The notes under the pieces are model-generated. The model was not told the origin of the DNA and did not search any database. It saw only the letters and a list, made by a program, of their open reading frames with translations. A program made the translations under genes and the position numbers. Shown in pieces: positions 1 to 64,000 of a stretch of DNA of 64,000 nt. How positions within the stretch are numbered: the first letter of the stretch is position 1; each line of letters opens with the position of its first letter. Source of the stretch: Mesotaenium endlicherianum (lineage: Eukaryota); contig WELA01001243.1 of the NCBI GenBank assembly GCA_009602735.1, positions 124,445 through 188,444 of the forward strand, in the 5' to 3' direction.

Positions 1-28
1 GGGGGGGGGGTGTGGCTGATGTGCGTAC

Positions 29-2731
29 GTGACGGTGAGCGTGAGGCCCATGAGCGTGGCCGACCCTCCCAGCTCCTCCAGGTACAGGAAGAGGAGTGCT
101 CCAGCTGACAGGTCAAGGCTTTCTCCCCCCTCGGGTCTCAGAGTCTTGCGTGGCGGCCTGCTGCAGGCAGGCGTGCCTCTGACCTGCCTGGTGAGGGCTG
201 CAGTAGGAGCCATGGCCAGGCTGCGCCATCACGCATGCCATCATGCACGTGCAGATACTGTGCGTGCAGATAGGAACTTCTATACACACGCGCGCACGCG
301 CACACGCACACGCACGCACACACAAGGGCCCTCATGGGCGCGCACGCGCACCGTCATTGCCTCTGTGGCATGCTCAGAGCAGCTTCAATGCCTACGTTCT
401 CGCCCCCCCCCCCTCAAAAACCTCTGCACTGGATACACATGAAGGCGCTCCACCGTCAGTAACCAGCAGGTTGGGGCACACTCCCGTGCTCACTGCAGCA
501 TCTTGCGTCGCGTGCCCGCACTGCTTGCACGTGAGTGCCGCACGGGTACAGAAGGAAAAGGATATAACCCTCGATGCTGCCCATGGAGTAGCCCATGATG
601 ACGGTGATGGCGAAGAACGACACCACCCTCATGTCCTTCAGCAGGGGCCGCAGCCTTGCCGCCATGTCGCCAGCTGTCACCGCGCCCTTGCCCTCCTGCT
701 TCTTCGGGCAGCTGCTGGCAGGCCCCTCTCTAGGCAGCTGATTCGACACCGCAATGCACGTACTCATCACTGTCCCTCAACGAACCCACCCGAAACCCCC
801 CCCCCCCCCAACCCAGCCACCCAGCCACCCAGTAAAACTATAATAAAATACTGGGAAAGAAGAGAATAGCCCTGCCTGCGAAGCCTCCTCTCCCCACCCT
901 CAGCCAATCAGGCTCTGCCTGAACCACCTGCTTGTATTCCGCAGCAGCGAGCACCAGCGAGCTGCAGTGGCTCAGCTTGCGACGCCATCACGGCTTTCCC
1001 AACGCCAGCTGGCAGGAATCTAGGCGTCGACTGCCAGCCTGTGAGCAACCCGCGGGGGGCAGGACGAGGGCAAAACCGCGCAGGCTCGGGCGCAGTAAAC
1101 ATGCGTGCATGCATGTATCTCTTGTCATGCGGGGTCGTGCAAGCTGGCCGGCAGTGAGGCTCAACGGTGTCTCCATCCAGACCAGTAGTAGTTGTAGAAG
1201 CTCTGAGAGGGGCGCACGTGAGAGGCTTTGGGGCAGAGGGGGAAAGGGGGAAGAGGGTCAGCAGTGGCCATGATGGAACGGGTCTTCAAAGCAGAGTTGT
1301 AGTTAAAAGCTCCGAAAGAATGCCTGTGAGAGGCTGAGGGCCGGAGAGGGGGGGGGCGCAAAACCTGGAAGCCTAACCCTATACCCTAAACCTGTAACTA
1401 AACCCGCCGCAGGGGGCGGGGAGGGAAACGGGGAGTGTCGTCTGTAGCGGCCAAGGAGGGGGCGGGGCGTGGGGAGGAAGCGGGACAGGGACAGGGTTTG
1501 CTCACGGACGGCATGCAGGAAGAAGGCGGAGTAGATGGTGGTGTAGGTGATGAGCAGGCCCGCCAGCACGCTCACCACGCCCCACGACACGGCGCCCCAC
1601 AGCCTCTGCACCCGCCCAACCACGGAAGGACGGACGGACGGAGCACCAGGGCATCCGGGGCGGCTGTGCCGCTGATCAAGCACTGGCGGCACACAGTATA
1701 TTGCGGGCAGACAGGCAGGCCAGGCGGGCAGGCGGGCAGGCAGACAGGCGAGCGGCAGCCCCAGAGTCAGGCAAGAAGGACTTTCCAGTTTTGCCTTGCT
1801 TGTGAGCAACTTCCAGCATGCTTTCAGGGGCCGCATGGCTGACTTCCTCTTCTCGCAGGGCACGAGAAGTGAAGGTGGATCTGCTGAAAGCAGCAGCCTG
1901 GTCTACTCGTGCCCTAGGAAGAGACTGATGAGATGATACGCCGAGGCTGAAGATGTTTGACAGAGCAGAGCAGAGCAGAGCCTGTTGCATGATGCCTCCC
2001 ACTAGAAGCGTGATGCAAATGCCGTGTGAACATGCCTCAGCCGTTCCACCCACCCTCCGGAGCTAGCTGCAGCAGCAGGCTTACATTTTGTCCCCGCGCT
2101 GGTACTCGCCGTCAACTCTACGCATGGCATGCAGGCAGGGACAGCTGGCAAAAAGAAATGTCCTCGATTGAGGTGAGGGTGGTGAGCCCATTTCAGGTCT
2201 GGGTGCATGCACGGACATAGGGTGATCAACCTGCTTGCCATACTCTGCCTTGTCGGGAAGCGCCTGCATGGTGCTCACGTCCACAATGGAGGTGCAGGGC
2301 GAGGCGCAGCCATGCGCAAGGGCAGCTGTGACAAAGAAGAGCCAGAAGCTGCCCTCGAGCCCCAGGAGGAGCCGCCAGGCCATGGCTAGGGTCAGGGAGA
2401 CCAGGAGGACCGAGATGGGCTGCCCCGTGAAATCTACTATCATTCCCCACAGGGGGTTCGTAAGGGTGCTCATGATTGGGCGCAGGGCCATCAGGAGGCC
2501 CACTAGCCCCTCCTTAACCCCAGCTCGCCTGTAGTAGACCGGCAAGAATGGCTCTATGGAGGCATGAGCTGCAAAGTACGTAAAATACCAAGCCTTGAAA
2601 GGTAGGAGCTCCCGGGACGTGGGCGGGAGAAACGCGGAATCCGTGCCTGAAGTACAAGGGCTTGCTGAGGAATCCTGATCACCCTCCAAACGTTCTGAAA
2701 ATTCGTCTTTATTGGGGCTTTCTAGATCCAT
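29..2731 (-). CDS. Major facilitator superfamily transporter (MFSD6/MFS_1-like), multi-exon, 3' end outside window
   Basis: Exon 1 2731-2231 (KAWYFTYFAAHASIEPFLPVYY...WGMIVD...EYGKQ, then GT donor). Exon 1605-1506 (RLWGAVSWG; YGKQ+RLWG is the typical MFSD6-like junction). Exon near 555-720 (VVSFFAITVIMGYSMGSIEG). Exon near 29-105 (LFLYLEELGGSATLMGLTLTV). Several hydrophobic helices; some internal exon borders uncertain. Confidence 0.85.
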
Positions 2732-3476
2732 CGCCAGGAACTGTGTGAAAGGAATCTAAGGGGGCATCTGCAATAGTTCCTGACAACTTGCACCTTATTG
2801 AAAGGTCTGAGTAAACCTTGGGTCCTTGTTCGTATTGCTCAAGCTCTTAGAACGATGGTGTTTTAGTGGACAGGGCACCTCTGTGTCCACTTCACTCACA
2901 ATGTCAGCCAAAAAGTGCACATGATCCGGAGTGACTCGAGCAATAATCTATCGACTCTGGATCGGCTCGAAGCCTCAGGTCTGGTCACGGCATGCATACA
3001 GGGTTCCTCTTCGGTTTTACTCCGTTGCACTGTGCCCAATATGTCGGGCATGGTCGGGCATTGTGCAAAGTTCCCGCCAATGTTAACATCGATTCAATGC
3101 GGTTGCATCTGATCGGCAATCGACAATGTGGTCTGGTACCGCTAAAGCATGCTGAAGCGTATGAAACGGAAATGTAGCACGCGATCGGTTCATGAAACGC
3201 CACACGGCCTGACAGCAGGGCCCCTCTCAGCTTTCAGGCGCTTGCAGGCAGCTTGCATGCAGGTCAGTTGCAAGTGCTTGCAGGCACTTCCAGGCATTGC
3301 AGGGCACTGCAGGGCATCGCAGGACATTTTGCTCCAGAAAGGCACCGGTGAGACCGGTGAGGACCAATGATGCATGTACATATACTACAGAGCACTACAG
3401 AGAAGCCAGATGACGCGAATATAAGTTTCTTATCTGGTATCGCTTGGGCTAAGGCTCAAGGTATACCCACATTCTG

Positions 3477-5571
3477 ATGTCCTTGTCCATCGCGTGTGCA
3501 TGGTCAAGGATGGCAGTTTGTGCATTAGCATATATCACAACTCCCTCCAGCATATGTCCATGTAGTGTGCGCTCGCATTGGCATCCTGTTGTCGCTTCAT
3601 CTTCATCCTGCCCCGGTCGATCATTGATAGGAAGTGCCAACTTCACAGGTTTCCAGTTACGGATTAATAAACGTGTTGATTTTTCAACCGTAGTTCGTCC
3701 TTTAACCCACCTAAAGCGCTCATTCAAGGTCAGCGCTAAGCTTGATGATTACGACTACACGTTAGATGGCCCTCTTGATCCCATCATTCCGAAATTCAGA
3801 AAAGACGCGATCGGAAATCCTTCTGATACTCCCGTGACAGTCCCTAAGTCCAGTGGCAAGAATGGGCTCAAGATTGGCCGCAAGATGGGCAAGAAGTTTA
3901 AGCGAGCCACTCCTTTACAAGTACGGGATAATCGTAACCTTATGTGGCCCTTGAATGGATGGCTTGAACATGCTTCTACATATTTTGCCCTAAGTTGAGA
4001 AGTTCAAGACAAAACAAGTGGACAGATTGTTGTCAGTATTAGTCACCATTCCGATTGAGAGTTACTGCTCAGTTGAGTGCGACGCAGAAGAGTGTTGCTA
4101 CATCTGTTGATGCTGCTGCCTTTTGCACTTCAACGATTGCTTGTATTGCCCGTCTTTTTTTTCTTGTACATGCTAGTGGCTGTGTTTTACCAGGAATAAG
4201 TCTTTGTACAAATATTGCAGCATGTAACAATTAATCCCTTGTCTCCACCTCTGCAACCCAAATCCAGGACTACCCCATGCTACTATTGCTCTGTTCAGTA
4301 GAGCTCTGAATATCACCATACTCACGGGAAATGGCATTTCATAGCTTGGTTCCAATCTCTGAAGCGGCCACGCCCATTGAGAGCTGTACAGTCGGCAGTG
4401 ACAACCTCCCTGGCTATCAAGGTCCATCTCAGACTGGAGTCTTTCACCTATTTCTGTGATGGGGAAATGACAAAGCAAATTGTGGTCTGGTCAGGCACTA
4501 CTGGGGTCTGGCACGGCTGGCCTAAGCGCGTGGGGACTGTACAATGCTGTCACTCACATCGCCTCCTTCCTAAGCGAACACCCTCCCGTTCGTCAGGCGC
4601 CTGGGGACTTGAATGCCCGAGCCAACGAGCTCATCCTCACCATGGTGAGCTGCCTGGCTTGTAGCTGATACCAATTCTTGGTGTACCTTTGCTATACCTT
4701 TGCTGTACCTCTGCTGGACCTGTGCTTACCTCTGCTCCAAATGACCTATTCATCGTGTCACTACGTCTGCTGCCTTAGAATTGATATTTGGGTCCGGGGG
4801 CCTATACTTGATGAACCTTGATTTTTCTTACGTGAAGAGTTGTGGATATTGATCCTCATTGTAGGCATGCGCACATGATGCTTTGCGACCCCCTGTTGCT
4901 GAGAGAAGCAAGCTGAGGGCATGCACACACGTGCACAGGAGGGAGAAAGGATGGAGGTGGGGGGGGGGTAATAGCATGCGTGCATTGTTCTTTGAAACAG
5001 CAGTGAGGTTTGAAGCAACGTGATCTCTTATCCTATCGTCGTTAAAGTGGCCATACAAATTTAGCACCTTTTGTGTGGTGATGACCTCTAAAGTGTTGTT
5101 GAAGAGGAAATGTTGTGTACCAATTTTGGATAACTCACTCGCGCACTGATGGCTCATGTTGAAGGTCTGAAATACGATGGACTGCTAGGTGAACATTGAG
5201 CAGGACCATCAGATGAAGTGATGAGCAGGTCCCCCATGCTTGATTTTCCATTATGAGCGAGCGTGCGTGCGTGTGTGCAGGTTTTGACAGAGTACACTGT
5301 GNTACATGTAGTAGGGGTCCTTAGTTGAACATAGAATTATGTCATTGCATGGATTCCATGTGTCTTCACTGGTGTCACACAAAACCAGGAACTTGCTTGG
5401 ATGATATCTCATGGTGGGTTCGATGCCCGCGTACCACCTTCCTCTGCATTGTGCCTGCAGGTCACAACCTTTGGAGCTTTTGGAGTGGGTGTCTTTGGAA
5501 TTGCTGCAGTTGGCCTTCTCCTCTTGGCGATTCAGAATGCCACGGCAGACATCGCCGACTCCAAGCGCTAG
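3477..5571 (+). CDS. Plastid-targeted DUF3082-like membrane protein, multi-exon
   Basis: Exons 3477-3920 (Ser/Arg-rich transit-peptide-like N-terminus ...ATPLQ), 4495-4644 (ALLGSGTAGLSAWGLY...), a probable micro-exon near 5281-5298, and 5461-5571 (VTTFGAFGVGVFGIAAVGLLLLAIQ...stop). Phase-0 GT-AG junctions. The PLQALLG and VGLLLLAIQ motifs recall DUF3082. Confidence 0.7.
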
Positions 5572-8500
5572 AGGTTGACCCGAATCTCGCTACTTCACCG
5601 TACCCGACCGGAGCTCATCCTGCGGGCGGCAGATGTGTGTACGTCCACACGCATGAAAATAAGGGACTGAATGCTGTCAGTGGTGTTAGGAGTAGCTCCC
5701 CACAGGTGTCAGCCTGTGTCAGCCTGAAACATGCTGGACAGGCTGAGTTGTTTTGCTTGCTTGTGCATTCAAGCTTTCTTGTCTTAGATAGCGTACCTGC
5801 AGTCAGGTCTCACCCTGTAGTGCGGTTGGTCCTAAATACACCTTGGGATTTGTGTTGTGTATGGTAAGCATACACTATTCATTGCGTGGCAAGTGAAGGC
5901 TTCTCATGTGATGAGCCACTCTCTACTCGTGTCATCCTTCATTAGTTTGTCAAGGGGCTAGTGGGAGGGTCTTCTTTGTGGGTGGAGGATTTCACTGTTC
6001 ATTTGTATGTGGGTTGGAGGCTACTCGCACGTGTCATTTGTCACGCATGATCACGTGCCTTGGTGTAATTCGTATTGAGGTGTAATGGTGGTGCTTTTTC
6101 ACTAATAGTTGCTGGATTGATAGATTTTTTGTAAGTGGTGTACCTTGTCTTTGCTGACGTGTAAGCTGAATGACATTCCGCCATTAAATAGAATAATCCT
6201 GGCGTCAGAGGTCTTTCTTGTCCTTGTTCAGGTGGCCAGCACCATGGTCTTCATGTAGCTTGAGAGACAGCTTATTGTCCTATTATTTTGAAGGACTCAT
6301 CAGTTGCTGTGGACGAGCCCCCCAAACTGGTGGTCCCATGGAGGTGGCTGTCGGATCACGCACGTTACAGCCCTGGTGCTACTATCTGGACGCCAATCCT
6401 TTGAGCAGCTAGCGCCACCTGGCAACAGGGTGGTTCCATATGGCAGCACTACAGCTCTGGGGAGAGGTAAAAGATGACCTGTTTAGAACCGCCAAGGGCC
6501 ATAATGGAGACAGTCTGCTGCTGCAGGCAGTGGCAGCGGTAGCGGTCGCAGCACCGCAATGTACTGCAGACAAGGAGGTAGGAGACCTTGGTAGTGGTAC
6601 TTTATTATTTGTGAACAAAGGAGCCCTCAATGTTGGGCAGGGCAGCTGCAGCAGGAGCTCACAGCTGCAGCCAAGTCTGGCATTATAAGACGTGCCTGTG
6701 TTTGCCTGTGGTCCTGCAACGGCAACTACAAGTAAGCATCTACAAGTGGCTGTGCACGGGCAGCCTTAAGTAAGTCAGCTAGAATGTCATTTATAACATT
6801 TGCTTTGACCTCAATGCAGCCAAGAGTATTTAGGAAACGTGGCAAAGGCAAATAAAACACTGAATCTAAATTGCCTCAAGTAATTAACTCCAAGAAGACA
6901 ATGGGTATGCCATAATGTTTAGGTAACTTCATTTTTTGAAAATAAGCTATTTCTACAGGAAGCTCATTGCTGAGATTATTTTTTGACAAAGGCTCTAAAT
7001 CTGGTACTTGTCACGTGGAGTGGAAGGGCTCATAAATTATAGTCACAATGTGAAGTGAAGATTGTAGGAAGATTGTAGAATAGAAACCTCCTCCAAGGAG
7101 GGCTGGTTGTTCATATGAAAGGGACCAACCAATGTGACACACTCATGGTTTGACATCAACTTAGTTGCATGTAACTTGCACATATAAGTTCCATGTTCAA
7201 CGGAGTCTTGTGAGTTGTGCTCACGTACTTATACTTCACCACTTGGTTGTCCTTTTTCCAGCAGTACCAGTCCAAGTATCAAGATCGTCTATGAATCTGG
7301 TTTCAGAAGCGAGGTTCTTGTCCTCGTCCAATTCCAACAGCTGCTCTTACCTCCAAGGGTTGGATGGCAAGTCCACAATCTCTTGTGACTGCTCTTCAAC
7401 TGCAACTTCACATCTTCAACGCGAGGTCCACTGGGGCTGGTACTCCTTACCACTTCTCAATCGCATTAAATTTTCAGTTTGAAACATCTTGAGTTCCTCA
7501 TCCAAGAATACTCAAATTTCTTCACAAGAGTTCTCTCAACTCTTTAACTTCAGCTGTAGGCTTCTTTGGGTAGCTTCAGCTCTTCACCAGAACCTCAATC
7601 CTTGTCTTCACAAGAGCGCGTAAGCTTATGTTTTTACAAAAGCAGTGCTCATTGTTTTCAACTGGTAAGCTTCTTATAGGCAGCTCCCATTCAGTAACTG
7701 TCACCTATTCTTGCCCAACTTGGCTTACAACGATCACAGCAATTTAGAATTACAAATAATCACACCAACAAATATGCAAGGCAACCAAAGCTTCCATAGT
7801 TCAGGGAGACGCCTTTGTGGCTACCTTTTGCTCTTTCGAGATTCACAAAAGATCTTCAAAACTTTTAATGCTTTTGATCCACCCTACTCTTAGCTGCCGG
7901 TCAACACCTGACCATGCCAAATATGGAGCTTCTTCACATTTACATTCAATGCTTTCAAGTGTTGGTAGCACGCAAACACTTTGTGTACTGCTAGTGTGAC
8001 TTTTGAAAATTTAAGGGAAGACACAAAAACCTCACCTTTGATTGGGCAAAGTCCTCTCCATCCCTAGCATTTCTTAAGCTTCCAAGAACCTTCTCAATTT
8101 TTCTTCCTAGAGCCTAGCAATCTGCCACCAATCTCTCAACTGTGAAAAGAGCGAAGTCCACCTTAGTTGGAAAACTCTAGCACCTTCCAATAACTGCTTG
8201 GAGCTTCTAACAATCAATGTGCACTTAGGCGCAACCTTAAATAACCTGCAATTGTCGTAGTTCAGTCGCCCAAAACATTCGTACTGACAAGCTTGAGTGC
8301 ACGTTAGTTTACCTGCGTTGTCAACCTGCTTCAAGCATTAACCCGCACGCGCAGCGGCAACCTTAAAACCTGCCAATCGCAACAATCCTGTTGACTTCTC
8401 AATCGCCTACCGAGGAGTCTGCTACAACATCAAAGCACACGGATGCACGGCAATAAAAGAGACCGCTGGCAAAATATCACTCACAATGTCAAGTCATTTA

Positions 8501-8664
8501 CACCGCAAATAAGCTTTCCTTCAAACATCAACAAAACTTACAAGATGTGTGTAATCGTGTGAATCATGTCAACACATCTTCTCTGACACGTACTCATCGT
8601 CCGTCGTACACACGTACACTTGAAAACTCTATAAAGGAAATTATGTTTTTACTTTTCTTAGGCT

Positions 8665-8912
8665 TGTCGTGCATTAGGGGGTCGAGTGCGCATCATCGGC
8701 ATAAGCAATACACGATAGGCAAGCAGCCTTTGCTGCAATGGAAGCGAAAATACATGTGGCCTTAAAGCCAAAAAGGTGTCGTGCGGTAGGAGATCGAGGG
8801 CGTATCATCGACACAAGCAATGCATAATAAGCAAGCAGGCTTTGCTGCAATGAAGTCTATAGTACATGTGGCTTTATAGCCAAAAGGGCAGTCAAGCGAC
8901 AGATGTTTTAAT
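8665..8912. repeat. Two tandem degenerate copies of a ~112-135 bp unit; third copy at 9921-10057
   Basis: Unit TGTCGTGC...GCAAGCAG...TTTGCTGCAATG...ACATGTGGC...GCCAAAA starts at 8665, 8777 and 9921. Confidence 0.75.
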
Positions 8913-9918
8913 TAAGGAGTGTGTACTCTCCAGAGTGAGCACCTCAAGATTGTAATCTGGTAGGAAAACAACTAATGAAGTCTGGCCCAAAAGATCACTG
9001 GCACATCATGGTTTTCAAGAGTAGTCATACGGCAGGGTTTAAGCTGGGACTTTGCTCACCACTTGTAAAGTTTTTCAAGTGACTAGAAGCCGGAAGGGCT
9101 TGCTCTTCACAAGAGAAAAACTAAGTGGTCCTGAAAACACAAGAGTCAAAAGTGTAAGCTTTACTGATAACTCCGTGACTTACAACTAGCAAAATGGGAC
9201 TTTTAAAAAGATGTCTCTCTAGGGACATCTCTAGTACTTATACTCTTGGAAACTTGGCGTCGTATGCGGCGGATCCAATGCATGTAGTCACTCTAGGAGG
9301 CTCTCCTGTGTCCACTAATGTGTACAAGGAATGTACTAGCACTCCTATAGGCTAAGCATAACTCAAACCAATCAAAGCAAAGCACGTAGAATATGCTATG
9401 TGTCTCTCATTGGTGGAGCTTACCTCGGGTGATGCTACCTAAATAGCGCCTCAAAAGTGAATCTGGAACTTGAGGAAGCTTCCTCTAGGAGTAGGTGATG
9501 CAGTCACCAAGTTATAGCCTCAATGATGCACTTATACTATGGAAATGCAGGATTTATGTAGGCTAAGGGGCTCGCGGAGTTGTGCGCACGAAGATAAGGG
9601 TCCTTGCGGTCACGAATGGCCAACAATGTCACCTTTGGGTACATTGAGTCACAAGTTGGCCATTGGGTGTGATTCCGCTAGGGGCCAAAAGGGGTGCGGA
9701 CTAGATCGCGCCTATCTCGCTCGATACTTAACCAAATGACGCGAAACCGGTGCCATTCGGAATATGCTTCCACGCGCTACACTTTGGTGACTTGGCAAAT
9801 TAGAAAAGGTCAACATATGGATGCAAAAGATCAATGCAAAGTCGGTCTTCCTAGGTTGATGGTTCACACATATGGAGCTCGATTTTGTATGTCAACCTCG
9901 ACTCAATAAATCATGACA
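8913..9918 (-). mobile_element. LTR family C copy (~1.0 kb)
   Basis: Collinear with 23958-24967 and, inverted, with 14038-15043. Begins TGTCATG on its own strand. Confidence 0.8.
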
Positions 9919-10115
9919 GCTGTCGTGCGGTAGGGGATCGAGGGCGTATTATCGACACAAGCAATGCATGATAAGCAAGCAGGCTTTGCTGTAATGAAGT
10001 CTATTGTACATGTGGCTTTATAGCCAAAAAGGCAGTCAAGCGACAAATGTTTTAATTCCCTCCCTAGCTCTCAACCACCAGCTGATGGGCTGTGATCGCT
10101 GCCTAAAGCTAAAGC

Positions 10116-10256
10116 AGTACAGTCACTACAGAACCAGTCTTCAGCTGGCATGCGGGCCAGCGGCGGGTCCAGGCAGCCGATGTGGAGCCCGAGGTTGCAG
10201 CTGTTGCAGAACAGCATCTTGGCGTCTTGGCCGAGGCTGTGGCAGATCTAGCACGC
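10116..10256 (-). pseudogene. PHD finger at integrase C-terminus (one in-frame stop)
   Basis: Manual translation AC*ICHSLGQDAKMLFCNSCNLGLHIGCLDPPLARMPAEDWFCSDC has canonical C4-H-C3 PHD spacing with W-x-C-x2-C. Confidence 0.9.
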
Positions 10257-10325
10257 CCAGTCCTTGGGCGGCCGCACGTCGCGGGGACAAACCTGCATGT
10301 CAAGGTTAGGAAGGTGGCATAGTCC

Positions 10326-11625
10326 TCAGTTCTTTGTGTGGTCCTTGTGAAGACGACCATCTGCGCCTTCCCGCTCCAGGAGTCCTGACGCCAAGACACG
10401 CCTGACGCGTAGGATGACGGGCAAGCTGCTGGTGTTGAGGGTGTTCTTCGTCTGGCGTTGCAGGTACACGAAGTCACATGCGGAAAATTGCAACACCCGT
10501 GGACGATAGGCTCCTCCACGAGTCATGGCATACCTCAGTATGTCGCGGTGCTGAGCAATGCTGAGGTTGTCCATGCCTATGGGCATCAGGCGCTGAAAGA
10601 GTTGTGCACGCAGCCCGATAAAAGCGCTCCACGTCTCGGGACTGTCCAAGTTCAAGATGTTCTCGGCCACGGTCCTGGCTGCTGCTGGCAGGACTGACTG
10701 TTGGCCGTAGAGAAGGAAGTAGGGAGAATGCAAGGCCAGGGAGGTCTGCTTACTAAACCTGTACCCCATAGCCAACCGTGGGAGGGCGTCGTCCCAATGG
10801 GTGCTGTCGTGGGCCAGGCAGTACTTCCACAGCCCAAGCTTGACGGTCTGCACCATGCGCTCTGCAAGGCCGTCAGCCTGGGGATGGTCGCGGGAGGTTG
10901 TGCGGTGGTCAATCATCAAACGCTCCAGCAGCTTTTGAAAGCTGCCCTAGAACTCCTTGCCCTGGTCGGTCAGGTCCTCAGCGCAGCCGCCAAAGCGGCT
11001 AAGGACAAGAAAAGCCTAAGCAATCCCCTCACTGGCCTTGCTGGGCAAAGGCACAAGCTCGATCCACTTGGACATGTGCTCAATCATCACCAAGACGTAG
11101 AGGTTGCCTCGGCGAGACTTGGGAAGCTCCCCAGCCAAGTCGAGCGACCACCTGTAGAACAGCCCCTGAATAGGGAGAGGGATGAGAGCGACGGTGCGGA
11201 CTGTGAAGCTCGAGCGCACCCGGTCGCAAAGAGTGCAGCGGCTGACGAAGTCGGCGACGACCTTAGTTATGCCGTACCACCAGTACTCGGCCTGGAGGAG
11301 GTTGAGAGTGCGCTTAACACCGAAGTGTCCAAGCGTCTCGTGCACACGTCGCACCAGCTGGCTGCGTATAGCACGCTCAAGTACCACCAGGACGGAGCCG
11401 TCCGCCATCACTCGCCGCATGCGCCCCTCCATGAAGACAAAGTCCCGGTTGCGCTTGAGGACGCGGTCGCGCTCGCGAGCACTGATGCTTGGGGCCAACT
11501 CCTTGGCCGTGACGTACTGCAGCATTGGGGCGTTGTCCTACACGTCCTCGGGCCCGCGCTGCCAGCTGTCCTGCTCCTCAGCTCCGGCCAGTGCCAGTCG
11601 CCGAGTGGTGATGGTCACCATATCT
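10326..11625 (-). pseudogene. Integrase (HHCC zinc domain and DDE core) of the DNMT-Gypsy element
   Basis: HETLGHFG...CTLC, WSLDLAG, VLTDQGKEF, HPQADGLAERMVQT, WDDALP, SPYFLLYG; interrupted by stops. Confidence 0.9.
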
Positions 11626-11738
11626 AGGCTGGTGAACCCTGCGGGTCGCACATCGCCGTCAACGGTGAAGGCCAGGAACGCCGCCGCATGCCAGGCAGCT
11701 GGCTCATTCTCATCGTGGCGGGCTACTGTGAGGTCCCT

Positions 11739-13910
11739 CTAAGAGAGCAGGGGCTTACGGCTGAGGCCGTTTGCGTCCAGGTTCGTTGACCCTGGACAAT
11801 GGTGCACGTCGAAGGTATACTCCTGCAAGATGAGCACCCACCGCGCGTACTTGCCTGTCATGAGCTCCGACGTCATGAGCAACTTGAGTGGCTGATGGTC
11901 GGTGACCAAGCGGAAGTGGGTGTCGTAGAGATAATGCCTGAAGTGCATAATCGCCCACACAAATGCCAGGCACTCCCTCTCATGAGAGCCGTAATTGCCC
12001 TCGGCACGATTGTTGCTGCGGCTGGCGTATGCCACCACATGCTCAAAGCCGTCATGCTCCTGCACCAGCACCGCTCCGAGCCCTGCCTGCAACCAGTCGG
12101 TGTAGAGGATGAAGGGCTTTTGGTAATCAGGCCGCCGTAGTACTGGGGCGCTTACCAGCAGCTCCTTGAGCTTTTCAAACGCCGCCTGCTGCTCTAGTCC
12201 CCATACGTAGGCAACGCCCTTGCGTAGCAAGTCGTTGAGCGGCTTGGCCAGCTCGCTGAACCCAGGCACAAAGCGGCGATAGTAGTTGGCGATGCCAAGG
12301 AAGGCCCTCAGCTGCGAGAGGTCGGTCGGCGGCGGGATGCCAGCGATGGCCGAGATCTTGGCCAGCTGAGGGGCCAGGCCACTGGAGGACAGGAGATGCC
12401 CAAGTGTAATGAATCAGTATATTAGTAAATATAATATTCATTTAAATATAATAGTTATTTAAGTTCAGCCTACTGAATTGTATGTAGTATTAAGTCTGCT
12501 GGACTTTATATAATTATCAATTTAAGGGCTCAGCCGGAAGCAGCAGGCTGAAGTCCACTCAAGTCAGCTTGCTGACACATTCTTTGACCGCCAGCTGACT
12601 TCCGTACTCGGTAGCAGCGAACTGCCTCGATATGCATCTAAGTATGATATGCTAGATGAATGGCCAGATGACATCCCTATGATGGATGGCTATTCGGGAT
12701 GACGGGAGATGGAGGTGGATTTGGTTAACCGAGGTCCTACCAACGTGGTTAACTCTCGGGTAGGCGGTGCCATCGCACTGGCCGTTGAACAGTAAACTCA
12801 TTCCATGTACATATGCTAGGCATTGCTCTCTAGTTCGGCATTTGGAAACGAGGCCAACTCTCTTGTACAGCTTACTGAGAGAAACTTGAATCCAAGGCGA
12901 GAAGCCATTGATACGCACTGTCTTCCAACCTTACTTATGTATGAGTTTACTGATTGCATTATTGATGCTAGTTTACTTGCATTTGACTTACGAGTATTAT
13001 TCACTGCTAGTGTGTTGTCCTTTGCTGTTAAATCAATTAACGAAAAATACCATAAAGATTACTTGCTGATATAAAGATCTTTATTAAGTGTTAATCGCCT
13101 ATTTGGTAAGTCGATTCATTTCACCGAGGTACTCCACCTCTCGGGTCCCAAAGGTGCACTTGCCTGGATGGCACTTGAGCCCAACGGCCTCCAAGCAGTC
13201 CAGGACTGCAGTGATGTGCGCCACGTGCTCCTCAAACGTCTCACTGAAGACGAGCACGTCATTGATGTAGCACCGGGCATAGGAGAGCCCTGCCAACTCC
13301 TTATCCATGACTCGCTGGAAGGTGGCAGGAGCGTTCTTCAAGCCGAAGGGCATAACCCTTCACTTGTAGAGACGCTGCAACCCCCAGAAAGCCTTCTCGT
13401 GCTGCTCCTCCTCCGCAATGGGTATGTGGTTGAAGCCTAGTCTCAAATCCAGCACCAAGAACCAATTACAAGCGCCGATGTTGTCAAAGATCTTGTGAGG
13501 GGTCGACATAGGATATCTATCCTGCTCAGTGTCCTCATTAAGCTTACGATAGTCATTGCACATCCTCTTCTCAGACCAGTTGCCTGAGGCGTCCTTCTTA
13601 GTTGGCATGACTGTGGGCGCAGCGTAGGTGGAGGCAGACTCACGAATGAGCTGACACTCCTCTAGCTTGCCTGTCTGCGTGCTGATCAGGTTGTTCTCAA
13701 AGCGGCTGTAGCGGTAGCGCTTCTGGAAGATGGGCACGTCTGTCTGGAGGAGAACCCTCATAGATTTGTCTCTGTAGGGCCCAAGATCGTGCATGCCGCT
13801 GGCAAAGCTGGCACTGCGTCGTGCATCCAATAATGCGATCAGCTGAGCAGCTTGTGCCTCAGTGAGAGTCCCCCCTTGCTTCCAAGTAGGGACAGCTGGT
13901 GGTGGCTCGT
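11739..13910 (-). pseudogene. Reverse transcriptase and RNase H (copy 1), split by a solo LTR A
   Basis: RMCNDYRKLN, LDLRLGFNHI, MPFGLKNAPATFQR, YIND (decayed YIDD), FILYTDW, ECLAFVWA, TDHQPL. Confidence 0.9.
12405..13123 (+). mobile_element. Solo LTR, family A
   Basis: TGTAATGAATC...GATTCATTTCA termini; 5-bp TSD CCAAG/CCGAG (one mismatch); inserted in the RT EYLG motif. Confidence 0.92.
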
Positions 13911-14029
13911 TGAACTGAATCGACTTACCAATAGGCGATTAATAATTAATAAAAGGTCTTTATATCAACAAGCAATCTTTATGGTATTTTTTGTTTACGG
14001 ATTTAGCAGCAAAAGACAACACGCTAGCA
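13911..14029 (-). mobile_element. Fragment of LTR family A (3' end, inverted)
   Basis: Reverse complement of the last ~120 bp of LTR A. Confidence 0.8.
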
Positions 14030-14037
14030 AGGGGTAA

Positions 14038-15043
14038 TGTCATGACTCATTAGGTCGGGACCGTCGGCCCAGCCAAGACACGCGTGCGTCGACCATCAAC
14101 CTAGGGGGCCCGACTTTGACCTTCCGTCACGCATTCACATGTGGACCTTTGCTAGCATTCCAAATTACTAAAGTGTAGAGCGTTGCGTCACCTTCCGAAC
14201 GCCACCGGTTGCGCGCCATTTGGTCAAGTGTTTGAGCGAGATATTTGCGATCTAGTCCGTGCCACCTACCGGTCCCTAGCGGAGTTCCACCAAAGGCCAC
14301 TTTGTGACTTATTGTGCCCAAAGGCCACATTGTTGGCTCTTTGCAACTCCAAGGACCCCTAGCCATTCTCATACAAATCCGCGAGCTTGATAAAGTACAC
14401 TTAGCATGCATTAGCATAGTGTATGAGCACCATCAGAGCTATAACTTGGTGCCTGCATCACTCCTTTCTAGAGGAAGCTTCCTCATGTTTTAGATCTACT
14501 TTTGAGGCGTTATCTAGGTAGCATTGGTCGAGGTAAGCTCCGCCAATGAGAGTCATGTATTCTCTTCCTTGTACTATATTTGAGTGATGTGTGTTGTGCT
14601 TAGCCAATAGAAGAGCTAGTACTTGCCTTGCCTCCACTTTCGTGGACCTAGGAGAGCCTTCTAGAGTGACTGTGTGCATTGAATCCCCCGCCTTCAGCGC
14701 CAGTGTTCCAGGGAGTATATAGCAGTAGATGCTCTTAGAAGGACATCTTTTTAGAAGTCATTTGCCATTTGTAAGACACAGAGTTATCAATAAAGCTTAC
14801 ACTTTTACCTCTTGTGTTTCCAGGACCACTGAGTCTCTCTCTTGTGAAGAGCAAGCCCTCCTGGCTTCCAGTCACTAGAAGAAGTCACAAGTGGTGAGCA
14901 AAGTCACAGCTTAAACCCTGCCATAGGACTACTCTTGAAGATCATGATGTGCTTCCAATGATCTTTTGGGCCAGACTTCATTAGTTGTTTTCCTACCAGA
15001 TTACAATCTTGAGGTGCTCACTCTCGAGAGTACACACTCATTA
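14038..15043 (+). mobile_element. LTR family C copy, preceded by a short purine tract
   Basis: Inverted relative to 8913-9918 and 23958-24967. AGGGGTAA lies directly before TGTCATGA, as expected for a PPT followed by a 3' LTR. Confidence 0.8.
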
Positions 15044-15045
15044 TT

Positions 15046-16270
15046 GCTTCCGCCGCGTGCCAGGCAGTTGGCTCATCCTCATCGTGGCGGGCTACTGTGA
15101 GGTCCCTCCAAGAGAGCAGGGGCTTGCGGTTGAGGCCGTCCGCATCCAGGTTCGTCGACCTTGGACAATGGTGCACGTCGAAGGTGTACTCCTGCAAGAT
15201 GAGCGCCCACCGTGCGTACTTTGCCTGTCAGGTGCTCCGACGTCATGGGCCACTCGAGTGGCTGATGGTCGGTGACCAAGCGGAAGTGGGTGCCGTAGAG
15301 ATAGTGCCTGAAATGCACAATCGCCCATACAGCTGCCAGGGCCTCACCCTCATAAGAGTTGATGTTGCCCTTAGCACGATTGTTGCTGCGGCCGGCGTAC
15401 GCCATCACATGCTCGAAGCCGTCATGCTCCTGCACCGGTACTGCTCCAATACCTGCCTGCGACCAGTCGGTGTGGAGGATGAAGGGCTTCTAAAAGTCAG
15501 GCCGCCGTAGTACTAGGGGCGCTCACCAACAGCTCCTTGAGCTTGTCAAACGCCGCCTGCTGCTGTGGTCCCTATACGTAGGCAACGCCACGTGCTCCTC
15601 AAACGTCTCACTAAAGACGAGCACGTCATCGATGTAGCACCGGGCAAAGAAGAGCCCTGCCAACTCCTTATCCATGATCCGCTGGTAGGTGGCAGGTCCG
15701 TTCTTCAAGCCAAAGGGCATAACCGTCCACTCGTAGAGACGTTCCGACCCTCAGAAAGTCGTCTTGTGCTGGTCCTTCTCCGCGATGGATATATAGTTGA
15801 AGCCCTGCATCAAATCCAGCACCGAAAACCAAGTACAAGCCCCAATGTCGTCGAAGATCTCGTCAGGTGTCGGCATAGGACATCTGTCCTGCTAAGTGAC
15901 CTTGTTAAGCTTACGATAGGTCACCGCACGTCCTCTTCTCAGACCAATTGCCTGAGGCGTCCTTCTTAGCTGGCATGACTGTGGGCGCAGCGTAGGTGGA
16001 GGCCGACTCACGAATGAGCTGACACTCCTCTAGCTTGCTTGTCTGCGTGCTGATCAGGTCGTCCTCAAAGCGGCTGTAGCGATAGCGCTTCTGGAAGATG
16101 GGCACGTCCGTCTGGAGGGGAATCCTCATAGGGTGGCCTGTGTAGCGCCCAAGATCGTGCATGCCGCTGGCAAAGCTGGCACTGCGCCGTGCATCTAGCA
16201 ATGCCGTCAGCTAAGCAACCTGTGCCTCAGTGAGAGTCCCCCCCAGCTTCCAAGTAGGGGCAGCTGGTGG
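15046..16270 (-). pseudogene. Reverse transcriptase and RNase H (copy 2, internally deleted)
   Basis: [46 protein letters not shown]. Paralogous to 11739-13910, with a deletion near 15575. Confidence 0.88.
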
Positions 16271-17649
16271 TGGCTCCTGCGCTGCAGCTGACGCCTCTTG
16301 CCCTGCTGCTGGCATGATCTGTGGGACTGTAGCGTCCCCTGCCCTGCAGTTGGGTGCGCTCGGCCTGCCTCGAGTGCCTCCTCCTCGGCAGCTGCTGCCA
16401 GCTGCTCAGCACCACCTGCCGGCAGAGAGCGTGGAAAAAGAAATGGGGAGCGAAACTCTCTGGGTCGCTTTGAGGACTCCTGACTCCTCCTTCCCCCCCC
16501 CAGCGAACCAGAACCAAGACCAGGATGCGGCGCAGGCGGCTGCTGGGAAGCAGGACCCTCCCGCTGGGAATGGCAGGTTGTATCAGGCAAAGCGCGGCCG
16601 TTGGCGTTGAAATCACGGTTCATGGCATCGTAGGATTGGTCCATCTCAGGATGACGAGCCTGGGCGTAGAGGGGAGTCAGGGTCTGTGTCTGCAATAGGA
16701 TCCACGTTAAGACGTTGGCATCGATAGCCTGGCCAAGGAGACGTATGCGGTTGACCTCGGTGATGTCGTCCACTTGTGTGAGGTGCGGAGGAAAGCCCAT
16801 CGCACGCTCCATCTCCATGGCACGGGGCCGCTGGAACATGCCGATCTTGAGGTCAATGATCATGCCGCGCTGGTCCTCCACGTATGCTGCGCTGTTGTAG
16901 CGACTCACAAATGTAGGAAGCCCCCGCGTGACGTCGTGGAGAACCTCACACTGGGCCTGGGAAGAATGTGGAAGGGCGGCCACGCGCTGGGCCAGACGCG
17001 CCACGGCAAGAATAGAATCAACGTTGCGCGTGTGGCGTGGATGTGCGGCCGCCAATGCCTCAAGCGTGCCTGGCATGGCCAGGTCGGTGAAGTAAGCACG
17101 CACGCGGTGCGCAAAGGAGCCAATTTGGGCAGCGTTGATGACGGCCTCACGACCGACGTAGCTGCTGCAGAGGGCAAAGTTGGCGCTAACGTTGGGCCAA
17201 GAATCGTGGCGTGCAGCCACGTTCTCTAACACCCAGGCGAGCGTGTGAGGCGGCTGGCGGTCCTCAACCATGTTGAGGACGCGGAGCAGATGCCAGAATA
17301 GGACCGTACGCGGGTTAGCAAGCGCGCCTCCGCGTCTCGCGATGGAGAAGCCCTGGCACTCCCAGCCAGCGATGATGAAGTCGATGGGCCCCAGGCGTGT
17401 GATGTGCATGGCGGTGATGTCGTGGATGTCCATGGGCCAATCAGTCCAGGCGCGGTAGAAGGCGTGCTCAGGGAAGAGGTCCGGGAAACGCTCGTGGCAC
17501 AAGGCCATCTGCCTGCGAGCCACCTGCTGCGCCTTGCCAACAGGGTCCATGTAGACGTACCAACGTACAGGGATGCCAGCCTGGAGGGTGGCCAGCAGCC
17601 CTGTCGCAATGCCGCCGAGACGCTTGTCAAGCTGGACGATGTAGATAGG
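16207..17649 (-). CDS. C5 cytosine DNA methyltransferase domain within retrotransposon pol (DNMT3-like motif pattern)
   Basis: Degenerate motif I (IYIVQLDKRLGGIATGL), motif IV with catalytic Cys (DFIIAGWECQGFS), VI (WVLENV), VIII (AHRVRAYFTDL), IX (EMERAMGFP) and X (RIRLLGQAID), in correct order, directly upstream of RT. Confidence 0.9.
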   Translation of the reverse strand, partial: PIYIVQLDKRLGGIATGLLATLQAGIPVRWYVYMDPVGKAQQVARRQMALCHERFPDLFPEHAFYRAWTDWPMDIHDITAMHITRLGPIDFIIAGWECQGFSIARRGGALANPRTVLFWHLLRVLNMVEDRQPPHTLAWVLENVAARHDSWPNVSANFALCSSYVGREAVINAAQIGSFAHRVRAYFTDLAMPGTLEALAAAHPRHTRNVDSILAVARLAQRVAALPHSSQAQCEVLHDVTRGLPTFVSRYNSAAYVEDQRGMIIDLKIGMFQRPRAMEMERAMGFPPHLTQVDDITEVNRIRLLGQAIDANVLTWILLQTQTLTPLYAQARHPEMDQSYDAMNRDFNANGRALPDTTCHSQREGPASQQPPAPHPGLGSGSLGGGRRSQESSKRPREFRSPFLFPRSLPAGGAEQLAAAAEEEALEAGRAHPTAGQGTLQSHRSCQQQGKRRQLQRRSHHQLPLLGSWGGLSLRHRLLS

Positions 17650-17654
17650 CGTAG

Positions 17655-18597
17655 TTTTACGTTTCTGCTTTTCGAGAGGATCTTTCCTCGATATTCAAGG
17701 AATATTTAATTCAAGTGGAAGGAAAATCTGTATAATTGTGCAAATCGACGAATACTCGAAAGAGCGAAAATGTAAACTAACGTAGAATGTGTGCTTGTGA
17801 GAGTTGCACTCACAATGACTCTACAGGTATTTATACCTGCACAACATGAGGCACTGGAGTGCTTCGAGTCACCACCTAGGGCACTGGTTTATGTTCAACG
17901 AAAACGGTCGAAGGGATGTGTCCCATTTGGCCGAATGCTCAAAACGCGCCGTTTGGCGGTTTGGAGACTTTTCAATGGTTTTCAGAAAACCGGTTCGCGC
18001 CAAACGGGCGTTTTCGCGTTCTCGCATCTTTTCGAAAAGTCGCGACTGTTCGCAGAGTCGCGTTCATAGGATTACGTCATGAACCAGGAGTTACGAATAA
18101 CTACTTGGCCAATTGGTTTAGGTGTGAACGTTTCAAACGACAAGTCGCGGGTTCGAATCTGCGTCGATGCAAAGCGACTTTGCATATTTCGTTTCGTTTG
18201 TCTTTACGGCGATTTGTTCGTATCTTGATACGACGATTTGTTCGTATTAACGACTGGTCGTAAATTCGAAATCTGTGATTGTGCATTGTCGAAATAATGA
18301 CAATCAAATCAATTTAATCAATCAATGATTTAATAAGTTATCATCTCATAATTAATCAAAGTAACTTTATGAATATTTATGTCGTACTTTTGCGAAGTAG
18401 TCGAGTTACGTTACGACGCTTTTTGCAATAGTATGTCGGTCGTTTCGCCAATCGACCAGGAATTAATCGGCACACACGTGTGGCAAATAATTGAATATGA
18501 TGCAATCATTTATCAAATAATATGATGAATAGTATAACGTACTTTAGGTAATTGGGAAAACATCCCAAATACGCCTAAAATAGCTCGGATCGTTACA
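17655..18597. mobile_element. Solo LTR, family E (943 bp, AT-rich)
   Basis: Perfect 5-bp TSD CGTAG at 17650-17654 and 18598-18602; right end CGTTACA, left end decayed TTTTACG. Confidence 0.8.
18104..18171 (+). promoter_or_regulatory. tRNA-like internal Pol III promoter (A box and B box) inside LTR E
   Basis: A-box-like TGGCCAATTGG at 18106-18116 and B box GGTTCGAATC at 18150-18159 at tRNA spacing; T-arm-like stem CGCGG/CTGCG. Confidence 0.5.
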
Positions 18598-19559
18598 CGT
18601 AGGAAGGGGGCAACAGCCCATGGCGGGATTGCCGGCCTGCGCTGGCGCCGGGTAGGAGCGCAGAAGACTGTGCTGATGGGGCGCCATGCGGAGAGCCGCT
18701 ACTGCGAGCTTTGCGTAGTGACGAGTAAGCCAAGGAATGCGCTCAAGCAGCGGCTGCGGGCGAACGGTGCGAGCATGCGCCTGGTAAATGCGCCAGCGCG
18801 CGCGCGCGTCCTGCAATGCCTCCTTGGGCACTGGGAGGGCCATAGCCTAGGCGTCGGAAGCGCACTGCAGCTGCCAGCGAGCGGTCTCTTGCCCTGTGGT
18901 CAGCGTGGTGTGAAGTGGCGTGGGCCAGCTGCGCTGTGGCTGTGCGCTGGTGCAGCTGGGGACGCTGATTGAAGTATAAACGTTGGCGCTTGCGAAGATC
19001 CGTCTGGATGGGCACTGTGCAGACGGAGCGCTCGTCCCTATGTGCCGCCTGTCGAGGATGGACGAGCTGACGTGGAGCGAGTTGGACTCGCGGGCGCAGC
19101 GGAGAAAGAGATGCGAGTCGGACGTGCTCCCGCTGGCGGCGTTGTATGATCTCAGCGCGTATGGCGGTAGTATAGGGATGGCGGTCGCAGGAACGGACAG
19201 CGGTGCGGGCCACCTTATGAGGAGGTGACCCAGACGGCCCGTTGCCGACTATGTGGCTGCGCGGGACGGCGGCAGGCCAGCCAGGCGGCGTTTGGTACAA
19301 TGTGTGGGCGAGCGCTGCAACAGTAATGGCAGTCGTGGCGATGGCGTGTGCCTCGACGGCATCCGCCGCCATCTAACGCATCATGGTGTTATGAGCGGCG
19401 TAGATCCGCACCGTCTCCCTAGCCTATGCGGCTAGAACGTCAGCCTGCTCCTTGGGCGTGAGGTGGAGCTCTGCGCCGGGCAGCTCAAAGTCCTCATCCT
19501 GCGTCTCAAGCAAGTCGGCGCCTACAGACCTCATCCTCCTCGGGCCCCCCCTTATCGGT

Positions 19560-20060
19560 CTAAATCACGGGCCGACCGTTGTCAAGCGCCATGAAGCCGT
19601 AGAGGGCGGACTCAGCTGAGCGACGATCCACGATGTCAAGCAGCACGGATGCCGTGCGGGTCCCCCCTGACTGCCAGTCAGGTCGGTAGAAGACCCGCTC
19701 CACCCAGTTATCCACTGCGACGCCGATAGGAAAGAGAATGTCCTGGCCAAGGAGCACGTCGAAGGTCTTAGAGCAAGTGACCAACGCGTGCCGGTGGATG
19801 GTCATCTCATCCGGAGTGCCGGGCCAAAAGGTGAAGCGAAGGGCCAGCCGCGTGCTCCCGGCTACGGTCTCGGACGTGCCGGCTCGCGATGTTGATCCGC
19901 GTCGGCAAATCCTCTAGGTTGGCTGAGAAGAGGCCCAGCTGGAGGAAGTAGCGGACACTGATGAGGACTGGCTGGGCGTCAGTGTTGAACATAATGGGCT
20001 GCGGGGCCTGCGTGTTAACCAGCACGATCCCCTGCAAATTATCAAAAAACGCAGCGTTAG
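19560..20060 (-). pseudogene. Decayed aspartic protease of the DNMT-Gypsy element
   Basis: PIMFNTDAQPVLIS corresponds to LVVIDTGAQPVLLG at ~43900; downstream FDVLLGQDIL...VDNW corresponds to YDLLLSRKF...VDSW. Confidence 0.75.
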
Positions 20061-21597
20061 GCGTGCTGATCATCCTGGGCTCATGTGCAGGTCGCGCGGG
20101 TGCGGAGAGCACCGCAACTGCCACGTCTGGCCTGTCGCCAGAGGCGCAATGGCTGGCCTTGCGCAACCAAAGCAGTAGCTGAGTCGCCTGCCGTGTGACC
20201 TCCATTAACATGCTGAGCTCCGCAAAGGAGACGGCTGGCATCCGGTGTAGCGCCAGCGAGATGACTTCGGCGCTGAGCTGCATCGTAGTCATCGGCGAGG
20301 CGAGTGCGCGTGGTGCAAGGGCAGCTGGCTCCGCTGGCGTCTCCAGCACGCGGAAGGAGCGGGGCAGGTGCGACGCCTCCTCTGTGCGGCGGCCCTGCTC
20401 TGGTTCGCTGCGCTTCTGCGCCACTGCCGGTCGCCCGGCTGCCGCCACCAGTGTGCGCTCACGTCCTGCAATTCCTCCCGTCGTGCGGCTGTCCAAAGGA
20501 TGTGTGCGTGCGCAGCAGGCCAAAACAAAGTTTGGAGCTGCTGCGAGAGCCGGAGTGACAAAAGCTGGCGCAGCTGCTGGCGTAGGCATAGTGGTCGCTG
20601 GCGCAGCTGGCACTGGCGCAGCTGCGTGCGCTGGCGAGACGACAAACGCCTTGGCTGGCGCAGCTGCTGGCGCGAGCACAATTGCTGCTAGCGCAGCCGT
20701 GTGCGCTAGTGCAGCCGTCGACGCCATAGCTGAGGCTGACGCTGCCTCCGGTGCCGTTGTCCCGCTCGCCGATGGAACCGCCGATGCTTGCGCCGCTGCT
20801 GGCGCCACTGCAGATGCCAACGCAGCTGCCAGCGTAGGTGCCACGGATGCTGGCGCAGCTGTCGGTGCCGGCGCAGCTGCTGGCGCGTACGTAGCGGCTG
20901 CTGGCATGGCTGCCGGCGCTGGCGTGCCTGGCGTTGGCAAGCCCAGCGCTGGCGCAGCAGGTGTCTGGTGGGCTGGCGCTCCTGTCACTGGTGTCGCAGG
21001 GGTAGTGCGAGCTAGTGGGGACGCTCCAGAGCATGCCTGCGCAGCTGTCGACGCAGGTGCCAGGCCTGCTGGCGCAGCTGTTAGAGCTGGCGCCGCCTCG
21101 GCAATCGGAAGGCCGCCAAGTGGCACTGGCCCTCCTGGCGCTGGCACCATGAGTAGCGCTGGCTTTGATCCTCTTGCAGCTGGCGCCTCGGAAGGAGCGG
21201 CTACGGATGTCAGCGCAGCTTCGGGCATAGGCGCTTTGGCTTCTGGCGCGAACGCCGGAGCTGGCACAGGCTTGGATGCTGGCAGGTCGACTAGTGGCGC
21301 CTCAAAGATGCCCCTGGGCTTGCCAGGTCGCGTCGCCCGACCGGTGTCGGTGTCGGTATTGGCTACCCCAAGCAAGGTACGTGGCGCCCTCCAGGTGGCG
21401 CGTGCGCTCGCCGAGACCCTTGCCACGCTTATCGCGCAGGCCTGAGGGTTTTGTGCGCAGCCAGGGTTTAGGCCCTGGCTGTGCACAGCCGTGTGCGTGC
21501 CGTCAAAGCTCTGAACGGGTGTACGGCCGCACAACGCGGTCGATAATGCCCCCCCCTAATTCGAGATGGTAGTCCCGGCCGCCAAATTCTGCGCTGG

Positions 21598-23728
21598 TTA
21601 AGCCGGGCTGGGTACGCGTGCAAAGTGGCAGCGCGTGTGCGCAGCTGCTGACGTGCCTGTCGAGATGTGGTTGCGTGGTTGGCTGCAGAGCGAGCCTCGC
21701 AATGCGGCACGCGGCGTGAGCGGGTGTGCAGGTGTGCAACTGCCGTCGGACAAAGTCTTGCCAGCCGCGGACGCGACAGGTGGAGGCACCGGTTGGAATC
21801 TGCTGCTTGCAGCAGCCAGCAGGGTGCGATCGTTCGGAGACGATCGATTGGGGCGCAAATTTGCGCATGGGCGGACGTCTCGTAGGGCGAGGGGCGCTGC
21901 AGATGTAATAGCCGGCTGGCAGGCCCAACCTGTCGCGCCAGTTGTCACTCCGCAAGCTGCAAACAACTCTGCTGGCGTCAACAGGACAACGCAGGCCAGA
22001 GGAGCTGCGGGAGCCTGCGTTGGCTGCACTGGCGGGAGTGCCTGCCCGTCAAAAGGCGTGTCTGCGGCGAGGGATGGCGAGACCGCGCGGACTTGCGGCT
22101 TGCCATCTAGCAGCCTGTCAGGGAGGAAGCCATCGCTGCTGACGACTGTCAGTGCGACGTGCGCACAGCTGGCAGGAGCGTCTGCGCAGATGTCTGCGGT
22201 GCTAGATGCAAGAGCTCCGTCAAAGGGCGGGCCAGTGGTGGGCTGCATTGTCGCTGTGGCGCTAGGTGATAGCCTCTGAGGCTGCTCCGTGTCAGCGCTG
22301 TGAATGTGCGCAGAGGCTACGCGGACGCCAGCTGTCGGAGCTGGAGCGTTGGTCGGCGGGACGCGTGCAAGGAGGGCTCCGCACGCGTTGTAGCTATCGA
22401 TTGCAACTAGGTCAGGGAGTCTAGCGATCTCCGCGTTGGCCTCCACGAGGGCGTCGCTGACATCGTCAAAGCTGCAATAGTCGGCTCCGGGGGTCAGCGC
22501 GTCGTCCATGGTGGCCGTGGCTGCCGTCATCGAGGGGCGTCCACCCGTGCGAGGGTTACGCATGCCTCGCTGTCCTACTACTGACGGCGCGGGGCAATCA
22601 CAAGCGCGTCCGTTCTCGACGTCGCGCTTTCTTTGCAGGCATATGATCTGCAGGTGACCGACCTTGCCACAGTAGGTACAGTCGCCAGGCTTGCCATTCT
22701 GCGCGATTGTGCAGTTCTGGCGAGAGTGGCCCGTCTTCCCGCAAGACCAACAGGGGTCGCTCGTCGTGGCGGCCATGGAAATGCAGCCACGCGTAGCTCC
22801 GCGCTGCTGAGTTTGCTAGGGCAGCTGAGAGCGCTAAGACCAACAGGGGTCGCTCGTCGTGGCGGCCATGGAAATGCAGCCACGCGTAGCTCCGCGCTGC
22901 TGAGTTTGCTAGGGCAGCTGAGAGCGCTAAGACCAACAGGGGTCGCTCGTCGTGGCGGCCATGGAAATGCAGCCACGCGTAGCTCCGCGCTGCTGAGTTT
23001 GCTAGGGCAGCTGAGAGCGCTGGGGCTGTTGCTGCTACTGGGGCTGGCGAGCCGAAGCTGGGCGCATCGTGGAAGATGGCAGCACCAAGGACTCCTGACG
23101 TACGCCCGTATGCAAGGCCCACACGATTGCTATTGTTGCTTCGTGCGGCAGCCAAGCTCTGCTTCTCAACTGAGAGGTAAGCGTCCATCAGCGAGTACTC
23201 GGAGCCAATGTGATAGATGAGGGGGGAGGTGGCCCTCTCCCTCAATTGTGGCTCCACGGCACGCAAGAAGATCTCCGCTGCCTCCCGGTCGGTGAGGGTG
23301 CCAACGTCTCGGTGAAGGTGCGTCAAGCGGCGGTACATCATGCGGGTCATCTTATTTCTGCAGCTGTAGAAGTGGTGCAGCTCGTACACCTTCTCTTTGG
23401 TCGCGGCCTGGAACTCCTTCCTGAGGACGACCCAGAAGGCCTTGACCGGATCAGCGAGGAGGGTCTCCACTGGGGGTTCCCCCACAAGCTCTGTGCGTGC
23501 ATAGATCTTGTCACCCTTCTCGCGGAAGGTGTCACGGGCCTCGTAGAGGAGATAGCGCATGAGCGTATAGAACACGTCACGCTTAGTGAGCACGGGCGTT
23601 TTAAGCCTCGCAATCACGAACTCAGCCTCGAACTCTGAGATTGTGTCGTCCAGATCACAGGTTCCTGGTCTGCCGTTCAAGCGGAAGAGGGAGGACCTGT
23701 CAACCTTGAGCTCTTCGTCACCTGCCAT
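21598..23728 (-). pseudogene. gag of the DNMT-Gypsy element (frameshifted)
   Basis: Capsid-like ORF 23728-22598; two CCHC knuckles (CWSCGKTGHSRQNC, CTYCGKVGHLQIIC) in the neighbouring frame at ~22756-22637. Confidence 0.8.
22744..23021. repeat. Three apparently identical 93-bp tandem repeats in gag
   Basis: Units start at 22744, 22837 and 22930. Confidence 0.95.
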
Positions 23729-23957
23729 GGGATATCAGGAATCGTGGTGAGCCCACTGGAAAGTTGGCTCAGGGACAATCACAGGAGGTACGAGTGCTGG
23801 CTGCTCCCCTTCAGAGGGTTCAATGACAGTACTGAGATCGAAGTCTGAGTCTTCTCCACCAACCCCTTTGTAGTAAGGCTGGTAAGAAAGCCCACTACAG
23901 GTAGGCATATGCTGAAGATTCTAATTGCTTGCAGGCAAAGAGACATCTTTCTAGAAG

Positions 23958-24967
23958 TAAGGAGTGTGTACTCTCTAGAGTGAGCACCTCAAGACTGTAA
24001 TTTGGTAGGAAAACGACTAATGAAGTCTGGTCCAAAAGATCACTAAAGGCACATCATGGTCTTCAAAAGTAGTCCTATGGCAGGATTTAAGCTGTGACTT
24101 TGCTCACCAGTTGAGAAGTTCTTTAAGTGACTGGAAGCCAGGAGGGCCTGCTCTTCACAAGAGAGAGACTAAGTGGTCCTGAAAACAATAGAGTCAAAAG
24201 AGTAAGCTTTACTGATAACTCCGTGACTTACAACTGGCATAATGGGACTTCTAAAAAGACGTTCCTCTAGGGACATCTCTAGTACTTATACTCCTGGGAA
24301 CCCGGCGTCGTATGCGGTGGACCCAACGCATGTAGTCACCGTAAGAGGCTCTCCTATGTCCACTAATGTGTAGAAGGCATGTACTATCACTCCTATAGGC
24401 TAAGCATATCTCAAACCAATCAAAGCAAAGCACGTAGAATATGCTATGTGTCTCTCATTGGTGGAGCTTACCTTGGGTGATTCTACCCAGATCGCGCCTC
24501 AAAAGCGAATCTGGAACTTGAGGAAGCTTCCTCTAGGAGTAGGTGATGCAGTCACCAAGTTATAGCCTCAAAGATGCACTTATACTATGGAAATGCAAGA
24601 CTGTTGTAGTCTAAGGGGCTCGCAAAATTTTTGCATACAAAGCTAGGGGTCTTTGGGGTCACAAATAGCCAACAATGTCACCTTTGGGTACATTTAGTCA
24701 CAAGTTGGCCATTTGGTGTGATTCCGCTAGGGGCCAAAAGGGGAGCGGACTAGATCGCGCCTATCTCGCTCGATACTTGACCAAATGACGCAAAACTTGT
24801 GCCATTCGGAAGATGCTTCGACACGCTACACTTTGATGACTTGGAAATCTAGAAAAGGTCAACATATGGATGCATAAGGTCAATGCAAAGTCGGACTTCC
24901 TAGGTTGATGGTTCACACAAGTGGAGCTCGATTTTGTACGTCAACCTCGACTCAATAAATCATGACA
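23958..24967 (-). mobile_element. LTR family C copy upstream of the DNMT-Gypsy gag
   Basis: Direct repeat of 8913-9918. Confidence 0.8.
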
Positions 24968-26686
24968 CACATTTATAGACCTCAACATAATAGCTCAATC
25001 GACGCGTAAGAAGGTAAGAAAACGTACAATCAGTGAAGGCAACCTTGCAACACTTTGCAATCCGGTTCCGTGTGTCTCCTGCAAAGTTATGTGTATGTTT
25101 TACTCAACAGCTTCTATTTGCTCAATGTTCTCATATCTTGCGCAATTCTATCCACATATTCATGCAACCTGCACAAGCTTGCAACGCTATATCAAATGAT
25201 TTCCCTAACTTCATGTACTTCCACATATTCAGGTTTAATACGGCTATGGATGAGTACAGCGATGCATTCTTCAAGCCTCTTTCCGTCACCGACTTGCAAC
25301 AGGTGGGTTCCTTGTTCGCTTTACACCCATACTTCAGACTTTGCTGTGTGCTAATATGCTTTTTGGTACTTCTCTAAGTTTGTGTTTGTTGGCCTTTGGT
25401 GTCCTCACATTGCAGATCTTTTGTGGAATAGATGGTACCTTCCTGCCGGTCAATGCTGCTGTATTTAAACAGTATATTGGATAGATATAATATTCATTTA
25501 GATATAATAGTTATATAAGTTCAGCGCGCTGAACTTTAATTAATATTACTTCTGCTGGATAATTGATACTTAGTTAAATGACTCTGCCGGGAGCAGCAGG
25601 CTGAAGTCCATTAGATCAGCCTGTTGACTTGGATCAGCTTGCTGACACATTCTTCGACAGTCAGTTGGCTGCCGTACTTGGCAGCAGCGAACTGCTGTCG
25701 TGCCTAACAGTGTCGGTCCCTCGGCACGTGCGTGGCCTTTCAGCACGTGTGCCTTCGACCTGGTCGATGTGTCGGTGGCCCTCCTCACGTGCGGGCAAAC
25801 ATGGTCAATCGATCTTTGCAAGTGTGTCGGTGACAAGCCTTACCAGGGTTAACCCATCCCTGGGCTCCTGAACTTGCACCATGCAACCAAGACCAACTCT
25901 CGGGACTTTGTTCTACTTTACTCAGCCCTCACCATCTGCTTTATCTTAAGCCTTAGCAGAAAATTTGAAAATACTTGCCTTTGCCTTAATTTGTAATGAA
26001 TCAGTATATTAGTCGATATAAAATTCCTTTAAATATAATAGTTAATTAAGTGCAGCCTGCTGAACTTTAGTTAATAGTCAGTCTGCTGGACTTTACATAA
26101 TTATCAGTTTGCTGACTCAGTCGAAAGCAGCAGGCTGAAAGTCCATATAAGTCAGCTTGCTTCCGTACTCGGTAGCAGCGAATTGCCTTGATATGCATCT
26201 AAGTGCGATATGCTAGATGAATAGCCAGATGACATCCCTATGATGGATGGCTATTCGGGATGATGGGAGATGGCAGTGGATTTGGTTAACCGAGGTCCTA
26301 CCAACGTGGTTAACTCCCGGGTAGGCGGTGCCATCGCACTGACCGTTGAACAGTAAACTCATTCCATGTACATACGCTAGGCATTGCTCTCGAGTTCGGC
26401 ATTCGGAAACGAGGCCAACTCTCTTGTACAGCTTACTGAGAGAGATCTGAATCCAAGGCGAGAAGCCATTGATACGCACTGTCTTCTAACCTTGCTTATG
26501 TATGAGTTTACTGATTTGCATTATTGATGCTAGTTTACTCGCATTTGACTTACGAGTATTATTCACTGCTAGTGTGTTGTCCTTTGCCGTTTAACCAGTT
26601 AACGGAAAATACCATAAAGATTACTTGCTGATATAAAGATCTTTATTAATTGTTAATCGCCTATTTGGTAAGTCGATTCATTTCAG

Positions 26687-26698
26687 TGGTATCGGAGC
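26687..26698 (+). promoter_or_regulatory. Primer binding site, initiator tRNA-Met type
   Basis: TGGTATCGGAGC, 1 nt after the LTR; differs by one base from the usual plant iMet PBS TGGTATCAGAGC. Confidence 0.9.
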
Positions 26699-26719
26699 AG
26701 TTATCACAGGTATCTTTGT

Positions 26720-28199
26720 ATGGTAAGGACAAGGTCTCAAACTAGCAACTCCCGAGACATGGAGAACCAGGATAACGAGAATGTCAAAAACCAGGCGGAA
26801 AGCCATGTAGCGGGAACCCGTACCTATTCTGAAGCAGTGGCAGATACTGCAGCTAGGGAGGCTGCAGATGAGGCAGCTGCTATTGCCGCAGTCGCAGCAC
26901 AGCAAGCTGAGGAGGAGAGAGCCAGATTAGAAGCTGAACAATTAGCAAAGGCCGCTGAAGATACAGAAAGGAGGGAAGGACAGCCAGCTGACGAGCGCAC
27001 TGTTGAAGAACTTATGGCATCAAGGGCCAATGTTCTGAAACCACCTCCTGCCGTACAACTCAATGTACCCCTAGGCTAAATACGTGACCGGCTGAATGCG
27101 GCAGGAATTGCTGCTGCAGGAGCAAGAGGGATTGTTGAGGACACTACTCAGCGAGTAGATGCCAATGCTGCTGCTGCATTTGCTAATCTACCACCCCAGA
27201 GTGTAGACTTGGGAGCATTGTTCGTTCAGATGCAGTCGCAAATGGCGACCATGTATCAGTCCCAGCAGGAGGACAAAAGAATCATAATGTCCCTACTCCG
27301 GGACAGAGACCAACTGGGGTCTCACATCACTAGTGGTGGTGGCCGAGGGCCTAGTAAGCCCAAGCCAAAACCTCCCCAGGACTATGATCCTGAGGGAAAC
27401 AGGAAAATATTACCTGATCAAGTTTCTCGCGGATGTTGAGCAGTGGCTGGAGAACTACCCAGAACTGCAAGATTACGAGAAGGTCAGGCACACCGGTGCG
27501 CTACTGAAAGGCAGTGCCGCAGACTGGTGGCTTTACTGGAAGGAAGAGCGTAAGGCTCGGCAACTCGGTGACCCTACGTGGGTAGAGTTTGTCGAGAAGT
27601 TGCATGAGAAGTTTGATGTCATCAACCAGCAGGAGAAAGCTATCTATGCGATGATCTCCCTGACACTGAAGCAGACCACTTCAGTTGCTGAGTTTGCTCA
27701 AAAGTTCCAAGAGAACATGATGAAGCAGCCTGATTTGCCAGAACGGTATAGGATAGCATACTTCAGGTATGGCTTGAAATCCGAGGTCTCTGGTCATTTT
27801 GCTGAGAAAAAGTATGAGAAACTGGCTGACTTGATCCAGGATGCTGACGCCTGGGATCAGCAGCAGTTCAATCACAAGCGCCAGAGTAACGCTTTGGTGT
27901 CTAAGATTGTCAAAAAGCCCCACGGTTCCTACAATGCAGTTGAAGGAGACCAGGCTGAGGATAATCAGGGTGATGAATATGAGTATGAGTACAATGCTAT
28001 TCAGTCTAGAGGTAGAGGTGGTCCCTCTCGAGGTGGCTATGGAAGGGGTGGTGGTAGGACTAAGCCGAGACCAGCCTCAGCAAAATCTACTTGCTACCAT
28101 TGTCAGCAGAAAGGCCACTACAGAGAACAGTGTCCGGTCAAGCACCTGCCTAAGGTCGAGAGAAAAGACCAGCCTTTAAAAGACAGCAACAGTCAGTAA
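26720..28199 (+). pseudogene. gag of family A (one premature stop, one frameshift)
   Basis: TAA at 27077 (CAA in the copy at ~36884); frameshift near 27400; LKGSAADWW capsid motif; knuckle CYHCQQKGHYREQC. Confidence 0.9.
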
Positions 28200-28216
28200 T
28201 CCAGTCTACTGACTGT
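28175..28216 (+). promoter_or_regulatory. -1 programmed ribosomal frameshift signal (gag to pol)
   Basis: Slippery heptamer T TTA AAA at 28175-28181 in gag phase; 7-nt spacer; perfect 10-bp stem ACAGTCAGTA/TACTGACTGT; the -1 frame is open into pol. Confidence 0.85.
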
Positions 28217-28267
28217 GAGGATGCTAGAGATAGTGAGTCGTCACTAGCTGCCCTCGTAGCAGGTATT

Positions 28268-31200
28268 ATGGGTCCTGCTGAACTGGATTCACTATGCATG
28301 CCTGACAAACAGATAAAGGAGACCATCAGTAATATAGACGTCCAGAGAGTGCACACTCTGGATGCTCTTGTTCCACCTGATGTCCAACATTTCTTTGCTA
28401 CGTCAGGAGAACAATGCGAAAGTCAGGAAAAGACAGTCCCCCCTATCCTACTGCATTGCATGATTGCAGGTAGGAAGGTGAGGGCATTTGTTGACGGAGG
28501 GGCGTCACATACTTTTATTCACAAGGACTTAGTTAAGCGGCTAAGGCTGCCTACTGTCACCCAAGGGAATAGAAAAATATTCCTTGGAGATGCCTCAAGT
28601 ATCCCGGGAGGAGTTATAACCAAGCCTATTGAGGTCCAGTTAGGTTCTGGCATTGCAGTTCTAACTGAAACGCTTACATTTGAGGTACTCAACACTGGCT
28701 TTTATGATCTCGTGCTAGGCAGGTCCTGGCTTAATAGACATCAAGCTGAAGTGTGTTGGAGCAGAGGTACAGTTAAAGTGAGAGGAGCCAGTGATGGGCA
28801 GACTGACTTGGCACCCACCAGTGCTCTTCCTCTTGTCCTGTGTGGATGGCAAATGAAGGAAAAGAAGAGGCTTCCAGAAGGATGCAAGTTGCTGAATGCA
28901 ATGGAGTTCGTCAAAAGCTGGAACCAGAAGGAAGACAGAATGTTCTGTCTGCTGCTAAGAGAGGTACCTCCTCAACCTGAAGAAGTGGTTGAGAAAAAGG
29001 TAAGCCCTCCGGAGCACCCTACTGCTGCAAAAATTGTTGCTCAGTACACTGATGTGTTTAACATGCCTCCAGGACTACCCCCTAAAAGGGAAGTAGATCA
29101 TAGGATTGATCTATTACCTGGTAGCCAGCCACCCTGGCAACGCACTTATGGCTTGTCTTATTTGGAGAGCGAGGAGTTGAAAACACAGATTGCAGAGCTG
29201 GAGGAAAATGGTTACATTTCTCCCAGTAAATCACCGTACGGCGCACCTATCCTATTTGTTAAGAAAAAGGATGGCAGTATGCGGATGTGTGTGGATTACA
29301 GAGCCCTGAACAGAATTACAGTAAAGAACAAGTATGCTTTACCCAGAATCGAGGACTTGCTTGATACCCTGTCTGGCGCTAAGGTGTTCAGTAAGATAGA
29401 TCTCAAGAGTGGTTATCATCAAATCAGAATTGCTGAGGGGGATGAACACAAGACTGCTTTCCGCACACGTTATGGACACTATGAGTTCAACGTGATGCCA
29501 TTTGGACTGACTAATGCTCCTGCTACCTTTATGGGTGCTATGAATGACATTTTCAGACCTTATTTGGATAAGTTTGTGCAAGTTTTCCTGGATGATATTT
29601 TAATTTTCTCTAAAGATGAAGCTCAGCACACTGAACACTTAAAGAAAGTGCTGGACACTCTGCGGAAAAATCACTTGTATGCTAAAATGAGCAAGTGTGA
29701 TTTCTTTAAGGAAAGTATTGAATTCTTAGGCCACGTTGTCAGTAAAGAGGGCATCAGTGTGGATCCTAAGAAAGTCCAGACCATAAGGGACTGGCCAGTA
29801 CCACAGTCTGTCTCTGAAGTTAGATCCTTCCTCGGGTTGGCTAACTACTATAGGAGATTTATTGAGAATTATTCCACAAAGGCCAGTAAACTGACTGACC
29901 TTACTAAGAAAGACATCGGGTATGTGTGGGGGGAAGAGCAGCAGGCTGCCTTCCAGACCCTTAAAGATGCCCTTTGTTCTGCCCCAGTGCTAGCCGTGTA
30001 TGACCCCAGCAAACCGGTGCAGGTGGTTACTGATGCCTCTGATTTTGCCATGGGTGCTATTTTGTTGCAGCCTGCTGACAAAACCACAAAGGATGGTAAG
30101 GTACGGCAGGAGTGGCATCCTGTGTTGTATGAGTCTATGAAATTTAATCCAGCGGAGATTAATTACTCAGTGCATGATAAAGAGCTGCTAGCTATCATTC
30201 ATGTACTCAAACAGTGGAGAGCATACTTACATGGTAAAGCTTTTAAGGTGATTACAGATCATCTAGCTCTGACCCACTTTCAGAAGAAGTCCAAGCTGTC
30301 GAGGAGGGAGAACCGCTGGAGCCAGATGCTGGAGCAGTTCCAAGTCCAGATCGACTACAAACCAGGGAAGTTGAATCCTGCTGATGCACTCTCTAGAAGA
30401 CCTGACTTGCAAGAAAGGAACTTTAGTCAGCATGCTGTAGATAAAGTCCTGTGTGCACTCACTTCACTAAAGGTGAAAAAGTCCTTCCTTGAACAACTTA
30501 GGAAAGCCTACCTTTCTGACCCAACATTTGAGCCCAGCCCCACTACTGGTGTGTGTCGTGCTACTGCACTCGGGTATAAGCTCAAGGGAGGGGTCTGGGT
30601 GACTGAAACCACTTCAGGCAGGCTGAAGCTGGTCATTCCTAATAATTTGGAAATAAGGTCTCTCTTACTGAGTCAAGCTCATGACAGTCTCCTGGGTGGA
30701 CATTTGGGGCAGGCCAAAACTGTTGGCAAACTGGCAAAACATTATCATTGGGAGGGGTTACCCCGGGAGGTCTTGAAATATGTCAAGTCCTGTGACCAGT
30801 GTCAGAGAAATAAGTCTCGGCACACACCACCCGGAGGTCTCTTGCAACCGCTACCCATCCCAGCGGGACGCTGGGAAACTATATCCATGGACTGGGTGGT
30901 CTCACTACCAAGAACTGCCAACGGGCATGATTCAATACTGGTAGTCGTGGATAAACTGACAAAAATGGTCATTTTTATCCCCACAACTGTCAAAGTGACT
31001 GCACTCGAAACAGCGAGACAGTTTTACAACCATGTAGTATGCCAACATGGGCTCCCTTCTAATATCATCTCAGACAGAGACTCAAAATTCACCTCTAAGT
31101 TCTGGAGAGCTTTAATGGGGTTAATGGGAGTCAAACAGCTGCTCAGCACAGCAAACCACCCTCAGACTGATGGGCAGACTGAAAGAACTAACCGAGTTCT

Positions 31201-31984
31201 GCAGGAGGTGCTGAGAGCATATATTAACCAAAAACAAGATAATTGGGATGACCTGTTGCCTCAAATTCAGTTTGCGGTCAACAGTGCGGTGCACGCGTCA
31301 ACGGGCAAAACTCCTTTTGAACTCAGCCTGGGTAGAGTCCCTAAGTCTCCTCTAGATGTGCTAGGGGAATCTTTAACTCACCCTGAAGGGATTGACAACC
31401 CGGTCTCCCTCCAGTTAACTCAGGAGTTTGCTGACACCCTGTCAGAAGTCCAACGAAACTTGCACACGGCCCAAGAAAACCAACAAAAATACGCTAATCA
31501 ACACCGTCGGGAACTGACATTTTCCAAGGGGGATTTAGTCAAACTGCATTCTCAGCACCTGTACCTCCCTGGTGTGGTCAAGAAAAAGCTTGGCCCTGTC
31601 TGGGTCGGTCCATATTCGGTGGTCCGTCGTGTCGGTCAGAATGCTTACAAACTGAACATGTCAGCTGAATACAAGGGGCACCCGGTCTTTAATGTCTCCT
31701 TCCTGGAACCGTACATCAAAGGTGATACACTGTTCACAGGTCGGTTCCCTGTCCAACCGGGACCGGTCCCCGCTGTCCGGGACGGCGACCCTGAGGAATA
31801 TGAGGTCGATGAGATTTTAGACGCTCGCTCGGTCCGTCGATCGTCTAAATATGTCATGAAATACCTCATTCGATGGAAGGGTTACGATGCCTCTGGGGAC
31901 ACTTGGGAGTTTAAGGACCACTTGACCAATGCCAAAGGGGCGTTGACACGGTTCCACCTTCGGGCCGCTGGAGTCCCTCCATAA
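28268..31984 (+). CDS. pol polyprotein: protease, RT, RNase H, integrase, chromodomain
   Basis: [46 protein letters not shown]-terminal YEVDEILD...YLIRWKGY...DTWE chromodomain; uninterrupted 1238 aa. Confidence 0.97.
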
Positions 31985-32251
31985 CTGTCATTTCAGTTGA
32001 CACGGGAAGGTGACAGGCGGTCCTGTCTCCATTTAAGTTGGAGGGGAAAATATATGACAGTTAGTGAGCGAGAGCGATAAAAACACACTCATACGTTTAT
32101 GTGTAGCGCATCGCAACTACGTCAACTTTTAGCAATCATCCTGTAAGGTAAACAGCAGCGAAGCCACTATACTAAATACTAACATACTTCCTGCAATCCC
32201 TATGACAAAGGTCCATATCCTACTAACTTGTGCCCTGGTTACATGTGCAGG

Positions 32252-33928
32252 ATGGCGCCCACCACACAAAAGGAGGACAGAAAGCGCAAGGCAGAAGAAG
32301 CCAGGAGGACAATGGAGCAATACCAGAAGGAGCTGGCGGCGACGTCCCTCACCAGGAGAGAACAAGAAAGGGTCCGCAAACAACAAGAGGCGGCAGAAGA
32401 GGCACAGAGGAAGAAGGATCAGGAAGCGGAAAACCTCAGGAAGGCTGAGGAGGAGAGACAGAAGAAACAGCAAGAAGAAGCGGCAGCGGCAGAAGAGGAG
32501 AAAAGAAAAAAGATTGAAGCGGACAGACAGAAGAGCTTGGCCACTTACAGGTATACTGTGGTGGGTGGCCAAAACTTCGATAACCTGAAGGAAGCATTGC
32601 TGGCAGCCCAGGAGATCAACAGGCTGGAACAGACAACACTGCTACAGAAGGAAGGAGCTACAGCACTGGACAGGTACATCGAGACACACACCGGCGTGGT
32701 CCTTTACGAAGATTATGCTAAGATGGTGGGCTATACAGCAGAGCAGGCCCGGTATCTCGCAGATGATTCAGAGGACAAGCCGGTCCCCATACCGGGAATA
32801 GTGGGAGATCAGAGACTCATCCGGATGGTGAGCATGCGGCCCGATAGCTTTACGGATACGGTATTCTACCTCACACTCTTGCCAGCTTACAATGAAGTTG
32901 AGAGAAGGAGCTGGGAGTACTTGGCCAGGGAAGCAGGACAGCAGATGTTCTCTCCCCACTGGTTCCCGTGTAAACTGAGGAAGGCTGAGCACGGACCCCA
33001 GTACTACCAGCAGCCAACAGACTGGAGGTGGATGACCGTCACAAATAAGAAGCAGGAGTGTGACCGAGCCCAACCGGATGACTTCCACTATGGCCTAGAC
33101 GGCTATCTCATCCTACCACCTCACATTGCCCCTTGGGACCCCAGGCTGAATGGATGCCTGAGCAATATGAATGCAGAGACCAAGGAACATAGGAGGAGGG
33201 GAAGAGACTACTTCTCTAAGGGAAAGCATGCCTTTGTCAAATGGGCAAAGAATGCAGGCCGGATAGATATCAGTAGGCTGAAGGCCAAGCAACCTCCAGC
33301 GCGCCCTAAGAAAGGGAGGTCGGTAGACTACTCCATGTCTACTAGGGAGCAGGACGACTTAGTGGACGAGACCCCTACTCTCTCCGAGGAGGAGGATGAG
33401 GAGGATGAGGAAGAAGAACAAGGCAGAGGAGAAGCATCAGCAGCAGGTACTCAGGATACCCAGGGACAGGCAGTGGCACTTCCTAAAGAACCACGATCAG
33501 GTGTGTGGAATGTGATCCCCGTTATGGCGACAACTGGACCCCGCGCTCGCTCCCCCAGCCCACCTGCCCAAGCAGGGGAAGAAGCTGATCTGACTGTACT
33601 GGGCAGCAGACACAGACAGAAATCCCCAGAGGACAGGGGTGCCAGAAGAGGGACACGCGGGTGGGCCAGAGGTATGCCAGCCTCCCCCTCCGCTCAGGGG
33701 CATGTACCTCTAGCCAATGTATTTCAGCATCCTACTTGAATGCCTGTCTATGTGGGAATCAACACCCAAGTGGTTGAAGAGCAGGCCACCATCCTCCGTT
33801 CTCCTCGAGGGCCAACTTTAGAGCAAACAGGGTTCTTTAGAAGGCCAGCTGACAGACCTAGAGGGCTGTCCAGATCTAGGTCCAGATCTCCGTCTCCTGA
33901 CCCTGAAGCCCCAGGAACAACCCCTTGA
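32252..33928 (+). CDS. Accessory ORF3 of family A, unknown function (in-frame TGA at 33737-33739 probably premature)
   Basis: ATG at 32252 directly after a CAG|G acceptor; charged coiled-coil-like N-terminus, aromatic-rich middle, acidic run, SRSRSRSPSP tail. The homologue at 41059-41601 reads through the stop position (QHPSVMPVYV vs QHPT*MPVYV). Confidence 0.8.
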
Positions 33929-36900
33929 GGTGACACGCTGACGAGACAGTCAGTAAGGGAGGCTGGTCAGGTTCAGTTCCCTTATTTAAAATTTCTGCAG
34001 TTTAATGTTGTCGAGGCGACAACAAGTTAAGTTGGAGAGATTGTAATGAATCAGTATATTAGTCGATATAATATTCATTTGAAAATAATAGTTAATTAAG
34101 TTCAGCCTGCTGAACTTTAGTTAATAGTCAGTCTGCTGGACTTTACATAATTATCTAAGTTTGCTGACTCAGTCGAAAGCAGCAGGCTGAAAGTCCATAT
34201 AAGTCAGCTTGCTTCCGTACTCGGTAGCTGCGAATTGCCTTGATATGCATCTAAGTGCGATATGCTAGATGAATAGCCAGATGACATCCCTATGATGGAT
34301 GGCTATTCGGGATGATGGGAGATGGCAGTGGATTTGGTTAACCGAGGTCCTACCAACGTGGTTAACTCCCGGGTAGGCGGTGCCATCGCACTGACCGTTG
34401 AACAGTAAACTCATTCCATGTACATACGCTAGGCATTGCTCTCGAGTTCGGCATTCGGAAACGAGGCCAACTCTCTTGTACAGCTTACTGAGAGAACTCT
34501 GAATCCAAGGCGAGAAGCCATTGATACGCACTGTCTTCCAACCTTGCTTATGTATGAGTTTACTGATTTGCATCATTGATGCTAGTTTACTCGCATTTGA
34601 CTTACGAGTATTATTCCCTGCTAGTGTATTGTCCTTTGCCGTTTAACTAGTTAACGGAAATACCATAAGATTACTTGCTGATATAAAGATCTTTATTAAT
34701 TATTAATCGCCTATTTGGTAAGTCGATTCATTTCATAATTCCTCTTACAAGGACGGAAGTCTCTTACTTCCACATAGGCTTTATGCCTTAAAGTTCTTGG
34801 GTTCACAGCCGAGCAAATTGTAGTTTGCAGAAATCACACTCTAAGCAGCTTGACATACAACGTCAGGTTCAGAGAAAATTGCCCTTCAGGTTTTCGCTTA
34901 ACTTTCACAAGTCACAGCTTACAAAACTCTGAAACTGCACGTCTATGCTGGCGTGGGTCAAGCTCTTCACTTAACCTCGTGCCTTAACAGCTCTTCACTG
35001 CCAGGCTGGGCTCACTCAGTTCTTCACTGAAAGCTTTATCTGTCAATACTACTCTCTCTCTTCGAGATGCGAATGCGACTTCTGAGAACCTGGAAACTAA
35101 CACACAACTCACCATTTTAAGGCTGCTTCACACACACTTGTGGCGTTCGACCGAATCTGTGCTAATCTCCTAGCAGATTCTATTCTGCAGTTCTCCTGTT
35201 GTCAACAGTGAGATTCCCTCTTGGGAACTCCTACAATCCTAACTTATCTACGATACACTGAGAAGAATCTTCAGCGTCGGCAGAAGCGTGGGGCCTCGGC
35301 CCTCCAATGGCCTTGGGAACTCCTTCTTCTTCGCGCCCTTCTTCTCCTTCCTTTTAATTCTTCTGCTTCTTGGCAAAAGTGCGTGAGAGTGAATGACATT
35401 TCTCAGGCAAGGTTCGTGCCTTTCGCAAGCACCACACAGCGTCATCCTTCGAGAATGCCGTGCTTAGTGACAAAGCTTAGCTGCATGTCGCTTCTGCCTA
35501 GCCATGCTCAACTCAAACTCGTAGTCACTTAGCATGCATGCACACCTCGTGACTGTCGCGCGTGGCTGCTTAGCTTCTCAGCTAGCAGTCACGCCTAATT
35601 GGCTCGTGGCTAAGAACTCCTGCACGGTGTGTACAAGCAGATTCCACTTGCTCAAGATTCCCACTCGGGCGGCCGTAATCTATCTTGGCATTGCGGCCAT
35701 GACCTAGCTTCATCTGCCAGTCACACAGTACTGGACTTGGTACCTGCTGGGCGGCTCATCTCTGATCCCCAGCTTCTAGTCTCACGGCTGTCTATGTTGT
35801 CAAAACCTCCTCCATTCTTGGGTGTGGGGCACATTGACATTGACCCTTTGCCAGTGGTCTCGATGCTGACATAACCGCTGACTGCGACGAAATCAGTCAA
35901 GTGGTCGGTGAGTCAACGTTGACTTTCCGTACCTGGGTGGCCGTAGCTTGCGCTGCGCGTGCGGCACCGTCAAACGGATAGTCGTCGCGACACTGCTGAG
36001 TCATGCATTTAAGTGTGGTGTGCTATATGAGTGGCCAGATGACACCCTTAAGGTGGATGGCGATTTGGGATGATGGGAGATGGTTGTGGTTGGTTAGCCA
36101 AGGTCCTACCAACGTGGTTAACTCTCAGGTAGGCGGTGCCATCGCACTTGCCGTTGAACAGTACACTCATTCCATGTACATATGCTAGGTATTGCTCTCG
36201 AGTTCAACATTCGGAAACGAGGCCAAGTCACTTGTACAGCTTACAGAGAGAGATCTGAATCGAAGGCGAGAAGCCATTGATATGCACTGTCTTCTAGCCT
36301 TGCTTATGTATGAGTTTACTAATTGCAATATTGATGCTAGTTTATCTGCATTTGACTTGCGAGTATTGTCTACTGCTAGTGTGTTGTCTTTCGCTGTTTA
36401 ATCAACAAACTGAAAATACCATAAAGATTACTTGCTGATATAAAGATCTTCATTAATTGTTAATCGCCTATTTGGTAAGTCCATTCATTTCAGTGGTATC
36501 GGAGCTGTTATCACAGTCTTCCTTGTATGGTAAGGACAAGGTCTCAAATTAGCAACTCCTGAAACATGGAGAACCAGGATAATAAGAATGTCGAAAATCA
36601 GGCTGAAAGCTATGTAGCGGGAACCCGCACCTATTTTGAGGCAGTGGCAGATACTGCAGCTAGAGAGGCTGCAGATGAGGCAGCTGTTATTGCTGCAGTC
36701 ACAGCACTGCAGGCTGAGGAGGAAAGAGTTGGACTGGAAGCCGAACGATTAGCAAAAGCTGCTGAAGATACAAAACGAAGGGAAGGACAGCCAGCGGACG
36801 AGCGCACTGTCGAAGAACGTATGGCAGCAAGGGCCAATGTTCTGAACCCACCTCCTGCAGTACAACTCAATGTGCCTCTAGGTCAAATTTGTGACCTGCT

Positions 36901-39900
36901 GAATGCGGCAAGAATTGCTGTTGCAGGGGCGAGAGAGACTGTTGAGGTCACTACTCAGCGGGTGGATGCAACTGCTGTTGCTGCATTTGCTAGACTCCCA
37001 CGTCAGAATGTAAATTTAGGAGCATTATTTGTGCAAATGCAATCGCAAATGGCGAGCATGTATTAGTCCCAACAGGAGGACAAAAGAATCATAATGTCTC
37101 TGCTGCGGGACAGAGACCAACTGGGTTCACAAACCACTGGTGGTGGTGGCAAAGGGCCTAGTAAGCCTAAGCCAAAACCTCCCCAGGACTATGATCATGA
37201 GGGAAACAAAAAGTATTACCTGATCAAGTTTCTCGCTGATGTTGAGCAGTGGCTGGAGAACTAGCCAGAATTGCAAGATTACGAGAAGGTCAGGCACACC
37301 GGTGCGCTACTGAAAGGCAGTGCCGCGGACTGGTGGCTTTACTGGAAAGGCGAGCATAAGGCTCGGCAACTCGGTGACCCTACGTGGGTAGAGTTTGTCG
37401 AGAAGTTGCATGAGAAGTTTGATGTCATCAACCAGCAGGAGAAAGCTATCTATGCGATGATCTCCCTGACACTGAAGCAGACCACTTCAGTTGCTGAGTT
37501 TGCTCAAAAGTTCCAAGAGAACATGATGAAGCAGCCACATTTGCCAGAACGGTATAGGATAGCATACTTCAGGTATGGCTTGAAATCCGAGACCAACTGG
37601 GTTCGCAAACCACTGGTGGTGGTGGCAAAGGGCCTAGTAAGCCTAAGCCAAAACCTCCCCAGGACTATGATCATGAGGGAAACAAAAAGTATTACCTGAT
37701 CAAGTTTCTTGCTGATGTTGAGTAGTGGCTGGAGAACTACCCAAAATTGCAAGATTACGAGAAGGTCTAGCACACTGGTGCTCTACTGAAAGGCAGTGCA
37801 GCAAACTGGTGGCTGTATTGGATAGGAGAGCGTAAGGCTCAGCAACTCGGTGACCCTACTTGGGTAGAGTTTGTCGAGAAACTGCATGAGAAGTTTGATG
37901 TGATCAATTAGCAGGAGAAAGCTATCTATGCAATGATCTCCTTAACACAAAAGCAGACCACTTCAGTTGCTGAGTTTGCTCAAAAGTTCGAGGAGAATAT
38001 GATGAAGCAGCCAAATTTGCCAGAGCAGTATAGGATAGCATACTTCAGGTATGGCTTGAAATTCGAAGTCTCAGGTCATTTTGCTGAAAAGAAATATAAG
38101 AAACTGGCTGACTTGATCCAAGACGCTGATGCCTGGAATCAGCAGCACTTCAATCACAAGCGCTAGGGTAATGCTTTGGTGTCTAACCTTTATGGGTGCT
38201 ATGAATGACATTTTCAAACCTTACTTGGATAAGTTTGTGCAAGTATTCTTTGATGATAGTTTAATTTTCTTTGAAAATGAAGCTGAGCAATGTGAGCACT
38301 TAAAGACACTCGTGGACACTCTGAGAAGGAATCAGTTATATGCTAAAATGAGCAAGTGTGATTCCTTTAAGGAAAGTATTGAATTCTTGGACCACGTTGT
38401 CAGTAAGGAAGGCATCAGTGTGGATCTTACGAAAGTCCAGACCATAAGGGACTGGCCAGTACCACAATCTGTCTCGAAAGTTAGATCCTTCCTTGGATTG
38501 GCTAACTACTATAGGAGATTCATTGAGAATTATTCTACAAAGGCCAGTAAACTGACTGACCTTACTAAGGACATAGGGTATGTGTGGGAGGAAGAGCAGA
38601 AAGCTGCCTTCCAGACCCTTAAAGATGCTCTCTTTTCTGCCCCAATCTTAGCTGTGTATGACCCCAGTAAACATGTGCAGGTGGTTACTGATGCTTCTGA
38701 CTTTGCCATGGGTGCTATTTTATTACAGCCTGCTGACAAAACCACAAAGGATGGGAAGGTAAACCAGGAGTGGCACCCTGTGGTGTATGAGTCTATTAAA
38801 TTCAATCCAGCTAAAATTAACTATTCCGTGCATGATAAAGAGCTGCTTGCTATCATTCATGTGCTCAAACAGTGGAGAGCATACTTACATGGTAAGGCTT
38901 TTAAGGTGATTACAGATTATCTAGCTCTGACTCACTTCCTGAAGAAGTCTAAGCTGTCCAGGAGGGAAAATCTCTGGAGCCAAATGCTGGAGCAATTTCA
39001 AGTCCAGATTGACTACAAACCAGGGAAGTTGAATCCTGCTGATGCACTCTCTAGACAATCTGACCTGCAAGAAAGGAACTTTAGTCAGCATGCTGTAGAT
39101 AAAGTCCTTCGTGCACTCACTTCACTAAAGGTGAAAATGTCCTTCCTTGAACAACTTAGCCTACCTTTCTGACCCAACATTTGAGCCCAGCCCCACTGGT
39201 GGTGTGTGTCCTGCTATTGCACTCGGGTATAGGCTAAAGGGAGGGGTCTGGGGTAACTGAAACCACTTCACGCAGGCTGGAGCTGGTCATTCCTAATAAC
39301 TTGGAAATAAGGTCACTCTTGCTGAGTCAAGCACATGACAGTTTACTGGGTGGGCATTTAGGGCAGGCCAAAATTGTTGGCAAACTTGCAAAACATGATC
39401 ATTGGGATGAAATACCTCGAGAGGTCTTGAAATATGTGGTCAGTGTCAAAAAAATAAGTCTAGGCACATACCACCCGGGGGGCTATTATAACCACTACCC
39501 ATCCCAGCTGGACGCTGGAAAACAATATCCATGGACTGGGTGGTAATATTTCCTGGAACTGCCAATGGGCATGATTCGATACTGGTAGTAGTGGATAAAC
39601 TGACAAAAATGGTCATTTTCATCCCCACCACTGTCAAAGTAACTACAGTCGAAACTACGAGACAGTTATACAATCATGTAGTATGCCAACATGGGCTACT
39701 CTCTAATAATATCTCAGACAGAGACTCATAATTTACCTCTAAGTTCTGGAGAGCTTTAATGGGGTTAATGGGAGTCAAACAGCTGCTCAGCACAATAAAC
39801 CTCCCTCAGACGGATGGGCAGATTGAAAAAACCAACCGAATTTTGCAACAACTAATGAGAGCATATATTAACCAAAAACAGGATAATAAAGATGCCCTGT

Positions 39901-42533
39901 TGCCTCACATTCAATTTGCGATCAACAGCGCGGTGCATGCGTCAACGGGAAAGCCTCCTTTTGAACTTACTCTGGATAGAGTCCCCAAGTCCCCTTTAGA
40001 TATACTAGGGGAGTCTTTAACTCACCCTGAGGAGATTGACAATCCGGTGTCGCTCCTGTTAACTCAGGAGTTTGTTGACACCCTATTAGAAGTCCAACAC
40101 AATCTGCACAAAGCCCAAAAAAATCAACAAAATTACGCTATTCAACACCGTCAGAAGCTGACATTTTCAAAGGGCAATTTGGTCAAACTGCATTCTCAAC
40201 ACCTGTACCTGCCTGGTGTGGTCAAGAAAAAGCTTGGTCCGGTCTGGGTCGGTCCATATATGGTGGTGCGCCGTGTCGGTCAAAATGCTTACAAACTGAA
40301 CATGTCAGCTAAATACAAGGGTCACCCAATCTTTAATGTCTCCTTTCTGGAACCATACATCAAAGGTGACACACTGTTCACAGGTCGGTTACCTGTCTAT
40401 TAGGACCGGTCCCCGCTGTTCGAGAAGGTGACCCTGAGAAATATGAGGTTGATGAGATTTTAGAAGCTCGCTCTGTCTATCGATCATCTAAATATGTCAT
40501 GAAAAATTTGGTCAGATGGAAGGATTACAATGCCTCTGGGGACACCTGGAAATTTTAGGACCATTTGACCAATGCCGAAGGGGCGTTGTAACGATTTTAC
40601 CTTTGGGAGGCTGGGACACCTCTCTAATTGTCATTTCAGGTGACATGGGAAGGTGACAGGAGATCTTGTCTTCATTTAAGTTGGAGGGGAAATGTGGCCA
40701 AACGTGGCCTAAAGTGACAGTTAGTGACGGAAAGTGACAGTATTTGACAGGGAGTGACAGTTGTGACGGGCAACCCAGTGACAGCTGAAACGGGCAACCC
40801 ACCTCAAACATTAAGTTGGAGGGAGTGGGATAAATATCTCAAAAACTAGCCGATTATCGATTGCCGTTGCATATTCATCCGTGACACTCAATTGCGCTCA
40901 CACTCACTTCTCTCTCTAGGAACACTTGCCCTTTCAATTCACTTACACCAGGTATTGCATGTCCTAACTCCCTCTACTACGTTCTTCCCTGTCAAAGTAC
41001 TCAATCCTGTGCATGATATCATGACTACACTAACCCCATTGTGGTATGAACGAGCAGGATGACTCAATTGTTTGAACTCAAGAGAAAAAGAAGGGCGGAC
41101 GAGGCACAAGCGGAGTACAAGGAATTCCATGTCGACATCAAACCATCCTCCATCTCTTCTCCAAAATCAGAGCGACTCCAACTACAGCGGAAGGCTCAGA
41201 AGAGGAAGGAGGAGGAGGAACAGGCCAGGTTGAGACAGGAAGAGCAGAACAAAAAAGCTGCAGAGAAAGCCAAGAAGGCGGAGGAACAAAGGTTTGCTGA
41301 GGAGAGGCAGAAGCAGCAGGTTGAGGAGGAACATAGGAGAATCAAAATCTACTGCTACACGGTGATGGGCAAGGGCTTTGACAAAGCTGACAGAAGGGCT
41401 GCCAAGGAGGCAGCCAGAGGGCAACCAGCATCTCCCTCTCATAAAGGGCATGTACCATTAGCTCATGTCATGCAGCACCCCTCCGTTATGCCAGTGTATG
41501 TCCTTGCCAGTTTGAGAGCTGCACAAGAGAGAGCGGTCTCCATCAACTTGCAGACAATGCAAGAGCAGGCTGCCCAGTTGCTGCGTTCACTCCTCGGTTG
41601 ACCCTGGTCTAAGCCTCCAGGTTTCAGGAGACTATCAGATAGGAGAAGCAGATCCGGTTCCAGGTCTCGCTCCCCAGAAGACCGAGCCCCTGGTACTTAG
41701 TTTGCTGTTGTCTTTGTTTTAAGTTCAGTTGATTGTGTTGCATGTGTGTTACTTGGCAGTAAATAATATAGAAGTGTTGTCTAGTCGACAACAATTTAAG
41801 TTGGAGGGATTGTAATGAGTCAATATATTGGATAGGTATAATATTCATTTAGATATGATAGTTAAATAACTTCAACCTGCTCAACTTTAGTTAATATTAA
41901 TTGTGCAGGATAATTGATACTTAGTTAAATGACTCAGCCGAGAGTAGCAGGCTGAAGTCCATTAGGTCAGCCTGTTGACTTGGGTCAGCTTGCTGCCACA
42001 TTCTTTGACAATCAGCTGGCTGCCGTACTCGGCAGCAGCAAACTGCCTAGCTATGCATCTAAGTGTGGTCTGCTAGATGAGTGGCCAAATGACACCCTTA
42101 AGGTGGATGGCGATTCGAGATGAAGGAAGATGGTTGTGGATTTGGTTAGCCGAGGTCCTACCAACGTGGTTAACTTCCGGGTAGGCGGTGCCATCGCACT
42201 TGCCGTTGAACAGTAAACTCATTTCATGTACATATGCTAGGTGTTGGTCTCGAGTCCAGCATTCGAATACGAGGCCAACTCCCTATTGAGATATATTTGA
42301 ATCCAAGGCGAGAAGCCATTGATACGCACTGTCTTCTAGCCTTGCTTATGTATGAGTTTACGGATTGCATTATTGATGCTCGTTTACTTGCATTTGACCT
42401 GCGAGTATTGTCCACCGCTAGTCTGTTTGTCTTTGCTGTTTAATCAGATAACAGTAAATACCATAAAGATTACTTGCTGATATACAAATCTTCATTAATT
42501 GTTAATGGCCTGTTGGAAAGTTGATTCATTTCA

Positions 42534-43990
42534 ACCATGCCAGGACCCCACAAGCCGTCTGACTGAGGTCAAAAGGCATAGGAGGAAGGTTGGCTAACAA
42601 AGGTAGGGAAAGCACGGCGTGGCTAAGTGGGGAGGTTTAGCGAGCATTGGGAAGGGTGATTGGGTAAAAGACAGGCATAGGAAGGAGGTGGGAGGGAAGA
42701 ATAGTAGTGACCAGCTGACGGTGGGGCCAGCTGTGGACGGCCAGGGCGGCAGCGTGAAGATCGGGTTGAGGTGCGAGGTTGGTCCAGTAGATGCGGGAGC
42801 AGGGGGCGTAGGCCCCAACAGCGGTAGCGTCAAGGAGAACGCCAGGGCCGAGGATGGCAGTGATGTAGGCGAAGTCAGCACGGACATTGGCGCGGCGGTC
42901 GTCTCCAGAGGGGACGTTGTCAAGCAAATATGCAGGAGAAGGTAAAGGACCGACCTGGAGCACCTGGAGAATGCCAATGAGCTCATGGAAGAGACGAGAG
43001 CGAGGATCAGCAAGGCCAAGGCCGTGGCTGGCCTGAGAGTGCCCTTGGCACTTCCAGTCGGCCACGACCAAATCAATGTGCCCTAAGGGCAGAAGGTTGT
43101 CGGGGTCGAGCAGGCGAATGTCTTGGGGTAGGGCGGCATGAACGGAGGCATAAGCAGTGGACGAGAGGAGGGTGGGGAAGTGTGTAGTGAGCAAGCGGAG
43201 ATGGTGATAGCTAGCAGCGCGTGCAGTAGGGTCCTGATCACAGTAAAAGTAGCGGTGAATAGGGATGTTGTTATGCAACAATGCAGCGATTGGTGTGGAG
43301 AGGCCTGCGAAGAGGTTGAGCACAACGAGGCCTTGAGGAGGGACTGTGAGTGGGTGGAGAGTGATGTCAAGGGTGCTTGGAAGAGATGATGGGGGAGGGG
43401 GGAGAGGGGGCAAAAGGGCAGGGTAGGCCAAGGCATATTCAGCTTGGGTGTGTGCGGCGCGCAGATGGGTGGATGGTTCATAGATGGCGACGCATGCATG
43501 GACATAGGTGACTGAAGTAGCAGTCTGGGCTGATGTGGCTGCAGAAGGTGTGAGAGTAAGGTGCATAGGCAGGTAACCGACATGTTGGCCCACGCCATGC
43601 AATTTGACTCGGTAGTGTGCTTGCTGAGTCCACGAGTCAACGGTGAGGCCTAAGGGCAAATTAAACTTCCGACTTAGTAAAAGATCGTAAGAGGTTGCAT
43701 CAGTGATGACACACTGGGCGAACAAGGTGACAGCGTCCTGGGCGCCAGGGTTAAAAAAAGATGGCCAGGCGACGTTTAGTGAGGTGCACTGGTTGGGTAG
43801 AACTTTTGAGCGCAGTGGCCATGTGCAAGTCACTATTGATCATGTCTGCGCCAGTAAGCCCCAGTAACTGGCAAAGGCGCGCCGAGCAAAACGGGCTGGG
43901 CGCCGGTGTCAATGACGACCAGGCCAGGGGCGACGCCGCTGACTGTGACCACAGCACGGGTGTTATCTACACGTGCATTCGACGGACGGA
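42534..43990 (-). pseudogene. Second, divergent protease plus C5 DNA methyltransferase fragment of a Gypsy-type pol
   Basis: LVVIDTGAQPVLLG protease; motif I VVLNLFAGL; IV HIDLVVADWKCQGHS; VI YLLDNV; VIII LDATAVGAYAPCSRIYWTNL; RRAFPTFVS; truncated by LTR A at 42533. Confidence 0.88.
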
Positions 43991-44034
43991 GTTGAAAACA
44001 AGAACAGCGAGTACTGGGCCGAGCAAGGGGACGC

Positions 44035-45074
44035 GGCTGAGAGCTGCAGAGGAGAGGGCTATCTCCATCAACTTGCAGACTGTGCAAGAGGAGGCTACCT
44101 AATTGCTACGTTCTCCTCTCGGTTCACCTTGGTTTGAACCCCCAAGTTTCAGGAGACCACCAGGTAGGAGAAGAAGGTCCAGGTTCAGGTCCCGCTCCCC
44201 AGAGGATAGAGCCCCTGGTACTTAGTATGCTGATTGTCCTTGTTTAGAGTCAGTATGCTCTAATGTGCATGTTTTTTACTTTGTTGCAGTCAAATAGTTA
44301 ACAGGTGTTGTTTAGTTGACAACAATTGAAGTTGGAGGAATTGTTATGAATCAGTATATTGGATAGATATAATATTTATTTAAACATAATAAATAAATAA
44401 ATTCAGCCTGCTGAACTTTAGTTAATATTGAGTCTGCTGGATTTTTAATACTTCATTCAGTGACTGAGCTGGGAGAAGCAGGCTGAAATCAATTAGGTCA
44501 GCCTGTTGACTTAGGTCAGCTTGCTGACACATTCTTTGACAGTCAGCTGACTGCCGTACTTGGTAGCAGCGAACTGCCTAGTTATGCATCTAAGTGTGGT
44601 GTGCTAGATGAGTGGCCAAATGACACCCTTAAGGTGGATGGCGATTCAGGATGATGGGAGATGGCTGTGGATTTGGTTAGCCGAGGTCCCACCGACGAGG
44701 TTAACTCCCGGGTAGGTGGTGCCATCACACTTGCCGATGAACGGTAAACTCATTCCATGTACATATGCTAGGTATTGCTCTCGAGTTCGGCATTCGGAAA
44801 CGAGGCCAACTCTCTTGTACCGCTTACTGAGAGATATCTAAATTCAAGGCGAGAAGCCATCGATGCAAACTGTCTTCTAACCTTGCTTATGTATGAGTTT
44901 ACTGATTGCATGATTGATGCTCGTTTACTTGCATTTGACTTATGAGTGTTATATACTGCTAGTGTATTGTCTTTTGCTGTTAAATCAATTAACAAAAATT
45001 ACCATAAGAATTACTTGATGAATAAAGATCTATTATTAATTGTCAATCGCCTATTGGTAAGTCAATTCGATTCA
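44035..45074 (+). mobile_element. 3' end of another family A element (ORF3 tail, purine tract, LTR 44342-45074)
   Basis: 44035-44341 parallels 41510-41810; followed by an LTR A copy. Confidence 0.85.
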
Positions 45075-45145
45075 CCAACCGACCCACAATACATGTCAAC
45101 ACATGGATGGGTATTTTTGCACGTGCCCACCTTAGGGCCCAAAAT

Positions 45146-47065
45146 TGCCTCCTTAGGCTCATAATGCTTTTGCACAGGGATTTGCCACTCTTTCACCAGC
45201 TTCTTGTGCACAAAGTTTGCACTTGCGCCACTGTCGACCATACACTTCGCCTTGTTGCCGTCGACCGCTCCTTCCACGATGATAGGCTTGTCAACGTCTC
45301 GTCTTTTGCTTCTCGGCAGGCTCCTGGGGATAACCTCCTTGTGAGTTCTCGTCTTCACGCCAGTAGACACCCCAGAACGACTTACTGGCGTCCTCCTTTT
45401 TCCTGCTGTTGAGGTTGCTTCGCCTTCACATGACAGTCTCGAGCCAGATGTCCAAGCTTGCCGCAATTATAGCAGGGTCCTCTCGGCTTGAAATTCTGCT
45501 GCCTGCGCTGGTACTGCACAAGTCCCAACTCCATGGGTACTGGACCTTGAACACTCGTGCTTGGCGCTTGAGATCCAAAGTGTCGATATCCTCCAAAGTT
45601 GTGGCTGCCCCACTGCCTCTGACTATACTCCACGGCGTCGACCCTTGTTGCCAATGCCATCATTTCTCCAAGACTGGTAGGGTCCTTGAGCGCCACTTCC
45701 TTGGCCACAGTTGGCTTGAGTTTCCTCTTGAACTTGTCCATCATCTCTGACTCGTGCATGGATGGGCATTGAAGCACCAGCTCGTTGAAGCGCGAAACGT
45801 ACTCCTGAACGCTTGCTCGTTGACGAAGGCGCACCAATAGATCTCGAGCGGTAGCCTCGGGCGCAATAGGTTTGAATTGCCTCTTCAAGCCTTCAAAGAG
45901 CTGATCAACAGTAGCAGGAACTCCAGACAACTGCTCTTCTCGTTCATACCAAGCTCCAGCACTCTTCTGCAGCAAAGTTATGACAAAGGCGACTTGCCTG
46001 TCGGGCGTGAGCGCAGAATACTCCATAAACTTCTTCACTCCAAAAATCCATTGATGAACAGGCGGCGATCCACGCTCTCCAGTATAAACTTCAGGCTTAG
46101 GCGCACGCACTCCTGATGCGGGTGGAATAACTGGTTGCACCACTGGGTTAACATGAATCGGTGGTACAACAGGTGCAGGTGCCGAACTCGTCGAAGCGGC
46201 GTTCCCCATAACAACTCGCACCATTCTCTCCACCTCCGCGCGCATATTTTGTTGAAACTGGGTGTAGACTTCTCCTCCAATTGCATTTGCCATTTGCCTT
46301 AGCATCGCCTGCATCTCTTGTTGCTCTCTGGTCATTGTTGGTGCTGCCTGCTGCCCCGCGCGCTCAACATGCTCGACATGTTCGCCTCCTCCAGCTGCCG
46401 GCTGCGACTCCATAATATAATATGCAAACTAGCCCTGCTCCGATACCAGATGAAAGGGGCAGAGTGCCCTAGTGGAAGCGTAGTGACTCACGAGGAAAGG
46501 AACTAGTTGCCATCATACTAGAGAGTGCAGCGGCATATCACTAACAAAGCTTAGGAAAATTACTCAACATTTTGAGTAGCAGGAAACTGCTCACAAATGA
46601 TGTAGGATGAAAGGCCTTGTCATTACAAACCCGTAGAAATTTACAAAAGTGAAAACTGTTGAGAAACAAAGAAGTTATGCCTATTTATAATTTTCTGCCT
46701 AAGTGCTCCTCCCTAGGAGGAAGCTACGGATTTTTCCTAAGTGTTCGTCAAATCGTCCCTTCCAGAATATTCGTGAGTAAGCCAGATCAGTCTAATCTGA
46801 CGTGTCGCGCCGAATTGACGTCCACATACATGCATCGACATTACTAGAATATTCTATCTTAGACGCGCTAGGCTAAACCAAAACTTCTAGGTAAATCGAC
46901 CTAGTCGGCACTCCGCGTCAGCCGAACTTACGTGAAGGTTCGAGTTCATTCTAACGGGCCAGATCGCTCGACGCTGTCGGTCAATCCGACGGTCGCGCTC
47001 ACCGCGAATTAAGGACAGTCGTCAACCGACCTCAAAACTAATTAAACTTCGGAAATCCGGAACTC
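45146..47065 (-). mobile_element. Truncated family B element: partial LTR 46451-47065, PBS, intact gag, protease start
   Basis: Near-identical to 56880-58810; PBS TGGTATCGGAGC on the minus strand at 46437-46448. Confidence 0.9.
45382..46413 (-). CDS. gag, family B (343 aa)
   Basis: LLQKSAGAWY, LRQRASVQEYVSRF, GPVPMELG, knuckle CYNCGKLGHLARDC. Confidence 0.93.
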   Translation of the reverse strand: MESQPAAGGGEHVEHVERAGQQAAPTMTREQQEMQAMLRQMANAIGGEVYTQFQQNMRAEVERMVRVVMGNAASTSSAPAPVVPPIHVNPVVQPVIPPASGVRAPKPEVYTGERGSPPVHQWIFGVKKFMEYSALTPDRQVAFVITLLQKSAGAWYEREEQLSGVPATVDQLFEGLKRQFKPIAPEATARDLLVRLRQRASVQEYVSRFNELVLQCPSMHESEMMDKFKRKLKPTVAKEVALKDPTSLGEMMALATRVDAVEYSQRQWGSHNFGGYRHFGSQAPSTSVQGPVPMELGLVQYQRRQQNFKPRGPCYNCGKLGHLARDCHVKAKQPQQQEKGGRQ

Positions 47066-47070
47066 ATATA

Positions 47071-48533
47071 TTTATAAAGTGGAATTTTTGAGTTTCATAA
47101 AAGTATGTTTTGATTGCACAATAGTGTAGAATGCATTTTTGTGGTCATTTTGATATAAAGTTCATCAAATTTGGTCATGTATTGAGAGAGTTATGGATTT
47201 CTAAAGTTTAATTAGTTTTTAGGTCGGTTGACGACTGTCCTTAATTCGCGGTGAGCGCGACCGTCGGATTGACCAACAGCGTCAAGCAATTTGGCACGTT
47301 AGAGTGAACTCGAACCTTCACGTAAATTCGGCTGGCGCGGAGTGCCGACTAGTCAATTACCTAGAAGTTTCGATTTAGCCTAGCGCGCCTAAGATATAAT
47401 ATTCTAGATATTTCGATGCATGCATGTGGACGTCAAATCAACCCGACACGTCAGATGAGACTGATCTGGCTTACTCACGAATATTCTGGAAGGGACGATT
47501 TGACAAACACTTAGGAAAATCCGTTGCTAAGCGGCCCTCCCGTCTAGAGAGGAGGACTAAGGTCAGAAAACTATAAATAGGCATAACTACTTCATTTCTT
47601 ATCAATTTTCACTTCTGTAAGTTTCTACGGGTTTGTAATGACAAGGCCTTCCATCCTACATCATTTGTGAGCAGTTTCTTGCTACTCAAAATGTTGAGTA
47701 ATTATTTTAAGCTTTCTTAGCAATATGCCGCTGCTGTAATGAATCAGTATACTGGTTTTTATATATTCATTTAAATATAACAGTTATTAAGTTCAGTCTG
47801 CTAAACTCTAGTTAATAGTCAGTCTGCTGGATAATATATTTAACATCAGCTTAATGACTGAGCCAAAAGCAGCAGGCTGAAGTCAACTTAAGTCAGCCCG
47901 CTGACACATTCTTTGCCAGCCAGCTGACTTTCGTACTCGGTCGCAGCGAACTGCCTCGATATGCATCTAGGTGTGGTGTGCTAGATGAATGGCCAGATGA
48001 CATCCTTAGGATGGATGGCCATTCGAGATGATGGGAGATGGCGGTGGATTTGGTTAATCGAGGTCCTGCCAGCGTGGTTAACTCCCGGGTAGGCGGTGCA
48101 ACCGCACTTGCCGTTGAACAGTAAACTCATTCCATGTACATATGCTAGGCATTGCTCTCGAGTTCGGCATTCGGAAACGAGGCCAAGTCTCTTGTACAGC
48201 TTATTGAGAGGGATCTGAATCCAAGGCAAGAAGCTATTGACACGCACTGTCTTCTAACCTTGCTTATGTATGAGTTTATTGATTGCATCATTGATGCTAG
48301 TTTACTCGCATTTGACTTACGAGTGTTGTTCACTGCTAGTGTGATGTCGTTTTGCCGTTTAATCAGATAACGGAAAATCCATAAAGAGTACTTGCTGATA
48401 TAAAGATCTTTATTAATTGTTAATCACCTATTTGGTAAGTCGATTCATTTCAGCTGCACTCTTGAGTATGATTGCAGCTAGCATTGTTCCTCATTAGTCA
48501 CTACGCTTCCACTTGGGCACTCTGCCCCTTTCA
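47071..48533 (+). mobile_element. LTR family B in opposite orientation, split by a solo LTR A
   Basis: Reverse complement of 53328-54056; ends GCCCCTTTCA at 48533. Confidence 0.88.
47735..48452 (+). mobile_element. Solo LTR, family A
   Basis: TGTAATGAATC...CATTTCA; perfect TSD GCTGC. Confidence 0.93.
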
Positions 48534-49324
48534 CTCCATGTCTTGGGAGTTGCTAGTTTGAGACCTTGTCCTGACCATACAAAGAAAATTGTGATAACCG
48601 CTCCGATACCACTGAAATGAATTGACTTACCAAATAGGCGATTAACAATTAATGAAGTCTTTATATCAGCAAGTAATCTTTATGGTATTTACTATTAGTT
48701 GATTAAAAAGACACCACACTAGCAGTGGATAATACTCGCAAGTCAAATGGAAAAAAAAATACTAGCATCAATAATGCAAACAGTAAACTCATACATAAGC
48801 AAGGCTAGAAGACAGTGCGCATCAATGGCTTCTCGCCTTGGATTCAGATATCTCTCAGTAGGCAGTACAAGAGAGTTGGCCTCGCTTCCGTATGCCAAAA
48901 CCGAGAGCAATCCTATCATATGTACATGGAATGAGTTTATCGTCTAACGGCAAGTGCGATGGCACCGCCTACCCGGGAGTTGACCACATTAGCAGAACCT
49001 CGGTTAACCAGATCCACCGCCATCTTCCATCATCCCGAATCGCCATCCATCCTAAGGATGTCATCTGGCCATTCATCTAGCATACCACACTTAGATGCAT
49101 ATCTAGGCAATTTGCTGCTACCAAGAAAGTCAGCTAGCTGTCAAAAGAATGTGTCAGCAAGCTGACTTAAGTTGACTTCAGCCTGCTGCTTCCGGCTGAG
49201 TCATTGAACTGATATTTTCATGAAGTCCAACAGACTGAGTAATTACTAAAGTTCAGCAGGCTGAACTTAATTAACTATTATATATAAATGAATATTATAT
49301 TGACCAATATACTAATTCATTACA
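48534..49324 (-). mobile_element. 5' end of an inverted family A element (LTR 48613-49324, PBS, first gag codons)
   Basis: Reverse complement of LTR A followed by TGGTATCGGAGC and ATGGTCAGGACAAGG; cut by LTR B. Confidence 0.88.
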
Positions 49325-52300
49325 GTGTGTGAGACAGATCAAGAGAGGCAGAGAGGCATCTCGCTGGCGATGCACTTAGTGCACGTGCTCACGTGCGTGC
49401 ATCTGTGTGTGTGTCTGTCTCTTCTCGTGTGCGTGTGTGCATGTGCCCATGTGAGTGTGGGTGTGCGTGTGCGCTCACATTCTTGAAGAAATGGGAGTGG
49501 GGAGCAGGACATCAAGGTGACGAGGCAGCTGGAGGACGACGGCATCCAGACGCACGTCGTCGACGTCTACAGGTGTGCAGTGTGCCTACTGCCCTGTTCC
49601 TGCTGCCTGCTGAGTGTGCTGTGGTAGCTGGCTGTGCTAGGTCTCCTGGCTGCTGGCTACTGGATTATGGGTGCTTGATCTTGGGGAGTGGCTGCTGGTT
49701 GTTGGTTGCTGGGTGCTGGCTTGCTGGCTGCTAGGTGTTGGGTGCTGGCTAATACTGGCTGGTACTAGTGCTACTTCTGCTGGGCCTGTCTCTACTACTA
49801 GGTCGAGCATGCGCCGTCATCTGATGCCTTCCCTGCTTTCCTACTCCTTGAAATTCCTAAGTGAGTGCATGCAAGGTCATATAGAAGGTCTTGGAGAAGC
49901 TGCGCTCAGTGGATGAAAAGCAAGAGTGGGTCTTGCAGCTGCTCGCCTGCAAGAACGTGCGCGCTTACGTCCGCAACAAGGTCAGCAAGAACTAGGTGTG
50001 CCCCACCCCTTCCTTGAGAACTTGCCTTTTCTATAGCCCTCAATCGTACCTCCTGCACTATGACGGGAGCCATAACTATCATCAGGGGGGGTGGTTATAC
50101 AAGGCACCTCCATCACGTTGTTATACTATTTTCCGGAGAATCTAAACTGTCGATGCAGCTCGGAATGGCTGCGCAAGAGAGGTCCATCAGTCGTCAAATA
50201 CTCAGCAAAATGCGAACCTGTCGGGCTGGGACCGAGGTTGGCAGCTATGCTTGCTGTGGCAGAAGATGAAGGTGGGCAGCTCGATGGAGGAAGGGGGTGT
50301 GAGCCAGCAGGGCTTCTGGGATGCATGCCAATACTCCACCCACGGCTGTGGGGGTTGCCGCATTAGTCGCTGCTGCTCAAGTCGTACGCCATCAGCTCTG
50401 TGTGCCCGCACCATCTCCTTGTCGGCGGCAGGTGCATGCGTGCGTGCGTGCGTGCGGGCTGGAGGGAGTGGGAGGGAGACTGGGAGCGTGCTCTTGGGTT
50501 GTGGAACGTAGGGTACTTGCTGCCAAAGTCTTACGGAGGGAGGGAGGAAGGGGACATAAGGGCCTGCTGTTGTTGCTACTTGCTAATGCTTGCTTATATA
50601 GAGCTACCTTCTGGGGTACCTTGCTGATATTTAGTGCTGGTCTAGAGGCGCGAGAGGAAGGGATGGGGAGGTCTAAGGGCGCGAGTGGAAGGGATGGGGA
50701 GGAAGGAAAGGAGGGGAGGGAGTGGGTTGGAGTACTGATGCATGCAGGTGCAGCATGATGCTTGATGCTTGACATTTCTCGCGCTCGTCCTAAGCCCCAG
50801 CTCGGATCGCGTCATCCTACACTCTTGTCTCTTGTCTACTCCGACCCGACGTACCACTGTCAGCTATCCCCTCATGCGAGTGGTTAGGGATGTAGGCTTG
50901 CAAACCTTCACGTGCATGTGCTGAAAAGTCAACCCTGTCAGTCATTTGCTCTCTTTTTTTAGCAATGATTTTCTATGGATCACAGCGTACGTATGCATGC
51001 GACTACATGCCTGTGTGTTGGGGGTGGGGGGTAAAGGGGGTCGGGATGAGGGGTTGAAAGATGCTTTAATTTTGGTCACTTTGTGAGAGTGCGTGTGCAT
51101 GTGCGTGTGGGCGTGTCTAGTCTGTATGTGGTGTGTGGGGTGTGTGGTGTGTGGTGCATGGGTGGTGGGTGGTGGGGGTGTTCTTTCCACTAGTGCTTGC
51201 AGATTGTAGCTCCGTTTTGATATAGCTGCTGCAGGTTGTTAGATACTTGCTGTTGGTGGTTGCTTTTAATGGTGCTAAGCTATTCCACCGGATGCCTGGC
51301 CATTAACTATTGCTTGTTCACTCTAACACGGGTCAGATTGACTTGTATGCAGATTTTGCGACACTCGAAGGCAAGAGCTGAGAATTTGCAGGAGTTAGCA
51401 CCACTTTGAATCTTGGTAGTTGGGTAAATGATTAGGTTCTCTGGTAGGAAGTTACATACAGTAATTAGGACTCAAGTGAAAGCTCTTGAGCAAGCAGTAT
51501 GTAGTCTCTAGCTTGTGACCTTGCACACCAAAGTGATAAGAACACTTCATCAAATGGCTCACACCATCTACCATTATGCTACCACGCTGCACTGCAAATG
51601 GCAAAATTACTGAATGGCACAGCATCCATGCAGCAATACACATGTGATGTGCTTCCAGACTGGCACTGAAATGGAACATCTGCCAGATAAAATGCAACGT
51701 CATTTTGCCATTTTAAACCAATAATGGGAAAAAAAATGCCAGCGCCATTATTGACCATTTGGGGTTTGTTGCGTTTTCAAAGAGTGTGTGAAGAATCTTT
51801 GCCAACGAAATCTACCTCAACATAAGACGCTTTTCCAACTCAAGAAAGAGGTGGAAACGGCCCCACAAGCTATCTAAACGGCGTCGATATCGGCCAATTC
51901 GCCCGTTGACCATTCTCAGCGTACATGGTAGCGAGAATTGTGTCCACCCAAAATTTGGCATCGTTGGGAAATTTGGTTCGTGAAGGTGGGTCATGCACTC
52001 AGAAAAGTGGTTAAGAAAACTTTGGAAACACAAATTGAGAAGTGGTAGTTTTGTATTTTCCCATAATAGATTTCTTTGAAAGTAAAGCACTGGTGTCGTG
52101 CCTAACGGCGTCGGACCCCTGGCATGTGCGTAGCTTCCCAGCACATGTGCCTTCAACCCGGTCGACGTGTCGGTGATTCCTTTCACGTGCGGGAATTTCC
52201 TGGTCGTCGATCGGTGCGTTGCTGCGCTGCACGTGGGAAATCGACCAAGTTGATGGTCCCCTGCAAGTGTGTCGGTGGCGGACTGGCTGGGGGTTGACCC

Positions 52301-54057
52301 ATTCCTGGTCTTCCTGCACTTGCATCATGGGGTGAAGCATCCCACACTCAGTGCTTCCTATGCTCAACCAGTTCCTCATTCCACCCTACCAACACTTAGT
52401 AGAAATTCCAAAAAGTTATCTCATCCTCACCTTCCCTTACAAGGACAGAAGCGTCTTACTTCCACACAGGCTTTCACCCAAGTTGAGGGTTTACAGAATG
52501 AACAAGTTTTGTGGTTTGCAGAAATCACGTCTAAGCAGCTTAACAGGCAATGCTAGATTCAAAGAAAATTGCCCTTCAAGGCTTTCGCTTAACTTCCATA
52601 AGTCACAGCTTACAAAACTCTGAAACTGCACATCTATGCTGGCCTGGTCTGAGCTCTTCACTCAACACCGCGCCTTAACAGCTCTTCACTGCTCGGCTGG
52701 GCTCACTCAGTTCTTCACTGAGAGCTTTACTTGTTAAGACAACTCTTGCTATTAGCAATTCGACAATTGAGACTTCTGAGAACTTGGAAACTAACACAGC
52801 ACTCACCGTTTTAAGTGACCCTCGCACGCTTGTGGCGTTTGACCCAAATTTGTGATAATCTCCTAACATATTCTATTCTGCAGCTCTCTACTTTCTACAA
52901 GCGAGCTCCTTTCTTAGGAACTCCTGAGGTCTTAACCTTTCTATGATACACTTAGGAAGAAATCTTCCAGCGTCGGCAGAAGCGTGGCGTCTCGGCTCTT
53001 CTATGGCCTTGGGAACTCCTTCATCTCCTTTAGCTTCCTTTGACAATGATGCGAGCAAGAGTGAGGCAGCTTCAGGCAGGACTCGTACCTTTCACAAGCA
53101 CCACACATTATCCTCTCTCGAGAATGCCAGTGCTTAGTCACAGTGCTTAGCTTGCATGCCGTCCATACCTAGCACCTCTCATACAGCTTCGGAGTTGTCA
53201 TTTCGCATGCATGCATGCCTTGGGATTGTCGCGCGTGACTGCTTAGCCTTTCAGCTGAACATCATACCTATGTGACTGGCTGGCACCGTTTAGGATGAAT
53301 GCTCAAGCCGTGACTAGTCACCTGAGGTGAAAGGGACAGAGTGCCCTAGTGGAAGCGTAGTAACTCACGAGGAAAGGAACTAGTTGCAATCATACTAAAG
53401 AGTGCAGCGGCATATCACTAACAAAGCTTAGGAAAAATACTCAGCTTTTTGAGTAGCAAGAAACTGCTCACAAATGAACTAGGATGAAAGGCCTTGTCAT
53501 TACAAACCCGTAGAAATTTACAGAAGTCAAACTGATAAGCAACAAAGAAGTTATGCCTATTTATAATTTTCTGCCTAAATGCTCCACTCTAGGAGGAAGT
53601 TACGGATTTTCCTAAGTGTTCGTCAAATCGTCCCTTCCAGAATATTCGTGAGTAAGCCAGATCAGTCTAATCTGACGTGTCGCGCCGAATTGACGTCCAC
53701 ATACATGCATCGACATTACTAGAATATTCTATCTTAGACGCGCTAGGCTAAACCGAAACTTCTAGGTAAATCGACCTAGTCGGCACTCCGCGTCAGCCGG
53801 ACTTACGTGAAGGTTTGAGTTCATTCTAACGGGCCAGATCGATCGACGCTGTCGGCCAATCCGACGGTCGCGCTCACCGCGAATTAAGGACAGTCGTCAA
53901 CCGACCTCAAAACTAATTAAACTTCAGAAATCCGTAACTCTTTCAATACTTGACCAAATTCGATGAACTTTATATCAAAATGACCACAAAAATGCACTCT
54001 ACACTACTGTACAATCAAAACATACTTTTATGAAACTCAAAAATGCACTTTATAAAC

Positions 54058-57000
54058 CTATGACCTTACATCATCCCCCTCCTCAAGATGCGACGTCCTC
54101 GACGCATTCTGCAAATAACGTCTCAACTTACTCTTACAATGAGTCAAGTTGGCCTCTGGCTCCCAAGTGTTGTCGTCTGCATGGTAGCCCTTCCACTTGA
54201 CCAGATACTCTTGAACAAGTCGTTGACCTCGCTTGACTCGTCGATCGTCGACAATCGCCTCCACTTCATATTCCAATACATCATCGTTCTCGACCGGTGG
54301 TGGCGGTGTAGGTAGTCGTCCTGGATGTCCTTCATTTGGGTCAACGTATGGCCGCAGACAACTGACATGGAACACATCATGGATACGCCAGCCTGAAGGA
54401 AGTTCCAACTTGTAGGCCACTGGATTCACCTGCTTGAGCACTACAAAGGGACCTGTAAACCGTGCCCGCAGTTTCCTCTTGCCTGTGAAAGGTAGGTTCT
54501 CTGTGGACAAGAGTACTTTGTCGCCCACATGGAATGTCACTTCCCTCCTGTGCTTGTTAGCATGCTTGACCTGCTCTTCCTGTGCCTTCGGAATACACGT
54601 CTTCGCCATATGCCAAGTGTTGGCCATCTGCTCCATAAAAGCTTGTGTAGTAGGAACCTGAGTCTCCTTGGCCTTCTCCAACAAAATGTTCCCTGGATGG
54701 TATACTCCTCGCCCATAAACTATAGCGAATGGTGACTGCTTGGTGGATCCCTGCATGCTGTTGTTGTAGGCAAACTCCAATCCTGGCAACTTCTTGTCCC
54801 ACTCTGAAGGATCTTCCATAGTGAAACTCCTGAGCACCTCTTGCAGAGTTCTGTTGAGCCTCTCACTCTGCCTGTCTGTCTGAGGGTGGAAGGAAGTGCT
54901 CATACTCAGCTTGGTCCCCATCAAAGTAAACAATGACCGCCAAAAGTTGCTAGTAAACCTTGGATCCCGATCCAAAACAATCACCGTCGGCAACCCATGT
55001 AGCTTGAAAATATGATCAAAGAATTGCCGTGCCACATCCGCTGCCGTAGAAGTCTTCTTCATGGGAATGAAGTGAGCCATCTTGCTGAGCCGATCAGACA
55101 CAACCCAAACTGCATCGTGCCCTTGACCACTCACTAGTAACGACGTGAAGAAGTCCATAGCAATCTGCTCCCAAGGATACTCTGGAATAGGCAGGGGCTG
55201 CAATGTACCTCCCTTCTTTTGATTTGGTGTCTCGTTTCTCNCGTTTCTTTGGCACGCATCGCAACTCCTGATCCACTCCTCAATTTCCTTCTCCATATTT
55301 CTCCAGTAGTATTCCCGTTTCAGCACGCTTGCCGTCTTCTCGCTTCCAAAGTGTCCAGCATATAAGCAGTCATGATGCTCCGCAAGTAGTAAGTCTCGTA
55401 GCTCCTTGATGTCAGGTACCACCACTCTGTTCGAATCACCATAATACCATATGCCGTCCTTCTTCTGCATACTCGCGTTGAACTCAGCTGCTCCACAATT
55501 AGCAAACTCTGGATCCTCCTCATAACCTCTTTGAAGCTTCTCCTTGAAGTCCATATTCTCCTTGATGGCTGAGACAGCTGCAAAGTCACACCTTCTGGAT
55601 AAAGCGTCTGCAGGGTTGATCTTCCCAGGTAAGTACTCAATCTTGTGATCGAACTGTTGCAGAAACTCCATCCACCTTGCCTGTCTTGGTGTCAACGTTG
55701 GCTGCGTCATAAACTTCTCCAAGCTCTTGTGGTCGGTCTTGATGAACACCTTCCGACCGTCCACATAACATCGGGGATAATAGCCAACATCTCCCGCTCA
55801 TGTGCTGCATAATTCTGCTCAGCAGGACTTAACTTCCTGCTCTCATATGCCACAGGTTGTAGTCCCTTGCCTTGGTCCTGGAGAAGAATGGCTCCCATTG
55901 CAAAGTTTGATGCGTCTGTGATGATTGTGAAAGGAAGCTCTGGATTGGCGATTGCCAACACAGGTGCCTGTGTTAACAGCTCCATAATCTTCTCAAATGC
56001 TTGCTGCTCCTTGTCACCTCATAGCCACTCCTCCTGCTTCTTCAACATGTACGTCAGCGGTGCACACACCTTGGCAAATCCTTCAATGAAGCGTCGATAA
56101 TAATTCGCCATGCCGAGGAAACTCCTGAGTTGATGAATATCAGCAGGCCCCGGCCAATCTCTGACTGCTTGCACCTTCTTCTGTTCCACCTTGACTTCTT
56201 CAGCTCCCACTATGTGTCCAAGAAACTCGACTTCCTTGAGACAGAAGTCGCAGTTGCTCATCTTCCCATATAACTTTTGATCTCTCAAGACCTCCAACAC
56301 CTTTCTCAGATGCTCCACATGCTCTTCCAAGGTCTTCGAATAGATCAGGATGTCGTCCAAAAATACCACCACAAACTGGTCCAAGTAGGGTTTGAAGATA
56401 CTATTCATGAGGTTCATGAATGTAGCAGGTGCATTAGTCAACCCAAAAGGCATGACTGTGAACTCGAACAAACCATAGCGAGTTCTGAAAGCAGTCTTTT
56501 GAACATCTCCTTCCGCAATTCGTACCTGGTGATAGCCACTCCTCAAATCGATCTTCGAGAAATACTTCGCCCCGACAAGCCTGTCAATCAACTCGTCCAC
56601 TCGTGGAAGTGGGTACTTGTTCTTGATGGTGACCTTGTTGAGAGCCCGGTAGTCGACACACATCCTCNATCTCCATTCGACCATCACGTCCTTGGACTTT
56701 CACTTGTCCTGTGCTCCAGTGCACTTGAGGGTTGGCTTTTCTCAGCCATGGTCGACCCAATATCACCTCATAGTGACCTAACTCTGCCTGCTCCATAACT
56801 TCAGTACTCCGGTGCCCCGCTACTTCCACGTGAATAGCTTCCGTAGGTGCACCACACTTGAGTCTCTGCCCATTCGCCAAAATTGCCTCCTTAGGCTCAT
56901 AATGCTTCTGCACAGGGATTCGCCACTGTTTCACCAGCTTCTTGTGCACAAAGTTTGCACTTGCGCCACTGTCGACCATACACTTCGCCTTGTTGCCGTC

Positions 57001-57140
57001 GACCACTCCTTCCACGATGATAGGCTTGTCAACATCTCGTCCTTTGCTTCTCGGCAGGCTCCTGGGGATAACCTCCTTGTGAGTTCTCGTCTTCACGCCA
57101 GTAGACACCCCAGAACGACTTACTGGCGTCCTCCTTTTTC
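54058..57140 (-). pseudogene. pol of family B: protease, RT, RNase H, integrase, chromodomain (disrupted)
   Basis: [31 protein letters not shown] and DDE; YEVEAIVD...YLVKWKGY...NTWEP. Stop at 56019-56021, lesion near 55765, assembly gap at 56668. Confidence 0.92.
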
Positions 57141-58160
57141 CTGCTGTTGAGGTTGCTTCGCCTTCACATGACAGTCTCGAGCCAGATGTCCAAGCTTGCC
57201 GCAATTATAGCAGGGTCCTCTCGGCTTGNGGGCTTGAAATTCTGTTGCCTGCGCTGGTTCTGAACAAGTCCCAACTCCATAGGTACTAGACCTTGAACAC
57301 TCGTGCTTGGCGCTTGAGATCCAAAGTGTCGATATCCTCCAAAGTTGTGGCTGCCCCACTGCCTCTGACTATACTCCACAGCGTCGACCCTTGTTGCCAA
57401 TGCCATCATTTCTCCAAGACTGGTAGGGTCCTTGAGCGCCACTTCCTTGGCCACAGTTGGCTTGAGTCCCCTCTTGAACTTGTCCATTATCTCCGACTCG
57501 TGCATGGATGGACATTGAAGCACCAGCTCGTTGAAGCGCGATACATACTCTTGAACGCTTGCTCGTTGACGAAGGCGCACCAATAGATCTCGAGCGGTAG
57601 CCTTGGGTGCAATAGGTTGAAATTGCCTCTTCAAACCTTCAAAGAGCTGATCAACAGTAGCAGGAACTCCAGGCAGCTGCTCTTCTCGTTCATACCAAGC
57701 TCCAGCACTCTTCTGCAGCAAAGTTATGACAAAGGCGACTTGCTTGTCGGGCGTGAGCACAGAATACTCCATAAACTTCTTCACTCCAAAAATCCATTGA
57801 TGAACAGGCGGCGGTCCACACTCTCCAGTATACACTTCAGGCTTAGGCGCACGCACTCCCGATGCGGGTGGAATAACTGGTTGCACCACTGGGTTAACGT
57901 GAATTGGTGGTACAACGGGTGCAGGTGCCGAACTCGTCGAAGCGGCGTTTCCAACAACAACTCGCGCCATTTTCTCCACCTCCGCGCGCATATTTTGTTG
58001 AAAACAGGGCATAGACTTCTCCTCCAATTGCATTCCCCATTTGCCTCAGTGTCGCTTGCATTTCTTGTTGCTCTCTGGTCATCGTTGGTGCTGCCTGCTA
58101 CCCCGCGTGCTCAACATGCTCGACATGTTCGCCTCCTCCAGCTACCGACTGCGACTCCAT
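57120..58160 (-). pseudogene. gag, family B (frameshift near 57995, N at 57229)
   Basis: Near-identical to 45382-46413. Confidence 0.9.
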
Positions 58161-60686
58161 AATATAATATGCAAATTAGCCCAGCTTCGATACCAGATGA
58201 AAGGGGCAGAGTGCCCTAGTGGAAGCGTAGTAACTCACGAGGAAAGGAACTAGTTGCAATCATACTAAAGAGTGCAGCGGCATACCACTAACAAAGCTTA
58301 GGAAAAATACTCAGCTTTTTGAGTAGCAAGAAACTGCTCACAAATGAACTAGGATTAAAGGCTTTGTCATTACAAACCCGTAGAAATTTACAGAAGTGAA
58401 AACTGATAAGCAACAAAGAAGTTATGCCTATTTATAATTTTCTGCCTAAATGCTCCTCTCTAGGAGGAAGTTACGGATTTTCCTAAGTGTTCGTCAAATC
58501 GTCCCTTCCAGAATATTCGAGAGTAAGCCAGATCAGTCTAATTTGACGTGTCGGGCCGAATTGACGTCCACATACATGCATCGACATTACTAGAATATTC
58601 TATCTTAGACGCGCTAGGCTACACCGAAACTTCTAGGTAAATTGACCTAGTCGGCACTCCGCGTCAGCCAAACTTACGTGAAGGTTTGAGTTCATTCTAA
58701 CGGGCCAGATTGATCGACGCTGTCGGTCAATCTGACGGTCTCGCTCACCGCGAATTAAGGACAGTCGTCAACCGACCTCAAAACTAATTAAACTTCAAAA
58801 ATCCGTAACTCTCTCAATACTTGACCAAATTCAATGAACTTTATATCAAAATGACCACAAAAATGCACTCTACACTATTATACAATCAAAACATACTTTT
58901 ATGAAACTCAAAAATGCACTTTATAAACCTATGACCTTACATGAGGGTCTTGGCCGAGGTGGCACACAACGCTTCTGCAGCATCCCTACTGTACTTGGCT
59001 TTAGATAGCCAATTGATCAATATCTTTCCGGGCACTTGCTGGTTCCATACCCCTAGCCTTTCGGCTGACTACTCCGTCCAAATCCCCATCCATCCCTGGG
59101 TGTGGGTTTGACGTGTCGGGACCACTATGACAGTGATTACGACTTTGACATGACCGCTGACCGAGATAACTCGGTCCTTTGGTCGGTGAGTCAACACTGA
59201 CTTCCCGTACCTGGGCGGCCGTGGCTTGCGCTGTGCGTGCGGCACCGTCAAGTGGATAGCAGTCGCGACACTTGGTCTGGTTCATCATGTGAAGTTCGAA
59301 AATTTATTTGGTAGTTTTCCTTTAGTCCCTCATACGTTACGATTAAGGCGAGACTTAGCATTTACGCTCCACGTCGCAGTGAGAGCTTCAACAAAGCTTC
59401 CCTCAAAACTGCTCGCTCCATTCAGATCAGAAAGTAGGAAATCGGGATTGAGGACAAATTAGAAAGTCCTGATTGCCATCAATCTCGGAGTCGCTAACTT
59501 CATCGACAAAAGAGTATCACAAACTTGGGCATATGAAGGGTACGTGAGCGTGGATTGGGACCTGGTTACCGGCTGATGCCGGCAACTTTGTTTGTCAGGA
59601 TTAATTAGGACACAGTTGAGCACTCAAATCCGCGACAATAAGGCGGCGCAATTAATTGTCGGTTTCAGAATAAGGATGTCCAGGTCAGAGCCTGAAGGCC
59701 ACTGAACGCTATCTGAAGGACATAAGAACGCAGACAGATCTTCTGCAATGTTCAGGTTGTTGTCCTGATTACTGTGTCTAGGAACTTTACACGCTTCAGA
59801 TGGGGTGGAAATACATCTTCTTTCGTGTCACTGTTCGATGCACAGTATGTGCGTCGCGCCATTGTGCCAGGATTGATCGTGACAAGAAAATCCCGACCCC
59901 TTACGTGGAAATATGAGGATAGTTTGAGAAAACTGACAGAAAGTGCAGTAAAGTGCGTAAAAATGCACAAAAATGCACAAAAATGTACAAAAAGGTGCAC
60001 AACGAATCCAATCGGGGCGCTTTGAAGTTACTTTCTGATGGCTTGTCAGAAAAAGAGCGTGATCGGAATGATCACTGACCTTATGGTGCCTTTTGGAGCA
60101 TTTTGGAGCATCCTGGAGAAACTTTAGACGACAAGTTCAGAGATTGTGAGACTTCTGCCTCCCTAAATTGATCAGATGGTACCGAATCTCGTCCTCCATC
60201 TCAAAACGCGTGCGCTTCTAAAAGGGGCCCGCCTCCAGGTCTATGTCCGGCTCTTTCTGGCACAGTCTGGCAGGTGTTCTACTTCGTACCGCTTCTTGCA
60301 GATTCCGAAGGCGATGGAATCATGAACGACTGATATTTGACAAATTATTTTCATTTGCCTGATGGCTTGTAGGAAACTGGGCCATGCGAGGGGGTTGAGC
60401 AGGATAGGGGCAAATCGAAGGCTGTATCCATTTTTTCCGCCTGGTCCTCCTTCGGGCGTCACGTGAAATATGTACGCGTGGTGCTTCAATCTAGAAGCGG
60501 TTGCCTTCACTGTGCTTAGAGTTTCTTGCAATAACATCTGCAGTGTGAACCATCTGTAGTCAGCTTATGGTTTAACATTTTTTTTCTTTACTTGTCGTAC
60601 CAACCTGTATTTTGTGACGACTGGAGCGTGCTCCTGAAGCTAGAAACCGAGATATGTAGAGCAGAACTTTAGTGGCAGTAGCTATA

Positions 60687-63600
60687 ATGGGAGAAGCTTG
60701 CTCAGTTACACCCATCCATGCTTCACATGGTGATTATGGAAGCGAAACATGGCACACTACGAATCTTGACGTAGCTGGGACTGTCGGGCATAGGTTGCTG
60801 TTTTGGAGTGATGTTGGGCAAAGAGCGTCTCCTTGGCACGATATTTTGTTAGATGCAGAGCAGCAGACCATTCCGATAGTGTGCACGCTGCCAAAATCTG
60901 GAGAGGAGAGATATCAGTTAGCATACGAAGAGCCATTCACTCCGTTGAAACCAAAGGACCGTTCTTCCTACAGCTTGTATCCTCTTAAGGCGCCTTGGAA
61001 CTGTGGCTTCTTGCCCCAGACATGTGCCGATTGCGAGGAAATCACGGAGGGTACCTCTACCAATACAAGGGGACCTATTCCGGTGATTGACATAGGATCA
61101 GCAAGTGCGTACATGGGTGCTGTGTACTCTGTGAAACCATTAGCTGCACTCGCTGCAGTAGGGAGGCAAGGCCAGCTTCTGTGGAAAATTGTAGGGATAG
61201 CATCAACGGATCCAATGGCGCAGATATTGAGCTGCCACGCTGACGTGGAGAAGCACAGGCCAGAATTGTTCACCAGAGTGCTCAGGTGGTTGACCATGAA
61301 CGGCACCTATGCAGGTAGAGCTCTCTGGCCGCTCGTTCTGCACTCCCTTCTACAATTTCTTCTGAAATCGCAGGTTGTCAAAGTATCCCAACCTTGTTTC
61401 CAGGAAACCAAAAGCCACTCCTCACCAGAAACTCTGCCTTCCTTGCCTGAGTCCAACAAGTGTGACCACTTTGTACGCGCAATTCTGCGCACCACTCTGT
61501 GACTTTGTCATCCAAAAAAAAAGGCTGGCATCTCATTTTCTAAGGGTTGTTCATGTCTGGCCGGCAGCTTTTGCTGAAGCTTCAGGATGATGGTCGTGAT
61601 GGGTTCGGTTTTTTCACAACGCCATGAGCCTTATAAATCTATGGCTTTTGAAAAATATATAGTCGGGAGTATCCAATTTGACGTAGAAGGGAGCTGAGGA
61701 GAACGTTGGAGCCATGGCTGGCAGATATCAGGATCCTGAAAACGTAGTATTTGCTGGCATTGAGCCAGCTTCTTTGTCCCAACTTCCGAGCCAGCTACTT
61801 TGCTCGCTGAAGTTTGAACTTTAGTGTCTGTTGGTTTGCACCGTGCTGGGTGCTCTGGCTTCATGATAAACCCGTTTTGTGCGTTAGCATTGCATGAGAA
61901 CGGAGCATGCGGCGTGCAATACAGTCACAAACTCAGCCCGGCTCTTGGGAAAAAATGATACTGCAAGGGGCAGCTTGACTGGTCATCATCTCAAACCATT
62001 ATCTCGACACCGTGAACACGTGACAAGTGTTGCTCTCCGAAAAGTACTCCGCGGGGATCATATCGTGAACCCAACCTCTGTAATTTCACCTCTTCTTGCG
62101 ATGTCGATGCACCCCAGAAATCGACGACCTACCTTGTCCGTGGTGGTTAGCATCAGCGACGAGTTTGCTATAGTGATGCTATGGTTGTCCTAGCGAGGTG
62201 TTTGCGTACAAGAGAAGTCCTCCATGTGGAAGCCCGGCACTCTCTTCATCGACGTGACGTCACTCACGCCGCAGATATGCTTTTGCCAGCTTTCTCAACC
62301 TTGATAGTACTCACATGGGCGTGTTCCATTCTGTGCAACAATTCTTCTCTTGGTAACCTCGCATCCACAGCCATGGCCATACACGGAAGCGCGTGGCCGG
62401 ATCTTACGTCTTCCTCCCAGCTGGTGAATGCTTACTGATGCACTTCCCAAGGGCCATGCACATGCAACATTGGACCGGCTACGGTCCACGTCAGCCTTCC
62501 GCCACACCCTTTCTATCTGACACCCACTGCCACCAGCTGTCTGCTCGTGGGGGTGCACAATATTGCTTCTCCTAAGGACCGGGGGAAGCGATTTGAATAA
62601 CAGCAACTTGATGCCTTAACTTGCTTGTGCTTGTGCTTGCTCCCTTCCTCCTGCAGAGGGCAAGGGGGGCATGTTCTGGCAAAAGGACAATCTGATTGTG
62701 CGTGTGCTCGCTCTCTTGCTCCTCCTGCAGAAGGCCAGGGGGGGGGGATTTTCTGCACGAACGGCAGTCTGATGCTTTTGCTCGTCGTGCCTGTGCTTGC
62801 TTGCTCCCTCCTGCAGAGGGCAAGGGCGGGATGTTCTGGATGAACGAGCGGCCGGCGAACGTGGAGGTGGCGCTCACGATCGTCGCGCATGCGCACATGG
62901 CATGGAAGGTGCTCCACGACCAGAAGATGCTGCCGGGGACCTCTGCCTCAGCAGCCGACGCGCGGCGCACTGCGGGGCTGCCAGCGTATGAGTGCCGTAC
63001 AACCCGCAGGCGCCTGAGCGAGAGCGAGGCCCCCCCAGACCTGCCCGAGCTCCTCGAGGGCGTCAGGGACGCGTACCCTCTCAACCTGCAGCGCACGCGG
63101 CCGGGCAAGCGGGGCAGCAGCCTGGACCTAGCTCCCGGCGCGAGCACGCCCCCCTGGAGTGTCGTCAGCGAGTGGAAGAAGGGGGCGCCGATACAGGTGG
63201 CGGACACCAGGCGGCCCACGGCGGTCCCGCCGTGCACGCCCAAGACGGACCCGAGCCCGAGGGTAAAGCGCGACATGACGCGCGAAGGGCACGGCGGCGG
63301 CGGTGCCTCCCGTGACAGAGGCAGCGCCGGGGGGGAGCCTGCTGGTGGGGGGGGCTCAGCCTCCTCTTCGCCCGTGAGGGCGTGGCCTCCTCCCGCAGCT
63401 TTCAGGGGGAGTGTGCCGGCCTGGGATGACAGGGACAGCCTTGCCGCGCTGTTCCACCTCCAGCAGCAGCAGCGGGCAGAAGCGGCCGAAAGGGCCGATT
63501 TGGCGCAGGAGTGGCGTGACAGGGGGATCGAAGCGGGCGGCGGCAGCGGCGACGGTGACAAGCACCTCCTTCAGGGTGAGAAGCAGCAACAGCAGCAGCC

Positions 63601-64000
63601 GAAGCAGCTCAGCGGGTACGGCCATGGCCTGAGGAGAGCGCGGAGCGGCGCTGAGCTTCTCTCGCCCCTCAGTCCAGATGCGGCCAGCCCCCCCCCCTCG
63701 TTTAACCCCTCCAGCGGCCCCTCTCCCTCTGTGCTGGACTTGCGGGTGTTGCTGGCATCCCCACAGAGGCCCCGGCCGCCCAACAGGACGCACGAGAGGG
63801 GCCCCCTGGGATGGGTGAGGGGGTCCGAAGAGCTGCTGCCCAACGTGCCTGGCAGCCGCCAAACTAGCCCCAGCCACACGCCCCTTTCCTCCAGCGGTCA
63901 CGGCAGCCCGAGACAGCAAGGAGGGGTGGGCGGCAGCAGCAGCCAGTGGGGCAGCCCCACAGTCCGCTCGGGGGGCAGCTCCCACCAGACGAGCCCCAGC
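60687..64000 (+). CDS. Family I soluble inorganic pyrophosphatase-like protein lacking catalytic residues, with long C-terminal extension; 3' end outside window
   Basis: Exon 60687-61314: SPWHDI, EEPFTPLK, WNCGFLPQT, VIDIG, VKPLAALA, WKIVGI...DP, DVEKH. Phase-1 intron to exon 62817-64000: EGKGGMFWMNERPANVEVALTIVAHAHMAWKVL matches the PPase C-terminal helix; frame is open to the window end. Confidence 0.82.

What the first reader, a model, noticed from the sequence alone, without database searches (positions are those of the whole stretch)
10058..23728. LTR retrotransposon with its own cytosine DNA methyltransferase between protease and RT
Seen: a C5-MTase motif series (degenerate I, IV GWECQGFS, VI ENV, VIII RxR, IX, X) at 16207-17649, on the same strand and between a decayed aspartic protease and the RT of a Gypsy-order pol. 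Established: DNMT-carrying retrotransposons have been reported in dinoflagellates and the charophyte Klebsormidium (de Mendoza et al. 2018, cited from memory), so the concept is rare but not new. Inference: protease cleavage would release the DNMT inside the particle, where it could methylate the cDNA before integration. The W-E-C catalytic loop in place of P-C is unusual.
Basis: partly seen in the sequence, partly recalled or inferred. Interest (0 to 1): 0.85.

Follow-up and report, generated by a model that had tools for sequence, protein, structure and literature searches.

The report
Gypsy retrotransposon carrying DNMT3-like methyltransferase
This is a dead copy of an abundant jumping-gene family whose replication protein carries its own DNA cytosine methyltransferase, a kind already described in one green alga, and its unusual ends suggest that it likely inserts from a DNA circle rather than from linear DNA.

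Summary
Confirmed. A DNMT3-type C5-methyltransferase domain (17649-16690, minus strand; PF00145 39 bits; nearest solved structure DNMT3A) lies between protease and RT of a Gypsy pol that ends in integrase-PHD. A 948-bp solo-LTR-like insertion interrupts this copy just upstream; other copies lack it, and a relative (P0018) has gag-PR-DNMT-RT-RH-IN-PHD in one 2,300-aa ORF. The locus is dead and composite. E-before-Cys is not odd here: 87 of the best 150 relatives have it. The real element spans 24967-8777 with DIRS-like split repeats A…B-A-B, as reported for KnitGypsy-Dnmt3 (PMC5890265), so this is a new, divergent member (at most 40% identical) of a known kind. This scan noted the kind before on peat-moss-like DNA. 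A palindrome CA-GC-TG at the B|A junction is conserved across the clade and in Chlamydomonas Gypsy families; its halves are the element's ends. A self-priming-type PBS and a PPT frame B-gc-A as the true LTR. This implies integration from end-joined circles cut inside an LTR (inferred; the scan noted it before). Methylation of cDNA is untested.

The parts
23956..24967 (-). Repeat A1 (left end; starts TGTCATG; holds TATA-like box and likely transcription start near 24266)
   Evidence: 90.6% identical to 8910-9918; complement of PBS at 24266
23939..23957 (-). Self-priming-type primer binding site (complementary to the predicted RNA 5' end inside A)
   Evidence: 17/19 match to A2 9218-9200, 15/19 to A1; 0 of 500 shuffles; same relation in L050 (18/19) and L002 (17/19)
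22598..23734 (-). gag (frameshifted; 92-bp unit tandemly repeated at 22740-23021)
   Evidence: BLASTP to P0018 gag E 3e-8; tandem unit
21598..22815 (-). Zinc knuckle and downstream low-complexity gag region
   Evidence: PF00098 23 bits
19566..20121 (-). Decayed aspartic protease (frameshift; catalytic DTG lost)
   Evidence: tblastn of P0003/P0008/P0018 protease, E 1e-5 to 2e-15
18598..19560 (-). PR-DNMT linker, about 1.06 kb against about 0.37 kb in relatives; no Pfam match
17650..18597 (-). Later insertion: 948-bp AT-rich, CpG-rich solo-LTR-like element starting TGTAAC, target duplication CTACG
   Evidence: contigs in runs X1 and X2 join 17649 to 18598/17651 to 18600; ends and CpG O/E 1.82
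16690..17649 (-). DNMT3-type C5 cytosine methyltransferase domain of pol
   Evidence: PF00145 39.2 bits; phmmer DNMT3A E 3.4e-11; Foldseek DNMT3A E 9.6e-14
15586..16276 (-). RT N-terminal half, copy 1 (cut by an internal deletion)
   Evidence: tblastn P0018 50% identity; 88.6% to 13219-13908
15050..15589 (-). RNase H, copy 1
   Evidence: PF17917 90.9 bits
14038..15049 (+). Inverted A-type repeat of a related element (79% to A1/A2)
13125..13908 (-). RT, copy 2 (begins at the DNMT-RT linker)
   Evidence: PF00078 63.9 bits
12399..13123 (+). Solo LTR of the window's chromovirus family inserted in RT
   Evidence: TG...CA ends, CCAAG/CCGAG flanks; same repeat flanks the pol at 28154-31984
11739..12404 (-). 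RT thumb and RNase H, copy 2
   Evidence: PF17917 125.5 bits
10326..11612 (-). DDE integrase (H2C2 and rve; broken by stops)
   Evidence: PF17921 60.4 bits, PF00665 19.4 bits; tblastn P0018
10098..10260 (-). PHD finger at the end of pol
   Evidence: PF00628 42.6 bits
10058..10075 (-). Polypurine tract
   Evidence: sequence
9921..10057 (-). Repeat B1 (ends CACGACA)
   Evidence: 94% to 8774-8913; other copies end at 9921
9912..9927 (.). Junction palindrome CACGACA-GC-TGTCATG (candidate internal integrase att site)
   Evidence: exact 10-mer in 11 of 26 PHD-bearing relatives, always downstream of PHD, 0 in 180 kb upstream; in Chlamydomonas Gypsy families
8911..9918 (-). Repeat A2 (poly(A) end of related transcripts at 9148)
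8777..8910 (-). Repeat B2 (right end, CACGACA)
   Evidence: A-to-B joins in several contigs
8665..8776 (-). Partial third B copy (82%)
42533..43950 (-). Second, unrelated-family PR-DNMT relic in the same window (loop reads DWKCQ)
   Evidence: tblastn E 9e-45; PF00145 19.5 bits, below cut-off

Best explanation
This is a dead, composite copy of a multicopy Gypsy-PHD retrotransposon family whose Pol polyprotein carries a DNMT3-type cytosine methyltransferase between protease and reverse transcriptase; the enzyme likely methylates the element's own new cDNA, and the element likely integrates from an end-joined circle that integrase would cut at a palindrome inside the LTR. Steps. (1) Shown by sequence: domain order, DNMT inside pol at family level, split repeats, PBS complementarity, PPT, palindrome whose halves are the genomic ends. 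(2) Inferred: RNA starts in A1 and ends in A2; it self-primes at the PBS as in Tf1; plus strand primes at the PPT; ordinary reverse transcription then gives [B-gc-A]-internal-[B-gc-A]. (3) Inferred: the two cDNA ends are joined (A|B); integrase makes a staggered CA/GC/TG cut at one internal palindrome and inserts A-internal-B-gc-A-B. (4) Inferred, weakest: the protease frees the DNMT in the particle, where it marks the cDNA so that the host treats it as self or the new copy starts silenced.
For: PF00145 match and DNMT3A as nearest sequence and fold. Contigs of other copies join linker to DNMT across the 948-bp insert. P0018 is one unbroken 2,300-aa gag-PR-DNMT(WEC)-RT-RH-IN-PHD ORF, colinear with the window. 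29 of 80 metagenome loci are PR-MT-RT and 36 of 80 RH-MT-IN; the two form sister clades in the RT tree (95/78 and 99/97), and the PR-MT-RT group holds together in the MT tree (SH-aLRT 91). MT dN/dS is 0.14-0.18 in 3 diverged pairs with measurable dS. Catalytic Cys is kept in at least 148 of 150 relatives. Split repeats with 4-bp target duplications in L050 (AAGG) and L039 (CACA). Other copies end exactly at 9918 and 9921. PBS complementarity is kept in unrelated sequence. A2|B2 is a flush join of the PBS-side end and the PPT-side start. One-repeat right ends in L011 and L012. Foamy-virus integrase cleaves an LTR-LTR palindrome in this geometry (PMC1180852 section 8).
Against: No activity is shown for any Gypsy DNMT; KnitGypsy-Dnmt3 did not methylate DNA in yeast (PMC5890265 section 10). 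This copy's motif I lacks the F of F-G-G. Gypsy-7a_cRei has the CA-GC-TG junction but no DNMT is listed among its domains, so the DNMT is not needed for the end structure. The window element has no target duplication and is a composite, so A1 and A2 may come from different copies. 15 of 26 PHD-bearing loci lack the exact palindrome (many contigs end early; a few do not). Poly(A) evidence is 10 reads in one run. No circle was observed. RNA reads over most of RT-integrase were near zero in three runs.
Confidence: 0.62

Rival explanations
1. The DNMT is a true part of pol but works without methylating cDNA: as a DNA/RNA-binding or chromatin-targeting module, or by methylating the target site or host chromatin after nuclear entry together with the PHD finger.
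For: KnitGypsy-Dnmt3 inactive in yeast. The P-C loop is freely replaced by E-C, S-C or D-C. The domain sits next to integrase in 36 of 80 loci.
Against: Cys, ENV-type Glu and RxR are all retained across the clade, which points to catalysis; SymbioDIRS-Dnmt3 domains are active.
Confidence: 0.25
2. The split repeats arise without circles: the RNA runs to B2 and the internal B1-A2 copy templates both ends during reverse transcription (PAT/Ngaro-like), giving a linear A-internal-B-A-B DNA with ordinary TG...CA ends.
For: The repeat order is that of DIRS-order elements; linear DNA is the normal integrase substrate.
Against: A PPT sits directly before B1 and a PBS directly after A1, which define B-gc-A as the copied LTR; related transcripts have a poly(A) end inside A; the 2-bp GC spacer is conserved as expected of a processing site.
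Confidence: 0.25
3. The DNMT is an independent insertion or a host pseudogene that landed in a Gypsy copy.
For: An AT-rich 948-bp block separates it from the protease in this copy, and a frameshift separates it from RT.
Against: The block is a later insertion absent from other copies; 101 of the best 150 relatives are fused to pol domains; P0018 is intact and colinear.
Confidence: 0.02

Closest known systems
KnitGypsy-Dnmt3 of Klebsormidium nitens (de Mendoza et al. 2018, PMC5890265; passages, sections 10-11 and a search of 3 supplementary files)
   Same: Intronless DNMT3-type domain inside Gypsy Pol; DIRS-like repeat structure with Gypsy domains; purifying selection on the DNMT.
   Different: Its sequence and Fig. 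4c were not available, so DNMT position, PHD finger and tree position could not be compared. The paper's text gives no mechanism for the repeats. This family is highly multicopy and at most 40% identical to any relative found.
Chlamydomonas reinhardtii Gypsy-PHD families (Gypsy-3, -6, -7a and others; PMC9940879, passages and repeat-library supplement)
   Same: PPT-B-CA/GC/TG junction before the right repeat; PHD finger in Gypsy-7a; the left LTR lacks the end of the right LTR.
   Different: No DNMT listed for Gypsy-7a; its internal record starts TGG (tRNA-type PBS) and B is only about 8 bp.
SymbioDIRS-Dnmt3 (dinoflagellates)
   Same: DNMT3 inside Pol, split repeats; shown to methylate CG de novo in yeast.
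   Different: DIRS element (tyrosine recombinase, recalled); independent capture according to the paper.
EpiLTRs and DAM-LTRs (bioRxiv 10.64898/2026.05.21.726589; passages)
   Same: Gypsy-like elements with methyltransferases and a chromatin reader.
   Different: Adenine MTase plus DNMT4-related enzyme and chromodomain; the preprint treats 'streptophyte Gypsy-DNMT3' as a separate, known acquisition.
Foamy-virus integrase cleavage of the LTR-LTR palindrome (PMC1180852; abstract and section 8)
   Same: Staggered cut after CA on both strands leaving a 2-nt 5' overhang.
   Different: There the palindrome forms only at the circle junction; here it is encoded inside the LTR.

Membership tests
C5 cytosine methyltransferases (PF00145) | Profile match above cut-off and motifs I, IV, VI, VIII, IX, X in order | tested here: met
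   39.2 bits against 22; motifs; motif I degenerate in this copy
DNMT3 subfamily | Closest to DNMT3A/B catalytic domain in sequence and fold | tested here: met
   phmmer DNMT3A E 3.4e-11 against HhaI 1e-3; Foldseek top hits all DNMT3 (model pLDDT 70)
DNMT3 subfamily | Groups with cellular DNMT3 in a tree of all DNMT classes | not tested
   No cellular DNMT sequences were on hand; the tree used only phage/bacterial outgroups
C5 cytosine methyltransferases | SAM-dependent methylation of DNA cytosine | not testable with these tools
   needs an assay
Ty3/Gypsy | gag, PR-RT-RH-IN order with DDE integrase | tested here: met
Ty3/Gypsy (canonical) | Two equal LTRs, the right one starting TG directly after the PPT | tested here: not met
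   A...PPT-B-gc-A-B; TG follows the PPT by about 140 bp
Gypsy-DNMT3 (KnitGypsy-Dnmt3 kind) | DNMT3-like domain within the Pol ORF | tested here: met
   family level; this copy is broken
Gypsy-DNMT3 (KnitGypsy-Dnmt3 kind) | DIRS-like split repeats | tested here: met
   window and L050
Gypsy-DNMT3 (KnitGypsy-Dnmt3 kind) | Common origin with the K. nitens element (RT and DNMT trees) | not testable with these tools
   K. nitens sequences not obtained; main supplement too large to read
DIRS/Ngaro/PAT | Tyrosine recombinase instead of DDE integrase | tested here: not met
   rve/H2C2 integrase present; no recombinase family among 14 ORFs scanned nor in P0018
Chromoviruses | Chromodomain at the integrase C-terminus | tested here: not met
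   PHD finger instead
Tf1-type self-priming elements | PBS complementary to the transcript's 5' end within the LTR | tested here: inconclusive
   17-18 of 19 nt complementary just below a TATA-like box in three elements; the transcription start was not mapped

The most novel reading that the evidence does not exclude
A large green-lineage clade of Gypsy-PHD retrotransposons has moved its integrase attachment site into the LTR as a palindrome, so that it must integrate from end-joined cDNA circles; part of the clade carries a DNMT3 that has switched position within pol and methylates those circles before integration.
Probability: 0.4. Interest if true: 0.85.

Novelty: new member of a known kind. 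Interest (0 to 1): 0.6.

Why it matters
Retrotransposons that carry the host's own silencing enzyme are rare in print (for Gypsy: one alga). The data here show a large, old clade under selection, with the enzyme in two positions of pol, and a divergent high-copy family that has filled one genome. If the end anatomy is read correctly, an LTR retrotransposon uses two-LTR circles, long treated as dead ends, as its route to integration. That can be tested directly in Chlamydomonas, where a relative with the same junction is active in laboratory strains.

Tried and rejected
No genome is held for the window, so copies were seen only through run contigs. Independent-insertion reading rejected. A1/A2 as solo LTRs of an unrelated family, my first reading, rejected once L050 showed the same arrangement and the PBS paired with A. 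W-E-C as decay rejected; note that the locus search pattern itself demanded W[PEK]CQ and the phmmer query carried W-E-C, so both counts lean towards these states. No RNA holder was listed for 15600-19900; the RNA lay covered 8890-12400 only, so DNMT transcription was not examined. No tRNA gene in the window; two Rfam hits below gathering score taken as chance. The alignment search for longer proteins covered only 2,329-5,000 aa and found none, which is uninformative. Viral-contig hits are stand-alone phage MTases at weak E-values. dS was saturated for MT in 5 of 11 pairs; three close pairs gave 0.39-0.52, as expected for dead copies. CpG O/E of the ORFs (0.54-0.99) gave no signal either way. 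The ESM Atlas did not complete. The REM1 paper was not held. The host was not identified.
Full report
Observation. On the minus strand, ORF 17694-16207 matches PF00145 at 39.2 bits (cut-off 22). Against solved structures the nearest sequences are DNMT3A (E 3.4e-11), then DNMT3C and DNMT3B; HhaI is at 1e-3. An AlphaFold model (pLDDT 70) returns DNMT3A/3B as all listed top Foldseek hits (best E 9.6e-14). The domain spans 17649 to about 16690. Motifs IV (GWECQ), VI (ENV), VIII (HRVR), IX and X are present; motif I reads DKRLGG where relatives have F-G-G. Upstream lie gag, a zinc knuckle and a protease that has lost its DTG; downstream lie RT, RNase H, integrase and a PHD finger.

The DNMT belongs to pol. 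A 948-bp AT-rich block at 18597-17650 starts TGTAAC and is flanked by CTACG on both sides. Contigs in two runs of one sample join 17649 to 18598 or 17651 to 18600 (3 contigs in X1, 2 in X2), so it is a later insertion. In X1, 6,090 contigs lay on the 7.7-kb stretch, 4,151 of them under 95% alike, so the family is highly multicopy; the tool warns that depth is no copy number. P0018 is a single 2,300-aa ORF with PR, DNMT (GWECQ), RT, RH, IN and PHD in that order and is colinear with the window. A full scan of 50%-identity clusters gave 1,018 hits at E up to 0.001 and 341 at 1e-10. Of the best 150, 19 are PR-MT or MT-RT fusions, 82 are RH-MT or MT-IN fusions and 49 show the MT alone; the best full-length identity is 37%. 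Of 80 metagenome loci kept from 239, 29 are PR-MT-RT, 36 RH-MT-IN and 15 undetermined. After removing rows over 90% alike (49 to 33 RT rows, 81 to 62 MT rows), the two architectures are sister clades in the RT tree (95/78 and 99/97). The PR-MT-RT group also holds in the MT tree (SH-aLRT 91), where the window domain is a long branch with at most 40% identity. Whether this reflects one capture with relocation or two captures was not resolved, because no cellular DNMT3 was in the tree. MT dN/dS was 0.14, 0.17 and 0.18 in the three diverged pairs with measurable dS, of 11 pairs tried.

W-E-C. Among the best 150 relatives the two residues are E-C in 87, P-C in 49, S-C in 8, D-C in 4 and other in 2. 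E-C occurs in 11 locus ORFs of 1,000 aa or more. It is a clade variant, not decay. That many bacterial C5 enzymes also have an acidic residue before the Cys is recalled, not tested.

State of this copy. It is dead: broken protease, frameshifts and stops, and three insertions. RT N-terminus and RNase H occur twice (K2P 0.124 and 0.125), separated by an inverted A-type repeat, so the locus joins two family members. A1/A2 differ by K2P 0.098 and there is no target duplication at the outer ends. In three RNA runs (6 to 13% read), 132, 183 and 266 reads lay on 8890-12400; none was 99% alike, and almost none covered 11014-11957. The DNMT itself was not in that stretch.

The ends. The element runs from 24967 to 8777 as A1 - ORFs - PPT - B1 - GC - A2 - B2. 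L050 has the same layout with unrelated A and B sequence and a 4-bp target duplication; L039 also has one. The legend of Fig. 4c in PMC5890265 says KnitGypsy-Dnmt3 has DIRS-type repeats with Gypsy domains. The B|A junction CACGACA-GC-TGTCATG is near-palindromic. Its exact core GACAGCTGTC occurs in 11 of 26 PHD-bearing loci, in both architectures, always downstream of the PHD (74 kb) and never upstream (180 kb); chance would give under one in all 819 kb. Reads from other copies stop matching exactly at 9918 (7, 7 and 8 reads) and at 9921 (9 reads), the two halves of the palindrome. In the Chlamydomonas repeat library, 10 of 11 occurrences of the 10-mer lie in non-coding context, most shortly after a G-run, and the internal records of several Gypsy families end in ACAGC before an LTR starting TGT (PMC9940879 supplement, cut when stored). 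The 19 nt after A1 are complementary to A just below a TATA-like box: 17/19 in the window, 18/19 in L050, 17/19 in L002, 0 of 500 shuffles each. This is the Tf1 self-priming arrangement (recalled). Ten reads in one run carry a poly(A) end at 9148, about 70 nt below that site. A2|B2 is a flush join of the PBS-side end of A and the PPT-side start of B in the window, and the same with one substitution in L050; L034 and L039, probably one locus, keep 10 nt of PBS at the join. L011 and L012 end at B1 with no A2-B2.

Mechanism. PBS and PPT define the copied LTR as B-gc-A, so ordinary reverse transcription would yield [B-gc-A]-internal-[B-gc-A], whose ends lack TG...CA. The genomic form is a circular permutation of that molecule opened at an internal palindrome. 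The simplest account is end-joining to a two-LTR circle and a staggered integrase cut, the geometry shown for foamy-virus integrase (PMC1180852 section 8). Cutting a one-LTR circle, or both palindromes, would give the one-repeat form. This is inference; no circle was seen. For the DNMT, self-methylation of cDNA is the published hypothesis (PMC5890265 section 11); the Klebsormidium domain was inactive in yeast, a result its authors call inconclusive. The end structure does not need the DNMT, since Gypsy-7a_cRei shares the junction and has none listed.

Novelty. The kind is in print (PMC5890265) and is cited as 'streptophyte Gypsy-DNMT3' in a 2026 preprint. This scan noted it before on peat-moss-like DNA (e1-7364918, e1-7304653) and noted the circle idea in moss Gypsy elements (e1-7364451, e1-7226295). 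I reached the circle reading before seeing the last two; they are unchecked notes, not support. Ten literature searches gave, by listing, no paper on two DNMT positions, a self-priming PBS or circle-based integration for this clade. The REM1 paper, the main supplement and figures of PMC5890265, theses and Repbase reports could not be seen and may describe these features. Verdict: real; a new divergent member of a known kind, with a testable and surprising end anatomy. Interest 0.6.

Noticed in passing
window 42533-43950 (-): A second PR-DNMT relic of another family (31-32% identical to the first; loop DWKCQ), cut by a chromovirus LTR. The genome holds at least two DNMT-Gypsy lineages.
   Followed up: partly
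window 17650-18597: The inserted solo-LTR-like element is AT-rich yet CpG-enriched (O/E 1.82) and holds a tRNA-like A/B-box stretch near 18100-18170 (seen by eye; ARAGORN and Rfam found nothing).
   Followed up: partly
window 25991-34737 (+): A canonical chromovirus with 97%-identical LTRs, tRNA-Met-type PBS, PPT and an open 1,276-aa pol with chromodomain; its LTR occurs at least seven times in the window.
   Followed up: partly
window 54058-58045 (-) and 45139-46654: A second chromovirus family (SH3-chromodomain pol) with a partial gag copy.
   Followed up: no
window 60660-61502 (+): Eukaryote-type inorganic pyrophosphatase-like frame (PF00719, 37 bits), divergent.
   Followed up: partly
window 2081-2755 (-): MFS_1-like transporter exon.
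   Followed up: no
window 18598-19560 (-): The PR-DNMT linker is about three times longer than in relatives, is shared by other copies and has no Pfam match.
   Followed up: partly
L015, L020, L026, L031 downstream of pol: RH-MT-IN elements carry extra coding-like sequence between the PHD and the right end.
   Followed up: no
L050 1679-2016 and 10353-10690: Repeat A in this family has its own inverted end motif (TCATGACA) just before its 3' end, like a relic canonical LTR end.
   Followed up: no

Follow-up and report, generated by a model that had tools for sequence, protein, structure and literature searches.

A very probable leader intron before the third gene of an algal chromovirus, kept in most DNA copies and sometimes precisely absent

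Directly before the start codon of the third open reading frame (ORF3) of an LTR retrotransposon in the alga Mesotaenium endlicherianum stands a segment of 103 nt with the signals of an intron. Is this segment spliced, and if so, how does it persist in an element that multiplies through RNA? We analysed the 64,000-nt stretch of contig WELA01001243.1 that holds the element (the window, in whose coordinates all positions are given), a repeat-rich stretch of eukaryotic genome.

The carrier, element 1 (25992-34735), is a full-length chromovirus-type Ty3/gypsy LTR retrotransposon of a zygnematophycean alga, made up as follows.

25987-25991 and 34736-34740: left and right copies of the 5-bp target-site duplication
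25992-26685, + strand: 5′ LTR, with TG...CA ends, 97.4% identical to the 3′ LTR
26687-26698, + strand: primer-binding site, which we take to be of the tRNA-Met type
26720-28199, + strand: gag, with Ty3 capsid and CCHC knuckle
28154-31984, + strand: pol, open over 1276 aa, with protease, RT, RNase H, integrase and chromodomain
32034-32050, + strand: internal duplicate of the polypurine tract, directly 3′ of pol, where the alignment between subfamilies ends
32051-32147, + strand: putative ORF3 promoter (TATA-like GATAAA at 32076, found by eye) and 5′ exon
32148-32250, + strand: very probable GT-AG intron of 103 nt in the ORF3 leader
32252-33739, + strand: ORF3, 495 aa
33740-33928, + strand: 62-codon in-frame continuation past the ORF3 stop, RS/SP-rich and homologous to the 3′ ends of copies 2 and 3
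34028-34041, + strand: polypurine tract
34042-34735, + strand: 3′ LTR

The assignment to the chromoviruses rests on LTR, domain-order and chromodomain criteria, and element 1 shows the TG...CA LTRs, the 5-bp target-site duplication, the domain order and a chromodomain at the integrase C-terminus (PF00385, E 2e-8) whose Y-W-Y aromatic cage is intact by the criteria outlined in PMC3350952. Its closest named pol relatives, from Closterium and Haematococcus, are 48-53% identical. The type of primer-binding site argues against the self-priming Tcn1 as described in PMC6317226. The pol gene lies in the −1 frame relative to gag, and a T-TTA-AAA slippery heptamer in their overlap (28174-28180, gag frame) suggests −1 frameshifting. 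Relative to most contigs from the sequencing runs, the gag of element 1 is broken near 27077 and 27402.

The window also holds a degraded second element with its own candidate intron, and a third fragment.

36003-40692, + strand: element 2, with gag, pol and part of a 5′ LTR; gag and pol match element 1 at 88-90% identity
40952-41057, + strand: candidate GT-AG intron of element 2, 106 nt
41059-41601, + strand: ORF3 of element 2, 180 aa, with N- and C-terminal parts homologous to copy 1 and the centre absent
41797-42533, + strand: polypurine tract and 3′ LTR of element 2
44040-45074, + strand: third fragment, with ORF3 3′ end, polypurine tract and element-2-type LTR, without the intron region

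Element 2 carries a 476-nt tandem duplication and a large pol deletion. Its alignment with element 1 ends exactly at the internal polypurine tract and resumes at the 3′ end of ORF3. Copies of the polypurine tract stand behind pol in both elements, once in copy 1 (32034-32050) and twice in copy 2 (40677 and 40812), in addition to the true tracts at 34028 and 41797. Candidate readings of an ORF3 module bracketed by such tract copies are a second plus-strand origin and a point of module swapping.

A second chromovirus family lies on the − strand at 45026-46428 and 54058-58045; behind its pol, a purine tract and LTR follow almost at once, leaving no ORF3. Two further − strand stretches in repeat-rich DNA, 16207-17694 and 42637-43839, match C-5 cytosine methylases (E 7e-10 and 7e-4). 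These ORFs are possibly carried by another retroelement, and the second of them interrupts a fragment of the ORF3-element family. On the + strand, 60660-61502 is a host ORF resembling soluble pyrophosphatase.

The splice signals given in the preliminary description proved correct to the base in both copies. In copy 1, AAG is followed by GTAAAC at 32148, TACTAAC at 32221-32227, TGCAG ending at 32250, a single G at 32251 and the ATG at 32252. In copy 2, CAG|GTATTG stands at 40952, CACTAAC at 41028, and AGCAG ends at 41057, again one G before the ATG at 41059. Both copies show U2-type features, with a GT donor and a branch site 15-35 nt before a YAG acceptor. The only two perfect TACTAAC motifs of the window both lie inside the copy 1 intron, the additional one, overlooked in the preliminary description, at 32177-32183, 29 nt behind the donor. 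A search of both strands of the 64 kb with AG|GTA-N50-130-RCTAAC-N12-35-YAG(G)ATG gave exactly two matches, the two introns, against a mean of 0.05 and a maximum of 1 in 100 block-wise dinucleotide shuffles; the pattern was written with both sites in view, so these odds are overstated.

Signals, length (103 and 106 nt) and position are thus kept, as had been described, while the interior differs. Shuffled sequences align as well as the two interiors do (p=0.21; p=0.076 for the whole introns), whereas the ORF3 N-termini of copies 1 and 2 are colinear from residues 9 and 8, with a score of 135 against 69±8 and no equal in 1000 shuffles. Since the N-termini are homologous, both start codons, and hence both introns, lie at the same place in two subfamilies. 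Within the family, the intron has 10 variant sites, all of them outside the 15 core signal bases, a distribution that is not significant (p=0.19), and 10 diverged contigs of run X1 align only from 32217-32220 onward, that is, from the branch site. The upstream TACTAAC at 32177 is altered in one subfamily and absent as such from copy 2; it is a candidate regulatory decoy.

The host gene at 1-2755 (− strand), which is MFS_1-like and 100% identical to a protein labelled jgi/Mesen1, offers three introns for comparison, all long (470-740 nt), G+C-rich and without TACTAAC. The element introns are shorter than these three and have stronger branch sites.

The copy 1 intron contains one out-of-frame ATG (32202) and one in frame (32243). 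The intron of copy 2 contains four out-of-frame ATGs, and the 256 nt before its donor contain none. The 128-codon basic ORF that opens at the intron ATG at 32202 was rejected as a gene: it reads a purine-rich stretch in a shifted frame, copy 2 does not preserve it, and it matches no family.

If the segment is spliced, RNA or its reverse-transcribed copies should carry an exact joint between 32147 and 32251. We examined seven sequencing runs from 24 listed, five as contigs (X1, X3, X4, X8, X20) and two as raw RNA reads (X22, X23). The exact joint was present in contigs of two of the five contig runs, X1 and X20, from two studies, supported by one contig per run and for copy 1 only. This supports the preliminary description in taking the segment for a spliceable intron. 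In X1, which is DNA by a tool's guess, the joint (reported as 32145>32249, 103 nt, GT..AG at cut +2) has 23 letters on its shorter side and a depth of 473.5, making it the deepest of the 14 skip joints shown along the 8-kb element. In X20, whose library kind is unrecorded, its depth is 9.34 and its shorter side 30 letters. The joint was absent from X3, X4 and X8, where we found the retained form only, in contigs of a kind that drop rare variants. X8 is labelled as possibly RNA yet looks like DNA (flat depth, a 28.6-kb record), and was excluded as expression evidence.

Could the signals be relics or chance, and the joint a microhomology deletion or a contig artefact? The joint does have 3 nt of microhomology and stands on one contig per run, and the two runs recorded as RNA, X22 and X23, lend it no support. 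Some 200 further joints lie along the element in X1, and among those shown one is likewise GT..AG (28997>30256, 1258 nt, inside pol, one contig, depth 132); as an intron we rejected it, since it is probably a chance product among so many joints. Set against this, the joint at 32147/32251 falls on a boundary predicted beforehand, is the sole joint in its 291-nt stretch, is one of 262 possible deletions of 50-250 nt with at least 3 nt of microhomology in that stretch, and was found again in a second study. A second subfamily, in which the intron interior can no longer be aligned, moreover carries the motif as well. We regard an artefact or relic as very improbable, and hold with high confidence that 32148-32250 is a real intron.

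How common are the intron-less copies? Single-copy depth in X1 was taken from 13 of the 16 listed pieces, with depths of 51-93 and a median of 68 (20.6, 232.5 and 524.8 were dropped). On this scale the joint corresponds to about 7 (5-9) single-copy equivalents, or 0.1-5% of the summed family depth, a range that depends on how far contig overlap inflates the sum. The search for intron-less genomic copies proposed earlier thus returned a small number of them, in a run that is probably DNA. It is very likely that spliced RNA is sometimes reverse-transcribed; the resulting copies may be full elements or retrocopies of a short message, both of which are compatible with the contigs. The claim that genomic RNA must stay unspliced accordingly holds for most DNA copies, which keep the intron (X3, X4 and X8 show nothing else), but not for the intron-less ones in X1, and 'must' softens to 'nearly always'.

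Run X20 is probably an RNA run, because it does not sample the copies in the proportion expected of DNA: the variant at 32297, of single-copy depth 83 in X1, makes up 11.8 of 26.8 depth (44%) there, and the commonest type is a minority. The joint accounts for about one third of the forms across the donor in X20 (9.3 against 23.1), although it may stem from transcription of an already intron-less locus. The poly(A) runs X22 and X23, tied to the source by species label alone and read to 1.0 Gb (6%) and 1.8 Gb (12%), gave zero depth over 32179-33792. Of the proposed check, the joint itself thus appeared in the contigs of X1 and X20, and X22 and X23 yielded no ORF3 reads. Over the integrase end (30565-32178), most X22 reads have the first mate on the + strand, with depth up to 11 from diverged copies; if the library is of the usual stranded kind, this pattern suggests antisense RNA.

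The comparable depths of spliced and unspliced forms in X20 would fit free splicing of the full-length RNA, with only the unspliced class being packaged, for example through a cis signal in the intron. BARE1 of barley is a precedent: some of its transcripts lose a short GT-AG intron (104 nt) that the genomic copies retain, and only unspliced RNA is packaged (facultative intron, TATA1 transcripts; PMC3735527). BARE1 also differs: it is a Copia element whose intron ends gag and whose spliced DNA copies could not be amplified, whereas the algal intron stands before a third gene and seems to have exact intron-less counterparts. A packaging signal would also hardly be expected to look like the present intron interior, which is unconserved between the subfamilies and unstructured. 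Selective packaging from separate RNA pools is, in our assessment, distinctly unlikely.

The next question is which message the acceptor at 32250 serves. ORF3 starts 267 nt past the pol stop, downstream of two short closed uORFs in the 5′ exon (32051-32147). The distance is too great for frameshifting or read-through, and with the uORFs it points to a separate message. ORF3 would thus need an mRNA of its own, with a promoter most likely between the internal polypurine-tract copy and the donor. TATA-like motifs were found by eye at 32076 and 40829; in one subfamily, seen in runs X1, X3, X4 and X20, an insertion of about 120 nt at 32080-32082 lies inside the former motif. On these features, ORF3 is likely to be expressed from its own mRNA, started at a putative internal promoter.

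A message in the style of env would instead mainly use, with this acceptor, a donor close to the element's 5′ end, the local donor being minor. This is a known route for sense ORFs behind pol (Bagy2, in the account of PMC7264820; bdelloid ORF3s, in that of PMC5408684), and both copies preserve a GT donor-like site just after the gag ATG, at 26723 and 36530. However, the sole joint seen at acceptor 32250 uses the local donor, which is itself kept in both subfamilies; the 15 joints shown out of 207 include no long one, and none of the 13 loose ends shown out of 40 falls at 32250-32251. A splice from the gag ATG to 32251 would, moreover, leave that ATG out of frame with ORF3. We consider the long-distance route unlikely.

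The preferred reading is that the leader intron is removed from a separate ORF3 message and mostly left in the genomic RNA, and that the intron-less copies which do arise are outcompeted; taken as a whole, we rate this mechanism as somewhat better than an even proposition. First introns near the cap are spliced efficiently, an effect of the cap-binding complex. In a short ORF3 message the intron would be the first and near the cap, favouring its removal, while in the 8-kb genomic RNA it would be far from the cap and mostly kept. Splicing would clear out-of-frame ATGs from the leader, and only one base would then separate the joint from the ORF3 ATG. The near-perfect branch site should nevertheless splice well anywhere, so that distance from the cap does not fully account for retention.

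Loss of the intron would be one-way, with the few intron-less copies purged by selection. By calculation, a loss of 1% per cycle leaves the intron in 37% of copies after 100 cycles and in none after 1000 (14% at a loss of 0.2%). Persistence would therefore need both a low rate of loss and an advantage in cis of keeping the intron, plausibly the expression of ORF3. Such a cis advantage is implied by one-way loss combined with retention in two subfamilies whose intron interiors no longer align. Retention can be explained without a trans-acting regulator, either by inefficient splicing plus selection or by separate pools as in BARE1.

What ORF3 encodes bears on whether such a regulator exists. 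The protein has an RKRK motif, a charged, coiled-coil-like N-terminus, an aromatic-rich core and an acidic tract. Kept between copies are the N-terminal RKRK/RKRR, a charged helical region ending in YxYTVxG, a GHVPLA..QHP block and the RS/SP-rich tail, which occurs in three copies and is separated by a stop in copy 1. An env-like identity, which the position of a sense ORF between pol and the 3′ LTR would suit, was rejected: there is no signal peptide or transmembrane segment, and no hydrophobic segment at all, the highest 19-residue hydropathy being 0.59 in copy 1 and 1.03 in copy 2.

Searches for relatives of ORF3 returned none. A word-indexed protein search with residues 90-350 (protein lengths 272-867) gave 0 of 3556 candidates, comparison with the Atlas gave no named match (best 0.84), pattern searches of metagenome and viral contigs gave 0 of 589 and 0 of 599, PDB sequences gave no match and Pfam nothing up to E 5. 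A single-sequence AlphaFold model had a pLDDT of 34.9 and no usable fold. ORF3 is thus an orphan in those protein, family, metagenome and structure-sequence searches.

Neither did more distant elements carry it. Among 79 metagenome loci with related integrases (34-48% identity), none had an ORF3 homolog, and in the 35 of these with at least 900 nt behind the pol stop, inspection by eye of the 45 nt before downstream ORFs found no branch-AG-G-ATG ending. At one such locus (L003:1515-4342) three sense ORFs of 299, 193 and 285 aa follow pol, with no LTR seen; by tblastn they are unrelated to ORF3.

The RKRK motif, the coiled-coil-like region and the RS/SP tail, read from the protein sequence, would indicate a nuclear protein, for which a role like that of CERV is possible. 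CERV, from the Ty3/gypsy element Cer1 of C. elegans, is likewise an orphan accessory protein and of similar size, about 500 aa (517; ORF3 has 495). It is made from a spliced message, as ORF3 probably is, but it shares exons with gag and is needed for export of the genomic RNA (PMC10309623), and family and sequence searches found no homology between it and ORF3.

On this precedent, the regulated splicing of complex retroviruses that the preliminary description proposed can be put in specific terms. ORF3 (or Gag) would act like Rev or CERV, blocking splicing or exporting unspliced genomic RNA. The leader intron would be a feedback sensor in a switch run by an independently arisen regulator: ORF3, produced only upon splicing of this intron, would in turn keep the intron in genomic RNA. 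The rare intron-less copies would be escape mutants. The absence of a membrane segment and the basic motif at the ORF3 start, with the coiled-coil-like region and RS/SP tail, are compatible with this, and active suppression is suggested by the strength of the splice signals next to a retention of at least 95% in DNA. Yet basic and RS-rich stretches are widespread in nuclear proteins, and ORF3 has neither a usable fold nor a family or sequence match to Rev, Rex, CERV or any other protein. On the RNA side, in both copies the intron with about 50 nt on each side folds no better than shuffles (z 0.25 and 1.08), and the intron region matches no Rfam family. With neither Rev or CERV homology nor structure around the intron, the claim of retrovirus-like regulation did not find support, and we judge such a switch quite unlikely.

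How does this arrangement, a local leader intron of a third gene, compare with known elements (general background in PMC9289625 and PMC3350952)? The plant aORF-3S or eORF-3′F of Bagy2, Athila and SIRE are, as described in PMC7264820 and PMC6317226, also sense ORFs between pol and the 3′ LTR; they lack detectable homologs and are probably expressed from a spliced message. The same two sources tie eORFs mainly to SIRE and to non-chromovirus OTA elements. Here, by contrast, the carrier is an algal chromovirus, ORF3 lacks a membrane segment, and the intron is a short one in the leader with its own donor, not a long gag-pol intron. Maize Grande has an accessory gene between pol and the 3′ LTR, gene23, which is driven by an internal promoter of its own and encodes a nuclear product, but this gene is antisense, and the account in PMC7264820 describes no leader intron for it.

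Facultative introns are likewise familiar. EVADE has one (PMC5580714, PMC7730604), and in Ogre, a Ty3/gypsy element of the Tat lineage, an intron between gag-prot and rt is spliced from a subset of transcripts and kept in the DNA; that intron gates the translation of pol, whereas the present one would gate an accessory gene behind pol (PMC6317226, PMC12786077). As in the intron-marked Ty1 reporter TyH3, exact loss of the intron marks passage through spliced RNA, but the TyH3 intron is engineered and efficiently lost, according to PMC12786077, and the algal one is natural and mostly kept.

In the literature that we covered we met no description of this element, nor of a leader intron of this sort with natural intron-less copies; the Ogre splicing paper may describe spliced genomic copies, and the eORF tables of PMC6317226 may also bear on novelty. 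Known, then, are spliced sense ORFs behind pol and facultative introns. New, against that literature, are the algal chromovirus as carrier, the local leader intron and the natural, exact intron-less copies.

Intron retention through reverse transcription and the expression of orphan genes are open points for plant LTR retrotransposons. Export of intron-bearing retrotransposon RNA has not been studied directly in plants, as PMC12786077 puts it, and PMC7264820 calls for study of spliced aORF transcripts. The present observations extend spliced accessory genes to an algal chromovirus. They also make the family a countable natural assay, with an estimated hundreds of copies that have the intron and a handful that do not. 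The age and place of the intron-less copies would measure how frequently spliced RNA is reverse-transcribed and whether intron loss carries a fitness cost, and so distinguish passive inefficiency from active control. If ORF3 did prove to act like Rev or CERV, the algal sister group of land plants would possess, in this family, a naturally built-in reporter of retrotransposition.

Follow-up and report, generated by a model that had tools for sequence, protein, structure and literature searches.

The window analysed here, a stretch of 64,000 nucleotides from Mesotaenium endlicherianum (contig WELA01001243.1), harbours an 8.7-kb LTR retrotransposon (25992-34735) that carries a third gene, ORF3, behind gag and pol. 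Unless stated otherwise, all features described below lie on the plus strand. The element is flanked by two identical 5-bp target-site duplications (25987-25991 and 34736-34740; no strand assigned) and bounded by a 5′ LTR with TG...CA ends (25992-26685) that shares 97.4% identity with the 3′ LTR (34042-34735), the pair being separated by 14 substitutions (seven transitions and seven transversions) and five gap columns over 692 aligned columns. Adjoining the end of the 5′ LTR is a primer-binding site (26687-26698), which presumably pairs with the initiator tRNA-Met. Next comes gag (26720-28199), encoding a Ty3 capsid (Pfam Ty3_capsid, E 5.8e-10) and a CCHC knuckle; it is broken by a stop codon (27077-27079) and by a frameshift near 27402, the latter being absent from the reads and the contig that cover the site. 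The open frame of pol (28154-31984) overlaps the end of gag in the -1 frame and encodes protease, reverse transcriptase (RT), RNase H, integrase, an SH3 domain and a chromodomain, as assigned by Pfam. Within the gag/pol overlap (28170-28180) there is a T-TTA-AAA heptamer resembling a slippery site, an arrangement that, with pol in the -1 frame, is ordinary for the class.

Because it combines a Ty3-type gag with a pol containing protease, RT, RNase H, integrase and chromodomain, the element is a chromovirus. By the small divergence of its LTRs, it is a young one. The domain order PR-RT-RH-IN, together with the TG...CA LTR ends, the primer-binding site, the polypurine tract (PPT) and the 5-bp target duplication, places it among the Ty3/gypsy (Metaviridae) chromoviruses. 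The chromodomain at the C-terminus of the integrase (PF00385, E 2.1e-08, residues 1216-1268) possesses aromatic Y, W and Y residues, which we take to occupy the aromatic cage positions. For the integrase region, the best named relatives are Closterium and Haematococcus proteins with 37-52% identity, and the best identity of the RT-integrase core in protein collections is about 50%. None of the 120 pol relatives examined carries an ORF3-like extension; two metagenome loci show similarity to pol, both of them short and only distantly related. As a separate observation, eight reads from X13, an unstranded RNA run, jump over 289 nt at the end of the integrase (31459-31747), with ends that are non-canonical for an intron on either strand.

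ORF3 (32252-33928) reads in the sense orientation from an ATG at 32252 to a terminal stop at 33926-33928, between the end of pol (31984) and the LTR-proximal PPT (34029-34039). A previous sequence-only reading had described it as a sense ORF of ~560 codons; its location, strand and 558-codon span are correct, but the frame is not open throughout, since an in-frame stop at codon 496 (33737-33739) had been overlooked. This stop leaves 495 residues plus a 62-residue tail. At its first base, the window differs from all of the contig depth listed for runs X4, X1 and X5 and from two of two reads in run X17; at the terminal stop, by contrast, every DNA contig listed retains a stop codon. Given that the contigs and reads listed in all four runs differ at this position, the premature stop is private to the window copy (or to the assembly), and the family gene therefore comprises about 558 codons, in line with the earlier count.

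The predicted protein can be divided into several parts. Composition, charge pattern and copy comparison delimit an N-terminus (32252-32533) in which an RKRK cluster at residues 10-13, a predicted nuclear localisation signal (NLS), accompanies a charged helix. It is followed by a Trp/Tyr-rich middle domain (32534-33301) with six W and 15 Y in residues 95-350, and by a region (33302-33664) whose basic patch, acidic run and SP/RG-rich linker make it likely disordered by composition. Then come a C-terminal block (33665-33754), whose conservation is apparent from the codon comparison with a second copy, and an RS/SP tail (33854-33925). The basic NLS-like clusters RKRK and RPKKGR (the latter as PKKGR at residue 352), the aromatic middle, the acidic run and the tail had all been noticed before and are indeed present. 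The coiled-coil-like region proposed at that time did not hold up: the N-terminal 90 residues are rich in E/K/R/A/Q and contain a total of five L/V/I, i.e. too few hydrophobic residues for a canonical coiled coil, which was ruled out. Instead, opposite-charge pairs outnumber like-charge pairs by 26 to 6 at i+3 and by 25 to 4 at i+4. Opposite charges at these two spacings are the pattern of a charged single alpha helix, and the N-terminus looks more like such a helix than like a coiled coil.

As stated earlier, ORF3 has no signal peptide or transmembrane segment, the highest 19-residue Kyte-Doolittle mean being 0.75. Position and orientation are all that the gene has in common with one for an env-like membrane protein; the missing hydrophobic segment, joined by a count of three cysteines and a basic N-terminus, sets it apart from the env-like members of the sense 3′ extra ORFs and makes an envelope function extremely unlikely, so that this candidate was rejected.

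Two further copies of ORF3 are present in the window. Copy 2 (41059-41700) belongs to an older, decayed sibling element; its N-terminal helix is fused in frame to the C-terminal block, the entire Trp/Tyr-rich domain is missing without disturbing the frame, and a stop is found at 41599-41601. Copy 3 (44037-44225), located before a PPT and an LTR, consists of the tail only and has one internal stop. The homologous parts had been placed at 41059-41700 and 44035-44225 by the sequence-only reading. They are real, as 0 of 1000 shuffles reached either the N-terminal score of 135 (shuffled maximum 102) or the C-terminal score of 208 (shuffled maximum 59), yet the second starts at 44037 and is restricted to the tail, and the first is devoid of the middle domain. 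Preserved between copies are the N-terminal RKRK (copies 1 and 2), a short Y-x-Y-T-V motif, the C-terminal block and the RS/SP tail, whose RSRS..SP is kept in three of three window copies. Over 29 codons of the C-terminal block, copies 1 and 2 agree in 10, differ by synonymous changes only in 13 and encode a changed residue in six. At the DNA level, the two copies are 88% similar over pol, and this similarity ends at 32049: ORF3 diverges much faster than pol. Because copy 2 does without it, the middle domain may be dispensable. The copy 2 element also shows a 476-nt tandem duplication in gag (37210-38190), and its protease and most of its RT are missing.

Selection on codons argues that ORF3 is a genuine gene. 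Variants were scored among the best-supported 40 of 222 differences, a choice that favours shared, older changes; three differences upstream of the ATG and three at or beside the premature stop were left out. Among the remaining 34, 25 are synonymous (one of them stop to stop) and nine change a residue (one of them removing the start codon), compared with an expected synonymous share of 17-33% according to the kind of change. The listed variants are distributed 3/7/24 over the three codon positions, and eight of the 10 listed variants in the middle domain are synonymous (16-33% expected). The corresponding pN/pS values are 0.11 overall and 0.07 for the middle domain. Comparison of the window copies gives a pN/pS of 0.20 in the C-terminal block (30 codons), whose synonymous sites approach saturation (pS 0.72), and of 0.32 in the tail (copy 3 vs copy 2); as a control, 120 pol codons of the decayed copy 2 give 0.27. 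The earlier reading would have been abandoned had dN/dS been near 1; variants and window copies instead yield pN/pS of about 0.1-0.3.

Further information comes from run X5, in which variants of the middle domain are 10-17% diverged, marking this domain as a family feature. One diverged contig of this run has a 12-nt length difference in the linker that stays in frame, and two compensated pairs of indels likewise keep the frame. Against an intact frame stand one X5 contig without the start codon and one contig of depth 2 with an uncompensated one-base gap. Additionally, a depth-3 X5 contig skips 1473 nt of ORF3 (32234-33706) with ends that read GT..AG on the minus strand; it is weakly supported and may represent a deleted copy. 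Overall, ORF3 is present across copies—the three in the window and the diverged X5 variants—and its protein is conserved (pN/pS 0.07-0.32). ORF3 is thus under purifying selection, a chance ORF is ruled out by the selection on its codons, and we consider it almost certain that it is a real protein-coding accessory gene.

Searches for relatives of the middle domain returned none. By shared words, 5.8 billion proteins gave two sets of candidates, 3300 with 272-867 aa and 1510 with 140-448 aa, none of which matched; longer fused forms would exceed these length ranges. Likewise, there were no matches among 1.84 billion protein representatives at E 0.001, in the PDB at E 10, among 63 metagenome contigs with pattern matches or among five viral contigs. 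Pfam and PHROGs gave sub-threshold similarities only (Obc1_C, E 0.0015-0.007, 17.9 bits with a cut-off of 27), and the best Atlas score of 0.86 was within the chance range. ORF3 also did not match the Pfam accessory families VANC/plant mobile domain, Transposase_28 or Athila ORF1 up to E 10, no CERV or Rev match was among the results from the PDB, Pfam and the protein collections, and Rfam found nothing over 25900-45100. A single-sequence AlphaFold model of ORF3 reached a pLDDT of 32.8, too low for a usable fold. Judged by the libraries searched, the middle domain therefore appears to be an orphan, a label that may mean unsampled as much as unique: the absence of relatives is partly explained by the family's own pol being unsampled in the collections, where the nearest proteins are about 50% identical.

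These data also bear on the notion that ORF3 is a functionless passenger, derived from a host gene that was captured or from part of a nested element. An intron-like stretch upstream of the ORF and a second PPT module, both described below, are what a captured or recombined cassette might have, and all three window copies are damaged. On the other hand, purifying selection across copies whose synonymous sites are nearly saturated largely refutes this idea, and neither a cellular nor a transposable-element relative was found among the 1.84 billion representatives or elsewhere in the window, so that we regard it as improbable. A match to an ordinary host gene had been named at the outset as a finding that would overturn the accessory-protein reading; the protein collections searched contained no cellular gene match. 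The description of ORF3 as an accessory protein rather than an envelope protein is hence borne out by the missing membrane segment, by pN/pS values of about 0.1-0.3 and by the lack of a host-gene match.

How such a gene might have arisen is suggested by the DNA on either side of it. The PPT expected downstream of ORF3 is in place, but a second PPT-like module (32035) directly behind pol had escaped notice, meaning that the ORF lies between two of them. The pol-proximal module, PPT1 (32009-32049), consists of a hairpin (-11.9 kcal/mol) and, behind it, a 9-mer identical to the start of the LTR-proximal PPT; the LTR-proximal module, PPT2 (34012-34041), has a hairpin of -9.2 kcal/mol. The same hairpin-PPT module precedes the LTRs at 41811 and 44342. 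The 9-mer is found at six places in the window and never on the minus strand. Each of the two copies has one following pol, the spacer of copy 2 contains one more, and three LTRs are each preceded by one. In five of these six cases, a hairpin with an energy between -7 and -12 kcal/mol comes first. At 40813, copy 2 shows a further PPT-like site. PPT1 itself is 90.6% preserved in copy 2, and the DNA behind it does not align. In sibling copies from runs X1, X13 and X16, the sequence behind PPT1 (from 32046) is different again and continues with two letters and then TG, just as an LTR does behind its PPT. The second chromovirus family of the window (53325-58915, minus strand), which has no third ORF, shows a hairpin-PPT at the end of pol, directly before the LTR.

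The simplest reading of this arrangement is that PPT1 is the ancestral module and that ORF3 occupies former LTR sequence or a cassette inserted there. Since a hairpin-PPT stands both after pol and before the LTR, ORF3 probably lies in former LTR territory. Precedents for genes in such a place are HIV nef and MMTV sag, which are located inside U3. Like them, ORF3 is found behind a PPT, where an LTR begins; unlike them, it is not part of today's LTR and is present as a single copy in each element, and its LTR origin is deduced from the duplicated module. In the open-licence literature searched on Zygnematophyceae chromoviruses, third ORFs of streptophyte algae and LTR ORFs with PPTs, neither this family nor a doubled PPT flanking an extra ORF is described.

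Between PPT1 and ORF3, a 103-nt intron is predicted in the 5′ UTR (32148-32250), with an AG|GTA donor, a CTAAC branch point and a CAG acceptor one base before the ATG. Copy 2 has the same arrangement in a predicted intron of 106 nt (40952-41057), and these intron-like stretches precede both ORF3 starts even though the spacer DNA of the two copies does not align. The predicted introns contain two (103 nt) and four (106 nt) upstream ATGs. The acceptor pattern, which was picked after the sites had been seen, occurs twice in the window, both times at the ORF starts, with 0.20 occurrences expected and one of 100 shuffles reaching this count; a looser intron pattern has 11 matches in the window, and only the two ORF3 sites are then followed by G-ATG. 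Based on these signals, the 5′ UTR of ORF3 is probably spliced. Another pyrimidine-rich AG precedes the predicted donor in each copy, at a distance of 16 nt in copy 1 (within 32115-32147) and of 31 nt in copy 2 (within 40900-40951), so that a tiny non-coding exon joined to an LTR-driven first exon is possible. A candidate splice donor just before the start of gag (26710) was rejected, as neither copy 2 nor the reads preserve it.

RNA data were available from four runs that had been chosen by species label and may stem from another strain; 6-24% of each was sampled. Sense reads from ORF3 family members are few, with one run yielding none and two little: run X10 had 0 ORF3 reads, X16 reached about twofold sense depth at the 5′ end of ORF3, and the unstranded X13 covered the 3′ part at 7-13-fold depth, to which a rearranged copy contributed. 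In run X17, sense depth rose to 18.6 at 32444-32507; its sense reads begin in the bin containing the ATG, with none in the three bins upstream, and some carry family variants and no other difference. No splice joint at the predicted intron was present among the reads of the four runs, at a coverage too low to decide the matter. Over the 3′ end of pol (30828-32046), the reads in two stranded runs are mostly antisense, reach depths of up to 11 and 14 and derive from diverged siblings; in X16 and the unstranded X13, reads over the pol end continue into unlike sequence behind PPT1. The antisense reads suggest that a promoter in the spacer may fire back into pol.

Extra genes have been described in many elements of this kind. 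The earlier statement that gag and pol are typically the sole genes of a chromovirus is too broad: it is valid for most clades, but Additional file 5 of PMC6317226 gives sense 3′ extra ORFs for 18% of 782 Tekay chromoviruses; it has none for Chlamyvir (44 elements), Tcn1, Galadriel, Reina and CRM, and its Athila row looks shifted. That survey counts 3372 Ty3/gypsy elements with extra ORFs, falling into 314 groups (PMC6317226), a figure legend in PMC2864245 labels an ‘add. ORF’ in fungal and spikemoss Gypsy elements, and sense as well as antisense extra ORFs, with function unknown, are reviewed in PMC7264820. By position, ORF3 is a sense 3′ extra ORF (aORF-3S or eORF-3′F), and it resembles the published ones, as described, in its orientation, its length of more than 250 codons, its fast evolution and the lack of a known domain. 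Its likely splicing has a parallel in the spliced expression reported for Bagy2 (PMC7264820). It differs from the env-like among them, the missing transmembrane segment setting it apart, and from the Tekay sense 3′ ORFs in that the nearest named pol relatives of its element are algal and that a PPT module is found on each side of it. An extra gene at this place is hence no novelty in itself; as far as sequence comparison tells, the ORF3 protein itself is new, and so are the conserved intron signals and the doubled PPT module.

The closest functional parallel may be CERV of the Caenorhabditis elegans element Cer1. As described in PMC10309623, the spliced mRNA for CERV includes an ORF in the env position; the protein carries a candidate NLS (KRKK), depends on phosphorylation at an S-P site and must be present for the genomic RNA to be exported. 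According to that description, ORF3 shares with CERV a non-env ORF in the env position, a length of about 520-560 residues, a helical N-terminal part and a lineage-restricted distribution, as well as a KRKK-like signal and S-P sites, with the difference that splicing is reported for the CERV message and predicted for ORF3. CERV additionally has exons in common with gag, a cysteine finger and a leucine zipper, none of which is evident in ORF3. Other extra ORFs, namely the Tekay 5′ aORF (PMC11728184) and Grande gene23 (PMC7264820), likewise encode proteins predicted or shown to be nuclear with long helices and disorder, the nuclear site of ORF3 being a prediction; the former lies 5′ of gag and the latter is antisense with a promoter of its own, as opposed to the sense position of ORF3 3′ of pol.

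A plausible ‘nuclear regulator’ is indicated by the basic N-terminal cluster in both copies that retain this part and by the RS tail in all three. Together with the Y-x-Y-T-V motif and the C-terminal block, these features fit a nuclear protein that contacts RNA-processing factors, and the ORF3 protein is likely nuclear. What it would do there is argued from composition and analogy only, RS repeats and basic clusters being found in many disordered proteins. Tentatively, and with somewhat less than an even chance of being right, we favour a soluble orphan nuclear protein that controls splicing or nuclear export of the RNA made by its own element, much as Rev or CERV does. The message for ORF3 would be spliced, its last intron ending one base ahead of the ATG, and would be driven either by the LTR or by a spacer promoter. 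The protein would be directed to the nucleus and its RNA-processing machinery by RKRK and the RS tail, and there the middle domain could recognise the element's RNA and promote nuclear exit of unspliced gag-pol RNA, in which the same splice signals lie. A short message made from its own promoter would weaken this Rev-like logic.

The same protein might act on DNA instead, as a sequence-specific anti-silencing factor or transactivator that binds short repeated motifs of the element and keeps it transcribed, akin to VANC of VANDAL, which is treated as an anti-silencing accessory factor in PMC13547354 and PMC11728184. A likely nuclear site, the acidic run and the fast-evolving middle domain would suit this role, and TGACA/TGTCA words cluster just upstream of ORF3, with nine in 300 nt in copy 2 and six in copy 1, the two densest places in a window that averages 0.9; several of them, however, are part of the PPT hairpin itself. 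CpG depletion of the transposable-element frames in the window (observed/expected 0.40-0.45) suggests methylation. Yet Pfam has no match to the plant mobile domain or to any DNA-binding family, and the RS tail, the best-kept feature, points to RNA and not to DNA, leaving anti-silencing a possible but rather unlikely role.

Similarly unlikely, and slightly more so, is a role later in the life cycle, be it as a suppressor of RNA silencing, as a nucleic-acid chaperone or as a helper of nuclear import or integration, such as has been proposed for other extra ORFs (PMC7264820, PMC11728184). The basic, RG- and RS-rich regions would bind nucleic acid, and the antisense reads over the pol end could form double-stranded RNA; at the same time, no dsRNA-binding or other known domain was matched, and no link to particles or integrase was found.

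With RNA export as the preferred function, the origin of the gene can be added to a composite proposal. The gene would have arisen behind the original PPT, in the former start of the LTR, and the LTR boundary would later have shifted behind it. ORF3 would then be a Rev-like RNA export factor with a new fold, born inside the LTR of a green-algal-type chromovirus: plus-strand priming would have moved 2 kb downstream, the old LTR would have become a third internal gene with an intron, and the old PPT would have been kept as an internal priming site. That all of these steps apply at once is doubtful. The function of extra ORFs in LTR retrotransposons of the plant lineage is an open question (PMC7264820, PMC6317226), for which ORF3 offers a clean, testable case with a young element, a selected soluble orphan domain, a predicted intron with exact ends, natural long and short forms, and publicly available RNA runs. 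The duplicated hairpin-PPT module provides a concrete route for third-gene origin via a shift of the LTR boundary, and if ORF3 controls RNA export or silencing, regulation like that of complex retroviruses would extend to algal-type chromoviruses. As it stands, ORF3 is one more orphan in a known class.

Finally, the remainder of the window contains host genes and older retroelement remains. An MFS transporter gene with long GC-rich introns is located at 400-2760 (minus strand) and a pyrophosphatase-like exon at 60660-61500 (plus strand). Taken with the nearest named pol relatives, these genes suggest a green alga, probably a streptophyte, as host. Decayed, GC-rich retroelement pieces occupy 10100-23750 and 42640-43839 on the minus strand and comprise CCHC, RT, RNase H and integrase fragments on the same strand. 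They include a C-5 cytosine methyltransferase domain at 16210-17694 (E 7.2e-10) and at 42640-43839 (E 7e-4), and in this respect resemble the Dnmt-bearing Gypsy elements described for Klebsormidium nitens (PMC5890265).
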